Assembly (NCBI GenBank): GCA_010093815.1
Contig: ML996577.1
DNA from: Pseudovirgaria hyperparasitica
Lineage: Eukaryota
DNA length: 64,000 nt
Strand: one strand, 5' to 3'
Positions 1 to 64,000 of the stretch are shown here, one piece after another. A program made the position numbers and the translations under genes. Each line of letters opens with the position of its first letter. The first letter of the stretch is position 1. The notes below the pieces were generated by a model. The model did no database searches and was not told where the DNA came from. It was given only the letters and a program-made list of their open reading frames with translations.

Positions 1-190
1 CAAGGAACTCTTAAAGGCTGTTCCTATCTCGAAGGATGAATCATCGGGGTGGAATTGCCAAGACTGGAGTCTGCAAGCTTTAGCATCGCTTCGGGAAGAA
101 GGATTTGTGGACGACACATATAGTGATGCTGCACTAAGGTATTGGCTTCGGGAAGAGGACGTTTAGGCGTGTAGTTGCATTTCCATTAAG

Positions 191-928
191 CTAGAATTGT
201 TGAAGGATATCTTCGACCTGTAATTCGGTTGGATAAGGTTCTAGGACATGGTCCATCACACATTTCCAACGAAGGCTGAGTCTGTCTCCGAATAACGATT
301 TAGTGTACTCCCAGAATGCAGGCCGCCAGCCAGCCATCTCCCAATCGATAATTCCAGTGACATGCCCTGACGCCGGTTCAACAAGTATGTTTTCGTCGCT
401 TAGATCCGCATGAGAGAAGGTGATTTTGTAATCGTTCGAGAGTTTTTGTCGATATAACGTCGCTAGTTCAGGCTTAGGGCATCTTAGGATTGGAGCCACG
501 AGAAAGTCATTGAACTCCGATACTGAGCCGAAAGGACCGCATGGCATACCATTGTTCAGGCGATGATCAAGTACTTCCCCACCCATACAAGATCCGATAT
601 AACCAGGGTTTGGTGCTTGAAGTGCACGTAGTTGTCGAATGTAATCGCGAATCTCGTTTTGAGCCGTTGTCTTTGCATCTTCGCCCATGCTGTCCCATGC
701 CGTAGATAAAGGTTCCCCTTCGATGGCATGCATAGTAAACCAACCGCGAGATCCTTGGATGTGGCTTTCGACGACTGTAGGCACTGGAATGGCTGTATGG
801 CGTCGGACAAAGAATATTGCGTCCACCTCTCTTTGTATGTCATGGCTCCTTCCAGATTTAATGTAAAGGTGCTTGTTCTTCCTCCGAGTGCGTGGAGGAA
901 ACAACGTCATGCGCCTCGGCAACTCCAT
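191..928 (-). CDS. Aminoglycoside phosphotransferase/choline-kinase-like (APH family) protein
   Basis: Intronless 245-aa ORF with IPVP, the Brenner-type HADLSDENILV motif, and IIDWEMAGWRP. Confidence 0.85.
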   Translation of the reverse strand: MELPRRMTLFPPRTRRKNKHLYIKSGRSHDIQREVDAIFFVRRHTAIPVPTVVESHIQGSRGWFTMHAIEGEPLSTAWDSMGEDAKTTAQNEIRDYIRQLRALQAPNPGYIGSCMGGEVLDHRLNNGMPCGPFGSVSEFNDFLVAPILRCPKPELATLYRQKLSNDYKITFSHADLSDENILVEPASGHVTGIIDWEMAGWRPAFWEYTKSLFGDRLSLRWKCVMDHVLEPYPTELQVEDILQQF

Positions 929-1038
929 GGATTGATGCGTACACGAAGCTATGGGAGAGGATCTCTGAGGCGTCTGGACAAACTTGTTTGAGAGGTGTGA
1001 TCTGGTGAATGCGCGACCAATAGAACTACGCCTTCCGG

Positions 1039-1548
1039 ATCCGTCGTTTTCCTAGAACCTGAGTCGCTTGGCATTTTTCAATTTCACGCGTGTGTTCTAA
1101 CACCCTAATTAGATAGTTATTTTACCTCTTTACCTCTATATAAGGGTCTATATATAATAATATCTATAGAGACTTATCGAGTAGAGTAAGGCGATTAATC
1201 CTATATACTTTTTAAGCTCTATACTCTCTAATTTACTCTATAATAAGAGGGTCTAGTTTCTTAGAGAAGAGGACGAAGGTAGTTTTTCTAGAACCTAATA
1301 CGGTTTTCATACGGCCCTCTTCTAAGAACTTTTTAAGATCCTTCTTTATCTCTTTAAAAGAACTTTATAAGAATAAAATAAACTTATAGAGGAATAGAGG
1401 TATATCTAATTAATTATTATATCTACTTTTTAAAGCTCTTAAATACTTAGAATAGCTATAAAAGTAGAAAGAGCTCTAGGTATAAAGATTAGGGAGAGAA
1501 CACGCGCGTGCTAGTGCTAGTGACTTAGGTTCTAGGAAAACGACGGAT
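1039..1548. mobile_element. Non-autonomous TIR element (MITE-like), RIP-degraded
   Basis: ATCCGTCGTTTTCCTAGAACCT at 1039 is the exact reverse complement of 1527-1548. A further subterminal match is CACGCGTGTGTTCT versus AGAACACGCGCGTG. The interior is very AT/TpA-rich with no ORF. Confidence 0.8.
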
Positions 1549-2369
1549 AAAATGTTCGTCCGTTATACGTAAAATCGAGAGCAAGAATGGAATGCAGAGA
1601 ATTCGCTTTGAACACAACATAGATAATATAATAGTATATGTAGACAGTTCGCTATTTAGTCTGATCTACTAACAAAAACGATCTAGATAAATCCAGCTAT
1701 ATAGACACTTGAAGGAAATCTACATAATATTAATTCAAGTCAAAGACTTACTAGTAACTTGATCTAATAGAAAGGCTTAATCCCATGTAATGAAACCCTT
1801 TCAAAAAAATTACATTTCAGATATATATTTACTGGTCAACTACAAATACAGTCTCAATCCCCCTGGGTTGTATACAATCATATCCGCCGACCTCTAGAGG
1901 AGCTCCATAGATAACTATAAGTTGCCTCCTATAGACTCACAGGCGCTAGCCGCAGCCATTGACAAGAACTTGCGCACAATGCGAGATGCTTCCAGCGCTC
2001 ATCAGTACCGCCGACCGTCTCACCGCTGACTGTTAGCCTCCCACCCACGAGGCTACACAAATGCTGTTCCAGCCTACCCAAGGTCTCGACTGGTCTCGCA
2101 CGATGGTATCCAGCATCTAGGAATGCCTTCTCATAGTCCTCATCTCGAAAAGTGGAATGGTCGTACAGATACCTCAGCCAGGGTACAGACTTCAGACCGC
2201 CTGTAGCGTTTACAGATCGACCAGGGACAAGTGCGTACGAGTTCCGCCATTCGGTGTAGAGGAGGTGATCGGAAAAACCGTTTTTGAACGTCTGCTGGAA
2301 GGCGACAGATTCAGTGAAAGGGAGTTCAGTGAGTCGAGACTCAAGAAACTTCGCTGTGCTGGGTCAGTC

Positions 2370-2675
2370 TCATGGTCCGGGTGCAACCTCAAAAGTCCTA
2401 TACAAACCAAACTGGAAGTCGTAGTTTATCAGTCGGATGTCGCAAAATATAGCATGGAACAGAGCGGGATGGGGGTCATAGTCGTTGAGCAGGCCATCAA
2501 TGTCGATAACTTTACTGAGGCCTTCGAGATTCCTCAAGATGTACTTCCACAGGGAGACGTCCCTGTGGTCGAATTCGTCCCCATCGAACATGCAAAGCTC
2601 TTGGAGAGCGGAGTGCCACTCTTGTGAAAGGCCGATCTGTGCCATATCTTTAATATCCTTCCATGGCTTGGCCAT
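2370..2675 (-). pseudogene. Possible gene fragment of unknown function
   Basis: Protein-like 101-aa ORF followed by further open stretches in other frames; no motif recognised. Confidence 0.2.
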
Positions 2676-3576
2676 ACCTGGCAGTGCTGCGATGGCTCTT
2701 CGGGCAGTGCGATAGGATAATCAAACGAGCTTCCTCAAGTGGCGAGTGCAGATCAAACGGTATATAAGATTAGTCTCTAAATCAAGCCGGTAGTGCTTTG
2801 TATAGACCGTGTTTGGTTACAGTAGAGCTGTTCTTCGGGCACGTTAGAGCCACACGACCCAAGATTTTCGGCGTCGCCGTCACTGCCACATATGTCATCT
2901 TTTGGCTTAGGATAGGGTCAACAGAGCTGGCTTTCAAGCTTGATGAGACTCTGAAGTTCCCTTACAAATGGTCTTGACCGAACGAGGCGGTGACAGCTGA
3001 GACCCAATTCAGGGTGAAGCATTTCCAATTGTGCATCGATGATATGTTAGTGGACTAAGCGTTGAGAACACAGCCAGCCACGCCAGATTGTATGGCATAC
3101 AGAGCGTGTCCAGACGATACTGCGGTGAATTAAACCGCCTTTGTTCAAACCGGACTGTATCCATGTCTATCTGCGCAGGAGATCCGTACACTCGAAGAGT
3201 ATGGGAACGCTCCTGGACTGGCTACAAGCAGATTGCGCGACTGAGTAATGCTGCATATCGAGCTGAAAAAAGCTTTGCGAAGCGCATTTAACGTGAGCTG
3301 AAACTAAGTTGGGAATAAATGACGGAGGTGGACTGGTTCTAGTTGGTGGAGTTGCGCTAGGTAGGCTTTGTTGATGCCTCAGGCATGATTAACAAGTCCG
3401 AGCTTTCTGTACTTATGTTTCATCTCCAGCATTAGCACACACACACCCCCGACGTACTAACCTAGACACACCAGCTACACATCAGCTCTCCAAGTTCTTG
3501 ACGAAGCCGTCTCTAATTATAGAGATAATAATCTGTTCGTCGTTCAGCTTCGATCTAAGCAGCGAGCTCGCTCATC

Positions 3577-4455
3577 ATGTCTTCGTATCTTTCTAATCTG
3601 CTCACGAACACTACGTCCCGATACAACTCTCTTCGCCGGACGTTACTTGAGAGCGAAGCTGACGGCGATACCGAAGATGACACACATATCTGCCGAGTAC
3701 TTCGAGCATACTACCTTGAGAAAGGAAAGCCATTTCCTCAGTGGCTGCCACCAGACCCAAAAGCACCCCAAGCAATGCCTACACAATTCGTTACATCAGG
3801 CCGCACGCAAGCTGCAGCTGGTGGAAGAGGTGGGGGTCTCAGTGATCTTTGGGATGGACCACAGCAATCTCAACCTCCGCAAGAGCAAGCATCTCTCCGG
3901 AGAGGAGCTGCCACTCGCGGTGGGGCGGCAGGTCGAACGTTACAACCGCCAGGACGGCCTTCGATGGTAGACTCGTATTCCGAGCAACGGCCCCTGCCTA
4001 GTCAAAGAGCAGGAAGTTACCAAAGCCAAATGTCCCAGAATCGCGCAGATATGAATGCCTCACCAGCCCCAAGCGGCGGGGGTTCCGCCCAAGAAAGACT
4101 AAAGGCAAGACTCTGGGGTTCCGGTAGGTCTACCAGCCCAGCACCAAGCACAGCATCCAGCCAAAGCTCTGCGTCGAATCCTAGCTTCAGTCAGGCGGGT
4201 GCACAGGTCGCATTTGATCGTGGTAACAGCTACTCTTCTGCACAGTCGGATCGGAACAACAGCTACGGTTCAGCCAGTGGAGGCGGGCGAAGCGGTGGTG
4301 GGAATCCATACGTCTCTGCGAACTCTCCCTGGGCTGGAGGTGACGACAACTATGGTGGAGGTGCCTACGACAACAGCGGACGTTCATATGGTGCTCCACA
4401 AAGACCTCCAGGTAATGGCAGGAGTGGGCTGCCAAGCGGACCCCGAATGCGATGA
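3577..4455 (+). CDS. MSO1: Mso1-like Sec1-binding exocytosis protein
   Basis: N-terminal EADGDTEDDTHICRVLRAYY..KGKPFPQWL is the Mso1 Sec1-binding region, followed by a low-complexity Gly/Ser tail. Confidence 0.8.
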   Translation: MSSYLSNLLTNTTSRYNSLRRTLLESEADGDTEDDTHICRVLRAYYLEKGKPFPQWLPPDPKAPQAMPTQFVTSGRTQAAAGGRGGGLSDLWDGPQQSQPPQEQASLRRGAATRGGAAGRTLQPPGRPSMVDSYSEQRPLPSQRAGSYQSQMSQNRADMNASPAPSGGGSAQERLKARLWGSGRSTSPAPSTASSQSSASNPSFSQAGAQVAFDRGNSYSSAQSDRNNSYGSASGGGRSGGGNPYVSANSPWAGGDDNYGGGAYDNSGRSYGAPQRPPGNGRSGLPSGPRMR

Positions 4456-5128
4456 GCACGACTGTGTGCCGACTTGCTACCTGCGTCTCATGGGCTACAA
4501 TATGAGACTTCTTACGTTTATATATGCATATGATTTGCTGCTGAGGGATGGTGTTTGGGTCATGATATCCTCTTCTAGGTACTGGACGACTGTAAGGCGT
4601 TGAAGGCAAGTGATTAAACTCCGACTTGAATGGTCATAATGCTGAAGATTCAATCGTGTGCACCTCATAGTGCTGCTGATACTGTTGGCAGTATTCTACC
4701 TTGGTTTGCCTAAGTGAAGCAACCTGCCATGCCTATACCATTCACGGTCAACGATGCGAAGATCTCATGGACGCGTACGCATGCTAATGCACTACACTTC
4801 ATATCCGCATCCGTATTGGCCTTGATACCTGACACATCAGGCTCCACCATGCAAGCTTCCGCGCCTGCGCCATCGCTAAACCCCGCGTGTTCTGCCCGCG
4901 TCGTCATCTTTCCAAGACAGACAGACCTCCATGACCATGTTCCATGTTCCATGTTTGTGCATGTGGTCCTGTTCCTCTTTGTGATGTGACTCCAGACTTC
5001 CTATTACTTCCTATCCACTTTTCTACCAAACTCACATCGTCAGTTCAGATCTTAACCTTCGACCTTCGTGACTCCACCTCCCTACCTTAACAACCTGAGC
5101 AGGCTTCTCTGTGCTTGCCACACCCATC

Positions 5129-7772
5129 ATGACTGCTCAACCCACCCCTCGTGGGCCGCCTTCTCCTACAGCGTCCTTTTACGATCTCAGCGACGATGAA
5201 GAGGGCGAGTACAATACCATAAGACACTCTAGCAGCGGTAAGGGTGTCAAGCTTCTATATACTAAAAGCAAAGTATGTATACTTGCTTTATACATTCGCG
5301 CTGTGTTGATCGCATGTTATAGGTCTACGTGCACCCAACACCTTCGGCCAAAGACAATATCCCAGGCTTCATTGCCCTAGTACAACAGAAAGCAGCAATC
5401 TCCAATGATGCCAGACCACCTTCATCGTCATCTGCCAAGCCCACCACGTCCTCCTCACTGCTTCTCGCCTGGATGCCCGAGTCATCCCTCGGCGATGCCT
5501 ACGATACTTATGTCAAAGTTGACCTTTCTGACTCTGCCTCGCCTCCACGACAATCTTACCTTGTTCCTCCTCCCCCTACAACCACAGCCCATGGCCATGC
5601 CGTAGGTGCATACGCTTTTGCAGTTCCTGTCAGCGAAGTCTATTCGTTACTGATTCGACCACCGAGTATTGGGTGGTACTTTGGTAGTGTGGTTATAAAT
5701 ACAAGGGCTGGTGATAGTTTTCCGGCACTCTTCTTTCATGACAGTGAGTGCCAGTCAACAATCATGCAGCGGAAGAAGCTGGCAAAAGAGAGCTTTGACC
5801 CCTTTGGTGATGGCGGCGGGATGTTTTGGGGAGGAGACGAAGTGCTTCGGTGGCTTAAACGCTACGTTGCCGTAGAACGTTCCGCGGATCCGAGCACATT
5901 CCTGATCGCCCCTTCAGATGAGGACAAAGTATCGTTTGGGAGTAAGAGCCCAGCGATGAAGAAAAGAGAGCAGGAAGAAGCTAGTTCGTCCTCGGCACAG
6001 CAAAAGAGGGATGGAGGCATGGATGGTCTAACGAAGACGCTCAAGGAGGCGCGGTGGAACTTTTTGGAAAAGCTCAGCCAGGTCACTACTTTCACGCGGC
6101 GGACAGCAGAAGCGGTTGCAGAAAGTAAGAATATCCCGCCTCAAGTGCGGAGACTTCTCAAGAACCCGGAAGTGCAGACTCTGCAAGATGAGTTTGACAG
6201 TGCTAGAATCTATCTAGCGCGATGGGCCATGGGTATAGCCGAGCAGAGTGAAAGGGAGCGCACCCAAAGAATATGGACCGCGAAAGATGTGTTGGAGATG
6301 GAAGACAGTGAGGTGGGAGAATTTGAGATATTAGACGTAGAATCCAGTGCTGCAGCTGCCGAGAAGAGGAAGCCCGTTACCATGAAAGAGTGGAAAGGTT
6401 TTTTCGATTCGAAGGGCACACTACAGGTCACACCGGACGAGGTTAAGGAGCGCATATTTCATGGCGGACTGGATCTCAATGACGGAGTTCGAAAAGAGGC
6501 TTGGTTATTCATCCTCGGAGTCTACAATTGGGACAGCGACTCCGAAGAGCGTCAGGCCTATATGAATAGTCGAAGGGACGAATACATCAGGCTCAAAGGC
6601 GCCTGGTGGGAACGCATGATAGAGGGCCACAGCACACCAGAAGAGAACGAATATTGGAAGGATCAGAAGAATCGTATAGGTACGCAGCTTTTCACCGTGT
6701 AAAGTGTTGACCAAGGCTGACTATGTCCCATTCTTTGGGGTTCGCGCTGTAGAGAAAGATGTGCACCGAACAGATCGCCATATTCCCATATTCGAGGGCG
6801 AGGACATACCTCACCCTGACCCTGACTCGCCTTTTGCAGAGACTGGTACTAATGTTCATCTTGAACAAATGAAAGATATGCTCTTGACATATAACGAGTA
6901 TAATAAAGACCTTGGCTACGTACAGGGTATGAGTGATCTGTTGGCCCCCATATATGCAGTGATGCAAGACGACGCGGTCGCTTTTTGGTGCTTTGTAAAT
7001 TTCATGGAACGCATGGCAAGTGGTTAGATTCGGGTCCCGAAACGCATACTGATATTATCTAGGAACGCAACTTTCTCCGAGACCAGTCCGGTATGCGCAA
7101 GCAATTAATGACGCTCGATCACCTGGTTCAACTTGTTGATCCAAAGCTATACCTTCACCTAGAGAAGGCGGATTCGAACAACTTTTTCTTCTTCTTCAGA
7201 ATGCTACTCGTCTGGTATAAACGTGAATTTGAATGGCTCGACGTACTACGGCTCTGGGAAGCGCTCTGGACAGACTACCTAAGCAGTAATTACCATCTCT
7301 TCGTTGCGGTCGCCATATTGGAAAAGCATCGTGATGTGATCATGCAACATCTCCAACATTTTGACGAGGTCCTGAAGTACAGTAAGTAAACTAATGAACG
7401 CTGTCTTGCTGGATGCGCTGATTTACCCCTCTAGTAAATGAGCTCTCTAATACCATGGATCTTCCAAGTACACTCGTACGAGCTGAGTCTCTTTTTCGAC
7501 GGTTTCAACGCACCGTTGAGGCAGTCGATAAGAAGCATAGCTTCCCTAGTCCTTCTGTGCGACAGCGTAAGCCTGAGGCTTCTTCGACAAGCAATGTAGG
7601 CGCCTCTTCGGGGACATCTAGTGGAAGAACTCCAGCGAATGGGACCAAGCCCAGCACAGGTGCCGAGAAAGAAAGAGTGATAAGCCCGGAATTGAGAGGT
7701 CTGCTCAGCCGCAAGGTTGAAAAATTAAACAAGGAGGAGATACAAGCTCACGGAGGCGGAGTTGGACCTTAG
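5129..7772 (+). CDS. GYP7: Rab GTPase-activating protein (TBC domain), Gyp7/TBC1D15 type; multi-exon
   Basis: GVKLLYTKSK|VYVHPTPSAKDNIPG, FPALFFHD, VRKEAWLF, EKDVHRTDR, GYVQGMSDLLAP and FFFFRMLLVWYKREF. Introns at about 5273-5322, 6679-6752, 7016-7062 (GC-AG) and 7383-7434. Confidence 0.93.
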
Positions 7773-8270
7773 TGAGATTATTGATTCAAGGCGTTGACAC
7801 GAACTGGTGAATGTGGCGCATGGGAAGGAGACACAAGCAATTTCTTCTAGGCTACCAGGGACAAAATCCAGGTGATGTTCATTTATTTGCTCCTCCTGAG
7901 CCTAGTATTCAATCTGAACCTGCAAAATTACCGATGTCACAACGCCAAAAGATATCGTCGTTAGTCGGATAAAGCAGGTAGAAACCGGGTGGAGAATGCG
8001 ATCTTGACTTATCAAACAAAATAGTTGACATCCCATTGACAGGCCAAGTGCCTGTACTGCGAAAGATCTCCACGTTCTGGCCACAACAAAGCTAGCCCTG
8101 GTGATTGGCTCCGAGCACGGAACCCGTATTAACAGTGACCTACTAGTCATCACACACTTTCACGCACTTTAGCCCTCACTCTCTGCCCTCGTTTCTCTTC
8201 ACACACCGCAAATTTTCCACGACTATTCCCTGCTAGAAGACTTGCTTGCAGCTACCGAACATCGCACGAC

Positions 8271-9938
8271 ATGTATCAATCCCATCAAAGCTGGGATCAT
8301 CCCGAACATCATCAAACATGGGGCTGGGGCAACAATGAGCGATACCCAAGTACTGAACAGTCGTGGTATCAGGACAACCCTAATTATCAGACTAGCACAA
8401 CGTCTAAACACAGACGAGCAGGATGGTCTTCGATGCCATTTTCGACACTTCCTGGTCTCTATCGCGCTCTGAATTCAGACTTGATTCCTGAAACCGAGTA
8501 CTCATCACTCCGCAACGCCTCAAGCGAAATCCTTTCCAAATGCACCGACAATGATAGTTCGGTACATGTCTACCATATCACGGGTAGTAAGGATGAGCTT
8601 TTGCTTGTCCATGCGGTTATACAGCGACTGCTCTCAGAAGAACAGAAGGAAAGTAGTCCGACGCTCGTTGTGGTCGCTGAAGATCTTAAGAATGCCAGCA
8701 CAGATCCAGCCAGAGACGTACGCGACTTACTGAAACTCGCCACTGGCAAGGGTGAATTGAAGCTGTCAGAGTCGGTCTATAGCTATGAACAAGTCGTTTT
8801 AATCGTCAACAAGGCTGGTCGACCGCCATCGGGCCACCACCTCAAGAATCCGCAAAGTGAAGCATTTCAAACCTGGCGCTCTGCTCAGAAGACTGCTATG
8901 GATTCTGTCACCTCAGCGATACTGGGCATAAAGCAGACGACAGGCCGGGAGAAAGTAGTATGGCATGATGGAGCATACCTTCCAATGCTCATGTATATGC
9001 TCGAATGCGAATCACGATATTCTCAAGTCAAGTACACCGCTGTCACCATTAACGGCGTATATGAGCTCACCGACAAGCATGTCGCTCCGATCAATTCCAC
9101 CGTCAGCGAACAAATCAACTTCATCACTGCCTCCGCAAAGAAGCTGAACTGTCCTATAGTTCTTATTCACAGCTCCGTTCTCGGTCTGAAGAATTTGAAA
9201 TGGCTGTACCACATGCCAACGCTGTCATCTGTGTGGCCGATCCTTCTACCTGCCTCCTCCTGGAACGAAGACATAAAGCATATGTTGAACGGTATTACTA
9301 CCTCCGTCTTTCGGCTACGTGCCAGTCTCTACGGCTACACTGGCTCGCGCGTCTCCGCCCTCGCCATGGCAGAACTCAACAAAGTCCGCGAAACAAGTAA
9401 GCAATGGGCCAAAGAAGTCCTACTACCTTCCTCCTACACCCCGGACGTCTGCGCCGGCGATGACGCACTCCGCAAGATGCACTTCACCAACAAGCTCTGT
9501 GACATGCCGCTCATGGAGAGCTGCACAAATCTCTTCACCCTGCTCGTCAGCGCGCGCGGCCCTCGCTCCGAGGTGCACGCCGTCAGGTGTGCGTTGTCCA
9601 ACGACAACAAGGCGCTCGCCCTCAGCGCCAACGGGATCGTGTACATCCTGAAGCCCGGCAAGAACGGGCACAAGGCCCTCGAGGCCAGTTTCCTGCGGTA
9701 CTGGGGGAACTTTCTGGCCGCGCGTGGCAGGCGTGGCGATGTTCCTTCGGTGCCGCGGGGGCTGGCGCTGGCGTGGCGGGACTTGGTTGGGGTGCTGGAG
9801 GGCCAGATCAAGGCCATGAAGAGTGATCAGAGGACGAGGCGGTGGAGCACCGACGACAAGAAGGCGGTGGAGGAGGCGTTGGGGGCGTTGAGGGAGGGGG
9901 GCATGACGAGGTTGTGCAAGCGGGCTCTGAGCTCGTAG
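8271..9938 (+). CDS. Hypothetical protein (555 aa)
   Basis: Long uninterrupted ORF preceded by a CT-rich 5' region; no family recognised. Confidence 0.7.
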   Translation: MYQSHQSWDHPEHHQTWGWGNNERYPSTEQSWYQDNPNYQTSTTSKHRRAGWSSMPFSTLPGLYRALNSDLIPETEYSSLRNASSEILSKCTDNDSSVHVYHITGSKDELLLVHAVIQRLLSEEQKESSPTLVVVAEDLKNASTDPARDVRDLLKLATGKGELKLSESVYSYEQVVLIVNKAGRPPSGHHLKNPQSEAFQTWRSAQKTAMDSVTSAILGIKQTTGREKVVWHDGAYLPMLMYMLECESRYSQVKYTAVTINGVYELTDKHVAPINSTVSEQINFITASAKKLNCPIVLIHSSVLGLKNLKWLYHMPTLSSVWPILLPASSWNEDIKHMLNGITTSVFRLRASLYGYTGSRVSALAMAELNKVRETSKQWAKEVLLPSSYTPDVCAGDDALRKMHFTNKLCDMPLMESCTNLFTLLVSARGPRSEVHAVRCALSNDNKALALSANGIVYILKPGKNGHKALEASFLRYWGNFLAARGRRGDVPSVPRGLALAWRDLVGVLEGQIKAMKSDQRTRRWSTDDKKAVEEALGALREGGMTRLCKRALSS

Positions 9939-11749
9939 AAGAGAGGGGGAAGGGGTGGGTGGAGGAGGCGGGTGAGAAAGTGTATAAATAGGAGATAGGA
10001 ACAGAGACCTTGCCGTCCAAGGAACAAGGATTTATTTCATCAAGATGTCCGTCCAGAAGTGAGCTTTGCTGTGGATACCTCATATTCGTAGAGAAACTTC
10101 CCGCCATCCTGGATTGTGTCGTGACATAAAGCTTTAGTATTCATATGGATGATGACATGAAATAGTTTTAGGTTATTCATGGCGTTATAGAGTGCTTACG
10201 GTACCTGGACTACTAGTATTCTACGCTATCATAAAGCCTATTTTGTATATATCTGACTGACCTCCTCACCTATATGTCCTGACATGACATCAATAATATA
10301 CATATCAAGCTTGATATATCGCAAATGTACCTACCTATAGAGGTACGTATACCATTGCCAAGTGCTTAATGAGTCGATTCACAATAATTAGGACCCTATA
10401 TATATGTATTAACATGACTAAGTAGAAAACAAAACCTGGCATTTTAATGAAAATGCGATGCAGATGTGAAATATGGTTTGGGATAGACTACGGCCCTTTC
10501 TGTCAATTCATCCAGATATGTAAAGATAATAATCCAACGAGGGCGTCAAATCTGTCACTACGCTTTACAAATTTAATGGAAAGGCTCAAGATGCTTTCTC
10601 CGAGCGTAGATAGGGACCGTGATCTACCATTCCAGCTTAACTAGATCGATTTTACAGATACCAATTTGCGTATTACCGAATTCACTCCTGGTACTTTTTG
10701 AATCAAGGTCGTTAGGCAATTCGACGTATATATTCTTTCAGAGGATAAGATACTACTTATTTAATTTTTACTATTCGTGTGGCAATCCAGCATCAATATA
10801 GCTCAAGAAACACCCCTACGATGTTAGATTCAGAAGCTGCTCATCGCTAGCAAAGATCCACATAGTAATGAATGTGGTTGCCCTAGCAGCTGGATATGTT
10901 ATGCTTTGGTGGGTTCGTGTGGTTAAAGCGGCATTAGCAGTTTTACTTGCGTGTTTGGCAACATTATATAATGCTAGCGGCTTGAACTACGTTCTCTTAC
11001 AGGCTCTCCTAAGCCTCCTCGGTTCTAATAGCTATCTATCGGGTTTTGCGGGCTCACTCCTGGCCAAGTGCCCTTTTTCTCCATCGGTCGTCCTCCTTCA
11101 CTAAGCGAATTGTATGGCCTTAGTAGTAGCTCCATGTGGTCAAGACCATGCTCACCCCTGTCATACTTAGATTGTACGAAGACACACGCATCGTATTGCT
11201 TGAAGCAGTTCTTTCATGGCTGACCACCATTGCGCCTGACCTTCCCCTTGCCTTAACCTTTACATCTGATGAATGTCATTGAATGATATTCATATTAACC
11301 TGCTAGGACTCAGCATTCGCTACTGATCAAATGTTGCCCGACAGTAAAGAAGAATGAAGGCGATGCAAGGTAGCCGCTCTGAGATTGCTCGGGCGCTAAA
11401 AGGGTAGGTATAGAGTATCGAACAACTCAGAAGAGTATGCGTGACTTAGGCGATAGCGTTCGTCCATTGACTAGAGAGAGATGCAACACGGAAGTGCGAG
11501 TACGTCCCCTTAAAAACAGAACATGATGAGAACTGCGGTTTAGTGCTGCGATTTAGCGTGCCAAGGCCGCAAAACTGGAGACTGCCTGTTGTGGCCTCCA
11601 AGCTTGGTCAGCATAAATTCGTCAGCTGTTGACATTTAAACATCTGAATATGGTTACACAGATATATTTATGCCTGCGCACATAAGTCCTCAAGAACTAT
11701 CGACTGGTTATTTACACTACTATTGATACAGAGGGTTTCTCAAAACGCA

Positions 11750-12208
11750 ATGGCGAGCTCAAACAAACCACAAGCCTTTAATCCCAAAACCCTTGCAGCC
11801 CCACCACCATCCTACGACCAAGTATGCATAACACCCATCCTTCCAACCAGCAAACTTATCACAATCGCGGGTCAAATCGGACGACACCCGGAGCACGACT
11901 TCAAACATAATAAAAGCCTTCTGGACCAAGCCGCGCAGGCCTACGAAAATGTTGCTAATGCCCTGGCCGCTGCCGGGGCTACTCCTCGCGACATCACTTT
12001 TGTGCGGCATTACATCGTGCAGGATTCCGGCGATGCGGAGCTGAACAAGAAAGATGTCGTAAGTAGGGGATGGGCGCCACTCTGGATCGAGTTTATGGAT
12101 TCGAAGGGTGAAGGCCATAGGCCGCCTGACACAGTTGTCGGTGTGGCTTCATTGGCAACGAAGGAGATCCTGTATGAGGTTGAGGTGGTGGCTGTGATAC
12201 ACAGTTGA
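11750..12208 (+). CDS. RidA/YjgF/YER057c family protein
   Basis: YDQV..ITIAGQIG, QAAQAYENVANALAAAGA, RPPDTVVGVASLA..ILYEVEVVA. Confidence 0.88.
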   Translation: MASSNKPQAFNPKTLAAPPPSYDQVCITPILPTSKLITIAGQIGRHPEHDFKHNKSLLDQAAQAYENVANALAAAGATPRDITFVRHYIVQDSGDAELNKKDVVSRGWAPLWIEFMDSKGEGHRPPDTVVGVASLATKEILYEVEVVAVIHS

Positions 12209-12388
12209 GAGGCGTTATAGTTTATTGCATATATGGAGGATGAGTCTTTGTTCTCATGCTCTCTCTGGCTATTTACTCAACACAAACCGTCTGTCTTGGA
12301 GTAACATGGTGACAGATATATAAACCGACTGATTGAGCCATACGAAGTCGTTCGAGTATCTAGGGGGCTCTAACAAGAAAACTTCCCA

Positions 12389-12966
12389 TTACATGGCTTC
12401 ACAAGTCTCTCTGTCCGGTATAGCATTCATAGCGAATTCGTTGCAAGGATTCCAGCAATCCGCAATGCCTTTACAGATCTGTGTAGACCAGCGTGCTGTA
12501 TCTGTTACATTTGATGAGTACCATTATTTTAGTCGATATTCATACTCACCGACGATGATCTTATCAAGGTCGCCACACGTCATGGCACACGGGATTCCAC
12601 AGAGAAGCCATGGCTCCATAATATGGTCGCGATCCAGGCAGAAATCTTCTCGTGTGATCTTGCGGAGATCGAATGTCTTGGGCTTAGGACGGTCTCGCCA
12701 GAAGCAATTGCGCTTCAAGATGCGTTAGTAATGAAGTAATACTGTTGTGAGAAGTGTCTACCGCGAGGAACACGTACCGCACATTGATTATCGAGTCTAT
12801 AGACCAGTCCTAAAATCTTGTGATCAAGCCAGCCACGGTCGAGAGTCTGACTGGAGTCTCCGCTGGCAGTCTCATTGGAGCTCTCGCTGACCGTCTGATT
12901 GGAGCTCAAGAATATTGCGTGAGCAGAGACAGACAGCAGGCCAACGTATAGGGTCAAGACTCGCAT
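12389..12966 (-). CDS. Small secreted cysteine-rich protein (154 aa, 10 Cys), 3 exons
   Basis: Signal-peptide-like MRVLTLYVGLLSVSAHA. Removing introns 12777-12713 and 12549-12502 joins the exons in frame to the stop at 12389. Confidence 0.7.
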
Positions 12967-13667
12967 CGTGCGTTTTGGTCTGGATTATGAAGAGGCGTGA
13001 AGAGTGAGTAGCCTATTCTAACGAACTCCGAGATGAGAACGATTTGACCCCAGACGAATAAAGCTGTCGAGTATTTATATCTCTGGGGATTTGCTGATGC
13101 GTGCTTAGCAGGCATCATGGTACCGATCGAGACCCTGAACCATGGATACCACATCCGTGATCCGGGGTAAGACGTTCAGAGCGCAATATTGTATCTATTC
13201 TATGTAGCGACACAGATGCGTCTATGTGGCGACATTGTTGACTATGTCGACCACATTGTCCCTAGAGGTTGATTCACCAAGCTAATGATAGTGAATGGAC
13301 CAAAGACAATGAATGATCGATGATTACCCCGGTATCAAACTATGTAAACAATACAAGTACATACTGTTACTTAAAGATGTCTTCTCTATCCATTGACTAT
13401 CACTCATACTAGTAACAGGTCAACCCATGGTTCTATCATCCCCTTCACCTCCACCGCGCTTGATCCCCTACTAACAAGTCAACTATGGTCCTCTCCCATA
13501 ATTCACCACGCTATCTATTATCACACCCATGGAACCAGGCCATCAAGTAGGAAAATATTTTTTCACAAGGTTTCAGAGCTCAGAGCCTCCCACAATAAAG
13601 ACGGAGCATATCGCCTGCACTCTCGAGCATCCTCCTTATACCACACGCACACACAAACACACACAAG

Positions 13668-14561
13668 ATGTTCTCCTTCCTCGTGGCACAGCCCGCACGC
13701 ACTTTCCAACAAAGGCTTACCGAGCGCTTCGAAGGCCACTACCATATTGTCCCAAACCCCCCTAGGTACACCAGCCCTCCAAACATCCGGTCAACATTCA
13801 CACACGGCACCGATCTTCACAAAAGATGGAAGTCCATCAAGGACCACCAATACGGCCTCAAAACACGCTATACCGCCGAGCCCTTCGACAAGAACGACAT
13901 CAGGAACCCGCCGCAAGAGCAGTACATTGCCGCCCTGAACGAGCTTCACGCCAGCGCCGTCGAGGGACTGCAACAATTCACCGCGAAATCAGATCGTCTA
14001 GCCCTGCAACTCACGCCCCTGAACGGCAAGGCGAACTGCAGGGGCTGGCAGAGAATGTACGATCCAATCGTTGAGTCATCATCCTGCGAGCGAATCCTGG
14101 ACCGTCTGCAGGCGCTGGGCAGCGGCTATGATATATACAGCTGTCGGGGCAGACTGCCGCCTGGCCGCTCTGTGTACAGAGTCACGGCGTACATGCATCT
14201 GTTGTGTATTTCTGCGGCCGTGGCGTTATGTAAGTTGTGTCTTTACACGTATCGTAGTAGTAAGTTTGTTAACAGTACTACAGTGAATGACGAGAATTTC
14301 CTCGACGGCGACAATCGAAATGGCAGCGACTTCTCGACAGTGGGGAGCTGGCTGCTGCAACCGACATCGAAGCCACAGCTGAAGAAGGGCTTGGAGCTGT
14401 TTTCTGTATTTTGTGCCTCGAGGAATTTTGATGGATTGTGTCCGTTTTTTATGTTATACGGAGTTCCGTTTGGCGCTCATAAACAGCTCGCGATGTTGGT
14501 CGGTGAATTGGATAAGCATTTGAAGCACTTGACGGTTCTGATGGATCACGATGATAGATAG
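13668..14561 (+). CDS. Hypothetical protein (may contain an intron)
   Basis: 297-aa ORF with coding-like composition; no family recognised. Confidence 0.5.
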   Translation: MFSFLVAQPARTFQQRLTERFEGHYHIVPNPPRYTSPPNIRSTFTHGTDLHKRWKSIKDHQYGLKTRYTAEPFDKNDIRNPPQEQYIAALNELHASAVEGLQQFTAKSDRLALQLTPLNGKANCRGWQRMYDPIVESSSCERILDRLQALGSGYDIYSCRGRLPPGRSVYRVTAYMHLLCISAAVALCKLCLYTYRSSKFVNSTTVNDENFLDGDNRNGSDFSTVGSWLLQPTSKPQLKKGLELFSVFCASRNFDGLCPFFMLYGVPFGAHKQLAMLVGELDKHLKHLTVLMDHDDR

Positions 14562-14785
14562 CATATGGAGCATATAAGAATAATTATGTATATGTAATCT
14601 TGAATCGATTTTTTTTCGTACTCACTTGAACATTGATGGAACCTGTCTTATATTCAGGGGCGGTTTGCGCCAACCCGTATCTCAAAACTCCTACTGTGCT
14701 CGCTGTAAAACATGTTCAAGATGGATATGCTCCGAAGAGTGTCAAGACAAGGTCAACTATAAAATTTAGACCTTCGCTTCGCATG

Positions 14786-16579
14786 TCACCTAAGATTCGC
14801 AAAATCATCATCGCTGTCATCCAGCTCATCGCTATCCCAAGCATCCTCCTCGTCATTCAGTGCCATCTCGATGAAGCGCTCAATCCCAGCCCTTCGCGGC
14901 GGAATAATTCGAAAATTCATACCCGGCAGCTCTCGAATCGGTACTGGACCGCGCGCCCGGTCTGGAACGCGAACAGCAGGTTCGTCCTGCTGTCTGAGAT
15001 GGAGTTCATTCAGGGCTTCAGCGAACAACTCAGCTTCCTGCCTGGCTCGCCCATGCTCCGGAATAACCACATTCTCATTCTGATCAACAAGTGCCTCCGC
15101 CTCCGCATGAAGATCTGCCTGCAACACCTCCAGGGCCGCAATCTCCGCCGCCCTCGGGCCATCAAAATGTGCGCCCTGCCCATTATCTCCCTCCTCCAGC
15201 TCCCACAACCGCTGGAAGCATGACGTACCCGGATTGTTGAAATGCTGATACGGATTCGCGGAGTCGAGCCACGCGGAGCACAAGTAGCAGAAATGCGAGC
15301 GGCACTGGAAACACGTCATGTGATTGCAGCCGTGTGTTTTCTGTACAGGAGAGTTGCAGGTCGGACATGGAGAAGTATTGGCACGTATATAGTTATATGA
15401 AGCCTGTTCATCTTCAGAGAGCTCAGCAGCAGTGCGTGGCCAGCAGCGCACAAAGTCACCGTGCCAACCCGCAAGGCAGACGCGACAGAATGCAAATTCG
15501 CAGTCTTCGCAAATAGCGAGACGGTCGATCTTATTTGGGTCGTGAGGTGGGATGTCAGGTAGTGCTTGTATTTCATCTTCAGGTTCGGAGTCTGAGTCAG
15601 CGTAGTTGTCGAAAGAGGTGATCTTGGGGTATTTTGTTGAGCGGGCTGGGCCTTGACACCATTTGCGGGGACAGTAAATGGTTGTCTTGTCGGCCTCGAT
15701 TTTCTTCTTGCGTTTGAGATTAACGTAGCGTTTCACGAGGGCGTTGTCCAAGGGAATCTGCAGGAGTTCGCTTGGTCCCAGAGTCCGCTGCTTTCGTTTC
15801 TTGGACGTAAGTTTAGGGTCTTTGCCACAGCTGGGATCCATACACTTGACGCTCACGACGTCTCCTTCGTTGATACAGCTTGTATAGAAATCTCGCAAGC
15901 AGGACACACAGAACACATGCCCACAACGAGCCATTTTATAGCACGAAGACCCTCTCTTCGGCTCGAGACATACTCCACAATCGTATGTGCTTTGCTCGAA
16001 CTTCCGCCTCTTTGCTAGCTTGTCATAATCCAGGAGCATGAGCCGCATTGACCCAGGTAGTTCCATCGCAAGGTCTCCCGAGGCGAGATCAAACGCACGT
16101 TCGGCCGCCTGCTGTAGGAAGTCGATGTACCCGAACACAACCTGACTATGCCCATACTCGTCCCAAAGTTTCTCTCCTTCTTGCTGTAATGCATTTAGAG
16201 TAGCTTGTGGGACCCACGGCACAGTAGCATGCAGAATGAACTCTGGAGGTACGGACTCCGGATACCCATGCGGAAGGGCGATGTCGAGCCGAACAGCGGG
16301 AAGGAAGCATAAATCATGAGTCTGCAGCTCGCTTCTTGAAGATTCCTTTCCTGACCTAGCATGTCCGTCGTCTTCTGAGGAGGGTGGTGTAGGAAAAACA
16401 GGCGGTTTCTCACCGTCTGTTGATGCGGGGAAGCATACTCGCAGTGGCGACGCAAGTTCTACTGGTATTTCGAGGCGCGCGCGAAATGGTTCTTTGTCGT
16501 CCAGTTCCAGTTCTGGAAATATGGCGGCAATCGAGGAGAGTTCTTCTTCGCGCTCCTCGAGCGCGTTGTCATCTTCCAT
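14786..16579 (-). CDS. ITT1: RBR-type E3 ubiquitin ligase (RWD-RING-IBR-RING), Itt1/RNF14-like
   Basis: N-terminal RWD (EEELSSIAAIFP...LPHGYPESVPP), RING CGVC..CGHVFCVSC, IBR YCPRKWC..CEDCEFAFCRVC..WHG, and RING2 CPTC..KTHGCNHMTCFQCRSHFCYLC. Confidence 0.9.
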   Translation of the reverse strand: MEDDNALEEREEELSSIAAIFPELELDDKEPFRARLEIPVELASPLRVCFPASTDGEKPPVFPTPPSSEDDGHARSGKESSRSELQTHDLCFLPAVRLDIALPHGYPESVPPEFILHATVPWVPQATLNALQQEGEKLWDEYGHSQVVFGYIDFLQQAAERAFDLASGDLAMELPGSMRLMLLDYDKLAKRRKFEQSTYDCGVCLEPKRGSSCYKMARCGHVFCVSCLRDFYTSCINEGDVVSVKCMDPSCGKDPKLTSKKRKQRTLGPSELLQIPLDNALVKRYVNLKRKKKIEADKTTIYCPRKWCQGPARSTKYPKITSFDNYADSDSEPEDEIQALPDIPPHDPNKIDRLAICEDCEFAFCRVCLAGWHGDFVRCWPRTAAELSEDEQASYNYIRANTSPCPTCNSPVQKTHGCNHMTCFQCRSHFCYLCSAWLDSANPYQHFNNPGTSCFQRLWELEEGDNGQGAHFDGPRAAEIAALEVLQADLHAEAEALVDQNENVVIPEHGRARQEAELFAEALNELHLRQQDEPAVRVPDRARGPVPIRELPGMNFRIIPPRRAGIERFIEMALNDEEDAWDSDELDDSDDDFANLR

Positions 16580-16957
16580 ATCGCATCGGAGGTGTAGACG
16601 GCGGACCGAGCTTGAGGATGGAGGTAATGTTAGGTAGCGGGAAAGGGTCACACTCGTTCCCACAGATCATGGGTCACGCAGGTCTTATGTACGAATAGAG
16701 GGAGGTAGTAAACTTCGAGCTCGGTGGCAAGTTTCGATCAAGACTGGTGTTGTATGTGACTGTGTCTTGCTCGTTGGTCTAATGCGTTCATCGGCAACGA
16801 GTCATGCTTTATGCGTTAAGCGAGTCATAAGTGGTTGATGCCTGAGGCATAGAATGCCCATGGATTTAGACTAGTAACGAACGTCGTACGTTGTATAACA
16901 CGCTGCACGGCATCCAGCCCAATTACCATTTAGGGGACGCATAGAACACCCACCGTC

Positions 16958-17762
16958 ATGGAGGAACCGGCACTGGCTTCTCTCTCTTTAACTCATGTCA
17001 GCTATGTAAGTGCCAATCTCGTAGTCACCGTTCGGCAATTAATACATCCAGAACCCCGCCGACTGGTACTCGTACATGTGCGCATGGCTCGCACTCACCC
17101 CTCAAGCACTATGCGTGGCATATGCCATTTTAATCTGGTCTACACGCGAAGTCGAAGTAATTAGCATGTTCATCGGACAAATGGCCTGCGAAGGTCTGAA
17201 CTGGGGCCTAAAGAGATGGATCAAGGAAGAGCGACCACAGCGTGCGTCCGAGTGTTTCCGCTTGCCCAAACGCCCAAAGAATTCTCCACTGATAAGCTCC
17301 TATACAGAAATGAATGGCAAAGGCTATGGCATGCCATCGTCGCACGCCCAATTCGTGGCATTCTTTTCCGTCTCCCTATCGCTATTCCTCATGGCCCGGC
17401 ATACCCCCCACCCAACTCGCACACATACACCGACATCCCTATTCGAGCGCGGGATGCTGTCGTTGACGTCCATTATGTGTGCTCTAGCTGTAGCATATAG
17501 CCGGGTGTATCTCAATTACCATACTGAAAAGCAGGTTTTGGTTGGATGTGGAGCCGGCACCGCTTTCGCCCTGGTATGGTTCGCCATGACCTCGTTCGTG
17601 CGATCGGAAGGATACATTTGGCGGATGCTGAACCATCCAGCGGCTGAGGCACTCAGGATCAGAGATCTAGTCATTGAAGAAGACCTTCCAGACTCTGGGT
17701 GGGCGCGTTGGGTAGAGCTCAAGAAGAAGCGGAATGGTTTGAGTGGAAAGAAATCAAAATAA
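16958..17762 (+). CDS. CWH8: Dolichyl-pyrophosphate phosphatase (PAP2 family)
   Basis: LASLSLTHV.Y, LKRWIKEERP, GYGMPSSHAQF and SRVYLNYHT..QVLVG; two introns at about 17006-17051 and 17242-17307. Confidence 0.9.
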
Positions 17763-17990
17763 ATGTGATAATCACAGAATATATCAACAGGTACGGTTCA
17801 AAGACAGCCAGACAACCACCTATTATACGTCATATTCCTTGTCACATTAAATGCATAGCAGCTAATGGTCATAAATTCCGAAGTGCACTGTGGGTATCTG
17901 GGGCATGATACACCTGATGCCAGTATTTATCACAAAGACACGAATAGTTGAATCTGATTGGAAATTATTGAATTCAGGGAGCCTCTTGGT

Positions 17991-19460
17991 CTAGCCCGGC
18001 TCCTTCTGCAGCCTCCGTCCAAGTAGTGTATTCACAGTTCCACCTTCCGAGATCTGGGAGCTCGCTAATTGATCGAAAGGATCTTCTCGGACTTGAGCAG
18101 GGGTCAAAATTGCACCCCTTACTTGATCTGCACCAGCTTTATCCTCAGGAGGCACAGGCAGTAGAGGATCCGTGGAAAAGACGATAAGCAGTTTATCAAC
18201 AACACCCCGCACGCTGTCCATATTTGGTGCAAGCTGTTCTGTACCGATAGTCCGTCGCTATTATGTGAAGTCAGTCGAATATGAAACCCGGTAGAATGTC
18301 GTTTGGCACAGTGCTTTGGATGACCGGGAGACGACAAGACTTACGAATGCAAAAGTGGTTCCTTTGAAAGCTTGATGATACACAAGTTTATATTCTTCAT
18401 CACTCGCCGCGTCCTTGGCCTCTTGCTCGGTCTCAGTAATCGTTCCCTGCGCTATGACAGAGCCTGCTCTTGGTCTCTTCGTCTTTCGGCGCTGCTGAAA
18501 ACCATACATGCGCATCGCAGCAAGGACAACCCTAGAAATCAGCTCGCGATTTTTCTCTTCAATGGCGGACTGCTCAGTAGAAATAATGCTCGTGACTCGC
18601 GATAACGAGGAATGCTTTTGTGGTCCTTCCGCTATACCTCGCCGGCTTGATGGTCGTGAGTCCGGTGCAAGGGTTGGTGATCTGGTGCGGAAGATGTCGC
18701 TAGTCACTGGTGTCCCACCGGCGCTGACAGGTCTTGTATCTAACGAGGCTTTTCGCTTGTGTGATATAGAGACGTCATGCCGTGAGGCAGCAGCAGCAAT
18801 ACTAACACCGCCTTTCTTTTTAGCTTGCCGGCGTTGTTCAGTGGCTTGATCGAATACATTGTCAACGACCTTGCGCTTCTTCAACTCTTCAGCTCGTTGC
18901 AAAGCTGTCGGGCGTGGAGGAAGGAAGCAAGAATCAGCTTCTGCGTCTTGCCCGGCCTGATCCGTGTGATCTAGGGTGAAGATTTGATCTGATGATAGAG
19001 GTAGGGCTTTTACGACCAGTCTTGCGACGGGACTGGAGATGTCGCCATTTGGCAAAGAATCCGCCGGGCCACTTTCGCTATAGAACAAAATTTCAGTGAT
19101 ATGTGCTGCTGCCGAGTGTTGTTGATCAGACTGGGTATGTTCCACGTGCGCGAGAATGCCAACTGGACTTTGCCCAATGAGTGATTTCCACCAAGGAGTA
19201 TCATGTTCTTGGTTAGTATATTGAGCAGTGTTGACTAGCAAGGAGGCGAACCAATCCTCCGTTTCTATACATGATGTTGAAACACTAAAGGGTGATCCGG
19301 CAGCCAAGTACAGCGGAATTTGAGAGACGTCGACCACGGACAAGAAACTCAAGGCCGCTGAGGGCGGGAATGGCGCGTGAGGAGATGCAAGAACAATATC
19401 TCTGACCAAACGCCCAGAGGATAGAGTAAGATTTCCAGTCCAGACATGCTGGTGATTCAT
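17991..19460 (-). CDS. Sld7 C-terminal-domain protein
   Basis: C-terminal EEKNRELISRVVLAAMRMYG...DEEYKLVYHQAFKGTTFAF|RR...VDKLLIVF resembles fungal Sld7_C; intron 18344-18258. Confidence 0.7.
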
Positions 19461-19710
19461 AGCCAAGATGAGTATGAGCGTCGCAATATGAAAGAAGAGG
19501 GCCGTCGACCAAATTGAAGACAAAGACGTGTATGACCGCGCCTGTGCGTAGCCTGCAGCACGCGAACCACACCCGACGAACCGGAGCTTACAACCCTCCG
19601 CATGTCTTTCATAATTACCACCCAACCAACTCTTTATGATCAAGATCGCGTCCATCTCTCTTGCACCAGGCCACCTCGTATCATCCGACGACATAGATGC
19701 CAATTAGGAC

Positions 19711-19995
19711 TTAGATCCCGTGCCTGAAGAAGCACATGAAGACCTTGTACCTGACCCAGCTGAAAGCGCCACCAACTTTGTCTCGTATCTTCCGCGTAGT
19801 GCTGCCCTTAGTAGGCTTCGACTCTTCATTTTCGTCTTCATTTTGTTCTTCAGGAATGCTTCGTGCGTAAAAGGACTGGGGTCTCGAACTGGTGCCCCGA
19901 GACCGGATGCTGCATGTGCCTATGTTCTTATATGCTTTGTTCGAAGGTACAGACTGTTCTGACTCGGAGTCTGGTAGTGGCCCTCGTGATGACAT
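19711..19995 (-). CDS. Small hypothetical protein
   Basis: 94-aa ATG-initiated ORF; no motif. Confidence 0.3.
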   Translation of the reverse strand: MSSRGPLPDSESEQSVPSNKAYKNIGTCSIRSRGTSSRPQSFYARSIPEEQNEDENEESKPTKGSTTRKIRDKVGGAFSWVRYKVFMCFFRHGI

Positions 19996-20937
19996 TTGGA
20001 GACCTTCAGAGTGGTTAGATATACCCTGAAGATATAGATTGGTACGATGGATCCTGACGTTCTATAACTTCAGAATCGCCTTCCACTTCAGATTGGCAAC
20101 AGAGCGGAACCTGGATTGATCAATGGGAATGTCTTTAGTGTACAGTGCGGGCTGCACAGAGCGTCTGTCGAACAATTATGCGACGTGAATAGCGAGCAGA
20201 CAGATCCAACAGCTAATGAAATGCCCAGTATGGGTGCCCAGACGAGCCTTGTAGCAGTGATGATGACAGAGAGTAGGAGCATACGTGGTTCTCGAAATAG
20301 AGCGCGAATAACAATGAATGGCCGATGATTGTGAGGATGACCTGTAGGATCAAGGTCGAAGTAGAATGAGGTTAAGAGTATAGAGCTATTAGAAGGGCTG
20401 ATGTGTTGATTTATTTGTATGTTTGGATCGGTATTAGTGTCTCCTTCCGCGACATGTTTGGGCCTATACTTCCTGATATTGAATGATCGCGACTTCAGAA
20501 AATAATTTTTGAGTTGATGTCCGGACACCGAAGTCTCTCGAATGGAATGCAACTGAACTGGGAGCAGCATGAAGAACTACTTTGAGTAGATACTGAGTAC
20601 ATCGATGACAGTGTTGTAAACACAGCATAGGAAGAGGAAGTGTGATAAGTGGTCCTTTACCATGATAGCTTGATGCCTCAGGTGGATACTCGCAGCCACA
20701 CACGTGACCAGTATGAATTAGCGTCAAATCAGGGATCAGGACGCGTTCCATCTTCGACATCCCTCGCATACAAAGAACTCGGATCATCAGGACCATCACG
20801 TCTATACCATTGAAGCTAGTATCTCGCACGGTGAACCAGCGCATTACGTATCTGAATGCGTGTGTGTTGTGATACACCGAGTAGCAGCATGTACAGCGAG
20901 GTCGACGTACCCACCCCGTCTATCACAACCAGCAACA

Positions 20938-22818
20938 ATGTTGCGAATTATAAAATCATTCGGACGCCATCAGGAAGACAGTCATGAGGGTGTATTGGTT
21001 CCTCTCGAACAAGTCCAAAGATATGCCAGTGTCCCGGGCGACGACGAGAATGATATCGCCGACCCACGTCATACCGGTGCTGGTCAGCTGAAAGTAGCTG
21101 GGGACGACGATAATGACAACGACAATGCTCCTTTATTAGTGACAGACGGCGGTGAGAGCCTTGCACGTCTTCGCGCTGAGATTGAAGCAGACATGACTAC
21201 GTCCGACTCGCAGACGACATACGACCTTAAATCGAAAGTGTTCAATAAGGCAATCCAGGACATTGGTATGGGCCGGTATCAATGGGAGTTGTTCGCATTA
21301 TGCGGGATGGGGTGGTTTGCAGACAACCTATGGATGGGAGGCTTGTCCCTTGTCCTACCGCGTATGTCGATTGAGTTTGGGATCGATGAAAACAAGGTCC
21401 GGTACACGACAATGTTCACGTTTATTGGCCTGTCGATTGGATCCTCGTTCTGGGGCATAGCTTCGGACATAATTGGCAGACGGCCTGCCTTCAATGCGAC
21501 ATTACTTCTCTGTGGAGCCTTTGGATTCGCTACTGGCTTTGGACCGTCTTGGATTGCTACGTCTATGCTGTTTTTGTGCATGGGTCTTGGAGTGGGCGGT
21601 AATCTTCCGGTAGACGGCGCATTATTTCTGGAGTTTTTGCCTTTTGACTCAGGTCACTTGTTGACACTGCTTTCTGTGTGGTGGCCTGTAGGACAATTAG
21701 CTGCTTCACTGCGTAAGTCCTCAATCAACACCTCATTCCCTGATTGCTCATCATTCTAGTCGCCTGGGCCATAATCCCTACGAGGTCTTGCGATCTCCAA
21801 CTCCAGGCCTGCTTTCTGGTTAACGGCATCCAGCCCTGCTGCAGCACATCCGACAACATGGGCTGGCGGTACTTCATCTTCTCTTTGGGCATTTTGACAC
21901 TCTTCATGTTCGTCTGTCGCTACTTCCTCTTCACTCTCTATGAGTCACCCAAGTTCTTACTCTCCCACAACCGCCAAGCCGAAGCCGTGTCCGTTATCCA
22001 CGCCATAGCATACCACAATAAGTCACAGACATGGCTGACAGAAGATATTCTCAACGCCATTGGCGGCCATCCAGAATCAGCCTCCAACTCTGGCCCCAGC
22101 GCAAAGGAGATAGGCATGCGTAAAATGCAAGCCTTCTCCCTTCGTCTCGTCCGTCCACTATTCAAAGACTCAAAATTAGCTCTATCAACATCCTTAATCT
22201 GGTTCATATGGGCAGCGTAAGTCCACTCTCGGCCCAATCGGTCACCGGAATCTCACTAACAACTCTAGCATCGGCATGGGCTACCCCCTCTTCAACGCCT
22301 TCCTGCCCCAATACCTCCAACACATCGGTGACACAGACCCTGATGACGCACCCGTCTCAACAAATACGGTCTATGCCGACTTCGCGATTACATCGATCGT
22401 TGGCCTCCCTGGCGCCCTCCTCGCCGGCTACGCCGTAGATCTGCGTTATCTGGGGCGACGCGGCACGCTAGCCATATCGACGCTGATTAGCGGTTTGACC
22501 ATGTTTCTCTTCACGTATTCAACCAATCCAGGCTATCAAACCTTCTGCTCGTCGCTTGCCGCCTTCTTTCAAAATATCATGTATGGTGTGCTGTATGCCT
22601 ACACACCCGAGGTGTTTCCAAGCCCAAATCGGGGCACGGGAACCGGGATTGCGAGTCTGTTGAATAGAATTGCGGGAATGTGCGCTCCGGTCGTGGCAGC
22701 GACGGTTGGTGCCATACATCCCGCCGCACCTATCATCGGGGCGGGCGTAGTGTATGTGGCAGCATTCGCAGCGATGTGTATTCTGCCGATTGAAACTAGA
22801 GGAAAACAGAGTCTGTAG
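20938..22818 (+). CDS. MFS transporter (SV2/sugar-transporter-like), 3 exons
   Basis: IGMGRYQWELF, SDIIGRRPAFN, GVGGNLPVDG, LYESPKFL, YAYTPEVFP..RGTG and PIETRGK. Confidence 0.92.
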
Positions 22819-22903
22819 GCTACCGAGTAAACAGAAGAAACATAATCACAGCACCTAATGGTAACCAAAAAGTTTTAAGCTACACAACTAAGGTCACGCG
22901 TAC

Positions 22904-24112
22904 TCAATCAACAGCTCTGCCTTTGCCTTTATAATCATCAGCGGTAGCATAAAGATATGCTTCGTACCCTGCATCCACGAAGACGTCGGTCTCTGTCCTT
23001 GCCTCATCTTTGATAGGCTCAGATTTCACACTCGATCTCATGCCTGTACTTGATTCGTCTTTGATAGAATCTCCTTTGTCCGACTCTTCCTTCTCCCTTG
23101 ACCGCCAACTGTCGATCTTATCTGACAATGACATGGACTCATATTTTATAGGCGGACTCGAATTCCCAAGGATTTCGTCCTCGGATTTTACATCTGGTAA
23201 GGAACCCATGTCCATCTGTGGACTCCAAGCGCCCAGGGCTCTCCTCTGCTCACCCTCCCATCTAAGGCGATTCAAGAAGTCGGAAGTCCTCACCATATTT
23301 CTTATTGGTCGAGGTGGCCTCTGGGCGAGAATAGCGCGAGTTTCATCATTGCGTGGAACATCTGGCCACTTGAAAAGCGTCGCTTTCTTTACAGGTGCAA
23401 GCGGGTCCTCGCTGCATGACTGAAGTACAAATATGACTTCTTGTACCCAGTACTCGAACTGATCAGAGCTAAACTTGAGGCTATCCATGAGAATGGTACG
23501 GTGTATCCTGATTAATCGATGTACTGCGCAGGCCAGGCGTGGATCACTCTTTTCATGATTAAACTGTGGGTAGCGTTTCGTGCGCCGGAACTCTTGAAAG
23601 ACCAGCTCTGATATCACCTCCGGATGCTCTTTACTGTGTTTCCTAAGCTCTTTCAGCTCTTGCACAATGGCCGCCATCAAGTAGAAAGGAACACTGTCAG
23701 ATCCGTCAGTCTCCAAGAACGCCGGGATGGGTAGTCCAGGATCAAGTTCTGTCACGCTGGAACGAAATTCTGAGTCTCCGGAACTCAGGTCTGTGGACAA
23801 TAGCTGGGAAGAAGTGCGGTCCGCCTCCTCAGAATCGTGCCGATCTTCTTCTTTGGTGGTGAGGCTAGGCTGGAAGACAATGAAATCCATCTCTTCTGAT
23901 TCGATGGCAACTCTTGACGGGGTGATATGGGTGTCAATATCTTCTGATTTGCTAGTGACCCCTGGTGGGATGATGCTAAAATCCATCTCTTCAGAACTAT
24001 TACATCGTTCCTGCTTAATGCTGGGGGATGCTTGCGCCGGACCAATATCCTTGCCATTCGAATCGCGGATCTCATCTGATGTTGTGACAGTGAACTTTTG
24101 GACAAGGCGCAA
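22904..24112 (-). CDS. Hypothetical protein (start codon uncertain)
   Basis: About 400-aa ORF with internally repeated SEEMDF and IKxE motifs. Confidence 0.6.
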   Translation of the reverse strand: MRLVQKFTVTTSDEIRDSNGKDIGPAQASPSIKQERCNSSEEMDFSIIPPGVTSKSEDIDTHITPSRVAIESEEMDFIVFQPSLTTKEEDRHDSEEADRTSSQLLSTDLSSGDSEFRSSVTELDPGLPIPAFLETDGSDSVPFYLMAAIVQELKELRKHSKEHPEVISELVFQEFRRTKRYPQFNHEKSDPRLACAVHRLIRIHRTILMDSLKFSSDQFEYWVQEVIFVLQSCSEDPLAPVKKATLFKWPDVPRNDETRAILAQRPPRPIRNMVRTSDFLNRLRWEGEQRRALGAWSPQMDMGSLPDVKSEDEILGNSSPPIKYESMSLSDKIDSWRSREKEESDKGDSIKDESSTGMRSSVKSEPIKDEARTETDVFVDAGYEAYLYATADDYKGKGRAVD

Positions 24113-24974
24113 ACTTGGTGGACAGGGAGTAGAGTCAGCCCTCGTACGCGGACTAATGCCATGTTACCTCGACTTCTTAGTAATCTCGATAATAGATACT
24201 CACGAGCTGCTCGCCATGATAAAGGTCGGATTCAAATCTAAAGCACAGTGACTGGAGAATCTGACATAATGTAAGCAGTAAGTTTTTGCGCAAATGCACA
24301 AGGAACCAGTTGTACAAGACAAGCCTGGAATGTATAGCTTAATTCTGTGGTTTGATCAAATTGAGCGTTGAAAGCTGAACTCTCAAGCTCAGAGAACAGG
24401 TTTATGAATAGCGAATGTTGCTAAAGATGTGGAATTTTGCTTTGTAAACTAAGCAACGAAGACTTCTCGTAGATGGCGATAAATGGCGAGTTGAGATGCC
24501 GATGAATGCTAATGTGGTACACAATAAGACTTTGAACAAAGAAACTGTTAGATTTCTAGGTGAGTGCGTCCGCAATTAGCTGTTCGCCATACTGTTGTAT
24601 GTCTCTTGCGTTATGAGACGTCTAGCTGCAGTCGCTCCTTCGCGATTTTTGGCAGCCCCCCGTATTCTACCTGGTATCAAACCAATCAGCCCAATTACCT
24701 TGGACTTGATAGGAGCTAGCTTAAGTGTCATTAAAAGTACGATGTATATATTACAAAGTGAACAGAGTAAGACACACATTTCCCCAATTTCAGTTTTATC
24801 GTTGCTCGACTACTTAGCTATACATTCGCGAGTACCCAAAATTACAGACAAGTATCATAAAGAAAAGCTGTTCTTAACCATATCCGTGATCAGCTGCCAT
24901 ATTCAGCGAAGATTCCCACTGCATCCAAGCGGAGGTCCGTGACGGCTGCTCCTCATTGCAATGCTTCCCGGACT

Positions 24975-25745
24975 CTACAAGGGTATGTGTCCACGCTGTT
25001 CTGGTGTCATAGTTGGCTCTTTAATCGATTTGCGACCCACTGTTCCCCTTTTAGATCCTCTACTTGAGTGTATCGGAATCTGGGTGCCGAAGGCATTCGA
25101 ATTGCTTCTACGCCTCGACGACGGTACTGCCGAAGAGATCAATCCACTTCTACCACTGGATGGCGGTACGACAGAGGATTCTCCCCTTCCGGACGTCTGT
25201 CCGCCGCCATATGAACTTGGAACCATAGAGGACAATCCTCTACCAGACATCCGTCCGCCGCCGTGTGAGCTTGGGACGATAGAGGACAATTCCCTCCCAG
25301 ATAACTGTCCGCCACCGTATGAGTCTGAGACCGTAGAGTACAATCCCCTTCTAGATACCTGTCTGCCCCCGTATGAGCTTGGGACGACAGAAGATACTCC
25401 TCGCGCACTGCGGACATTGTTGTTGATCGTACTGAGTCCGTCGGGTTGCGCTGAACCCCTGTGCCACATGCTTCCAAAATTTCGGCAGTCAGGGAATGGA
25501 TCCGGCGCATAGGCCACTCGTACTCTCTGGGTGATACAGGGCGCTCCGAACGGTGTGGTTTCTAAGCAGAGATATCGCATTTTTCGAAATTCGGGAAGAA
25601 ACCGGAGTAGGTGTCTTGTTGGTCTACAGAGAGCACAGCACTCGTCTGCCCTGATTAGGCTAATAGGAAGCCACTCTCCATTCAGGGTCAATCCATATGG
25701 AGGTGGGCCGGGGTAAGACACCATGCTATCGCCATAGGAGGACAT
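24975..25745 (-). CDS. Hypothetical Ser/Gly/Arg-rich repeat protein
   Basis: 256-aa ORF with four 18-aa repeats; a TATA-like CTATAAA on the minus strand near 25955 favours this strand. Confidence 0.5.
   Translation of the reverse strand: MSSYGDSMVSYPGPPPYGLTLNGEWLPISLIRADECCALCRPTRHLLRFLPEFRKMRYLCLETTPFGAPCITQRVRVAYAPDPFPDCRNFGSMWHRGSAQPDGLSTINNNVRSARGVSSVVPSSYGGRQVSRRGLYSTVSDSYGGGQLSGRELSSIVPSSHGGGRMSGRGLSSMVPSSYGGGQTSGRGESSVVPPSSGRSGLISSAVPSSRRRSNSNAFGTQIPIHSSRGSKRGTVGRKSIKEPTMTPEQRGHIPL
25165..25402. repeat. 54-bp imperfect tandem repeat (about 4.4 units)
   Basis: Unit encodes SSxVPSSYGGGQxSGRGL on the minus strand and GTxEDNPLPDxCPPPYEL on the plus strand. Confidence 0.85.
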
Positions 25746-26829
25746 CGGAACAACAGTCTCAGAGCCTGTGTTGTTTGGTGCAGAAGGTCCGCAATAGATC
25801 GGGCGTGCGCTCAGAGTGGCTGTAGGAGTTGATTTATTTGTAATGCTTTCAGATGTATAGGTAGGTTCGATCTAGTGATTGTTGGACGAAGGTTGTTGGA
25901 GATCAAGTTCGTAGGGGATGGATAGAGAGTGGACTGGCGATAGTTCTCAATTTATAGACGATGGAAGAATCACATGGAGTGTCGCTGGAGAAGACACTTT
26001 CACTTGGGTTTTTTCGTGAATGAAGGGTCACAGTCACCTGTGTGTGGTATGTTAACTTTTGCCTCCACTAAATTAGCATTATTTACAATTTGGCGGAATT
26101 TATGTCGATGTCGAAGGCCACTCGTATCACCAAACTCAGTCCAAAGATGTTGTAATCACAAGTGATCCATTTGAAAAGAAAATATCAAAACGCGATGAAA
26201 ATTCTCATCTTTCACAGAGGTGACCTGTAGTGTAAAGATGTGGAAAGCGAAACCACAAGTTGCGAAAAGTAGAAAAAAAAAAAGACGAGACGACATGCCA
26301 TGAACTTGTATTCCTAAAGTTCTGCTGACCAAGTCTTAGGAACCCATTCTATGGTTGTATCCTTCACAACCGAGTCTGACCTGTATTTTCAGGACTTAAT
26401 AACATAATATATTATTGATTATAGATGGCACATCTTTGTTCGCTCGTGTGCTTTATAGTACACACCGCTTGCGCGCACAGCGACTGAAAGGCAAACTGTA
26501 TGTGTTAGTCTGATTATTGTGTCAGACATATCTGATCCCATATGATAGTAATGGTTGGGTTGATTATGATCTTGGTAGTATTAAGAAGATGTACGTGCGT
26601 GCCATCAAAGGTGTTGACGGAATCGCGACTTCCCTTTATGCCCATGACACATACTTGAAAAATCGATTATCCTGCAGTCTATTATGGTCTTCGCACCATT
26701 TTCCTCCTTGACACGCCGTATCATCCACGTTCAGAATATCCCATGATCATCGCATCATAGTTACCATTAACATAACCTCCCCATCCTTGCATACAGCCTC
26801 ATATATTCCTCAGCATATCGTACTGGAGC

Positions 26830-27699
26830 ATGGTTATGTGCAGCAGAGGTGTACTCCTCAAGGTCGACGAACACCTGGAAGAATCCCTCCTCGCCCGCGC
26901 CGAAACAGAGCGCATGAACGATCCTACATTTCCGCATCTTGAATGCATGGACAACCACACATTCTTTATGAATTGTTCCGATGATAATGATTCACAGAGG
27001 CTGAGTCGGTGTGTTGAGACGCTGAAAAAGCAGTTGGGCGGAGCTGTCACAGTGTTTGATTGGGACTATGTGTCGGATGGAAGTGAAAAAGATGATGAAG
27101 AGATTGCGCGGACAGGGCAAACCCAGCCGACAAGACCATCCAATCATCCAGATATTGTGGACGACACAGCAAACAAAGGGCCTAAGATCATCCAATCGAA
27201 TAGTCCTGTAGACTCGACGTACGACTCTGATGATGCGCATTTGGATATGTGCGAGGCCGACCTCTGGTTCGGATCACAACGCGGTGGAAGCTCGAAGAAA
27301 CGAAAGCGAGTTTCTTCAGTTGCAGACACGGAACCCGAATATGATCTCGAAGTCCTATCCCCGAACCAAGTAGACTCTTGTTCGAAACACAAGCCAAAAT
27401 GGGATGCAAAGTCGAGACTATCATCCAGACTCACTGCACATGAATGGGCTCTCGAGCAGCATGCCAATGTCATGACGGCTATGGCGGTGCCAGACAACTC
27501 GCAGAAGCAAAGGGCTTATTTGCAAAAAGGTGAGCGGCGATACGAGGACTTTGTCAAGACACTCGTTGACCCTCGTGCGGACGCTCAGCATCAGTTGGGT
27601 CTGTGTCCTTTGGACCATTATTTTGATCTTGGTACCGGTATGACTGTTGATGATGGAGTTTCATTCAGGATTGCGAAGGACAAGAACACAAGAAAATAG
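26830..27699 (+). CDS. Hypothetical protein (probably has upstream exons)
   Basis: 289-aa open frame with an NLS-like KKRKR. Confidence 0.55.
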   Translation: MVMCSRGVLLKVDEHLEESLLARAETERMNDPTFPHLECMDNHTFFMNCSDDNDSQRLSRCVETLKKQLGGAVTVFDWDYVSDGSEKDDEEIARTGQTQPTRPSNHPDIVDDTANKGPKIIQSNSPVDSTYDSDDAHLDMCEADLWFGSQRGGSSKKRKRVSSVADTEPEYDLEVLSPNQVDSCSKHKPKWDAKSRLSSRLTAHEWALEQHANVMTAMAVPDNSQKQRAYLQKGERRYEDFVKTLVDPRADAQHQLGLCPLDHYFDLGTGMTVDDGVSFRIAKDKNTRK

Positions 27700-27821
27700 T
27701 GGGTTGAGCATGGTATTCGAGGCTATAGACTCGAGCGTATCATATGTTGTACATGAGTGGCACTAAAGGCTCAGAGACATAAGTTTTCATCATGCTACCG
27801 TCGTGTTTGTTCCACGTAAGC

Positions 27822-29054
27822 CTAGTAGTCCCATGAAAGATCCATGTCGATCCCAGACTGTCTCCTTCCATGCAAATCCTCTCCCCGACGTCCCCCAGCT
27901 CTCCTCTCCGTCTTCGGGTCCACACTCGGATACACACGCATCGTCTCCGGCGCCTGTGCAAACCGCACGCCTGAGTCCCTTCCTCCATACCCACCCGCAG
28001 GATCAATCACCGACGTGTGCGAAACATTCGGCTTCCAATGTGCTGGATTTGGATGCGGGACATGGGATTGACGACGATTCTGACGATGAGCATTCTGAAG
28101 CTGACGATAATTCTCTGCTTGTTGGCCCTGGAGACGCTGCTTTTCCCGATCGACCGACTGCTGGTTCTGCTGTGCGCGGATGCGAGCTTCGACTTCGGCG
28201 GCGAATGGGTTGGCTTGGTGCGGCTTGTGGCGGTCATAAGTGGTGCGCTGGCCTGAGTAGACATTGGCATTGGGTTGCTGCTGATGGGCGTGCTGCAAGT
28301 TGTCGTGTGACTGGGGATACTGACCAGTAGTACGTTGGCCGTACTCTGTGTGCATGGTGTTAGGGCCCTGAGCTGGTCCTGGGCCATGGTACTGCTGGCC
28401 GTACTTTGGTTGCAGGCTCTTGGGTTGGCTCTGGGGCTGGTCCATGGGTTGGTCCATGGGTACATCATCCATGGGCTGATTCATAGGCCGATTCATGAAC
28501 TGTTTATTGTACTCTTGCTCTAAGTACTTGAAAAGAATCTCCGAATTGGGTCTACCAGTGGCCGGGACTCGCCTATACTTGTCCGGATGAGAAGTCGTTT
28601 GACGAGCTGGCGGGGGAAGCAATGGCGCCTGTACAATCGGAACGAGGCTGTAGAAGCGCGGAGGCTTATGGTATCGAGGCACTGCGGGTCCTAAAGTCAT
28701 GCGAAGAGTCTTGAGGTCGGCTGTGATACACATGGAGTTTGTAACTGGGAAGTACTTGGAAACATCGTTCTTGAGCTGCAAAATGCTCTCGAGAGTCCTC
28801 TTGTCGGCTGCGAGGACGTATCTCAACGAGGAGCCGACGCCTTCGAGCCAATCGCAAAGCGAGATGATTCTTGAAGCTATTGTGTGGTCATTGGTTTTAG
28901 TGCCATACTGTACGAGCACTTTGAGCTGCTTGACGTCGAGGGCGAGGATTTCGTGACCGCTTCTTTGGGGAGACATGTCGATGTGTTGCTGGTTAGGCAT
29001 TTGACTGTGAAGCTGACGGGACGTACGATCGTAACGCTGGAACGGTGCGTACAT
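27822..29054 (-). CDS. Hypothetical Gln/Pro-rich protein
   Basis: 410-aa ORF with MNQP/MDQP repeats. Confidence 0.6.
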   Translation of the reverse strand: MYAPFQRYDRTSRQLHSQMPNQQHIDMSPQRSGHEILALDVKQLKVLVQYGTKTNDHTIASRIISLCDWLEGVGSSLRYVLAADKRTLESILQLKNDVSKYFPVTNSMCITADLKTLRMTLGPAVPRYHKPPRFYSLVPIVQAPLLPPPARQTTSHPDKYRRVPATGRPNSEILFKYLEQEYNKQFMNRPMNQPMDDVPMDQPMDQPQSQPKSLQPKYGQQYHGPGPAQGPNTMHTEYGQRTTGQYPQSHDNLQHAHQQQPNANVYSGQRTTYDRHKPHQANPFAAEVEARIRAQQNQQSVDREKQRLQGQQAENYRQLQNAHRQNRRQSHVPHPNPAHWKPNVSHTSVIDPAGGYGGRDSGVRFAQAPETMRVYPSVDPKTERRAGGRRGEDLHGRRQSGIDMDLSWDY

Positions 29055-29382
29055 GATGACGAGGCCGAACTAGAATATATGTAACAGTAGAAAATAGGTG
29101 TTGCAAAGAGAAGTGTTGTGCGGAGCGAAGTTCAATGTAGTAGTGTTGTGCTTAGCTATAAGTACGCACGGCCGATTTTGCTCGTGACCACAGAATAAAC
29201 AAACGGAATTCGGTTGATTCACGAGAAAAGAGAGCGAAAATACGATAGTGACTTGAAATGCATAATATGGCTAAATAAGTGAAATGTGCTGTGATTACTT
29301 CACAGGGGGTATCAAAAATAGATTTTGGGCTCCATATAGCCAGTCATGATGTTAACCTTATCATCAATACGATGGTGTGTTT

Positions 29383-30477
29383 TCAAGTCGGACTGAGCGG
29401 TGCTTTACTTTTCTTTCTGCTTGGTTTGGGTTTGGCTCCAGCTGTGCGGAGTTTGTCCAGAGCCGGAATCCCCCTTTTCGCTTGTAATATCTGCGTTTCT
29501 ATCTGGCTTTTCGGTGTCTGCGTCGCCGTCATCGCTGTGCTTTCTTGCATTGCTTTAAGAGTCTCAGCCGCCTTCGCCTGAGCATCCTCTTGTTGTTTGA
29601 TGTGTGCATTCGTCGACTTGAATACAAACGAACCAGGCTCGCCGTTCAAAGGATTCTTGTCCATGTACTCGGTGCCGTAGCGAATCGATGACATCAAAGC
29701 GTCGAAGAGTGACTGCTCGACGGCCCTCTGTGACGTTGGGGCCTGTGCTCCTTGTTTCATCACGGTTGGCTGCGAGAGAGCTTCGGGCCCTGGAGAGCCG
29801 GCTCGGCTTTGCACTGCAGAAGGCGCCCCTTGCTTCCTGGTCGTGACCGGCACGTAGGAGTGGCCGGCAGCCGGGGAGAATGAAGGTAAGGACGCCGCCG
29901 TAGTCATGAATTTATTCAATGCGAGTGTTGTCGCGAGCTAGCAATCCATCAGCAAGCCGTCAAAAGCATATCGTACGATCTGATCTCACAAATCTGTTCG
30001 CCAACACGTCGTAGACTGACGGCGCTTGTATGATCTGAATTCCCACTATGAGCCACTGACCCATGACCGTCACGTCATCAGGCTCGTTATGCGTCTTGCT
30101 CCTGTGCTGTTTTTGCATGATCCAGGTATCATTACTGCTGCCATTCGCCAATTGCTGCGGTTCCGATACAATTATGAACTCCAATCCCCCGGATGGCATG
30201 TCTTTTACGGCCTGCTCGAACAGCTTGCGGTCAGCCAGCAGATAGTTCTTAGTCGGGTCGACTTTGGCTTGGGTCTCAATGGCGCTATTGTTGGACATTC
30301 GGTCGAAGAAAGGCGACTCGTGGAAATAGAAGTGTACTGAAGCTTGTTAGAAGGGCTTTACGCATGAGCAATGGTGAGCGGGCTACTATTGTTTGGGTGG
30401 AGATTAAGCCAGAATGGGTCTCCTGACATGAAGAACTGAGGAGCTTCCCATACTATCTCATCCAGTGATTGTGCCAT
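29383..30477 (-). CDS. MED6: Mediator subunit Med6, 3 exons
   Basis: LDEIVWEAP...HFYFHESPFFDRMSNN, GLEFIIV, WIMQKQ and QAPSVYDVLANR|LL...FSPAAGHSY. Confidence 0.85.
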
Positions 30478-31004
30478 TGCTCGCTAGCGACCGCGGGTAC
30501 TTGGCCGGTGTTAAGAGTTGTGGGCGGAGACTGTGTGAAACGATTGAGGAGGTCGAAGTCTACGCTGGGTCGCATTGCAGCTCTAGGCGACTGGGCCAAG
30601 TCTTGTGGGCACGTCGATCAGTGACAAATGGACTGGGACAATCAAGATTCAAGCTGCCAGAGATGAATAGTGAGGTTGGTGAAGATGCATCACGGCGAGA
30701 CTTGCCCGGGACTTGGACCGAACGACAAGGACTAATAATATCCCACAAATGTGGACCGTCCGCGGGTCCCCTCAGGCTTATCCAATTCAGGAAGTAGTGT
30801 GCAGCCTCGGTTCAACACCCATGAAGAGTACATTAGGGTACGACCATGGATGGTGTCGATAAAAGTACAAAAAGCCACTATTACTCTCTCCCCCTCGTCT
30901 GATCTCTCATCTTATTTCTACTCCGCTCAGAACGACCGTTGTCGCACCAAAATTTCAAACCTCAAGACCAGCCTATCTCACTGATAATCCACCACTCCAC
31001 CACC

Positions 31005-31448
31005 ATGCCTACATACATCGCTATGCTAGGACCTGTCATCGGTCTCAATCTCTGGACCTTCGGCATGGAAGCATGGATGTACGCCCTTCGTCTGCCTGCC
31101 ATAGGCAACTCCGGACTCAAATTCACGCCTGAGTCGACCAAAGAAGACTTGAAGAAACTTCCTCCTCGCGTCCAATGGCCTGCAGATAATTACAACCATC
31201 TCTTCGAACAGCCAACTCAATTCTACGCCGTTGCGCTTACTCTCGCTCTCCTTGGGAGAGACACTGGCGTCAGTGATCTCGATGTCAAGCTTGCGTGGAC
31301 CTATGTTGGTGTCAGAATGGTACACAGCGTTGTCCAGTCTGTGGCCAACCCGATTCCGATCCGTTTCAGTTTGTTCGCGCTCTCTGGTGCTGTTCTAGCT
31401 GGACTGACCGCGAGGACGGCTTTGACAGTTTTCGACATCGCCTTCTAA
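31005..31448 (+). CDS. MAPEG-family membrane protein
   Basis: WMYALRLP, WPADNYNHLFEQPTQFY, LAWTYVGVRMVHS and RFSLF. Confidence 0.88.
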   Translation: MPTYIAMLGPVIGLNLWTFGMEAWMYALRLPAIGNSGLKFTPESTKEDLKKLPPRVQWPADNYNHLFEQPTQFYAVALTLALLGRDTGVSDLDVKLAWTYVGVRMVHSVVQSVANPIPIRFSLFALSGAVLAGLTARTALTVFDIAF

Positions 31449-31722
31449 TTGTTCGGAGATTGGGTAAAAGTGGCTCGTAGCAGGGGTTGGGTTTCAAATA
31501 CTAATGTCTGTAGAGCTCCTGAGATGGAAAGTTTCACAAGACGCATTGAAATGCAGTTATGTGGTTCAGACGGTTACAGCGATATGTCGGACCTCATACT
31601 CATAATAGGATGTCTGAAGCCGTATGAAACCACAATTCTACCTATTGTATAATCGAACTCCTATGCCCTGTCCGTGCAGTAATCCCACGTCTCGTTGATC
31701 ACACGCTGGGTTATTCCTCCCC

Positions 31723-32616
31723 TCACCTCCCTCCGCTTCTCTCACCAACAGTCTGACTCCTATCTGAATCACTCTCACCCACCTCAACCCACTCATCACC
31801 CTCATCCGGACCCACAAACTCAAACTCTCCACCACACCTCACTCCCTCGACCCCATCATCCTGCTCTTCCTCCTCTCCCAAAACCACCGGCAGCCCGGGC
31901 GGTTCCCACGTCCAAAACACCGTGCTATCGGTTCCACGGAACGGAAATACCAAGCGCACTCCCCGATCTCGTTCTTTCTTCCTCCACACCCTCTTGTGGA
32001 TATCATCCTGTCTATCAACCCGTCCACGAATGAGCGGCTCGACGATCGTGAATTTGGCGTCGCAGTCCCCTGTATAGTCGACGACGTGTCCACAGGCTGG
32101 ACAGGCGGGAATTTGTGTCGCAGGGAGGGTGGAGAAAGGGGTTGGGAGACGGCAATGACAACATATGAAGTAATCGACAACCACGATGGACGGTGTTGAG
32201 AGAAGAGAGAAGTGGACAAAGGCAGCGAGACCGCTACGGTGGACATGGGGTGGACGGCGGGGCGGGTGGACTACAGACATATTTGTATTATCGTTTGACT
32301 CGTTCGTTCCGTTCGTGTTTTGGTCTATATGAACCAGTACGTCTCTTCTGCGAGCGTTGCGGCGAGAGATCTGTGGCATTTTTGCGGTACGGAGGATGAC
32401 TTTATTGCGTGGGAATATCTCGTGAAGAGATCCAGTGTCACAATAAGCATTGTGAGATTGTGCAAAGATTGGCAAAGACCACACGTGGCTCGGTGAAAAG
32501 CGATCACTTGGATGAGAATAAGAGAATTGCTCGATAGTGCACGCGACTAGAAAGTGTGGAATTCTAGTATACGAGGGGTCAGCTGCTGGCTCTTGACAAA
32601 GTAAAAGGTCCATCAT
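31723..32616 (-). CDS. Hypothetical protein with possible zinc-ribbon CxxC pairs (start uncertain, perhaps MPQISRR)
   Basis: CCHC...CPACGH motif and an acidic C-terminus. Confidence 0.45.
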   Translation of the reverse strand: MMDLLLCQEPAADPSYTRIPHFLVACTIEQFSYSHPSDRFSPSHVWSLPIFAQSHNAYCDTGSLHEIFPRNKVILRTAKMPQISRRNARRRDVLVHIDQNTNGTNESNDNTNMSVVHPPRRPPHVHRSGLAAFVHFSLLSTPSIVVVDYFICCHCRLPTPFSTLPATQIPACPACGHVVDYTGDCDAKFTIVEPLIRGRVDRQDDIHKRVWRKKERDRGVRLVFPFRGTDSTVFWTWEPPGLPVVLGEEEEQDDGVEGVRCGGEFEFVGPDEGDEWVEVGESDSDRSQTVGERSGGR

Positions 32617-33397
32617 TCACCCAAACAAAGGGAGTATCTATGAACTATGGCGAGTTTGTCCATCATACCTTTAGTCTTCTCGGTCGTATCTATGACTTTT
32701 TTCTCGGACGTGGCAACTCATATTTAAGGTTTTTCTGCTTCCAAGGGTCTATGCTTGTGGATGCACGAGATATGGGGGTAATAGATTTACAGAATCTAAT
32801 TAGGAGGCAGCGCGATCCCTCGGCGAGTGAATAGTAAGCATGTCTCATCCACTGACTGGACCTCACGACATCTAGTTCACATTCCACACTCGAGTGAACT
32901 ATAGGCCGAGCTGTGAAATAGCTTTGAGTATGCGCATATAGTTATTCAGGGGCAGGGACTGATGTAGCGTCTCACAAGGGGCGACGGCGGCAGCAAGAAT
33001 AATCAAACAGCGATACAGAGGTACAGTACTAGGCGGTAGAAGAGTATGTATACACTTTCTGCTAATGATATATTGCGTTTCGGCCGGAACAAGAGTCTGC
33101 AATTCGTTCCAGAATACGAACCACTAATCGCAATAATGATATACCGCATTGGGTGTCGCGAGCAGCTTGTGTAACAGCTTTGAACGAGTAGAGGTTCGGA
33201 TAACAGGACCAACATGAACCAATACTTCGGCGAGGAGTTGATTGATCGCTAATATTCTCAGAGTGTAGGTAGTGGTCAGTATCGATCCATTGTTGTGTCT
33301 GATTATGTCATCCATCACCCCACTCGATCTGTGAGTCACTGACGTTCCGGTACGGATAGCATTGTTCTTGACAAGTAAAGCACCTGCACGTAACACG

Positions 33398-35523
33398 ATG
33401 CCTGACACTATCGACTACGCAGGGAGGCCTTTCGATAGGGTGCCGTTCGAATCGGTTCTTCGTCGACGCTTTTTTTTTACCGAATCATTCGAAAGTTATC
33501 GCCAAGCTAGCGGCTTCAAGGGCGACAATCGGGGCCTCTTCGATTACGGGCCACCTGGCTGTGCTCTACAGGCAAATATAGTTGCATTATGGCGACAACA
33601 TTTTGTGCTTGAGGAGGAAATGCTAGAGCTAGACTGTACTGCCTTGACACCAGAGGATGTTTTCAAAACGAGTGGGCACGTGGACAAATTTGCCGATTGG
33701 ATGTGCAAGGATCCTGTCAAAGGAGAGTATCTAAGAGCGGACCACCTGGTTGAAAATGTTCTCGAGGGCCGCTTGAAAGGTGACAAGACTGCGAGAGGTA
33801 TTGCCATCAAACAGGAGGAAAAATCAGCAGATGCGAAGAAGGCTAAGACTGCGGTGAAGGATGTCAAGGCCGTCAAGTTGGACGATAATACTGTTAGAGA
33901 ATACGAAGAAATACTTGCGAAGGTTTGCTGCTATCATTTCTCTTACTGATCACGTATGGATAAAGTTCGCAGATCGACAACTATGACGGGGAAGCACTCG
34001 GGGAGCTGATCAAGCGTTTCGACATCCGCAATCCTGATGGGAACAATGAGGTACAACCTCCAATTCCGTTCAACTTGATGTTCAAGTCTAGTATTGGACC
34101 TTCTGCTGCAGCGCCAGTATATCTAAGACCGGAAACTGCACAAGGCCAATTCCTCAATTTCCGCAGGCTGCTAGAGTACAATAACAATAGCATGCCATTC
34201 GCATCAGCATCTATCGGAAAATCCTACCGGAATGAGATCTCGCCGCGATCCGGCTTGCTTCGAGTGCGCGAATTCCTCATGGCAGAAATCGAGCACTTCG
34301 TTGATCCTCTGAGCGGCAAAAAACATGATCGCTTCGATGAAGTCAAGCACATCGAACTTGCGCTGCTTGACAGGGATACCCAACTTGCAGGACAGACTGG
34401 TACCGTCCAGGTGCCCATTGGATCTGCAGTCGAGCGGAAGATCGTCGACAACGAAACACTTGGTTACTTTCTTGCACGGGTGCAATTGTTCCTCGTCAAA
34501 ATCGGCATCGACATCAAGAAGTTAAGGTTCCGTCAGCATCTTGCGAATGAGATGGCTCATTATGCATGCGATTGCTGGGATGCCGAACTCCTCACAAGCT
34601 ATGGATGGATTGAGTGTGTCGGATGTGCAGATCGCAGTGCATACGACTTGTCAGTACATGCAAAGCGCACTGGAGAAAAGCTTATTGTCCAGGAACAGCT
34701 CCCTAGCCCTCTAAAAGTAGAGCGTTGGGAGGGCACACTTGAGAAGAAGAAACTGGGACCAAGATTTCGCAAAGATGCAAAGTTTGTGGAGATGGCAGTT
34801 TCTGAGCTGGATCAAGAGTCGCTTGAGAAGCAAGCAGCCATACTCAAGCAAGAGGGCCGCATCACACTGACATCACCAGTACCTCTTGCCGATGGCTCAG
34901 CGACTCTCGACATCGACAGTGACATCTTGACAATAGAGAAAGTTACTAGGATTGAAAGTGTCAGGGAGTATGTCCCCAATGTAATTGAGCCATCGTTCGG
35001 TATCGGTCGCATTTTATACTCCCTCTTGGAGCAAGTATATTGGCATAGACCTCAAGACTCAGCACGCGGCGTAAGTCATACTCTCAAGCCGTGGGTGCTG
35101 GAAAGCAGATGATATATCTAAGCTAACGATGTCTTCTAGGTGCTCTCACTACCTCTACCAGTCGCGCCTACTAAGGTTCTGATTGTTCCACTTTCATCAA
35201 ACACGGCCTTCTTACCTATCGTAAAGAAGATATCACAGCGTCTCCGTGCTATCGGTGTGTCCAGCCGTGCTGACGCGTCCAGTGCGAGTATCGGGAAGCG
35301 ATATGCACGCAACGACGAGCTTGGCACTCCCCTTGGTATCACGATCGATTTTGACACTGTCAAGAACGGCTCTATCACGCTTCGTGAGAGAGACGGCACG
35401 AAGCAGATCCGAGCATCTGAAGACGAAGTCATTGATGCTGTCAAGGCTCTGGTTGATGGTACGGAGGCTCTAGAAGAAGTCTTTAGCCGACTACCAGAAT
35501 TCACTGGCCAGGAGACTGAGTGA
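33398..35523 (+). CDS. Glycyl-tRNA synthetase (alpha2 type), divergent form; 3 exons
   Basis: FDYGPPG, SGHVDKFAD, YLRPETAQGQF, YRNEISPRSGLLRVREFLMAEIEHF, VIEPSFGIGR and SIGKRYARNDELGTP; introns 33923-33972 and 35071-35139. Confidence 0.95.
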
Positions 35524-36531
35524 GATGGGTGCATTGATGCTCTAGGTATCGGTAGACTACTATGCGAATGTCAACCGTGGCATTATGTCAAGCGAGAGCA
35601 TTCGCCAATGTAATTCGATTGGCTTATCTAGGTACTCACACTATCCTAGAGCCTGAATATGAGCTTCAACATCAAGTCGCCTGTTGCCTATTGTTCCTCC
35701 CATCATGTTTCATATACCTTGTGATAAAACCAAAGCGCCTAGCACTCGCAAAAGTGCATGTATTCAACAGATTGGTAGTTCCCGTTCTCGCCACTTGCGT
35801 GCCATGCAATACAGATTAGAATATTCAGTGAAGAAAGTCAGCTATTCAATGCTACAAATACTGTACCGCTTCCTAAATGGCGGAAACAATGGAACCAATC
35901 TGTCAATTAGGATGAAAGGACGTGTAGACTATGGAAGGTTATTGAAAGACCAACTAACAGACATGTCGGAAGCCTTGAAGAGATCAATGACGAGTTGAGC
36001 CAAGAATCCCATACCTAGGAAATCAAGTGAAACTAGAAAGAAAGCATAGAACTCAGAAAGATTCTTAGTAAGAAGATATTAGCGATCATATATCGGAACA
36101 ATTACACCACGTATGAAATTCGACCAATGGAAGTACAACTATGAAGTCCTCTACGCTCGCTCCCTCACTGAGCGCAAGGACGATCTTGCTCTTAATAGTA
36201 CTATAATATAAATAGCATTGGAATCATTCTTGGAAGTATGAAATATACCAGCGACTCTGATAAGGCCATAGATCAAGTCTGCGTTGGATAGAGCGCCATC
36301 CTAGTTCCACATAAACGTATTCAATCATATTGTCGGACGAATCCTCCCAGTCTGCGCCAAAGGCTTAGAAGTAGTTGATTTTGACGTAGTGTCATACGGA
36401 AACCTGTTGTCAGAGGCTTTGCGGTTGTAGAGGGGATTCTATGACCATTTGGACCAACCTCATAGCTTGGGTACCAGATGACATTGAGCGATTAATTATA
36501 ACTCATGATCCATATTAAGCCTCACATATCA

Positions 36532-38140
36532 TTAACTCTGCTTTCCCCCAAACCCAATCCTGACCCCTCTCCTGCTCTCCACCGTCAACTTGATCTCCTC
36601 CTCAAACACCCCAGTCTCATCCCGAAACTCGCACCTCTCCCACTCCCTCGCCACCCTGACTAGCAAATACGCAACCTGAATCAACACCATATTCTGCGCC
36701 GGACACATGCGCACCCCTCCCAGAAACGGTACGTACTGCCACTTTGCCTCCCAGAGCGGTCTGCCCGGCCCCCACCGCTCCGGCTCCCATTCATCTGCAT
36801 CTTCGCCCCAAATGCTCTTATCGCGATGCAAGGAGTAGAGGTCCATTTCTGCAACTCTGCCCTTAGGCACAAATAAGGGGCTGCGCCCATCTGGCCCGCC
36901 GCCGACCGGTAGCACTGTATCGCGCAGCGCGGCGCGGCCTATTCGCGACGCGGGCAGGTGTAAGCGGAGGGTTTCGTTGATGATGGATTTTGTTACTGGG
37001 AGGGCTTTTATGACTTCGAAGGTGAGAGGCTGAGTGCCGAGAGCTAGGGCTTCGGCACGTAGAGAGGACCATGCCGGTGGGTGTTGGGCGAGTTCCCAGA
37101 TGCAGTTTGAGAAGGCGATGGCGGAGGTGTCGCGGGCGGGGAAAAATACGTTTATGATTTGTGCGCGGAGGGCGATAGGGTCGGTGATCTGTTGGGTCAT
37201 GCCGTCGAGGAGGATGTATTTGCCGCTGTCGTGTGGGTCGGCGGCCTTCTCTGCGCTGGGGAGCGAGGATGGGTTCAATGCTTGAGCGCGTTTGGCGAGG
37301 GCTTTGTGGACGTTCTTGTCGACGAATTCGTGGACGATGGTATAGGCGGGCTTGTAGCCGGGGTCAAGGGAGAATAGGAAGTGGAAAGGACCAGTGATTA
37401 TGCGCAGGGCGAGATTGAGGAGGGAGCGGTCGAAGGCTTTGAGGAAGCGGTCGGTTTCGAAAGGGGTCTCGGGTTGGAGAGACTCGACAGACTGGCCGAA
37501 TATGAATTCGGTCGATGTATCAAGGAACTGTTCGCAAGTAAGCTGAAGATATGGATCATTATTATTCTGGTCGTACCAAACGCTTTGCCAGATGGAGCAT
37601 ATCGAATGTCTCCCCGTCTTTGGGTATATGTTCCATGAATCGCTGCACATGATTCTCGAAGGATGGAAGATCGGCGACTTCAGCACGATTGAAAGTAGGT
37701 TTCACAAGAGCTCGTGAGTGCTTCCAGAACTCGCCATCATCAGTAAAGATTCCACGGTCTAAGAACGGCGCCCCAATGTCTCCCCTCATGGGCCCAACAC
37801 CCCAGTCACCAAAGTTCGTGGCAGCGATTGCTTGTATATTCTCCGGGTCCGCCGTCTGGACTTCCGTGACTCCACAAGTCTTCATCTGAAAAGTCCCGCC
37901 AAGTTTCCTGTGCATGTCCCGGTAGAAGTTTGACCTTTGGCCTCGAAAATCGGCCATCCGGATGCGGCAAAAGAGATCCATACCGAGCAGCGGATCGAGG
38001 TTAGGGTATTTTCTCGGCGCTCGACAGCCATGTTGATGGACAGCTCTTCGATAACGCAGTCTCTCATATATCGCGAGGATGATTGTTCTCACGATGGCTA
38101 CTCCAATGCATACGCCCGTGAGCGCGAAGAGGCTGACCAT
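36532..38140 (-). CDS. Cytochrome P450 (CYP52-clan-like), 519 aa, 2 exons
   Basis: N-terminal TM anchor, GIFTDDGEFWKHSRALVKP, ETLR (ExxR), PERW, and heme motif FLGGVRMCPAQ; intron 37576-37528. Confidence 0.95.
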
Positions 38141-38912
38141 GGTGCCGCTGTGTTTCAGATGAAGCCAGCTGTTATCGAATGGCGTTCTATACACCGGCTA
38201 TACAGGGCATTAGTTGCTCAGTCCTTGCCAGCATGAATATGTCGCGAAAGGTATCATCGACATGGTGGGTTCAGCAAGTGATGTAGCAGGCCCTTGAATA
38301 CAACATGCTTTCTCCCTCACCAGGAAACAGTTGCACTAACCTGCCTCTATCAAGCTTCTCTAACCAGTCTTACATTTCTTACAAATGAATCAGAAGTATG
38401 AGCTCATGGCGTCGTGATACAGCGCGATGCATGCAGATCTAGTCAGCAACGGTCCAACCCCGATTGGCTAGACTTAGCGCGAGCGATGCAACATGTTGGT
38501 CTGAACAGTCCACGATATTGACGACAGTGACGTCAAGGGTGTTGGCAATTCCGTGGCTTAAAGGATCGAAAGGGTATAGAGAATGAGCGCCAGTTTGGGG
38601 GTGTCTGAGTCGTGCAGCGCATGCATCCTAGACAAAGATCTCCACCTGCGCAGGGTGGAATTTTTAGCGTGGGACGCTAGTGGCGTAAGGCCTGCCCTGA
38701 TTGGTAGTTGATGACCATTTGTCTTAGCGATTCTTGTTGCAACACATGCCGAGAGTACGAAAGTCATGTTGAAAATGGATTCTCTGCTACTTGCATTGAA
38801 TTCTTATCTCTACAAACAACATTCCTCTAAAGTGAAATCTTAACGTTAACGTCTACACAAACACTACATACAAACAAACCTTCAGCCTTGACATAAATAT
38901 TCACTGGCCAAC

Positions 38913-39119
38913 ATGCAGCAACCAAACATTCTAGTTCTGCTCGTCGCCATTATGATCGGTACATCACTTGCGGCTCCAGTACCTGATGGTATGTATATTG
39001 AATCTGTGGAAGGATATAGCTAACAGGTAGTAGTTGTGATTGACGACATACACTCTCAAGAAGATGACACACCACCAGGCCCAGCACCTGACGACTACTT
39101 GGGAGGATTCTTTAAATGA
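38913..39119 (+). CDS. 53-aa secreted peptide, candidate RiPP precursor: MQQPNILVLLVAIMIGTSLA-APVPDVVIDDIHSQEDDTPPGPAPDDYLGGFFK
   Basis: ATG at 38913 with a hydrophobic signal ending SLA|AP. Intron 38989-39033 has GTATGT, GCTAAC and TAG, and splicing keeps the frame to TGA at 39117-39119. Absent from the ORF track because it is split and short. Confidence 0.75.
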
Positions 39120-39377
39120 ATTAAGTTATGGATGTGTACGATAGGGCTCGAAGCTTGCTTTGCTTACGAGAATGGTGATCTGTACTTTTAAATGATTTGA
39201 TGATAGCTCCGAAGGCTCTGAAATAGAGTACATATTTTTGCTAATAACATTTCGTGATCTTCCGCTCACAACCTAACTCAGACAAGGAGGAAAATACATG
39301 CACTTTCACTATCGATTCATTGAACATTCATAGTCTATGTGTACAGGTACATACTCGTACTAGCCATCGAACAACAA

Positions 39378-40267
39378 TCACTCCTCCCCGGGCCTACTCG
39401 CCCCATTGCCCGTGATCCAGGGCGGCGTCGGGCTCCCGGTGGCCCTGAAAACATACCCTTCTGGACAGAACTTGTACTTCTCAATCTCCGGAAAGCCCTT
39501 CGTCTCTCTTCCGATGTCTCTGTAACATGCTGTATGGCTCCTTGCCCAGTCCTCAAGCTTGTCCCAGTTCCTGCACATGCGCGTTTGCATCACGCCTGCA
39601 ACATTCTTTTTGGAGAATCCTGAGTAGCGTGGCGTATCATCGGCGTTGCACAGTGTGTCCTGGCGGAGGGACTCTAGGCAATGGAGATTGTGCGCGAGAC
39701 CTTCTTCGGGGTCGATGTCGATCTGCTCGTTGTTGACGGCACGGAGCAGCGAGCGGCGGATGTATTGCTGTTGGAGTCGTTGAGTCACACGTGTTGATTT
39801 TATGGAATGACGATGTGACATACCAAACAGTGTAGATTATGGTATCCGTTTAGTAAATAGATCCCTTTGTTCCCATCCCATGGCCAATGCTGCGCTTGCG
39901 GAAGCATGCGTCCTTTAACCCAGTCGTGAGGCAGCGCAACAATCCCTGGATCCACAACCCATGATTCCCATGCAGCATCTGCAATTGAACGATTTGGATG
40001 CGCAAAGATTGTGTCGTCACGATATGGTGTTGGGACGTCTCTCTCGAGCTTTGCGTATAGGCTCCGGTCTTTGTTTGTCACCTCCCTATCTGTGGCTTGG
40101 AAAGCGCTGTATGCCCACAGCGCATTTCCAACGGCTGAGAACACTGTGATGAGAAGTAAAGCTCGAAAGGTCCAGCTGTCGTTGTGAGTTTCATAGCGGC
40201 TGTGTGTTCCTTGTGCCGTCTCATCATCGGAGTGTAATGGTGTGTATCCTTTGCTATGCGACATCAT
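39378..40267 (-). CDS. UstYa-family (DUF3328) oxidase, 277 aa, 2 exons
   Basis: N-terminal TM helix, ADAAWES, two HxxHC motifs (YHNLHCL and AHNLHCLESLRQDTLCNADDTP) and RMCRNWDKLEDWA; intron 39823-39768. Confidence 0.93.
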
Positions 40268-41024
40268 GTTTTGCGATGGGCGTGCCCAGTAATGGTCTTC
40301 TTCTGTATGATGATATGAACTGTTCAATATACCGTCAGGTATGGAAGCAGTATGCACTATGATTCAGATACGTGGGCGCCACACTTTCCGGCAGTTTTTA
40401 GAGACCCGAGTGACGTTCTGCATAACACGTAGGACATGCTGATCGCCCGTCAAGCCCCATGAGCTAACTTCTAGCCGGATCGAAGATAAGACAAGTGTAT
40501 TTTTGGAAACCGAGTACAAGATTTGCAGTATAGGGATTAGCCAACAGCTGTCGGGGAAATGGGCTGCCCGTTAGAGCGACTGGCGTTCACTGCCAAGCAC
40601 CTCGGGCCGCTCAACAGCGCCAACGAAGTCGTCCAGCACCGTCACGCTGCCTGCGCCACCAACATCATCCCCTCTCCAGAAAACATACCTCCATTTCTGG
40701 ACGGATCGATCCAACGTGCTTCATTGTTATACATCGCTCACTATTGATGTATAACACAAACAAACTGACTGATGATTAGGCCAAGCCACTGACGTTTGAT
40801 CTGCGAACAGGGAACCGCATCGGGGACTTGGAAAGCCTTGTTCTAGTCTCGCCGAAAGGTGGATTCTGCAATGGCACATCACCAAACAGTTGGTCTGAGT
40901 CCCGAAACAAATATGGTCACTAGCTTCCTTTTCCCATGTTCGATATAGAGAGGCTCCCGACCACGTTGTATCCATCCTGGCAACGGCACCTCCCGCACGC
41001 GATCTCCACGAACCGCAAGTCAAG

Positions 41025-42271
41025 ATGTCTACAACCTCCCGCGAGGGCATGATCGCATGCTGTACAGTTTTACCTGTGCTTGGTATCACAGTCGTTGGGC
41101 TCCGAGCCTATGTCCGAGTGTACAAGCAGAAAGTTGATTTGGCATTCGACGACTATGTTCAGCCAGTCATTTTGGTACGTTACAAGTACTACTAGACCTG
41201 GATGAAAGCACTGACTGTGATTAGGCTTTATACATTGGCATGTGTATTGCAGGACTGATAGGTACGTTGGTCGAGACTATGCCCGTGGAATACCTCTGAT
41301 CTTCTCATAGGAGTCTCAAACAAAGCCTTGGGCTATCCAAGTCCCGTCGGACCAATCGAGTATACTGCGCCCTCTACAATCCTCTGCATGAAGGTACGTC
41401 AGGCAGCCCTAGACAAAGATCACAGCAATTGACTATTGGATTGCAGCTGCTCTATGCCATTCAAATGATTCAGATTCCAGCTTTAGGTCTTGTAAAAATT
41501 GCCGCCCTCTGTTTTTACAGACGCATGTTCTGTGTGCACCGGAAAGGCTCCTTGGTCGTAATCATTTGGACACTGATATATGCCACAATACTCTGGATGA
41601 TCGGATGTGTCATATCATACGCTCTGGGCTGTGGCACGCACCCGACCGCTGCTTGGGGTGGTAACATCCCCTTTGCAACGTACTGCAAGGACATTACCTT
41701 GCGCTGGGAAGTAGGTTTCTCAGTGACGGACTTTGTGCTGGACACATTGGTCTTGGTTGTGCCTTTGCCATCTGTGAGTCCCTGTCCACTCGTTGTGACC
41801 CTTCGAAGGCGGATGACTGATAATATGCAGATATGGTCTCTCAGAACGACATTCGGTCGCAAACTCGGAATAACCTGCGTGCTCATGCTCGCCCTTGTCG
41901 GCTACGGCGCCTCCATTGCACGCATGGCGGTTTTCATCCGGCTCGCAACTGGTGTGATGGGTGCCAGCGCAATCGATATCCAGTCGTCTGACACTCAAGC
42001 CATATGGTTCTCCCAGCTCGAAACCGGGCTTGCGCTTATTGCAGTAAATCTCCCTACGTTGTGGAAACTGGTGTCGGACTTCACATCTTCGAGCATGTAT
42101 CACAGTCTCAGGAGTCTGATCCGAAGCTCGGATGAGAGTAAGGGGAGTGTAGTCGATGTCAAGTTCGGGAGGCCGGAGGGACGAGAGTCGGAGAAGAGCT
42201 TTGATACGTCAAGTAGTGCAAGTCACGAGAGAGGCGGGATCAGGAAAACAGTGGAATATGATGTTGTGTAG
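41025..42271 (+). CDS. Pth11-like (fungal rhodopsin-domain) integral membrane protein without CFEM; 5 exons
   Basis: VVGLRAYVR..LAFDDY, LVKIAALCFYRRMF, TDFVLDTLVLVVPLP|IWSL, ASIARM and LETGLALIAVNLP. Confidence 0.88.
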
Positions 42272-43399
42272 GAATGAATTAGAAAGTTTTAATAGTATTC
42301 ATATCTGTTATCATTCATCTCGCATTCTTAGTTCATCGAGTCTTGTAGACATTCTCCTTCCCGTCGTAATAATGACCATTATGGCCGCTACTCATCGCCA
42401 ATTGTACCCTCACTGCTCTTTTTTCGGCTATAAGAATGAAGTTCTCCATCTCTTAGGTATATCGGACCTCGAAGAATGAGGCTCGATGGTCAACCGTCTT
42501 CGTGTCGGTCGCAGTTTTCTTAGGTAAGTCCATCCAGTGTTCCCACAGTCATCCAGCAGCTCGACGAGCTTAGTGTCCCCTTGTTCGATGTTAGCACAGT
42601 CGTACAAGACTTCCAATATTTGCTATTGTATGAGATTATGAAGAGCGACAAAGTACATGAGCGCTCCAGTCCTCTTAATTTACTCAGCTCAAACCTTAGA
42701 GGCTTAGTATTCCCCTTGCTCTCTATTTGGAAGCTCTTGAGCGGTAAAGATAACCCAACTCTATGTCAAAGTACAGAGACAATGCGCAGAGATATACGGC
42801 GTCCAAAAGAAATGTTCAGTGATGTTTGTGCGCTGATGTTGACAGTGGTAGCGAGGAGGTACGATGCCATGATGACATAGTTTATTGCATCGTCGAGAGC
42901 TTGAAGCCATAGGAAGGGCAGGTTCGGTGAGAGGGAGAGAGGTTATGGATGTTCTTGCTACGGCTTGAAGGTTTTCCACACTAGTTGGCAAGCCTATCTA
43001 GTGATTTTTTGATGGGTATTTGAAATTGTTCAGTCTTCGAGGGAGTTGTGGCGTTAAAAAGTAAGCTTTCTGTGCAAAATGAGATCTGCAGGAGTTGTTC
43101 AGGTATTGATTTGGGGGATAGGCAGTGAGAAGTTCGGCCAGTGTCGTGCTGTTCCGTTGAGGCTGTAGATGGTCAACGGGAGAACTCCAGCCACGGCGAT
43201 TAACGAAGGATCGTAGGATGCCAATGCAAACCCCCAGAGAATTCAGATGTAACTGGATGTACTCTATAATGATCTGGTAGTATCTATAGTTGGAACAGAA
43301 ACAAAAGAACCGCTCACCGACGATACTGAGTCACTGCCCACGCCCAAGTTCTTCAAACCCGCCAGGAGATCAAGCCAGCAAAACAAAAGGCATGGCACA

Positions 43400-43409
43400 G
43401 ACTTGAACC
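43400..43409 (-). promoter_or_regulatory. Downstream Pol III B-box for the U6 gene
   Basis: GGTTCAAGTC about 17 nt past the T-run terminator; matches the GGTTCGANTC consensus with one mismatch. Confidence 0.6.
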
Positions 43410-43425
43410 CAAACCAAAAATTGCC

Positions 43426-43525
43426 AAAAAAATCTGTAATCTCTTTGATTAAGTCCGTCATCCTTAGTGCAGGGGCCGAGCTAATCTTCTCTGTATCGTT
43501 TCATATTGACTAAGTGCCCGAAGGC
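43426..43525 (-). ncRNA. U6: U6 spliceosomal snRNA (variant sequence)
   Basis: Minus strand reads GCCUUCGGGC...GAUACAGAGAAGAUUAGCUCGGCCCCUGCACUAAGGAUGACGGACUUAAUCAAAGAGAUUACAGAUUUUUUU. It has the 5' stem-loop, ACAGAGA box, AGC triad, ISL and T7 terminator, plus a TATA-like TAATATATT 23-31 nt upstream. Confidence 0.92.
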
Positions 43526-46044
43526 GAAGTACATCCAATTTTAATAGAATATATTATGCAGATTAAAGAACTGCGGATAGTGGGACACTGTTTGGTACTA
43601 GCCGGGCACCCGTAAAGGTAGGTGCTGGAGGTGAATGTGGCCTGATTTGGGAGCCTGTGCGCGCTATTGGCTGCAGATCTATGACTACACTGACACTGTT
43701 ATGAGCTAACTTGAATTAAAAATGAGTTGCCTTGACAGTTTTCCATCGCTAGATGACGGGGCATTGCTTTGCAGTGATCTGGGTTTACGCCACCACTGAA
43801 GCGTTGGCTAAGAAGGAGAGACACACATACAATCTCGGCTGTGTCCACGCGATTGTAGCGATCACAGATTAGCTGAAAGAGCGTAGTCATGAACCCAGGG
43901 ATTGGAAGAAGAAATCAATCACAGTATCTGGAAATGGAAGTCTACCGAAATGTACATTGTTTCTATATCTTGCAAAGGCTATACCTTGTTGACTCACTGT
44001 ACAGAAGTTATTCTACACGTACGTACTATAGGCTTTCTTGATCTGCTATCTTTTCTGCATTTCTAGCTAATTACAATTATCCTGTCGACTGCTATGGATG
44101 ATGGAGGTCATGCCCATCGCGCAGATATAGTCCTCACATATGTCAAAACCTGGAAGAAGTTGATCGTGCTGCGAGAGCTCTGATCAAGATCGCTTTCTTA
44201 CTTGATGTCTATGCTTCTGGCTACGATCTCTCCATTCTGGCTATGAGTTCTCTGATGTTGTGTATCGGAGCATGTACGTGATCGCCAAGGAAGAAAATTG
44301 CTTGCTCTGTAATCTGTATGTTGTAGTGGACCTCTTGGGACTACAGAATGAGAGTTCAAGGAAATGAGGAGCCTACTCAATCTTTAGCTAGTTCAAAGTA
44401 TACGTTCTTGAGAAGTCCAGGTTTCATGGGTACTGACCTCCCTAGCACTATGCGCTTGCTTGTGACATCTCGCTGCTTTTCGAAAGGAAGGTATGCTGCG
44501 AGCATGTTCAACATCTCTCTCACTCGCTCGCCCATGTTGTTTGTTCGTGGGCTTCCTGTGTTCCCCTGTACAGTCGGTCAAGGGGGAGTTTAGAGGTTAG
44601 ATACACATAATTAACTTTGTATGCAGCGTAAATATAAAGAGTGGACTTATCGAAGGCCCTCAATCGTAACCGAATCGTTCATTCTATTCTTACTAGCGTG
44701 GGTTTCAGTGACCTGCTGATTGTGCAATCTGCTTGTGGTCCAAGCGTTAGACCTTGTAATCCCCCAGTCCTTCCTCGCTTCACATTTTGCCCACAAACTG
44801 ATGCACCTACAATCCCACACTCATTTTGGCTTGTCACAATTCCTTCAATCGAAGTTTGTGCTCATCACACCAAATCTTCCTTCCTTCCATGGTTACTAGC
44901 ATCAATTGTGAGTACCACTCAGGGCACGATTCAGAACTTGAACTTCACATTTTTGTTTCAACTTTGACGCTCATATCTGATTCTTTACCACCATGTCACG
45001 AGTAACACTGTTCGGTGTAGATTTCAAGCAAGGCAGCCAAGTCATTACTTCAATGAACTGATCTCAACCGCAATGACAAGGTCAAGACATGTCAAATACT
45101 TGGTACGTATACTCAACGCCACGAATGTCTACAGATTTGACCGTCAGAACCTCAGCTGACACATACTTTGCACTAGATATAGAGGAACTCAACTCTCAGC
45201 CTAAGTCTCAGAATTGGCAAGAGTTCTAGTCTGTTCTTTCAATGAACAGTTCATCCGACAGTCTGGTAGCTAGTCTGCTTGAACGCAGGATCTCAAATAC
45301 AGATTTCTATACCGAGCAGGTAAAGAAAGTGTCAGGACATGTCGAAGAATGTGAGTCCGATATGTACGTCGATGGATTCCGGCCTTTCAAGGTCAGAGTC
45401 TTCTTCAGTCATCATGACGAGCTTCGCTAAATTTGACAGACCACGGCTTGAGCTGAAAGTGCGTTCAAGGATTCTCGAAGCTCCGCAGCTGCACGGAGAT
45501 GGTCTATTCGAGTACCTGAACGGTTCACTTCCGTGACACTTTCGAAAACTGTATTGTGAGGTAGAAAGTTTGACAGATACAGTATGAGTACTTCATCCCG
45601 AAGTAATTACGAAAGCTAAGTTGTCATAGTCAGGTGTACGATGACCAATGCCCAGCAAAGACATCCCAAGGATACTACAAGATCTACAGGCCTGGAGTAC
45701 CTCCCCAAGCGGCCGTCTGCTCACACCCTGTGAGATGTCACAGCCAAATCTGAGTACATCAGGGAACAATACACCCTCAAAATCAGAGTTCCACTTCATG
45801 CACAGAAAGATTTTTGCACGTCGACAAGTATGGTGCAGTGGAAACACACAGTTACGCAGGAATCGAAATATACTGTGAATCTTCTTTCCAATCATAACGG
45901 ACTAAGAAGAACTGGCGTGTGATTGACCACGTGTCATCATCATCTGGCAACCACGTCTTCCTTCAATGCTGAGCCAGCTTTAGACAGGTCCACCTAGCTA
46001 TACCTAGGCTTTCATTCCCTTTGTCTCTCAACTCTTCTTTCATG

Positions 46045-46389
46045 GCGTTTTCGCCACCAAAGATCCTCTCCCACCTGATATATATATATATCACCCTGTG
46101 TATTTGGGTTAACTGCGATGTACACAACAGTGCCGTACTTGTCGTTGCGGTTGACCGCAAACGGCGAACATTAGTGATAGCCAGAAGGATGGCTATTGAG
46201 ACATTCGCTTTGTCTCTTAACTCTTATTTCATGTCTCAATAGCCATCCTTCTAGCTGTCACTGGTGTTCGACGTTGCGGTCAACCGCAACGACAAGTACG
46301 GCACTGTTGTGCACATCGCAGTTGACCCAAATACACAGGGTGATATATATATATATTAGGTGGGAGAGGATCTTTGGTGGCGAAAACGC
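46045..46389. repeat. Long inverted repeat (fold-back): about 160-bp arms and a 26-nt loop
   Basis: 46045-46204 is the reverse complement of 46231-46389 apart from a few differences, mostly transitions. Confidence 0.95.
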
Positions 46390-46755
46390 AATTGGCGGCC
46401 TCAACGTTGATTCATCGGTCGATGTCAAAGCCATCGAGGTATGTGGACACTGAAATCCTCGTCGGAGAGGTTCTCCGCCATGACTCGAGTCATCTGAGGA
46501 AGGGGACTGGCCTCGGTGGCTAGTCCCACTGTGAGCAATATGAGTCCGACTAAAGGCCATCACTTGTGCCACTCAAAACACGGTGATGGTCGTGCTCGCA
46601 CACGATTGGAGTCCCTTGAGGTCAACCGAGCCTAGCAATTTTGTGGTCGTCGCCGCGGTGTATAAAATAGCAGGACGATAGTGGAGATCTATTCGCCCGA
46701 TAGTGACCGATACTATCGTCCTGGCGACTATCACCGCGGTGGCGACAGAGAGGAC

Positions 46756-46810
46756 CGTGACGAAAGGGGAGATCGCGACCTCAGCCGTTACAATCTCCCC
46801 TTTCGTCACG
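46756..46810. repeat. Perfect 18-bp inverted repeat/hairpin
   Basis: CGTGACGAAAGGGGAGAT (46756-46773) pairs with ATCTCCCCTTTCGTCACG (46793-46810). Confidence 0.9.
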
Positions 46811-48465
46811 ACATGTACACCTGTGTTCTAGCACGAAACCACATTACGGGAACCGAGTATCGTCACTCCGGTCGAGCCATGGAAAGGATGAGTGGAGGTT
46901 TGGGGATAGAAAAGGGAAGTTCTTTGGGACGACTGTAAAAGGTCCTACACTACCCTGGACCTGCCAGAGTTGGAAACTCGACAGTCTCTACATGAAGAGA
47001 ACAGGTCCAGGGTGGTGGGATTACGGATTCTGATTTTCTTTGGCTATACACTTGGTGGCGTTCTTTGGTGGTGGAAGAGAAACCGCGGATTCAGATAAAT
47101 CTTCGGTCTGGCTCTGCAGTTGGGCAGCACGATTGGTCCATAATATCAATAAACAACGAAAAAGCATCATCATCATCATCTAAAACTACGTTCTCTGTCA
47201 TCTTTGTTTCGTGATGTTTTCCCTTTGTAAAGCCCTGCGCGTCTTTCAGCTCCCTTGTCGCGCCAAGACTTTACCCCTGAACCCCACGTGTGGAAGAGCT
47301 ACAGCTAGCCCTGGGCCCCGCCAATACCTAAGGCACCAAATAGCGGGGTAAGAAGTAATAGAGCTCCAGGAAAAGGGGCTGATGGAAGTTTCATCAAAAC
47401 GTCTAGAAGATACCATGGGAGATGAAACGATGAGCTATACAGACTATTTAATGAAACCGAGAAGCCCGATTCTCCGCTAGACACTGATTGATGCAACGCT
47501 ATTGCTGTGCAAAATCGTGCACTTTGACAATGCAGTATTATTTTTCCTACCTAGGACGTACTGTGTGTGTGCGAGTGCCAGTCTATCGACTCCATGGGTG
47601 CTTCAGATAGATAATTATCTTCATGGGATGTTATAGCTGTCATAATTCGCCTGATTTGACTGGAACACCATTGAGACTACACTTGCGGCATACATCATGG
47701 ATGCCGAGGATATAAATATGTCTCATAGTGTATTCTTATTAGGGGCATCTCTAGGGGAGAAGAGTTAGTTCATGGAAAGATGAGAAGTCTAAATATCTGA
47801 GGGCTATGTATGCCATATATAGTAGACTTTATGTAACATATAGGAGTACTGGATCTGCTTAGACGGGTACTATATAGGTGTAAATCCTGCCATGCGGTTG
47901 GAGTAGAGGAGATACTGTTGCAGGAGGTGAAACAGGCATTTTCCATTGTTATATGCTACATATGGCTGTTCAGTTATTTCGGATAGCAGCTTGAATTATG
48001 AGAGCATATCTCATGGTGCTTATGAAGGTAATTTTTCACCCTGTGCGCGTTGTGCATGATGTTTGTAAGACTTGGAACGCCTGTACTTCGAAGACCTCCA
48101 CAGCGGTCAGGGCTTCTCACAATGGCTTTGATTTCATCATAGTGTCTTAGAACAGCGTATGCGATGGATAATCATCTTAGAACCCGAAAAATTGCTCTTT
48201 TATTAATTGTATAATGGTACTCTGCCTCATAGAGACGCCCAATTGTCGAAATATGTCCATATTTTGCACCACCAAGATCTGTCCCAAGCATTCAAGGGTC
48301 TCCAACCTATTCGTTTCTCGTTAGCATGCAGTTGCTTTCACTGCTTTGTGCTGCCTTGGAAAGCTACATACCGCGATGTCCAACAGCCAAGAATCCCGAA
48401 AGTTGTCCCCAGGCCCCCTTCCGGCTGTGGCGTTTACGAGACCCGACAGCGACGCCCTCTACCAT

Positions 48466-48747
48466 CTATCGTGCAGACTGCTCCCCAGTCTGCGAGGAAC
48501 CCCGAGAGGAGCGTTCCTCCGGTATTGGAGAGAGCTCCACGCCCGTTGAAGGAGGGATAAGCGGGAGGAAGACAGGACGGATGGTGGCACGTTTGGCAGG
48601 TTGTGGTGTAGTTATCTTCTTCTGGGCGTTCAGAGCGGCGGTTTCCTGACGCTTTAACTCAGCGGCGAGCTTTGCTGCTTCTGCAGCCTTCTCAGCTGCC
48701 CTCTGCTCCTGGCGCAGCTTCATGGTGTTCTTCGTAGCTCCAGCCAT
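48466..48747 (-). CDS. Small Ala/Lys/Glu-rich hypothetical protein or pseudogene
   Basis: MAGATKNTMKLRQEQRAAEKAAEAAKLAAELKRQE looks coiled-coil-like; short ORF. Confidence 0.35.
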   Translation of the reverse strand: MAGATKNTMKLRQEQRAAEKAAEAAKLAAELKRQETAALNAQKKITTPQPAKRATIRPVFLPLIPPSTGVELSPIPEERSSRGSSQTGEQSAR

Positions 48748-50993
48748 TGTGACTTGGAGGAAAGGAATGGAGATTCGAAGACAGCTAGAGATTTGATAGC
48801 AGAAGAGTGTTAAAAGGTCCAAGAGAAGGCTGGGAGCGACGATGTATAGCTTGTTCTTGAGTCTTTGGGTGCAGACAAAGGTTTGAGTGAAAGATTATGG
48901 TAGTAAGAGCCGATATAGACGTATTTTGTGCGTTGTCGAGACTGGGGGAATGGTTATTGTGTAAGAAAGTCGATATAATTCTGTGGGTGTCCGTGCGGGC
49001 CTGTTGCCCCTAGAAGCTGATGAGAAATTCAATCACACACTCCTAAGCTTCACTACCTCCATCTCAATCATCCATCAGCCATACTCATCAAGAACCATCA
49101 GAGAACTTCCGCTTTAAGAGGATCGTTGTTCATATCTTTATCTCGATATCATCTCCTTTCTTCTCAACATCATTTGAGACACCTTGTGAGAAACAGTAAT
49201 CGTCTTTGAGCTTTGTCTTTACTAAAGTCAAGGTTTCGATCATTCAAGGCTTGTCTCTGTCCACTACGGGTGTGCATCATCAGTCAGGTGGCCTTTGATA
49301 CCGTGTGTGTGCTCATTGAAGAACACCGTCTTCTCACCATCTTTGGGGTGAGGTATGAGTTTTTCATGAAGGTAGATCCAGCTTCGGCATGATTGGTGAG
49401 TTTTTCCATCTCCAGCGACGCACAGTTCTTGACTTTCATTCGACCCTCACCTTCTTACATCAGGGATAAGAGACTGGTAACTGATAAACGAGATAGTAAA
49501 GCTCTCAGCTTCCTCACTGCCATCTTGACGTCCTTGGCTTCATCGTCAAGGTAGACCAATCACCAAGCAGCAAGGCCGTGACAGGCTCGATGATGCGGAG
49601 CAACAGCCTACCAGCTAGTATCATAGCCTTCTATTCAAAGACCACTGTCTAGATCGTGTCGAAAGGCGAAAATCATACCTGGCAGGTTGAGCGGAGCCGA
49701 AGATCGACATAGTCTGTCAAACTGCATCTTGGAAGTCCGCTGTGCCACGATTTTAATCTTCAAAGTGCTACAGAAGGCTGCGAAACATAACAGACAAGTC
49801 TTCTGTGCACTTCATTGAGGTTTTATCATCGTCGATACACGGATCCGCTTCGGTGCAGTGCTCCAGAAGGCGAAATGATCGACTAACCTCAGCAAAGGAT
49901 CACAGCTGAAGAGTTTCACACTAGTGTACTTAAGATAGAGTCTTTGGCTCAGTGCGTGGAGATCTCTATGCATCATGTCGGTGTGCAGGCCTCCATGGCA
50001 TCACTACCTTGTCGCCATTCCGTACCTTCGGCTCGGAAGAGGTTAAGGACACCCGTCACCACCCAATGGTAGCGAAGACGGTGTCTCAGGCCCAAAGAGC
50101 GTACCGTGTAGCCTAGAGCTCACACTATCAAGTGACTACCTCTGTCATTTTGAAAGACATCGGGATATGTTCGTGAGGTACATCGCTTGCGAGCGTGTCC
50201 ACTCCTTTGTCAGACTGGATTGACTGACATCTTAGCCAGACATGACCCCTCCGCCAAGCTCTTTATCCCATATCAGTATTTTGAAAGGATTTGGAGTCAC
50301 GGTATGATTCTCCTAGGCAAGAATTGCAGGTGATCTGATCGCCAGTATTGAAGTCGACATTACCCCAGGACTCCAGCAACAAGGGATGCTGAGAGCGAGC
50401 CGCATAATGGATGCGTCGCTAAATGCCTTGTTACAGAAAGAACACCCCAACACACCTATTGAGCTCATGCCTCGTGTAGCATCTCAGAGCCTTCTAATGG
50501 GATTTATGTCTCCAGGGGTCGCTGCCAGGTATGTGACTTCCGAGATTGACCGGTTGGAAGGCAGGCGCATACTAAAAGACGTCGAAGGTAGACGTGACTT
50601 TGTGACCTAGAAGGTATACTCAAAGTCGCCAGTATAGCCTTAGTACGTACAGATACTCAAACGTCGTGCGTTCAGAGAACGATGGCTCCTAGATACGGGG
50701 CCAATCATCGCTATTGAATACCAACATTTAGTCCTGCCAAAAAGCAGTCATGCGTGGACAATTGACGTTTCAAACTGCCCGCCACCACAAGCGGATGTCG
50801 AACTATTGCCAGCACAACAAGAGCTAGGATTCGCACGACTTACAACGGGGCCACCGTGAAGGCTCTACAGCGAGTGAACGGTTGCTCGTGTCCGTCCGGA
50901 GCAAGTTGAGCTTTGCGTGTGCAGGAGAGTGTACGGGTCTGTACAATGACGAGCCGCATGACTACCTGACGAACATGACGGCGCATTCCAGTG

Positions 50994-51995
50994 TCTTCCG
51001 CAGCTTTGGAGCGCGTGGGCCTTTTTTTCCGTTGAGTATTGCATACCTTCCGCAGCTGTATAAGCGCGTGGGTACCCTGGGTCCTTGGAAGAGATTGTTC
51101 AAACCCTTCCGCAGCTATCTGAGCGCGTGGGCTCTTTGCATCTCGAAACGAAGCTTTGTCTCCCTTCCGCAGCTTTTGAGCGCGTGGGTTCTTGTTCCAT
51201 CTTGTTGAAAGCATCGAATACCTTCCGCTGCCATGTGAGCGCGTGGGTCTTCTTTTGTATTTTTTTGTTGAGTCTTTCCACATCTTCCGCAGCTATCTGA
51301 GCGCGTGGGTTTCCTTCTGTCCTTCTCGCTTGTATCTTTGCAAACCTTCCGCAGCTATCTGAGCGCGTGGGTTATTCTGCGATTCACATGAAGATTCGAG
51401 TACCTTCCGCAGTTTTAAAACGTGTGGACTCTTCCGCCGTCTTGTTAGAAGTTTTGTAACCTTCCGCAGCAGTATGAGCGCGTAGGACTCCCTGTATCTT
51501 TCTTTGTTTGAGCCTTCCAAGACCTTCCGCAGCTTCGAGCGCGTGGGTTGTTTCTGCATCTTGTTTGGTACCTTCCGCAGCCATCTGAGCGCGTGGGTCT
51601 GCTGGGTCCTCCACAATACTTCTCAATACCTTCCGCTGCCCTGTGAGCGCGTGGGCTTCCTTGTGTCTCTTTTCGTCGAACCTCTGAATACCTTCCGCTG
51701 CCTTCTGAGCGCGTGGGCTCTCGCGCCATTCTGATAAAGTTGCAATGCCTTCCGCAGCCATGGGAGCGCGTGGGACGTTCATGTACCATTGGATTACCAG
51801 TCTGTCGCAGCTCCTTTAGCGCGTGGGCTCATTGTAGATGTTGAACCCATATTCTTTCTGGGCATTTCAGTTGCGTGCTTGGATTACGAGTCACCGAAGT
51901 CTTTACCTTACGCCGCTATAAGCGCGTGGGTTTGACGTTATCTTCATCTCGTTCAAAGTCATCTCGCGCCTTACGCAGCTTTCTGAGCGCGTTGG
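50994..51995. repeat. Regularly interspaced array of about 17 copies of CCTTCCGCWGC-N3-5-GAGCGCGTGGG with 23-38-bp dissimilar spacers
   Basis: Repeat starts at 50994, 51046, 51105, 51163, 51221, 51283, 51345, 51403, 51460, 51523, 51571, 51629, 51691, 51748, 51801, 51906 and 51969; decayed copies lie near both ends. Confidence 0.95.
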
Positions 51996-54900
51996 CCTTC
52001 CCCCTCTTGTGTTCAAGGATTTGGTTTCGATACTTTCTCAGAGCTGAACATGTGAGAAAATCCTCTTCGAAGCAGATGAATGGTATGGAATCGACGACAA
52101 GGCGACCAATCTGCGGCTGATATCATTAAGCTGTCGGGCTTCATGGCTTACTCCTGTTTCTCTCATGAATTGAAGTCCACTATTTGACGTACGGGAGGTC
52201 CGGGAAAAGTTCTCTAGGGCTTTTGTCGGTTCGGCTTCTTTGGTTCGTCTTCCGAGCCGCTTTCAAACATGTAAAGAAATTTGATTGTGAGCGCTAAGGA
52301 GCTATTGGTATGAGAATTCGGATCTCCGAGAACCTTTTGAGGTATCATTGGGTGCGAGCCAAGTGCAGTGGTAAACCCTGCGAACTTACGGTCTGTCATA
52401 TCTTTGACACAGGATTCGTTGTACAATAACAGTCCGCACTCAGTAAAGCTCTCTTGGGAAGCTTCGTTAAAGGTGTTTCAATGGGAGAGATTGATCCGGT
52501 ATTGTTCTAGCAGGCAGTCCAGACACTGTAGGACTGGTAATAAGCGTCGTAAGATCCTACTAGGAGCGATATGATTGAAGGATGGTATGTGGAGAGGCAT
52601 CTTGATGATCTAGCGGTCTCCATTTTCGAAGCACGTATGATGATGATGTGCTGCCGAAAGCCGTCCAAGGGAGGTTTTCCACCTGTTATGTGGTATTTGC
52701 TGTCCGTCTTAGTTTCTCCTGGGGCCTCGATAGCTCCCCAGGGTACTTGTCATCATCACCTCTTAGCGGTGCGGACAATGTCGATGATGTGGCCTTGGCT
52801 TACGACTGGACCTCCCAATCCAGGAGCCAACTAACCATCGCGTGCCCCATTCAAGGAGCAATACCCAACCAGTTCAAACGGGTCGCAAGGGTACCGTTGC
52901 TATCGGACGAGGTGATTAGCTTCTGCCCTTTTCGGTATACAGTCCTCGACGTTTAAGCTCAAGGCTAATCATGACTTACATTCTGGTGGGCCGCGATATG
53001 ATCATCCCCGCCTGTATAGGCTCTCCGAACCCCCAAAGCGCCAGAGCGCGGTCCGGATTCATGGCGTGCTCAATCGCCAAACGCAGCTTCCGCACGAGCA
53101 AAAAACGGTTCACTTGCCAGTCTGAGGTGGCAATGGTCACAGGGCGAGTGCCAGATCCAAGCTCCAAGGAGACGATGATCTGCCGTGCGAAGACTCGGCC
53201 ATGGGTCGACCGAGTCTTCTCCCAGACATAAATGTCTGCTCCTGGCCTGCGCACCCAGCGTCGGGCAGTCCGAATCAAAGCAGCCTCCGCGGCTGGAAGG
53301 CGGGTTCTGCGGTGTTGTGTCGACATTTTTGATGGTTGTGCGGTATCGTGCGTTGGATGCTGCGTTATGAGTGTTGACAGAGCTCAAGATCTTTGCAAGT
53401 CAACAAAGCCTGTCACTGCAAAGCTGCACCGCTCCTTAGTGGCCCCACTTTTTGCAGGACCAGTATGGAAAACTTTACCACATGCTATGATATCCCCTCT
53501 CAAAGGTTACGGAGGGGTAGGGCCTTGGCCTGTCGTTGCACAGATTCATTCTTACAGGATACATCTTCATGTTTGAGGATATGCAAGCAGCATATTATGG
53601 AACCCCTATACAGCAACATCCGACAGCCAGTTCCGCCCTTGCCGTGTATCAGCACCCCTTCGATGTTTTGGCACCTAATGCTGCGGTGCCGAGAGTCTAC
53701 GTCCAGAGCTCACTAGCGAAGATTGGCAGCACTTGAAAATGCCTCGCCAATATCCAGACGTAAGTTCTCTTCGTTGGTATGCTTCTCGATTTGACCTTAG
53801 CACTGACACCTCCGGAATAAGCCACCGGGAGCATGTTTCCACTGTGAGCACACTCCTGATGAGCTTCACTCCTGCGTTCGTGGCCGCTGCCTCCTAACAA
53901 CGGATCTCTCTGATGTCGTTGCCGGAGGAAACTACATGCCCGTGGTGTATTAATAGGGATCCATACACTTTCAGGCGGATACCAAGAATCTTGGTATCAA
54001 AATCTGTGAGCGGACTTGGTGGACCATAGGAGGACGATACAGCATCCGAAGGAGAATAAGTTACCGTCACACTCGTATTAATTTCAGGAAGGCAGAGGAA
54101 TATGCATGGGATTTAATATACTGTTCTTATATGTCCCCAGAGGCTCTTCACATTCCATCAGTATAGCAAGAAAGCGAATATGAGATGCGTATGCATGCCA
54201 CAGCATATGGATGGTAGTCCTAGTAACACCTAAGCGTGGAAATTACTTCAGAATAAAGCAAATTATGAGTCTCCCACAGTCCACAACTACGAGCGATCAT
54301 GTCCTCATAGAAGTCCAAGAAGCTTCGCAAAATCGAAGCCTTGGGATATGTCTCATACATTCCATTTTAGACCTGCCTCAAGGCAAAACTATCTTGAATG
54401 ATCTCGCATACCATGTCCAACAAATTATGATTACTGTCGCGCCATGAGCCTAGTATAATATCCATACGGCAGCACATAGTCAGGACTAGCCAGCTCTTCT
54501 CGTACCAGGGTAGACAAGTCCTGCCAACCGGTCAGATATAAACTTCCTTCCCCTGATCCGCTGGATGCCATTATGTGTTACCGAAGGAGCTGTATGCATC
54601 CACGACCGTCTAGGAAACTAAACTTTACTCCAAAGGCAACAACGCAGCACCTGTTCAGTATTCCTAGAGATAGAAGTGCCATGTACAATAGCTACTTGAA
54701 GTGAAGCCTCTGCTTTGGATATCTGCAACTCTCGTGGCGCGGCGTACGCTCGACAATGAAAACGTATGAACAGCTCGCGGTGGCCTCCAGACTAATGTTA
54801 GCTTGAAATCGTCTAATATATATTTTGTCCTACCTGTCTCTTGTCTTAAAACCTTATTTCTCAGGAAGGTGAGAGACCTCAAGTCTGGCGGTAAAAGTAC

Positions 54901-55536
54901 ATTGTTGTTAGGGAGAGGGTCACCGAGAGACCTTGAGCAGCTGGCAACGGCACCAGTATGTTATTATCATAACCTCCAGATGTGGCTGTGATTCAAACGT
55001 ATCATGGAATGAATTATCACTAAGCAGGATATTTCAAGCTTCAAACATGACCAAAACACAGATGCTGATACACTTCTGCAATACCGCACGCACTGAGCCG
55101 TGATGATACATGGCAGCCCAAATGTAAACTATCATCCGTGTTTCCACAAAAGTCGTCCATCGCCTCTGAACCTCTGGGAGTTACGCCCAAAAGGCATCAA
55201 GAGCCACAGTATCCCTATCATCAGCGCCTCCATGAGCCTAAAGCATACGTCACTGCCAGCCTCCTCTTCAAGACCATTTCCGCTCCCTGATCCCAGTCCT
55301 TCCACAGACGCTAGGCTTCACTTCCTTCCCAAGCGAGATGTTTCCACGCTAGTACAATCCGAGACATCAGAATCGATTCGAAGGTCGGCGATGAGGAGTT
55401 GCCCAGGTCAAGTGAACGCTAGTCCTCTCTCAGCTCCTCATATTCGATCCGATGTTGATCCATGGGCTTACGTGATCCTGCCTCCCAGTCTATATAAACA
55501 GCTGCTCCCTCTCTCGCTCCTACACCTTTTTTCCTT

Positions 55537-55816
55537 ATACTGTAGTGGTACTCATCCAACAAGTCGCTTCGGTGGCTTTCGTTGGGTGGCCCGCACCTTG
55601 CCCCCGGTGCAGGTATTCCCCTTGTGGGCTATTCTTTGGAACAAACTTCCCCATTTCCCTTCCTTTCCCTTCCCCTTCCCCTTCCCCTGCCCTCCGGTCA
55701 GAAGTGACCATAACTACTTGGTCAGCAGTGACGCTAAACACTCAATCTTTGGAATCAGCTGAGCTTTTGCTTGGCACCGTGTGGCTTGTACCATTGCACT
55801 ATCGCAGGCCAACGCG
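55537..55816 (+). ncRNA. Putative Sm-class small RNA unit A (possibly two RNAs or domains)
   Basis: TATATAAA at 55491, then a pyrimidine tract and AUAC start. A cUUCGg-capped hairpin with G-U pairs spans 55553-55588. Sm-like sites are AUUCUUUGGAACA (55631) and AAUCUUUGGAA (55744). Confidence 0.45.
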
Positions 55817-56598
55817 AACTCTTTTTTTCATTGTCATTTGGCCTCTGTGCTGATTGCGAGGAAGAAAATCCTTCATCTGATTGCTTTACTACTTTTTGGT
55901 GTGTGATCTTGAAGACCTTTGAGCATGTTGATAGCCTTTACCTTCGTCGTAATAAGAGAATATGATGAGAACATGATGCAAAGATCCATGTAAATAGCTG
56001 AAATGAGAGTGCAAGTACAAGGAGAAACATTGCTCAAGCTCATACCTACTGAGTCTGAATCTATCGCACACAGCTCAACAGCTCCAGTACGATATGTTCG
56101 TGTCAATCGCCCTTCCTCCTTCCCATAAGATGATTTCGCAACAGTGAAAGCAGACGGATGACACAAGGTCAGAGAGCTTGTACTTGAAGTATCGAATAAT
56201 GCACGCCCTGAGCCACCCTGCGCTTCAATGGCCTACATCGATGGACTTGAAACAGATTTCCACCACACTTCGGACCTGACGCTCGCAGAATACCTCCTCG
56301 AACGCCTGTTAGTTCAATGGGAACATATCCTTTGAAGAGTACACAAGCTCCAAAGCAGCTGGCCAAGCACTCCAGAAAAGCATCTCACTGACCGCGTAGG
56401 TCCTAAATCCACTGGCTTCGGCTCCAATAACGTGACCAACAACTTCCAGGCTCGGCCCCCTGCAAACAGGCAGCACGGATCGACATACCGTAATAGCAAC
56501 TACATGCGGCTAGCTTCCCTGGATCCAGGATCCAGATTATCGTTCCCCAACTATATAAGCTTGCCAACCCCCGCCCTCTTTCATCCTTTTTTTTCTCC

Positions 56599-56765
56599 AT
56601 CGTGCAGTGGGTCACTCACCCTTGGTAGTGCTAACTTTTGGCCTATCAAGGATGCAGAAAGTGTCTCTGAGTGTGCAGTGAAGAATTGTCTGAGCGCACC
56701 TCACTCTCTCTCGACATTCGTGTCAGAGAGGAATTTTTGGAACATTTTAATCGTTTGGGATTGTG
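56599..56765 (+). ncRNA. Putative Sm-class small RNA unit B
   Basis: TATATAA at 56552, AUCG start, hairpin 56620-56651, and a UUCG-capped hairpin 56706-56730 directly before the Sm site AAUUUUUGG at 56732. Confidence 0.55.
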
Positions 56766-57723
56766 GGAAACTCTTTTTTTTTCATTGCTGTCTCGGCCTT
56801 TGTGCTGGACACAAGGGAGAAGCCCTCTGATCATTCGTCTCTTTTTCATTGCTGTCTGGCCTTTGAGTTGGACCCAATGAAGAATTTTCTCCCACGGACG
56901 CCCAATTTCTGCCTATTGCTGAATCTTTGTGCGTCGTATGGCCTACGTCACATCCACGACTTACAGTGACGATGAGAGTCTCAAGCGTCTGTGGAATGCT
57001 TGTCATCTCACTGCGTCTCTGCTGCGTTTCTAGACCCGAGTGGAACTCATCTCATAAGGCATGGTATAGTACAAGATAGGCTGTCAATGGAAAGGCGCAG
57101 GTGGATCGCTGTAGAGGTATTATCGTTGACTGTCTCACTAGAGTCTCGGTGCGTTAACGAAGCTCAAATATATAGCTAAGCGATGTCAAATTTGGTCATT
57201 GACTGAGCAGGAGGCGCTATAGAGACACTGATTCATAGAGTGCTATTAGGACTTGTAAGAGCTTGTATTATCGGTTCAAAGGCACATTTCGTCTGATCTA
57301 GTGGGAGCGATTTAAATTCTGCAAGCAGATTCGCTAGTTACATACACACCTTCACCGTCACTGTTGAATCAAGGAACAACCTGGGCAGTGCTGGACCTAC
57401 GAGTTATGCTTGAAGCTACCATGGATTACAGGACAGCAGGTAGCAATACCAATTATGTACATCTCGATATACTTGATGAGTATTGCTGTCGTGCAATGTC
57501 CCAGTCTCGTCGTCTTCTCACCGACTCTCACGCCCGCCTGGCCCTACGTGCTTGAGTATCCACAATAAACACCCATGCTATGACAAATCACTAGTTGCTG
57601 TGCCAGTGAGTGATGTGACTAAAGCGGAAGTGTCACGTGAATCACCCGTCCAGATGTAGCTAGTCTCAGGTCCAACGACTATATAAACAGGCCTTCCCCC
57701 TCCATCTCACCTATTTTTTCTTC

Positions 57724-57826
57724 ATCCGTTCCGGCCTCAGTGCTGGGATAAGTGCAGAGGCAACTCCTCCAGCTCCTGCTGGTCTTCGTGATCGCCAGGG
57801 AATTTTTGGAACACAATCATGGATTG
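57724..57826 (+). ncRNA. Putative Sm-class small RNA unit C
   Basis: TATATAAA at 57680, AUCC start, a GCCUC/GAGGC stem, a UUCG-containing hairpin closed by CCUG/CAGG before the Sm site AAUUUUUGG (57801), and a small 3' hairpin CAAUC/GAUUG. Confidence 0.55.
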
Positions 57827-60800
57827 AGAATACCTTACTTCTTACCTTTTTCATTGCTATTTGGCCTCTGTGCTGGATACAAGGAAGAAACTGTCTCTTC
57901 TTGGTCTGTCTTGAAATTTGGCGTTGAGCTGCACCTATCTCGTGTTTCTGACGGGCGTACCACGGTGAAGACGCTGCTATTGAAGGAGTGTGAAGTCCCG
58001 ACTGCCCTGTCCACGTATATCATTGCAAGATCTTACAATACATCAAGCTACTTTGAGCTCCTCTTGCCTTAAGCTGTTTCCATATCAAAACGAAGCTTAG
58101 CCTTTGCCAGTGGGACGAAATAACTTCTCTTTACATGAAGCCCTTCCACGAGGCAAGTCCAGTTCGAGATCTTATCACTGGAAGAACAAGTGGCGGCAAT
58201 CTCTTAAGCTTTCAGCGTTTCCAAGAATAAGCTATGCTAGTTTTAGAGCCCACTGATAAGAAGATTGTGACCGCGAAATGACAGTGGCGAGTGTGTTTGA
58301 GGTTGTGAACCTTCAGACGAGATGTCGAGACCTTGAAGTATAGGTCAGCCAAACCACCCAAGTCTCTACGAAAATCCTGTGGAGAATAGACCTAACCTTC
58401 TACGGATGATAGATGAGATCAATAGCCGATGAATTATGACTTGCCTGTACTACGCTTTGGTCAGAGCAAGCTTTGAATCAAGAACGAGACCACGACAGTC
58501 TCTAGCAGATCGAACACTCCACCTACGAACCGACATAGCAGAGAAGCAGAAATAGCTAGAGATTGAAGCAGATACTAGCTTGGACATGAAACATACACGC
58601 AGAGGCAACACGGCATTCCATGCAAATTCAAAATGTGCGTTGTAACTACGCCTACAATTTGGACCCACTGTGGCCAGATCCGCACATAACATCAATTAGT
58701 GGCGTACTATGGGAACCAGAGAAGATGTAAGGCACGGAAAAAACGCTGTAGCACTGGTATTAATGGCATAGTGCAAGAACTTGAGATCTGGAGCTGCACA
58801 GTACAAGATCTTAAGACAATGTGTACGGTGTATCGCTATCATATGAGAAAAGATACCACATGTGCGCTATCTTGCCTGAAGCAGTGACATGCCACGCCTC
58901 GTAGGCTCAAAGCATCGCCATCTTTTCTTGCAAGGTTTCTCTGTGTACCGCCCCAATGTAGAATGTACAGGACAGTCTACGTGCCAAAAGATATGATTCC
59001 GTATTACACTAGCCCAATGCATTGTTCCATTCCGACTCTTTCTAGCAAATGTGGTTTCCATGCTGTGGGTGGTTATGCAGAATGAGGCCCGTTTCGAAAT
59101 TGCGGAGAGCAAGGTGTCTTTGGTATCTACGGACATGTTTTAACATATCTCTTTACATTCGCAAGTGTAGAGTATAGGGACAACATGACCGTTGTGAGCA
59201 GGCCGCGTGCAGCAGCTATTGAGTTATGATTAGCGAAAAGACATGAAGCACCCGGCCAAGAGCATGACTTACAGGCTAACACACCGTTTACACCCCGATG
59301 GCCATATAGTCTATGTTGCCAATCCCTAGTAGTATCCTATGCACGAGGTGCGCCGATAGCTAAGATCTGTGCTTCCTCGTTGGCAGGTATACCAAATGTT
59401 CTGATTTCTGCGCGGCCACAGCGCCCATTACAGCTATGCCCCTCTTGCACGTCCCGCGTATGTATTCATGGCTTTGTCTTCGCATTGTCCAATACTACGA
59501 GCACAGGACTTCCTCCATCGAAAAATCTCTTTCTGTCGTCTTTCCAGCCCCAATTCCCATATTTGGTCGCACTCTCTTCGCATCTTAAGGCGAACGTCGT
59601 AGTCTGCAGCACGCCAAAGCAGTCGTCACCAAAACAGGGAATGCCGCAGCGAGCGCTTCATTGGCCAGCTAAGCAGGCTTCTTTCTTCCTTCGGAGCAGG
59701 AACGAACCATCGCCAAACCATGGGCGCAGCCCCACGTAGTCCAAAGCTTATTCCAACCACTGCAATGCTATGTCTCTTGAGCCTCCGCATATCGATATAT
59801 ATGTATTGGATGGGGGCGAGTCTGGAATGCGCAAGGCCGCCGGCATGAGGAAAACGGCGGGCTTTGGGTGCTCGAGGGGCAGGTCCTACGAAGGCGAGAC
59901 TTCTGTGTTGCAATTTGGCGCAAGTGACATGGCGCATGAGAGCAGGAAGAGACTAGAAGTAAATTAGCTACCATATGATCGCCTTTAACTGTATGCGCAA
60001 CCCATGTTGGTGCGTGATGACACGACTGGCTTGAGTCTGGACGGCCCGCCTGAGCGGTTTGCGGTACATTTCCAAACGCCAATAAGGAATGGCCTCGTTT
60101 GTTTGAGCTTCTCTATAAGCGCATTGCCTGTATTGATTGTACTTGTTTGCTCAGCGTGCTGCATCTCCTGATACGCAGCCGACTGATCCAGCTTTGGGCC
60201 TCCATGCTCTTGCGCATCCCTCTATCTGGCGTGCGAGCAGGCCTGATGTACGCCGAGGGCAGTGTTCGATGCGTCTCTGCTCCTGATATTTCTTGCCCAT
60301 CCGACGTAAGGGTCTCGCCTTCGGAGGGCATCGTAGTAGAGATTAGGATGGCATTATCATCCTAGCGCCCTACTCTATTAAGAATTTAGTATAGGCGGGT
60401 CTCACAAACGTCTCGGCGCTATTCTTTTCATCATAGTATAAACTTACCCTGACACGATAATTGCCATCGATGCCAAATATCTTACGATCATGAGGTGATG
60501 GGGACCCTACTCATCTGCGAACGGCGAGGATGATACGTCTGCCGCATAATCTTGGTGTTTGTATAAGTGTCGAAGTTGGGAATGCAAGGCGCAATCTTTG
60601 GGACGTCAGAGAAGAACTCTCGCCGGCTGGTATACGGATAAGCAGGAGTATGAATCGTGCCTGCTCTTGCAGTTGCAGTTGCGGCCGAGTGCTTGGATTG
60701 TTTTCATATGCTCTTATTTCTACCAGTTCCGCTGCTGTAAAGAGGATTCGTAATTCGGCTTGTGTGAAGAGGTCCGTCCGATTGACCGAGGGATCCATTG

Positions 60801-63800
60801 TCGGTGCTCCCCAATCAATATATGCTCGAGCTATACAATATGACCAAAGTATATACTAGAAGAGTAAAGAGCTGGAAGAATGAAAAATGTCGTAGTTTGG
60901 ATGTTCATATTCTGTGAACGGAGCTGGTGGAGTTTCTGCAACACTAGCTTAATCTTGCTAACGCTCCCTGCAACCAAAGTCGCCCCATGCCCGGCGACCA
61001 CGTTTGGGTCCTCGCACTTATATACAAAACATACGTTCTACCGATGGCCATCAGCGGCTACCATGTCATTGCTCAATTACATCTTGACCGAGGTCTTACA
61101 CTCAGAAAATGGGAGAGCAGAGATGCTTGGCCCAGCAGTACGAGTCTCTGCACACAAGCAGTCAACTTCTTGCCAGATGTCTAGCAGGATGTGACGAAGC
61201 CCACAGCATTTCAAATCTTTACCTTATGGACTTATGCTAATTCCTTTATAACCCATCGCCTTCGACGGGCCCGTCGGATGCAATCTTCTCTATCCTATTC
61301 AACAGCACCACGGCTCTACAGTTCGATTGAGCAGGCAATAGGAGGCACCACATAGACTATCGAAGACTGGAGAGCTCGGAGCAAAGCAGGTTGCACTACA
61401 CAAGCAAAGTCTACCCGATCATTATGCTGAAAAGCAGGACTATCTCTATCTAGTGCACATGCACTGTCCTAATTTCAATCTGCAATTGCCTACGCGAGTA
61501 CCATCATGAGCCCAATACTATAATCAAATCATAGCCTGATAGCGGATGGTGATTAGAATGGAGATGTACTCCATAGGGTTCCCAAAATTTTTGTTAAGAG
61601 AAAAAGTGGATTTTGTATGACTACAATAAATGCTCGGGCAGGATTCCAAGGAGGGTATACACTGCCAGGTTGCGAAATTGCTCAAATACCAATTCATATG
61701 CTCTTCGATCTCTGTACTCATATGGGGGGTCAGGCGTCGTGTTGAGGTTTGTGATTATTGTATGACAGGTCACAGAAGTGAGAATAGATGATGTTTGAAT
61801 CCTAAGTCGCTCATGAGTGTTGATAACGGCAATTGGCAAATTATCAAAATACAATAGTGTGGATCTTGGCCTAAGAGGTGGAGACTCCGTACACGTAAAG
61901 CATGGAAAGGAGGAGCAAAATTAGCCAAGTGTCCAGAGTGCACCGCTATCTATAATCCAAGGCTTGTATTAGAGTAACAGCTAGGAATGCAGAAGAAGAT
62001 GGTCACTGCTCAGTGGAACGTAGAATAAGCAATTACATAGACATACATGAAGCTAGATATCACAAAGAAGGTGTTTACAATTACGTTACTTCCTAATCTT
62101 CAAGGCTGCAGACCTACATGCCGATGAACTACCTATCTAAGAAACAAGATTGCTATCGTACGTCGTGATGGGAGTGAAATGCAATGCTACACGGTGGGAA
62201 AGATTAGTTCCACGTGTATCCAATCATTACAATCGAAGCGAACAGTGCCCAATGACGCTCGACAGGCCGTAGCTATGGTGGTCGAAGCTTTACCCTTAGC
62301 GAGTTCTTTGTTGACGTGTGTCTCCCTGTCCCACAAATATATTTTCTCCCAGCTTCCCCCAACTACCTATCCACCATCACACAATTCAAGACCTTCCTCA
62401 ACTTTTCTCTTCTCATCAATCTCTTGCATCTTACTTATTAACCTATCATTATACAAACGATGATTCCTTATCTTGCCGGAATACTCGTCGGTCTATACCT
62501 GGGTTTGCTCTACAGGTACTTGCTGGTGGACCCACAGTACCAAATAGAGGTCTTCATTTACGACACTCCTGCTGCACGACAGCTGCTTTTGAACTTGATG
62601 AGACTCGGCGTCGTACCTTAGACTGTTGATGGCTCGTCTACATTTGTGCTGTAAGTGGCATCAATACAGTACCCTAGATGGGGCTTAACGATCGACTCTT
62701 GCACAACTACTAACTTCAAGCAGCTGATGACCTTGCACGCACTTGGTGTTTTATTATGGCATCAATCTCCACTTCCATTTTTCAGACAGGTATGTTTATC
62801 TCTCCCTTGGTTCACGAGCCTAAGATTATGATGATATATTCATACACTTCATCTTCTTGAATCTCCATGATAACACAATTCACTGATTTCCAATCTCCCT
62901 TTGCTTCTCTAAACACATCTCAGAACATTACATTTGACTGACTTGCCTCTTACAGAGTTTCATGATACCTCCCGTCTCGATACTAGCATCTTGCATGGTA
63001 TCACAGGCGATGTCGTGTAGGCTCTTCCTCTCAGTACACCTGCGTAGCCGGTCTTGAATGGTAATGGTATCTTGAGAAGTAGCAGAGTAGCCAAGTAAGT
63101 TTCCTCTTTCCTCTCCCGATATACTGAAACATCAGTATCTTCAGTGACATGTTTACTTGGTCTTGCTCGGACAAGCTACAGGATACAGGATATCACCTCT
63201 CATCAAGCGAGCATCTGCTAATTCGACGCACAGTAATATTACAAAGTCCTATATATCGGCAGCTCATGCCATGGTCTTCTCTACTTTCATGTGCTCAATC
63301 ACAACATTTGGCACACCAACCCTAGAGGGGCTTGGCTTTCAATGCTTTGACCTGCGAGGTGTGTGCCTAGAAAGAATAGACGCACAAGTTTACACTTCCG
63401 TGCTATCTCAAGGCAATGATAGTGCGGTCTTTCTATGCGAACAAATTATTGAATGCAGACATAGGTTCAGATCAAGACAGATTGAAGAGATTTCATCGCT
63501 AAGTCCATCGATTTTATCTGCATTACTCTCACTGACCACCATTCCCAGATGCTCAATCAAGACTATGTTCGTCAAATCTGTCATAAGATATGGACAGATC
63601 AGCTGAGTTGTTTCCTAGCCTCGCTTTCACACACCTCGCTAACTATTCCCATGAATTTCATCCTTCCATTTAGCAGATGCAATTGCATCTTGACTCTCTG
63701 TACCTTGGCTTCTTTGTCGTGTCGTGACTAGCTAAGTATCGTATCCCTCATTCTTGAACTTTTACTGACATTGCCGCATCAACATACTTTAGATTTAGAT

Positions 63801-64000
63801 GACTGAGTATGACTTTAGTCTGCCTCGCCTGGCTCAAGACTTTGGGGTTAGCTGAATTATAGCTACACTCTAGTGACAAAGAGCAAGATCATCGTAGCTA
63901 GTCTGCGATGCAATGGAGACTCCTTCCGGTCATCAATCCTAGAACTTGGTAGCTAATACATTGCATACATCGCAGTGGACTTCCTCAATATTCGGTCTTT

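Follow-up and report, generated by a model that had tools for sequence, protein, structure and literature searches.

Gene content and layout of the locus

The window considered here, a stretch of 64,000 nucleotides from contig ML996577.1 of Pseudovirgaria hyperparasitica, carries four neighbouring genes encoding a P450, a small secreted peptide, a UstYa/DUF3328 oxidase and a Pth11-like 7TM protein. All four gene models are free of internal stops and form two head-to-head pairs, P450/peptide and UstYa/Pth11-like. They bear out the orientations given in a preliminary description of this DNA, in which the P450 gene is divergent from the gene of a 53-aa secreted peptide, the peptide gene (+ strand) converges on a UstYa gene (− strand) with two HxxHC motifs, and the latter is divergent from the gene of a Pth11-like membrane protein (+ strand). 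Assembled transcript contigs of runs X1 and X2, which come from one sample of one study (sample type unrecorded), lack precisely the predicted coding introns of the four genes (7/7), and additionally one intron in the P450 5′ UTR (38198–38340, − strand; joint in X1 and X2). The peptide gene, whose transcription the preliminary description had named as a critical check, is transcribed and spliced in this sample. At their closest, the assembled transcripts lie ~200 nt apart for P450 and peptide and ~100 nt apart for UstYa and 7TM; contigs do not mark true starts, and the stretches 38600–38810 (from record coordinates and joint sides) and 40564–40662 (from transcript contigs) are putative common promoters of the respective pairs.

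The P450 is a 519-aa protein with PF00067 matched on both exons. Exon 1 (38140–37577, − strand) encodes an N-terminal membrane anchor at residues 1–17, and exon 2 (37527–36532, − strand; also seen in transcripts) encodes the I-helix, the ExxR motif, the heme Cys and the stop. The intron between them (37528–37576) is skipped in X1 and X2; a 34-nt alternative is ruled out by the transcript joints. The heme motif reads FLGGVRMCPAQ (Cys codon 36705–36703) and the I-helix FFPARDTS (about 37146–37123). In a quick tree with rows picked by likeness to the query, 64 of the 78 P450s share the I-helix P-[AG]-R-D-[TS], whereas four paralogues in the P. hyperparasitica genome have LLAGRDT, including the nearest one (38% identical). 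By this motif, the P450 belongs to a lineage whose I-helix is altered (FFPARDT). The best solved structures found are distant CYP3A/CYP102 enzymes, and an AlphaFold model of exon 2 has a pLDDT of 74.

The UstYa protein (277 aa), whose gene adjoins that of the precursor, is encoded by exon 1 (40267–39824, − strand), with one TM helix at residues 34–50 and a first HNLHC motif (39841–39827), and exon 2 (39767–39378, − strand; also seen in transcripts), with a second HNLHC (39692–39678). The motifs stand at residues 143 and 174, and PF11807 is matched on both exons. The Pth11-like gene (41025–42271, + strand; gene model and transcripts) has five exons (41025–41174, 41225–41261, 41311–41393, 41447–41773 and 41831–42271). 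Its 345-aa product matches PF20684 on both exons scanned, has no CFEM domain and shows seven hydrophobic windows (Kyte–Doolittle), the last two adjoining. Among the four genes and 76 scanned of 125 listed flanking ORFs, no transporter, tyrosinase, methyltransferase, peptidase or further DUF3328 was found; no FMO or regulator was found at the cassette, and scaffold genes such as PKS or NRPS were not seen in the flanks.

A single-core peptide precursor

Exon 1 of the precursor gene (38913–38988, + strand) encodes an ER signal peptide, predicted by hydropathy only (..SLA/APVPD), with a hydrophobic h-region at residues 6–14 (hydropathy 3.6) and a SLA/AP boundary. Exon 2 (39034–39119, + strand), defined by gene model, transcripts and relatives, encodes an acidic spacer, AP-D-D, the core, a Lys and the stop. 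Because the contigs fix the intron at 45 nt, the product has 53 aa, ending in DDYLGGFFK; unspliced 36-aa and 54-aa models are ruled out by the transcript joints. One contig has a poly(A) end behind 39268, and the database protein P0154 is identical to the spliced peptide.

Comparison with relatives delimits the core, YLGGFF (39096–39113, + strand), which contains a single Tyr, at its N-terminus, and is followed by Lys and stop where the relatives have KR. YLGGFF is found in all 12 cores of five precursors, with KR or RR next in 9/12 and AP at −4/−3 in 10/12. The window precursor has one core, P0159 two, and P0156–P0158 three each; repeated cores lie between Kex2 sites in all four relatives, whereas the window precursor has neither KR nor repeats. 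Since KR/RR follows YLGGFF in the relatives, the final Lys is half of a Kex2 site. Of YLGGFF(K), previously proposed as the core, YLGGFF therefore stands, while the Lys is what remains of the KR site of the multicore relatives. This comparison places the 53-aa peptide in a Kex2-repeat family, as a member with one core.

No paralogue of the peptide was found in the P. hyperparasitica genome, and no Pfam family was matched. The 2076-aa repeat protein P0155, another match of the peptide search, was discarded as it has no YLGGFF core. An ESM Atlas search with the 31-aa exon frame gave no usable match; with P0156 all matches were below 0.9, one MF-alpha cluster at 0.81 being a lead at most. A literature search for 'YLGGFF' surfaced only an unrelated human-protein paper, and the motif is absent from the supplements examined of PMC7329392 (three files), PMC6339444 (four) and PMC12048977 (four).

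Co-inheritance of the cassette in other fungi

The preliminary description had made conservation of the peptide beside DUF3328 homologues another critical check, and in other fungi its relatives do lie near P450/UstYa genes of the same kinds. P450 and precursor are two locus tags apart in Cudoniella (g3059/g3061) and in Botrytis sinoallii (002305/002303), where locus-tag linkage covers these two genes only, and in Dirinaria the P450 gene (007725) adjoins that of UstYa (007724). Indirect linkage comes from contig sizes: the longest contig of 11 of the 33 UstYa matches has exactly the same length in bp as that of one of the 120 P450 matches listed, against a mean of 0.11 and a maximum of 2 in 1000 control offsets, and precursor P0157 and UstYa P0033 share a longest-contig size of 5078 bp.

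Among 17 metagenome loci, seven of which are shorter than 4 kb, five contain UstYa, four a 7TM gene, three a KEP and none YLGGFF. Two contain the full set of gene types, their multicore KEPs differing in sequence (APVPGSML-KR in L036, [AV]PEPG[RS]FA-KK in L040); the cores of L035/L036 and L040 have no Tyr. The initial small-gene scan had overlooked both KEPs, which a repeat search recovered, so that its blanks are weak. Neither UstYa, 7TM gene nor KEP was found in L032, L038 and L041 (5.7–21 kb), only the 7TM gene in L042, and no precursor in L029–L031, where UstYa is broken. The UstYa proteins of the window, L030, L040 and L059 form one tree branch (100/98), with those of L052 and L053 outside it. 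From these sequence comparisons, the P450/UstYa/precursor/7TM cassette is co-inherited in distant fungi.

A Pth11-like protein as part of the cassette

In a tree of 76 rows, eight cassette 7TMs group together in a single branch (98/83), L061 having been removed from the group after the first tree, and the five beside FFPARD-type P450s are grouped with support of 100/86. In a control tree from a profile built without cassette rows, for which the 7TMs of L030 and L042 were too short, five of the six kept rows stay together (SH-aLRT 80) and L053 leaves. The P. hyperparasitica genome has at least about 72 PF20684 genes, one of which lies within 3.1 kb at 5 of 12 UstYa loci (binomial p 6e-6; 1e-4 without the window locus); since the test assumes even gene spread, its significance is overstated. 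UstYa was found in none of 38 other 9-kb 7TM neighbourhoods. By tree and neighbourhood, the Pth11-like gene is a cassette member, and the most unusual one, rather than a bystander. The literature searched gave no paper on a 7TM–UstYa link or on this cassette. A predicted complex of the 7TM (TM3–7 only, with 19 intron-coded residues) and precursor residues 24–53, computed without alignments, scored 0.00 and speaks neither for nor against an interaction.

Proposed pathway and alternative explanations

The locus is very probably a RiPP cassette, and on balance we expect its four genes to make a small oxidised peptide from YLGGFF, a layered statement that sets the exact bond apart. The earlier proposal of a minimal, probably undescribed RiPP pathway is supported as to the RiPP, while 'undescribed' holds only for the literature searched. 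As in known KEP/dikaritin biology, the signal peptide would direct the precursor into the ER. In the relatives, Kex2 would cut after KR; in the window, the stop codon would do the equivalent job, and the last Lys would be removed by a Kex1-type carboxypeptidase. The acidic AP-x-x leader would be removed by a protease encoded outside the cassette. The single UstYa, as a membrane-anchored enzyme of a family described as lumenal dicopper C-H oxidases (PMC12435403), would then oxidise a C-H bond of the core. On YLGGFF, the likeliest bond would be an ether between Tyr-O and Phe C-beta (−2 Da), like that formed by AprY, a tentative choice that may well be wrong; the alternative would be a β-hydroxylation or a desaturation close to the C-terminal motif G-x-hydrophobic-x, common to all cores. 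Cross-linking of the core Tyr is suggested by analogy only, since the cores are Tyr-free in distant cassettes made up of these four genes. A second oxidation would be added by the FFPARD-type P450, quite likely with the peptide or its product as substrate. Microsomal P450s face the cytosol, whereas the precursor is lumenal, and this topology problem arises in a cassette without a transporter. Finally, the 7TM protein, to judge from its co-inheritance, would handle the product: receptor seems the most likely of its roles, with considerable doubt, and otherwise it would serve as carrier or in self-protection.

In an unlikely alternative, the product serves as a toxin or in defence, and the 7TM acts as a carrier or in self-protection rather than as a receptor. 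Most known dikaritins are toxins, according to the available part of PMC9233826, and the database protein identical to the peptide is named from a rust mycoparasite; however, the constant core in lichen-associated, Leotiomycete and mycoparasitic lineages would better fit one conserved binding partner than a toxin aimed at a host. As a carrier, the 7TM would move the core between lumen and cytosol for the P450, in the place that MFS transporters take for asperipin-2a and ustiloxin. The opposite sides of the membrane assigned to P450 and precursor call for such a carrier, and the flanking ORFs scanned contain no transporter, in contrast to aprT in the asperipin-2a cluster (PMC6514808, in part). 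PF20684 proteins are nevertheless classed as class XIV GPCRs (PMC13308352), with no transport activity described in the literature read, and the same 7TM branch occurs beside UstYa loci without an FFPARD-type P450 (L052, L053).

It is more doubtful that the peptide is a linear signal and that UstYa and P450 modify another small molecule. DUF3328 is not exclusive to RiPPs and also serves NRPS and PKS pathways (PMC12048977, in part; PMC12435403), the P450 would descend from fatty-acid/alkane hydroxylases (automatic database names among its matches are CYP52A12, CYP52E2 and alkane hydroxylase), and cores vary widely while the enzymes remain alike. Yet the long ORFs of L030, L036 and L040, inspected by eye, showed neither PKS nor NRPS nor any other scaffold gene, as in the window flanks, and the available part of PMC7329392 describes DUF3328 genes as most frequent at the position adjoining KEP genes and essential to cyclise ustiloxin, asperipin-2a and phomopsin cores. 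Least probable is a decaying relic, in which the precursor has been reduced to a single core while its P450 drifts. The stop sits where the relatives, with two or three cores, encode the Arg of KR, the P450 end branch is long (0.66 against a median of 0.21), and the related cassette L029–L031 has lost precursor and intact UstYa. Against this, all four frames are open and spliced, both HNLHC motifs, six Cys, ExxR and the heme Cys are retained, the core is identical to that of the relatives, the UstYa branch is short (0.21), and no remnant repeats occur 3′ of the stop in the 3′ UTR (with 474 of 500 shuffles scoring at least as well).

Significance

At the least, the cassette represents a minimal cross-class fungal RiPP cluster family in which the core is defined and the P450 lineage uncharacterised. 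It could also belong to widespread fungal ligand–maturase–receptor cassettes, in which a Kex2-type precursor and a DUF3328 oxidase (often with an FFPARD P450) are combined with their cognate Pth11-like GPCR, which reads the adjacent modified peptide, a proposal that is more doubtful still than the receptor role. In filamentous ascomycetes, no GPCR group is larger than the Pth11-like receptors, and a 2026 review names no ligand for class XIV (PMC13308352). If the co-inherited 7TM is a receptor, this gap would close: class XIV receptors would gain their first defined ligands, and part of the DUF3328-linked KEPs without known product a role in signalling. The cassettes name candidate ligand–receptor pairs whose differing cores are mutual specificity controls, which makes the receptor question directly testable with four small genes.

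Comparison with known systems

The canonical I-helix LLAGRDT of CYP52-clan alkane/fatty-acid hydroxylases, compared by automatic database names only, is absent in the window P450 (FFPARDT). As in class XIV Pth11-like GPCRs, the 7TM protein combines a PF20684 match with seven hydrophobic segments; unlike them, it has no CFEM and falls in a branch tied to peptide/UstYa loci.

The asperipin-2a cluster of Aspergillus flavus (aprA, aprY, aprT, aprR) likewise has four genes, one DUF3328, a Tyr-containing hexapeptide core and no tyrosinase, as far as described in the available parts of PMC6514808 and PMC12048977; the cassette differs in that a P450 and a Pth11-like protein replace reductase and transporter, in its single, N-terminal Tyr and in its single-core precursor. 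With ustiloxin and phomopsin, the same sources indicate a shared signal peptide, Kex2-type repeats (in the window's relatives), N-terminal core Tyr and DUF3328, and, for ustiloxin, a P450. Unlike in those clusters, neither tyrosinase, methyltransferase, FMO, peptidase nor regulator was found at the cassette, where UstYa is the only DUF3328 found, and its core is unrelated. P450s are also present at the victorin locus. Victorin of Cochliobolus victoriae, set beside the cassette by description only, resembles it in a Kex2-type multicore precursor, with ring closure via the C-terminal Phe rather than Tyr (PMC9233826, in part), and differs in its large dispersed locus and chlorinated toxin.

The narrow dikaritin definition in the available part of PMC12048977 (tyrosinase, methyltransferase, several DUF3328, transporter or peptidase) does not cover the cassette; of the DUF3328-defined dikaritin-type features, it has UstYa with two HxxHC beside the precursor and the signal peptide, without repeated cores. 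KEPs, as defined by Umemura 2020 (PMC7329392), have at least three tandem repeats of at least 8 aa between Kex2 sites; P0156–P0158 have three cores and the KEP build, with UstYa as the gene next to the window precursor, whereas the window precursor has one core and P0159 two, so that single- and two-core precursors would escape such repeat-based surveys. 'P450' is absent from the main text of that study, its section 7, as available, names no 7TM neighbour, and its Table S2 gives accessions without sequences, among which the YLGGFF type may stand unnamed. Taken together with these likenesses, the cassette is probably a variant form of the KEP/DUF3328 (dikaritin-type) RiPPs.

Structure and transcription of the four-gene locus

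The locus proposed in the preliminary description (36532..42271) is confirmed, with all four gene models intact in the window: a P450 (519 aa, minus strand; Pfam p450), a secreted peptide (53 aa, plus strand), a UstYa/DUF3328 protein (277 aa, minus strand; Pfam UstYa) with two HNLHC motifs, a single N-terminal TM helix and six Cys, and a Pth11-like protein (345 aa, plus strand; Pfam Fung_rhodopsin). They are arranged as two pairs, each head to head; assembled transcripts come within about 200 nt of each other in one pair and about 100 nt in the other. Contigs assembled from two runs of one sample lack all seven predicted coding introns, which have GT..AG ends. The P450 5′ UTR likewise loses an intron of 143 nt, and one contig carries a poly(A) end behind 39268. 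The runs are not recorded as RNA, but contigs spliced in this way can have arisen only from transcripts, and they bear out the transcription of the peptide gene; their depth is unsuited to ranking genes by expression.

The cassette is an island between a glycyl-tRNA synthetase gene on one side and a U6 snRNA gene on the other. Its left neighbours are of the housekeeping kind (Med6, a MAPEG-family gene and the glycyl-tRNA-synthetase-type gene, 29963-35523), and the U6 gene (43426-43525, minus strand; Rfam RF00026, 72.8 bits) lies 1.2 kb to the right. Of 125 flanking ORFs of at least 78 aa, 76 were scanned, and their only Pfam matches were Med6 and the anticodon domain of GlyRS. The scan thus revealed no tyrosinase, methyltransferase, peptidase, transporter or regulator; the scanned ORFs of 42300-64000 (about 21 kb) gave no Pfam match. 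A low-depth contig of run X1 splices out a 65-nt CT..AC intron (44372-44436), corresponding to an unannotated minus-strand transcript.

The precursor and its core

The second exon of the peptide gene, searched against 1.84 billion representative sequences, gave five matches. One is the peptide itself (P0154), which bears the name Pseudovirgaria hyperparasitica EJ05DRAFT_513050; this species is a mycoparasite that lives on rust sori (PMC3317363). Three others are multicore proteins, and the fifth is a repeat protein unrelated to the peptide. A profile search (5 matches among 3040 candidates) added a fourth relative. The core is YLGGFF in 12/12 repeats of the five precursors, followed by KR/RR in nine, KE in one, the record end in one, and Lys plus stop in the window's copy; AP stands four residues upstream of the core in 10 of the 12, the two intervening residues being variable. 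From this comparison of core and flanks, the window's gene matches the opening repeat unit of the relatives, a stop replacing their Arg. Kex1-type carboxypeptidases trim C-terminal Lys, and such removal would yield the same C-terminus as in the multicore relatives.

Linkage of the cassette genes

Judged by locus tags, contig-size sharing and metagenome loci, the cassette genes travel together. P450 and precursor are close in Cudoniella acicularis (G7Y89_g3059 and g3061) and Botrytis sinoallii (EAF02_002305 and 002303), as are UstYa and P450 in Dirinaria (Q9191_007724 and 007725). The longest-contig size of 11 of 33 UstYa matches is identical to one among 120 listed of 157 P450 matches, whereas 1000 offset controls averaged 0.11 such coincidences and never exceeded 2. 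This measure is indirect but agrees with the Dirinaria tags.

The P450 profile also collected 17 metagenome loci, seven of them shorter than 4 kb. L040 holds a 7TM (Pth11-like) gene, P450, UstYa and a three-core Kex2-processed repeat precursor (KEP; [AV]PEPG[RS]FA-KK/KM). L036 holds a UstYa start, a 7TM gene, a five-core KEP (APVPGSML-KR) and P450; L035 has the same KEP with a P450. The refutation envisaged in the preliminary description, a peptide gene not conserved next to DUF3328 homologues, is not borne out: by locus tags, relatives of the peptide lie near the P450 in Cudoniella and B. sinoallii, and in L036 and L040 KEPs with other cores accompany UstYa. In the precursor genes of the window, L036 and L040 alike, an intron directly follows the signal peptide (38989-39033, about 8485 and about 13250, respectively). 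L029-L031, one lineage, keep an intact P450; in three assemblies their UstYa is broken by a stop and a frameshift after the DPGIVALPHD motif, and no precursor was found there. In L030 the 7TM gene is 6.7 kb away, with a glycoside-hydrolase-like gene, identified by eye, between it and UstYa. These loci represent a related cassette in decay. In L042 the P450 is accompanied by the 7TM gene alone; no cassette partner was found in L032 (P450 split across two frames), L038 or L041, and YLGGFF is absent from all 17 loci.

The I-helix of the window's P450 reads FFPARDT, and P-[AG]-R-D-[TS] occurs in 64 of 78 tree rows. Four paralogues of the same genome, the nearest 38% identical, carry LLAGRDT and fall outside its group (SH-aLRT 93; quick tree, rows picked by likeness to the query). 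I-helix and quick tree thus assign it to a lineage of its own, on a long branch (0.66 vs a median of 0.21); automatic database names of the matches suggest a CYP52 neighbourhood.

The Pth11-like gene as a cassette member

After merging, 27 UstYa matches in the genome correspond to 12 loci, and 106 PF20684 matches to about 72 genes. A PF20684 gene lies within 3.1 kb of UstYa at five of the 12 loci (p = 6e-6, or 1e-4 excluding the window locus, even spread assumed). UstYa is absent from 38/38 further 9-kb 7TM neighbourhoods, and contigs C19 and C29, which bear Tyr-bearing multicore loci with several UstYa, have no PF20684 match. In a tree of all 72 genome copies and four metagenome copies, eight copies beside UstYa or an FFPARD P450 form one branch (98/83), and the five of them beside the P450 group at 100/86; a ninth such copy, from L061, was placed elsewhere and taken out of the group after the first tree. 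Shuffled labels need 7.7 changes, and 0/500 shuffles were as low as the real tree. Because the first profile was seeded on the window's protein, extraction was repeated with a cassette-free profile: five of six retained rows cluster (80), with window, L036 and L040 at 91 (quick tree); L053 leaves the group, and two rows were too short for inclusion. The UstYa of the window, L030, L040 and L059 form one branch (100/98), outside which those of L052 and L053 fall. Proximity counts and tree together argue that the Pth11-like gene is part of the cassette. The RiPP interpretation is supported with refinements: the precursor is of the Kex2-repeat kind, its last Lys being the remnant of the KR site of multicore relatives; Tyr cross-linking is an analogy, the cores of distant cassettes having no Tyr; and the Pth11-like gene is a cassette member.

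A second cassette of this genome, L059 (G000:C13:21000-30900), has the window's UstYa arrangement: a 7TM gene of the cassette branch divergent from UstYa, and a converging putative short signal-peptide gene (about 52 aa, two Cys). Its P450 falls outside the close relatives of that in the window. L052 (C11:402-406 kb) and L053 (C20:731-735 kb) each combine one UstYa, a PF20684 gene and a putative short non-repetitive signal-peptide ORF; these ORFs may be precursors with a single core, of a kind that surveys based on repeats would overlook. Classic multicore KEPs occur at L054 (C29:12-22 kb; ..AVNYILVLQK.. repeats, three UstYa), L055 (C19:543-553 kb; LVDDDVVYPDY-KR, two UstYa) and L061 (C11:507-517 kb; GSPVPPLFDGGVD-KR, one UstYa). 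The PF20684 gene at L129 (G000:C24:203776) is placed as sister to the cassette branch (82/83) and shares its CGxH loop motif; no UstYa or small secreted ORF was found within 4 kb.

Proposed pathway

With the structure, splicing, conservation and linkage of the cassette established, a pathway can be outlined. DUF3328 proteins, anchored in the membrane, work on its lumenal side as dicopper enzymes oxidising C(sp3)-H bonds (PMC12435403); AprY alone cyclises asperipin-2a via Tyr-O to C-beta ethers (PMC6514808), and the victorin ring is closed through a C-terminal Phe (PMC9233826). UstYa would oxidise the core inside the secretory pathway, YLGGFF most likely acquiring a Tyr-Phe ether, and the P450 would add a second oxidation. 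Microsomal P450s face the cytosol, the peptide would be lumenal, and neither the cassette nor the scanned flanking ORFs showed a transporter; the N-terminus of the core would be freed by a protease encoded elsewhere. When the cores are aligned at the dibasic site, Gly at -4 and a hydrophobic residue at -2 are the only features common to all, and Tyr is not among these. The Tyr-free cores suggest that the chemistry common to the family takes place at the C-terminal tetrapeptide.

For the 7TM protein the simplest reading is a receptor for the product, the main rival being a carrier or protective factor. Class XIV receptors have no known ligand according to the part of PMC13308352 covered; that a modified peptide signal is encoded together with its own class XIV receptor is a tentative and rather doubtful proposition.

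Comparison with known systems

Nothing was found on the YLGGFF core, the FFPARD P450 lineage or a 7TM-UstYa link in the literature covered, mainly open, including the parts consulted of PMC12048977, PMC10589705, PMC7317419, PMC7099791, PMC7329392 and PMC6339444 (supplements). PMC7099791, in the part covered, lists a PTH11-type gene, without comment, in one large putative cluster. The cassette is probably new to the literature: the earlier label "probably undescribed" agrees with that search. Novelty is probable rather than proven, because the search covered mainly open literature while fungal RiPP chemistry mostly appears in subscription journals, and because the core could stand unnoticed in the sequence logo of a figure or behind a table that gives only accessions. 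The cassette would work like a dikaritin-type pathway. It falls outside the narrow ustiloxin/phomopsin definition; the features open to test agree with the broad one based on DUF3328, save for the single core in the window's copy. In size, it is closest to the asperipin-2a cluster.

Follow-up and report, generated by a model that had tools for sequence, protein, structure and literature searches.

What does a tandem array with the dimensions of a CRISPR do in the genome of a fungus? The question is raised by a locus on Pseudovirgaria hyperparasitica contig ML996577.1, of which a 64-kb window, i.e., the whole stretch of DNA referred to below, was analysed. The initial annotation of this locus described it as CRISPR-dimensioned, and that description holds for size and for nothing beyond size. 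The array is examined here with respect to its architecture, the unequal conservation of its parts, its coding potential and predicted fold, and its likeness to known systems.

Architecture and genomic setting

Parsing by half-motifs gives units in which two 11-nt halves flank 3–5 variable nt and a 23–38-nt linker follows. The array and its main parts are the following.

50994..52029, + strand: whole tandem array of 17 head-to-tail units, each with a 27-nt bipartite core and a T-rich linker
51100..51549, + strand: higher-order repeat with a 240-nt period (four units), 1.9 copies, 75% matches (Tandem Repeats Finder)
51345..51371, + strand: core of unit 7, representative; 11-nt half, 5 variable nt, 11-nt half
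51403..51459, + strand: unit 8, decayed; 5 of 22 core positions changed
51801..51905, + strand: unit 15 with its 78-nt linker; from the parsed units, read by eye
51906..52029, + strand: units 16 and 17, which close the array on the right; three core changes in each

Units 1–9 start at 50994, 51046, 51105, 51163, 51221, 51283, 51345, 51403, and 51460, and units 10–17 at 51523, 51571, 51629, 51691, 51748, 51801, 51906, and 51969. The start-to-start spacing is 48–63 nt with one exception of 105 nt. The initial annotation had counted about 17 copies of a 27-nt motif with 23–38-nt spacers and a period of 48–63 bp, and these figures are reproduced with the addition of the single 78-nt linker and the single 105-nt spacing.

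The array is statistically solid and is a real tandem repeat with a conserved core. A strict pattern of the core has 12 matches in the window, all of them inside the array, against an expectation of 0.00 from 100 dinucleotide shuffles. A covariance model of the core, run over the 64 kb with no filters, recovers the 17 units at E ≤ 1.5e-7, and its next best match has E = 1. Departures from the core consensus are confined to 21 of 374 cells. The choice of the + strand follows from its T-rich linkers and from the greater stability that the predicted core hairpin has on it.

Decay is clear at the right end (units 15–17) and in the internal unit 8, and the left end is nearly intact; of the decay formerly ascribed to both ends, only the right-hand part stands. 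The 78-nt linker of unit 15 probably hides one further decayed unit at ~51863–51883, as judged by eye. A short word at 51787–51803 is repeated at 51879–51895 (also by eye), and the core covariance model has no match in this linker at E ≤ 10.

The window is fungal in content, with a U6 snRNA, UstYa and fungal-rhodopsin domains (39.8–42.3 kb), and GT..AG introns of 45–65 nt in RNA-like contigs. From ~43 kb to the window end, codon-usage scores are low, unlike in the gene-dense first 42 kb, and two scans of the ORFs at ~43–64 kb found a Pfam family above the cut-off in 0 of 25 and 0 of 82 ORFs, respectively. No relatives were found for the flanking ORFs 55097–55759 (+) and 52979–53383 (-), and ORF 50317–50607 (+) has no Atlas look-alike. 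The array sits in a stretch of ~20 kb without recognisable genes, and the interval 43000–64000 may be a lineage-specific region. The ORFs scanned between 39.8 and 64 kb (27 + 82) include none of a Cas-related family, the only matches being UstYa, fungal rhodopsin, and sub-threshold ones; the reported absence of cas genes is confirmed over this range.

In each of two DNA runs, one contig crosses the array (46.4/46.7–56.0 kb) with 0 differences and no second mapping place. The two runs share a sample that may be where the window came from, and in these DNA contigs the array locus behaves as single-copy. A repeat search of the window found no terminal inverted or long direct repeats around the array. 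RNA-like contigs from one sample (runs X3 and X4) cover 36–42.7 kb, 46–48 kb, and the region from 55.3 kb; their blank at 48.7–55.3 kb is no evidence on expression of the array.

Several other features of the window were recorded in passing. The U6 spliceosomal RNA gene lies at 43426–43525 (-) with 72.8 bits, and the branching of DNA contigs at the gene edges suggests that U6 occurs several times in the genome. The arms of a near-perfect long palindrome at 46042–46392 measure 119 nt and are 97% complementary, and further arms of 45 nt are nested. Contigs at this palindrome, both DNA and RNA-like, break or 'go back 443'. The depth of one RNA-like contig is 2134, and the palindrome is possibly a foldback element or a locus for hairpin RNA. 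A ~1-kb unit is repeated in tandem at 55490–57901, in about three copies (direct-repeat families D6, D9, D11, and D13, with a common TATA-like word). Their ORFs are without Pfam family and without relatives, and RNA-like contigs show expression from ~55.3 kb. A UstYa-family ORF at 39803–40363 lies within the expressed gene region 39327–40563 (-), 11 kb from the array. It is adjoined by a small spliced gene at 38913–39116 (+), with a 45-nt GT..AG intron at 38988–39032 and a contig depth of 132 (X3). The product of the small gene is apparently a ~53-residue peptide with a signal-peptide-like start, and it may serve as precursor to a peptide whose modification depends on UstYa. Finally, a tandem repeat at 25182–25391 has a period of 54/108 nt, a multiple of three, with 78% matches and no indels, and is probably a coding repeat inside an overlapping ORF.

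Conservation of core and linkers

The two parts of the unit differ widely in conservation, with an all-pairs identity of 0.897 for the 17 cores versus 0.541 for 16 linkers. The 240-nt block duplication provides four paralogous pairs, u03/u07, u04/u08, u05/u09, and u06/u10, in which the parts can be compared directly. The cores of these pairs match at 80 of 88 positions (91%), and unit 8, the decayed one, accounts for five of the eight differences. For the linkers the count is 82 of 118 aligned positions (69%), with 16 additional gap columns. The contrast between core and linker is significant (Fisher p = 2.4e-4, or p = 4.9e-7 with gaps counted as differences), and the true contrast is larger because the linker alignments were optimised. 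In paralogous unit pairs, the core evolves slower than the linkers, in line with the earlier proposal that the motif is the more tightly constrained part.

This difference, read from paralogous units of a single genome, argues for purifying selection on the core as the cause of its slower evolution. Selection is favoured because homogenisation limited to 27 nt is hard to square with long conversion tracts. Fungal conversion tracts cover hundreds of bases and are usually far longer than a unit of this array.

The linkers have a composition of A 0.18, C 0.24, G 0.17, and T 0.41 on the + strand, and the AT skew along the array is -0.33 to -0.39, which bears out the T-richness assigned to the spacers at the outset. 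They are T-rich on one strand throughout even though their sequences are nearly randomised. This T-richness could be plain inheritance from the ancestral unit. T runs are present in the linkers and are prone to slippage.

The linkers are relatives of one another, with a weak but significant likeness. Their mean pairwise identity (n = 16, with the 78-nt linker dropped) compares with 0.505 +/- 0.008 in composition-matched shuffles, and the top of 100 shuffle means is 0.527. A 62-nt period of 4.6 copies and 71% matches is nested in the 240-nt repeat (Tandem Repeats Finder), and two-unit blocks share 68–72% identity (direct-repeat family D3). The array grew by duplication of single units and of blocks of 2–4 units. 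Related linkers together with block duplications make it a diverged minisatellite and not a set of acquired spacers, and the view of the initial annotation that old duplication and not foreign acquisition produced the array is upheld.

When the linkers were searched for targets elsewhere in the 64-kb window on both strands, 15 of the 16 matched no better than 40 shuffles. The remaining one has a match at ~58073–58103 (24–25 of 31) that beats all 40 shuffles but has a blastn E of 0.079, and it was treated as chance.

Coding potential, predicted fold, and competing explanations

The array is non-coding. The reading frame shifts between units, only 6 of the 16 spacings being divisible by three, which is the chance proportion, and it shifts also inside the core through the 3–5-nt gap; the first judgement that this is not a coding repeat is sustained. 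Open frames of 109–150 residues do cross the array on the minus strand, because the minus strand is A-rich. Pfam assigns none of the five ORFs in the array to a family. Sequence-database searches covered two of the three minus-strand frames, and for the third and the plus-strand frames the scan was against Pfam alone. The 143-residue minus-strand frame found no relative. The 127-residue frame matched a 6857-residue protein (P0001), which was dismissed as an artefact of the 10-residue repeat of P0001 itself.

Relatives at the nucleotide level were sought in several collections. Rfam has nothing inside the array, either at the gathering threshold or at E ≤ 10, and ARAGORN found no tRNA in the array. 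In a metagenome scan, the full core pattern occurred in 11 loci with one match each, on contigs of 53–73% GC, with no adjoining cores and no arrays, and these matches are chance. A scan of a viral collection with a shortened core pattern gave at least 120 stretches; among the matches listed, 80 loci have one match each, with no array among them. Among the literature matches listed, there was no description of the motif or of such a fungal array.

On the + strand, the core with 2–3 flanking bases is predicted to fold as a single imperfect hairpin, and RNAalifold independently returns the identical structure. From base to tip, the predicted hairpin has a lower stem of three pairs, an internal loop of 2x1, an upper stem of six pairs that carries a one-base bulge, and a loop of 4–5 nt. 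The bulge corresponds to the A/T-variable position of the core, and the loop to the variable gap. Unit 7 with 3-nt flanks (51342–51374, +) has a predicted energy of -11.5 kcal/mol (z = -2.07). Three single units are only modestly more stable than shuffles, with z values of -2.07, -2.59, and -0.40 for the + strand; those for the - strand are -1.29, -1.78, and -0.64. Averaged over 17 units, the predicted energy reaches -9.97 kcal/mol for + versus -8.68 kcal/mol for -.

The distribution of core changes is consistent with this model. Six unpaired positions (bulge, internal loop, and loop edge) hold 12 of the 21 departures, and the 16 paired positions hold nine. Pairing survives in seven of those nine. 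C becomes U opposite G in three cases, a C-G pair is replaced in a compensatory manner by U-A once, and G-U and U-A each arise once. In unit 8, two changes would form the compensatory C-G to U-A pair and one a G-U wobble. The C-to-U changes opposite G keep pairing only in a + strand RNA. Overall, 91.1% of cells are paired in the hairpin model. Covariation is 0.106 versus 0.088 +/- 0.010 in shuffles, with 26 of 500 shuffles as high, for a structure that was derived from the same sequences. Cells changed on both sides number four versus 1.9 in shuffles, a value reached by 34 of 500, and four of the ten hairpin pairs are invariant and hence uninformative for or against the hairpin. In a 1.08-kb + strand context, the mean pair probability of the hairpin exceeds 0.5 in only 4 of the 17 units. 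Across units, it is 0.263 with native linkers versus 0.172 +/- 0.046 with shuffled ones, and 0 of 25 shuffles reach the native value. A 411-nt piece of the array is no more stable than its shuffles on either strand (z = +0.94 and +0.76). The core hairpin on the + strand is a weak lead from structure prediction, not a finding.

The initial annotation had offered, among its readings, a multivalent protein-binding RNA or DNA platform, and this still appears the best of them. The array is tentatively regarded as a candidate multivalent binding platform for a putative binding partner, with a chance that falls somewhat short of even. It is an old single-copy non-coding tandem array, grown by duplication of single units and of blocks of 2–4 units, in which selection would preserve the GC-rich bipartite core of 27 nt almost unaltered and leave the pyrimidine-rich linkers to drift in sequence and length. 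About 17 copies of one recognition element would be offered to a sequence- or structure-specific binding factor, with the linkers acting as flexible spacers. We infer both binding as the function and RNA as the acting level. A + strand transcript would be slightly favoured, in which U-rich linkers carry GC-rich cores that pair into small hairpins or with one another. Recognition of double-stranded DNA, as a homotypic cluster of transcription-factor sites, would come next. Three features tip the balance slightly from double-stranded DNA to RNA, namely linkers that are asymmetric between the strands, changes compatible with wobble pairing, and tolerance of the gap; one rigid DNA-binding protein would not easily accommodate halves whose distance ranges from 3 to 5 nt. 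A partial resemblance of the core halves to an AlcR-type zinc-cluster site, an MluI-box/APSES core, and an Egr-like zinc-finger site is presumed and carries no weight here. A narrower version, in which the array is the working module of a fungal lncRNA on the principle of Xist repeat A, is distinctly doubtful; some 17 + strand cores would then gather many copies of one RNA-binding protein and serve as a silencing, tethering, or decoy hub for the gene-poor, orphan 20 kb around them.

A neutral minisatellite without function is a serious competitor of the binding platform, though unlikely. It holds that the core is kept uniform mechanically and the linkers are free to mutate and slip. The mechanism, given the same chance as part of the same reading, would be short conversion tracts or unequal exchange starting in the only segment that can still pair, perhaps with GC-biased repair. 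The locus is plainly a diverged tandem repeat with higher-order periodicity in a stretch without recognisable genes, its linker T runs slip easily, and unit 8, units 15–17, and the probable dead unit show that cores can decay, all of which suits neutrality. On the other hand, conversion tracts as generally known should homogenise whole 58-nt units and not a 27-nt core, and homogenisation does not predict that core variation lies mainly at positions unpaired in the hairpin model. If the array is a mere minisatellite, it is a useful warning that ordinary tandem duplication gives eukaryotic loci the dimensions of a CRISPR. The guide-RNA precursor considered in the initial annotation, in which the core is a processing or promoter signal and each 23–38-nt linker a guide-like RNA, is improbable. 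Its dimensions and its repeat-with-hairpin architecture fit, but the linkers are related to one another, they are low-complexity and T-rich and would make poor guides, only the one chance-level match was found for them in the window, and there is no Rfam family. The suggestion that the array is either a piece or a product of a mobile element (subterminal repeats of a DNA transposon, for example, or hairpins arrayed as in a Helitron) is marginally less probable still. Imperfect hairpin repeats occur in DNA transposons and Helitron-type elements, and the surrounding 20 kb is orphan sequence. This suggestion fares poorly against the single mapping place of the locus in the DNA contigs of both runs, the lack of bracketing terminal inverted or long direct repeats, the lack of any further core in the window, and the count of transposase domains above the cut-off (0 of 82 flanking ORFs).

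Two explanations would return the array to coding sequence, and both are highly improbable. One is a decayed, frameshifted coding repeat, e.g., a Kex2-processed or RiPP-type precursor linked to the UstYa-family gene, a case that the initial annotation had named as a possible refutation in the form of a frameshifted repeat-protein gene. The UstYa-family ORF 11 kb away and the open frames on the A-rich minus strand speak for it. Against it, the periods and the 3–5-nt gap break the frame as described above, the core is conserved at every codon position and hence beyond the amino-acid level, and neither the Pfam scans nor the database searches with two of the minus-strand frames returned a genuine relative. 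The other takes the + strand as a succession of very short exons with short introns between them. Here the first half of the core resembles a 3' splice site at its end, with pyrimidines and then CAG (in 13 of 17 units, by eye), a GT-initiated hexamer resembling a 5' splice site follows the second half, the linkers are pyrimidine-rich like fungal introns, and the real introns of the window are similarly short at 45–65 nt. However, the AG is missing in 4 of 17 units, the would-be introns of 38–53 nt include several below any intron observed in the window, a branch-point consensus is absent from most linkers, and the exons would be only 10–12 nt with no common frame. The multivalent binding platform is retained as the preferred reading, and part of the total probability is assigned to none of the readings. 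If the core is a selected recognition element, the array would be a compact natural case of multivalency in a filamentous fungus, with 17 near-identical sites on drifting linkers, and would give a testable handle on a fungal nucleic-acid-binding factor.

Comparison with known systems

CRISPR: The likeness is one of dimensions only, with a ~27-nt repeat that is predicted to form a hairpin and interspaces of ~30 nt. In contrast, the host of the array is eukaryotic, and the repeat carries a variable insert of 3–5 nt and has no fixed length. The interspaces are interrelated, of low complexity, and without convincing matches elsewhere in the window. The array is not CRISPR-like in mechanism.

Minisatellites: The array shares with minisatellites its head-to-tail non-coding units of 10–100 nt that are homologous over their full length, its duplication of units and blocks, and the keeping of a short box. 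Ordinary minisatellites have units that are homogenised as wholes, and the contrast between core and linker is far sharper in the array.

Xist repeat A: The parts of PMC5742192 that concern repeat A describe conserved 26–27-nt GC-rich cores and U-rich linkers of variable length in 7.5–8.5 copies. A small hairpin of the core and/or duplexes between cores are proposed there, and the repeat is put forward as a multimerisation platform for protein binding. As far as those parts go, the array is an architectural match, as it too has GC-rich 27-nt cores and linkers that are T-rich on the + strand. It differs in that there is no sequence relation, it is fungal, it has 17 copies, and it is known here from DNA alone. 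The resemblance would point to a possible way of working and not to family membership.

Fission-yeast meiRNA and other DSR-bearing RNAs: Passages in PMC4077057 and PMC3352096 describe meiRNA as a decoy that lures Mmi1, a protein that recognises its target RNAs via hexanucleotide motifs. On this description, meiRNA offers a fungal precedent for an RNA with many copies of a short protein-recognition motif that serves as a decoy. The motifs described there are scattered hexanucleotides, whereas the array has regular tandem 27-nt cores.

The multivalent-site design is so far best documented in mammalian Xist and in the fission-yeast decoy RNAs. On present evidence, the array is best filed among the known non-coding tandem repeats with a conserved box, and an RNA module resembling repeat A is a minority chance.

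What the first reader, a model, noticed from the sequence alone, without database searches (positions are those of the whole stretch)
55491..57890. Three dispersed snRNA-like transcription units with Sm sites that match no canonical snRNA
Seen: each unit has CTATATAA, a pyrimidine tract, and an AT start 44-47 nt from the TATA (55537, 56599, 57724). Each then has G-U-containing hairpins with UUCG loops on the plus strand, an Sm-type site followed by GGAACA (55631, 56732, 57801) and a shared downstream box. The bodies differ in sequence and lack the U1 ACUUACCU, U2 GUGUAGUA and U5 GCCUUUUAC hallmarks. Established: RAU4-6G between stems is the Sm-ring site of Pol II snRNAs. Inference: an undescribed family of Sm-class RNAs (variant snRNAs or SL/SmY-like), 12 kb from a variant U6.
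Basis: partly seen in the sequence, partly recalled or inferred. Interest (0 to 1): 0.8.

Follow-up and report, generated by a model that had tools for sequence, protein, structure and literature searches.

The report
Cluster of divergent U4-like snRNA genes
A fungal genome carries three neighbouring small-RNA genes with shared start and stop signals that look like rearranged relatives of the splicing RNA U4 and could pair with U6, but whether they are made or used is untested.

Summary
Three plus-strand units (about 55490-55867, 56551-56884 and 57679-57890) share a CTATATAA box, a pyrimidine tract, a UUUGGAACA Sm-type site and a downstream box found four times and nowhere else in the window. 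The host is a fungus, apparently a Dothideomycete.

No unit reaches any Rfam threshold, and the U1, U2 and U5 hallmark motifs are absent. The units do not look like a wholly unrelated family, though. Each carries a roughly 40-nt module with two strands complementary to the neighbouring, ordinary U6, in the order U4 uses (stem II strand, linker, stem I strand). Unit 2 also has a K-turn hairpin that the Rfam U4 model aligns to the U4 5' stem-loop. Its position is wrong: it lies 3' of both strands, not between them.

The downstream box folds into a conserved hairpin of about 17 bp with compensatory changes. It resembles the RNase III (Pac1) hairpins that follow fission-yeast snRNA genes.

Best reading (confidence about 0.45): a tandem family of rearranged U4-derived Sm-class RNA genes.

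I could obtain no genome, relatives or RNA reads, so expression, Sm binding and the existence of a canonical U4 elsewhere are all unknown.

The parts
55490..55536 (+). Unit 1 promoter-like region: CTATATAA (55490-55497) followed by a C/T-rich tract ending in T6
   Evidence: (repeat D6)
55537..55822 (+). Unit 1 putative RNA body, about 286 nt if it runs to the downstream hairpin. It has a 69-nt 5' domain with a UUCG-capped hairpin, the U6-complementary module, a CCCTT-rich stretch (55646-55692) and a 3' part.
   Evidence: The ends are inferred, not mapped.
55606..55637 (+). Unit 1 U6-complementary module: GGTGCAGG (55606-55613, stem-II-like), a 12-nt linker, then GGGCTATTCTTT (55626-55637, stem-I-like, overlapping the first Sm-type site at 55631-55643)
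55744..55816 (+). Unit 1 3' part: a second Sm-type site AATCTTTGGAATC (55744-55756), a hairpin, then a hairpin (55778-55816) with ATTGCACTATC in its loop. Weak match to the 3' domain of the U2 model.
   Evidence: (U2, 13.8 bits, E 1.5)
55824..55867 (+). Downstream hairpin B1
56551..56598 (+). Unit 2 promoter-like region: CTATATAA (56551-56558) followed by a C/T-rich tract ending in T8
   Evidence: (repeat D4)
56599..56764 (+). Unit 2 putative RNA body, about 166 nt
   Evidence: fold z -2.44; 6 of 200 shuffles fold as well. The ends are inferred.
56602..56639 (+). Unit 2 U6-complementary module at the very 5' end: GTGCAGTGGG (56602-56611), an 18-nt linker that can form a small hairpin, then GCTAACTTTT (56630-56639, which pairs only if one U6 base bulges)
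   Evidence: It fails the ungapped two-helix test.
56671..56699 (+). Unit 2 K-turn hairpin: GTGTGC / AGT / GA / AGA-ATTG-TCT / GA / GCGCAC
   Evidence: aligned to the U4 5' stem-loop with high posterior; pattern search and chance rate
56705..56763 (+). Unit 2 3' domain: a UUCG-capped hairpin (56705-56731), the Sm-type site AATTTTTGGAACA (56732-56744) and a 5-bp terminal hairpin (56748-56763)
56778..56884 (+). Downstream hairpins B2a (56778-56821) and B2b (56842-56884), in tandem
57679..57723 (+). Unit 3 promoter-like region: CTATATAA (57679-57686) followed by a C/T-rich tract with T6
   Evidence: (repeats D4, D6)
57724..57827 (+). Unit 3 putative RNA body, about 104 nt. Its first 26 nt (57728-57749) resemble the top of the downstream hairpin.
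   Evidence: E 0.018; z 4.5, 0 of 200 shuffles
57751..57787 (+). Unit 3 U6-complementary module: AGTGCAGAGGC (57751-57761), a 16-nt linker, then GCTGGTCTTC (57778-57787)
   Evidence: (0 of 500 shuffles)
57772..57827 (+). Unit 3 3' domain: a hairpin, the Sm-type site AATTTTTGGAACA (57801-57813) and a 5-bp terminal hairpin (57814-57826). Weak match to the 3' third of the U4 model.
   Evidence: U4 model positions 82-138, 12.3 bits, E 0.88 and 0.42
57847..57890 (+). Downstream hairpin B3
43426..43525 (-). Ordinary U6 snRNA gene, the proposed pairing partner
   Evidence: (72.8 bits, model 1-105)

Best explanation
The three units are a tandem family of paralogous, Pol II-transcribed, Sm-class small nuclear RNA genes. 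They are rearranged relatives of U4 snRNA.

Inferred: each is started by a TATA box plus pyrimidine tract, about 45-48 nt upstream of an A.

Shown as sequence potential: each RNA carries a compact module of about 40 nt whose two strands can pair with the two U6 segments that normally pair with U4 (stem II and stem I), in the same order and orientation. A short C-rich linker takes the place of the U4 5' stem-loop.

Shown as sequence: unit 2 also keeps a U4-type K-turn hairpin, a central stem-loop and the Sm site, but the K-turn lies 3' of both U6-pairing strands. Units 1 and 3 have no K-turn.

Inferred function: the RNAs form Sm snRNPs that bind U6. Either they act as alternative U4-like partners, or they hold U6 away from the tri-snRNP.

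Structure shown, function inferred: the conserved hairpin just downstream of each unit is cut by the fungal RNase III (the Rnt1/Pac1 orthologue). That cut would form the 3' end and terminate transcription.
For: 1. Gene-like anatomy. Only the promoter block, the Sm block and the downstream hairpin are conserved, while bodies and spacers differ.

2. U6 complementarity in the U4 order. In an ungapped two-helix test at thresholds 18/20, unit 1 passes (2 of 500 shuffles do) and unit 3 passes (0 of 500). Scanning the whole window on both strands at 20/20, the only places with such a pair are the U6 antisense itself, unit 1 and unit 3.

3. Cofolding with U6 residues 34-75 gives the same two-helix junction for all three units. 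The ddG values are -15.4, -15.9 and -11.9 kcal/mol, reached by 3, 7 and 30 of 200 shuffles. Their duplex energies are matched or beaten by 0.27%, 1.8% and 1.3% of 3000 random genomic 50-mers.

4. The stem-I-like strands differ between units (GCTATTCTTT, GCTAACTTTT, GCTGGTCTTC) yet each still pairs, through A-to-G changes opposite U (read).

5. The U4 model aligns unit 2 positions 56660-56751 to model positions 11-138. The K-turn hairpin lands on the U4 5' stem-loop with high posterior probabilities. The U4 clan gives the highest-scoring hit for unit 2 and the only spliceosomal-snRNA hit on the gene strand for unit 3.

6. A K-turn is reported in all U4 and U4atac RNAs (PMC2396436, passages).

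7. Downstream hairpin: 17 pairs; 97.1% of cells paired against 50-60% when the partner is slid; 3 pairs with changes on both sides; covariation score reached by 11 of 500 shuffles.

8. In S. pombe, hairpins lie directly downstream of all four Pol II snRNA genes, and Pac1 triggers termination there. Pac1 needs about 20 nt of dsRNA and tolerates bulges (PMC8421224, passages).

9. U4 and U2 are reported as poorly conserved in sequence in Aspergillus (PMC2377427, passages).
Against: - No unit comes near an Rfam threshold. The best scores are U4atac 16.5 and U4 11.6-12.3 bits against thresholds of 53 and 46, and all E-values are near 1 even in windows of 90-200 nt.
- In the U4 alignment of unit 2, the 26 nt that should hold the stem I strand are missing.
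- The K-turn pattern is not rare. With a 6-bp stem, 1.57 are expected per window and 2 are seen. With a 4-bp stem, 11.6 are expected and 9 are seen.
- Less specific pairing tests are negative. The single best helix to U6 is matched by 113, 98 and 38 of 200 shuffles. Full-length duplex energies are ordinary. In a window-wide duplex scan, unit 1 ranks only 18th and units 2 and 3 are not in the top 20.
- Unit 2 fails the ungapped two-helix test.
- I chose the thresholds after seeing the data. The three modules are paralogues, so they are not independent trials.
- Fold z-scores are modest: -1.16, -2.44 and -0.83.
- There is no evidence of transcription, cap or Sm binding, and no homologue from any other genome.
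- The U6 regions used as stem I and stem II were defined from my recall of the yeast and human U4/U6 structure.
Confidence: 0.45

Rival explanations
1. Unit 2 is simply this fungus's one working, fast-evolving U4 gene. Units 1 and 3 are decaying duplicates with no function of their own.
For: Unit 2 alone has every U4 element: a 5'-terminal stem II strand, a stem-I-like strand, a K-turn hairpin, a central stem-loop, an Sm site and a 3' hairpin. U4 is reported as poorly conserved in Aspergillus, at 49% identity between two species over the listed interval (PMC2377427, Table 3 passage). In T. rubrum, U4 was missed by the first pipeline (PMC3890542, passage). Fungal snRNAs usually have one or a few genes (PMC2396436, passage).
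Against: The K-turn hairpin lies 3' of both U6-pairing strands rather than between them, and the canonical stem I position is deleted. Aspergillus U4 sequences are in Rfam (PMC3890542, passage), so a normal Pezizomycotina U4 should score far above 16 bits. Units 1 and 3 keep an intact promoter block, Sm site, downstream hairpin and U6 complementarity while everything else has diverged, which is not how dead copies behave. There is no repeat-induced point-mutation signature.
Confidence: 0.2
2. One reading: an unrelated, new family of Sm-class RNAs. The resemblance to U4 and the complementarity to U6 are incidental or inherited by chance from one ancestor.
For: No Rfam family is matched. All model hits have E near 1. 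Generic pairing tests are not significant. The three modules are paralogous, so a single chance event could explain all three.
Against: In 128 kb of sequence counting both strands, the two-helix arrangement at 20/20 occurs only at U6 antisense and at two of the three units. The strands have diverged yet keep pairing. The K-turn hairpin matches the U4 consensus position by position.
Confidence: 0.12
3. These are not stable RNA genes. They are an old 1-kb tandem triplication of a regulatory or mobile-element fragment, in which a promoter-like block and a hairpin survive, perhaps driving unstable non-coding transcripts.
For: The spacing is regular: TATA boxes are 1061 and 1128 nt apart, and boxes are 1018 and 1005 nt apart. 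The units lie in a 20-kb stretch with no recognisable protein domain; 0 of 44 ORFs of at least 90 aa had a Pfam hit. The box resembles the 5' end of unit 3, so pieces have been copied around. There is no expression evidence.
Against: No transposon protein domains. No terminal repeats or other copies in the window. No RIP signature. The conserved pieces are exactly those expected of snRNA genes. The hairpin shows compensatory changes. The plus strand folds better than the minus strand in all three units.
Confidence: 0.1
4. They are the fungus's ordinary U1, U2 or U5 genes in a form too divergent for Rfam.
For: Unit 1 starts ATACT and has a 3' part that weakly resembles the 3' domain of U2, including an ATTGCAC loop. 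Aspergillus U2 is also reported as hard to align (PMC2377427, passage).
Against: The invariant working sequences are absent on both strands: the U1 5' end, the U2 branch-site hexamer context and the U5 loop. These parts do not vary among eukaryotes (established knowledge, recalled). The U2 hit scores only 13.8 bits with E 1.5 and covers only the 3' domain.
Confidence: 0.05

Closest known systems
U4 spliceosomal snRNA (Rfam RF00015; clan CL00007 with U4atac RF00618)
   Same: An Sm site near the 3' end flanked by hairpins. Two strands complementary to the U6 regions just 3' of ACAGAGA, in the U4 order. In unit 2, a K-turn hairpin and a central stem-loop that the U4 model aligns.
   Different: Scores of 11.6-16.5 bits against thresholds of 46 and 53. 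In unit 2 the K-turn is not between the two U6-pairing strands, and units 1 and 3 have no K-turn at all. The stems are shorter, at 8-12 bp. There are extra 5' domains of 23-69 nt in units 3 and 1. Three different genes sit in tandem.
Hairpins downstream of S. pombe U1, U2, U4 and U5 genes, cut by the RNase III Pac1 (PMC8421224). Rnt1 sites behind S. cerevisiae snRNA genes (recalled).
   Same: An imperfect hairpin directly downstream of a Pol II small-RNA gene, present at every unit, doubled at one unit, and conserved in structure.
   Different: Here the stem has about 17 predicted pairs and a 6-nt loop, against 23-32 nt stems and 3-5 nt loops in S. pombe. The sequence itself is 82-86% conserved between different genes, and its 5' strand is the T-run. 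Cleavage is untested.
Variant snRNA genes of animals (for example human variant snRNAs, PMC8457000; I saw the search listing and abstract only)
   Same: Extra gene copies that diverge from the canonical snRNA and may form variant particles.
   Different: Those variants differ by point changes and remain alignable. These units have rearranged domain order and share only short modules.
Herpesvirus saimiri HSURs (recalled; also named in earlier finding e1-5598751)
   Same: Sm-class small RNAs with snRNA-type gene signals whose bodies match no spliceosomal snRNA and act by base-pairing to a cellular RNA.
   Different: HSURs are viral, target microRNAs and mRNAs, and have no complementarity to U6. 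The likeness is in design only.

Membership tests
U4 snRNA (RF00015) | Reaches the curated Rfam score (46 bits) | tested here: not met
   Unit 2 scores 11.6 bits. Unit 3 scores 12.3 bits over model positions 82-138 only. Unit 1 has no U4 hit. Nothing at the gathering threshold.
U4 snRNA (RF00015) | K-turn (3-nt bulge, tandem G-A/A-G pairs) in a hairpin | tested here: met
   Met in unit 2 only: 56671-56699, aligned to the U4 5' stem-loop. The pattern search finds none in units 1 or 3. The feature is described as compulsory in PMC2396436.
U4 snRNA (RF00015) | The K-turn stem-loop lies between the stem II and stem I strands | tested here: not met
   In unit 2 both strands (56602-56611 and 56630-56639) lie 5' of the K-turn (56671-56699). 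The U4 model shows a 26-nt deletion where stem I should be.
U4 snRNA (RF00015) | Two strands complementary to U6 in the order stem II then stem I | tested here: met
   Units 1 and 3 pass the ungapped test (2 of 500 and 0 of 500 shuffles) and are the only such sites in the window besides U6 antisense. Unit 2 passes only with a one-base bulge in U6 (7 of 200 shuffles).
U4 snRNA (RF00015) | Forms a di-snRNP with U6 and binds Snu13 and Prp31 | not testable with these tools
   Needs biochemistry.
Sm-class snRNA gene (Pol II) | Single-stranded RAU(3-6)GR site flanked by stems | tested here: met
   AAUUUUUGG lies between hairpins in units 2 and 3. Unit 1 has two less regular sites, each interrupted by a C (AUUCUUUGG and AAUCUUUGG).
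Sm-class snRNA gene (Pol II) | Discrete transcript with a trimethylguanosine cap and a bound Sm ring | not testable with these tools
   No RNA run could be listed and no genome is held.
U1 / U2 / U5 snRNA | The invariant working motifs: U1 5' end, U2 branch-site pairing sequence, U5 loop 1 | tested here: not met
   None present at 0 mismatches on either strand of 55400-58100. The 1-mismatch hits lie outside the RNA bodies. Motifs typed from recall.
Spliced-leader / SmY RNA | A shared short 5' exon ending at a GU donor, upstream of the Sm site | tested here: not met
   The three 5' ends differ. The SL1 model scores 11.4-11.9 bits against a threshold of 75, from the Sm region only. Trans-splicing is not known in fungi (recalled).
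RNase III (Pac1/Rnt1) processing hairpin behind snRNA genes | Hairpin of about 20 bp or more directly downstream of the mature RNA | tested here: inconclusive
   17 predicted pairs with bulges, 97% paired in 4 copies, 17-33 nt after the last hairpin of units 3 and 2, and directly after that of unit 1. This is slightly shorter than the S. pombe examples. Cleavage is untested.

The most novel reading that the evidence does not exclude
The fungus keeps a canonical U4 elsewhere and also expresses this family of rearranged, mostly K-turn-less U4-like Sm RNAs. They pair with U6 through a compact stem II and stem I module but cannot build a normal tri-snRNP. That would make them a previously unknown class of U6-binding RNAs that store, chaperone or hold back U6, and so tune splicing capacity. 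A sequence-conserved RNase III hairpin would serve as a lineage-specific snRNA 3' box.
Probability: 0.25. Interest if true: 0.85.

Novelty: new variant of a known kind. Interest (0 to 1): 0.6.

Why it matters
U4 is regarded as a single-purpose, architecturally fixed partner of U6, with its K-turn stem-loop lying between the two U6-pairing strands in every U4 and U4atac described. A fungus with three differently rearranged U4-like genes would mean one of two things. Either the U4/U6 architecture is more plastic than thought, or cells can make U6-binding RNAs that are not U4, which would be a new layer of control over spliceosome assembly.

The downstream hairpin would also be the first sequence-conserved 3' box for fungal snRNA-type genes that I know of. 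It would give a simple genomic tag for finding the other Pol II small-RNA genes of this lineage.

If RNA data show no transcripts, the locus is only a curiosity of repeat evolution.

Tried and rejected
- **Own genome.** None is held, so I could not search for a canonical U1, U2, U4 or U5, or for other copies of the box.
- **Sequencing runs.** No RNA holder was listed for 55400-57950.
- **Metagenome scan with the box pattern.** 17 stretches were returned. That is about the number I had estimated by hand for chance matches. Most read as ordinary coding DNA, none has the rest of the box or an Sm site upstream, and none holds any Rfam family.
- **Earlier findings of this scan.** Nothing on this genome, no look-alike sequence, and word hits all concern other organisms.
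- **The genome search through a metagenome locus**, to reach control genomes: not held.
- **Pairing tests.** Full-length duplex folding against U6 and the single best helix were not significant. A window-wide duplex scan was poorly discriminating.
- **A fifth box copy.** A 20-nt match at 41727 lies in a coding exon and is chance.
- **Repeat-induced point mutation.** The indices are normal: TpA/ApT 0.76 and (CpA+TpG)/(ApC+GpT) 1.32 (thresholds recalled).
- **Transposon remnants.** 0 of 44 ORFs of at least 90 aa in 44000-64000 have a Pfam hit at E 0.01.
- **tRNA genes.** None in the window.
- **Upstream promoter element.** Only an ACGTGA-type 8-mer is shared, at three different distances, so it is probably chance.
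- **Literature.** No paper holds the Sm-site string AATTTTTGGAAC or its RNA form. The searches found no description of U4-like variants or of a conserved snRNA 3' box in filamentous fungi; these searches cover only the held library.
- **Supplements.** The A. fumigatus supplement that shows the U4 and U2 structures is a PDF and cannot be read here. These files may hold Pezizomycotina U4 sequences that would bear directly on rival 1.
- **By-eye resemblances to U2.** I saw resemblances between the U2 5' end and unit 2, unit 3 and the box. I dropped them because the U2 model reports nothing there at E up to 10.

Full report
**What is there.** Reading 55300-58100 confirms three plus-strand units of the same build.
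- CTATATAA lies at 55490, 56551 and 57679. There are 4 copies in the window against 1.45 expected, and 7 of 100 shuffles reach 4.
- Each box is followed by a C-rich then T-rich tract and an A at 55537, 56599 and 57724.
- Each unit has a structured body and an Sm-type site ending in TTTGGAACA, at 55631, 56732 and 57801.
- Each is followed by a downstream box, present four times: 55824, 56778, 56842 and 57847.
- Profiles built from the promoter blocks and from the boxes find no further copy in the 64 kb. The one exception is a weak box-like hit on the 5' end of unit 3 itself.
- Bodies and spacers are not alignable between units. Only the pieces expected to matter for an snRNA-type gene are conserved.

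**Context.** An intronless RWD-IBR (Itt1-type) ORF in the window has its best named relatives, at about 60% identity, in Dothideomycete fungi. The host is therefore a filamentous ascomycete without a close sequenced relative in that collection. The units lie in a 20-kb stretch (44-64 kb) where none of 44 ORFs of at least 90 aa has a Pfam domain. An ordinary U6 gene (72.8 bits, full model) lies at 43426-43525 on the minus strand. It is not a variant.

**Not canonical.**
- At Rfam thresholds the window holds only U6.
- With permissive settings on short windows, unit 2 gives U4atac 16.5 bits and U4 11.6 bits.
- Unit 3 gives U4 12.3 bits, over the 3' third of the model.
- The 3' part of unit 1 gives U2 13.8 bits, over the 3' domain of the model, including a loop reading ATTGCACTATC.
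- All of these have E near 1.
- The invariant motifs of U1, U2 and U5 are absent.
- Ascomycota are reported to lack the minor spliceosome (PMC2396436, passage).

**The U4 connection.** I tested each unit for the pairing that defines U4: one strand complementary to the U6 segment that forms stem II, followed by a strand complementary to the segment that forms stem I. I set the U6 segments from recalled yeast and human structures, just 3' of ACAGAGA.
- Units 1 and 3 have such pairs. The helix scores are 20+20 and 23+22, matched by 2 of 500 and 0 of 500 shuffles.
- Across both strands of the whole window at thresholds 20/20, the arrangement occurs only at U6 antisense, unit 1 and unit 3.
- Unit 2 fails this ungapped test. 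It forms the same junction when one U6 base bulges.
- Cofolding gives the same two-helix topology for all three, reached by 3, 7 and 30 of 200 shuffles.
- Their duplex energies are matched or beaten by 0.27%, 1.8% and 1.3% of 3000 random genomic 50-mers. The unit offsets were optimised within 8 nt and the background windows were not.
- The modules align with each other: GTGCAG, a C-rich linker of 12-18 nt, then GCT followed by a U-rich run.

Against this:
- Unspecific tests show nothing.
- I chose the thresholds after seeing the data.
- The modules are paralogues, not independent trials.

**The K-turn.** Unit 2 has a hairpin at 56671-56699 with a 3-nt bulge and tandem GA pairs. The U4 model places it on the U4 5' stem-loop position by position. 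A K-turn is reported in all U4 and U4atac RNAs (PMC2396436). Such a pattern with a 6-bp stem is expected 1.57 times per window. My arithmetic puts the chance of one falling inside the roughly 400 nt of the units at about 0.5%. In unit 2 the hairpin lies 3' of both U6-pairing strands, and the model shows a 26-nt deletion where stem I should be. Units 1 and 3 have none. The elements of U4 are present but in a different order, so I do not file any unit as a U4.

**The downstream box is a hairpin.** RNAalifold folds the four copies into one 17-pair stem. The T-run pairs with GAAGAA, and the loop is 6 nt.
- 97.1% of cells pair, against 50-60% when the partners are slid.
- Three pairs change on both sides.
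- The covariation score is reached by 11 of 500 shuffles.

In S. pombe all four Pol II snRNA genes are followed directly by hairpins, and the RNase III Pac1 triggers termination there (PMC8421224, passages). I infer the same role here. The two tandem copies behind unit 2 would act as a fail-safe.

**Mechanism proposed.**
1. Pol II starts about 45-48 nt after the TATA box.
2. The nascent RNA is cut in the hairpin and trimmed back to the terminal stem.
3. The Sm site loads the Sm ring.
4. The module pairs with U6.

Only the sequence potential and the hairpin structure are shown. All the rest is inference.

**Rivals.**
- Unit 2 may be the only, odd U4 of this lineage, with two dying copies beside it (0.2). 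Aspergillus U4 is reported as hard to align. But Aspergillus U4 sequences are in Rfam, and the 'dead' copies keep all their signals.
- The family may be unrelated to U4 (0.12).
- The locus may be a non-genic old triplication (0.1). No RIP signature was found and no transposon domains.
- The units may be disguised U1, U2 or U5 genes (0.05).

**Limits.**
- No genome.
- No RNA run listed.
- No relatives; the 17 metagenome matches were chance.
- The supplements that might show Pezizomycotina U4 structures could not be read.
- My literature searches found no description of such RNAs or of such a 3' box. They cover only the held library.

Noticed in passing
window 44000-64000: A 20-kb stretch with no ORF of at least 90 aa that hits any Pfam family (0 of 44). 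It has normal GC content and no RIP signature. That is unusual for a compact fungal genome. It is bounded by the U6 gene and holds the three units.
   Followed up: partly
window 57784-57792 (minus strand), inside unit 3: The minus strand reads ATCACGAAG exactly, which I recall as the U1 stem-loop I loop bound by U1-70K. The U1 model gives a faint hit there (57779-57798, 6.6 bits). Unit 3 RNA would therefore carry its exact complement. This may be chance; my estimate puts a 9-mer at roughly 2% over the 2.7 kb and two strands searched.
   Followed up: partly
window 57826-57846: Between the last hairpin of unit 3 and hairpin B3, the plus strand reads ATACCTTACTTCTTACCT, with two near-copies of the U1 5'-end motif (TCTTACCT at 57840, one mismatch). 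Units 1 and 2 have nothing like it.
   Followed up: no
window 56607-56657 (unit 2 nt 9-59): The segment GTGGGT ... GTGCTAAC ... TGCAG has the look of a 51-nt fungal intron: donor, branch site, and acceptor 22 nt on. Removing it does not give a more canonical RNA, so I treated it as coincidence. The same region can instead form a 14-bp hairpin (56619-56651).
   Followed up: partly
window 57728-57749, and 57891-57925 / 55868-55900 / 56885-56935: The first 26 nt of unit 3 resemble the top of the downstream hairpin. The sequence after B3 keeps a faint likeness to the stem-I-like region of unit 3. U-rich Sm-like runs follow B1, B2b and B3 at about 62-81 nt. The boxes may descend from truncated copies of a unit-3-like gene.
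   Followed up: partly
window 55468, 56428, 57633 (upstream of the three TATA boxes): An ACGTGA-type 8-mer (TTACGTGA, TAACGTGA, TCACGTGA) occurs upstream of all three TATA boxes but at -22, -123 and -46. Probably chance.
   Followed up: no
window 43405-43425 (minus strand): The T7 terminator of U6 is followed at once by a second run, GGCAATTTTTGG. This looks like a back-up Pol III terminator rather than an Sm site.
   Followed up: no
window 55646-55692: A CCCTT-type pyrimidine microsatellite sits inside unit 1, between its two Sm-type sites. The 3' part might be a separate TATA-less unit rather than the tail of unit 1.
   Followed up: no
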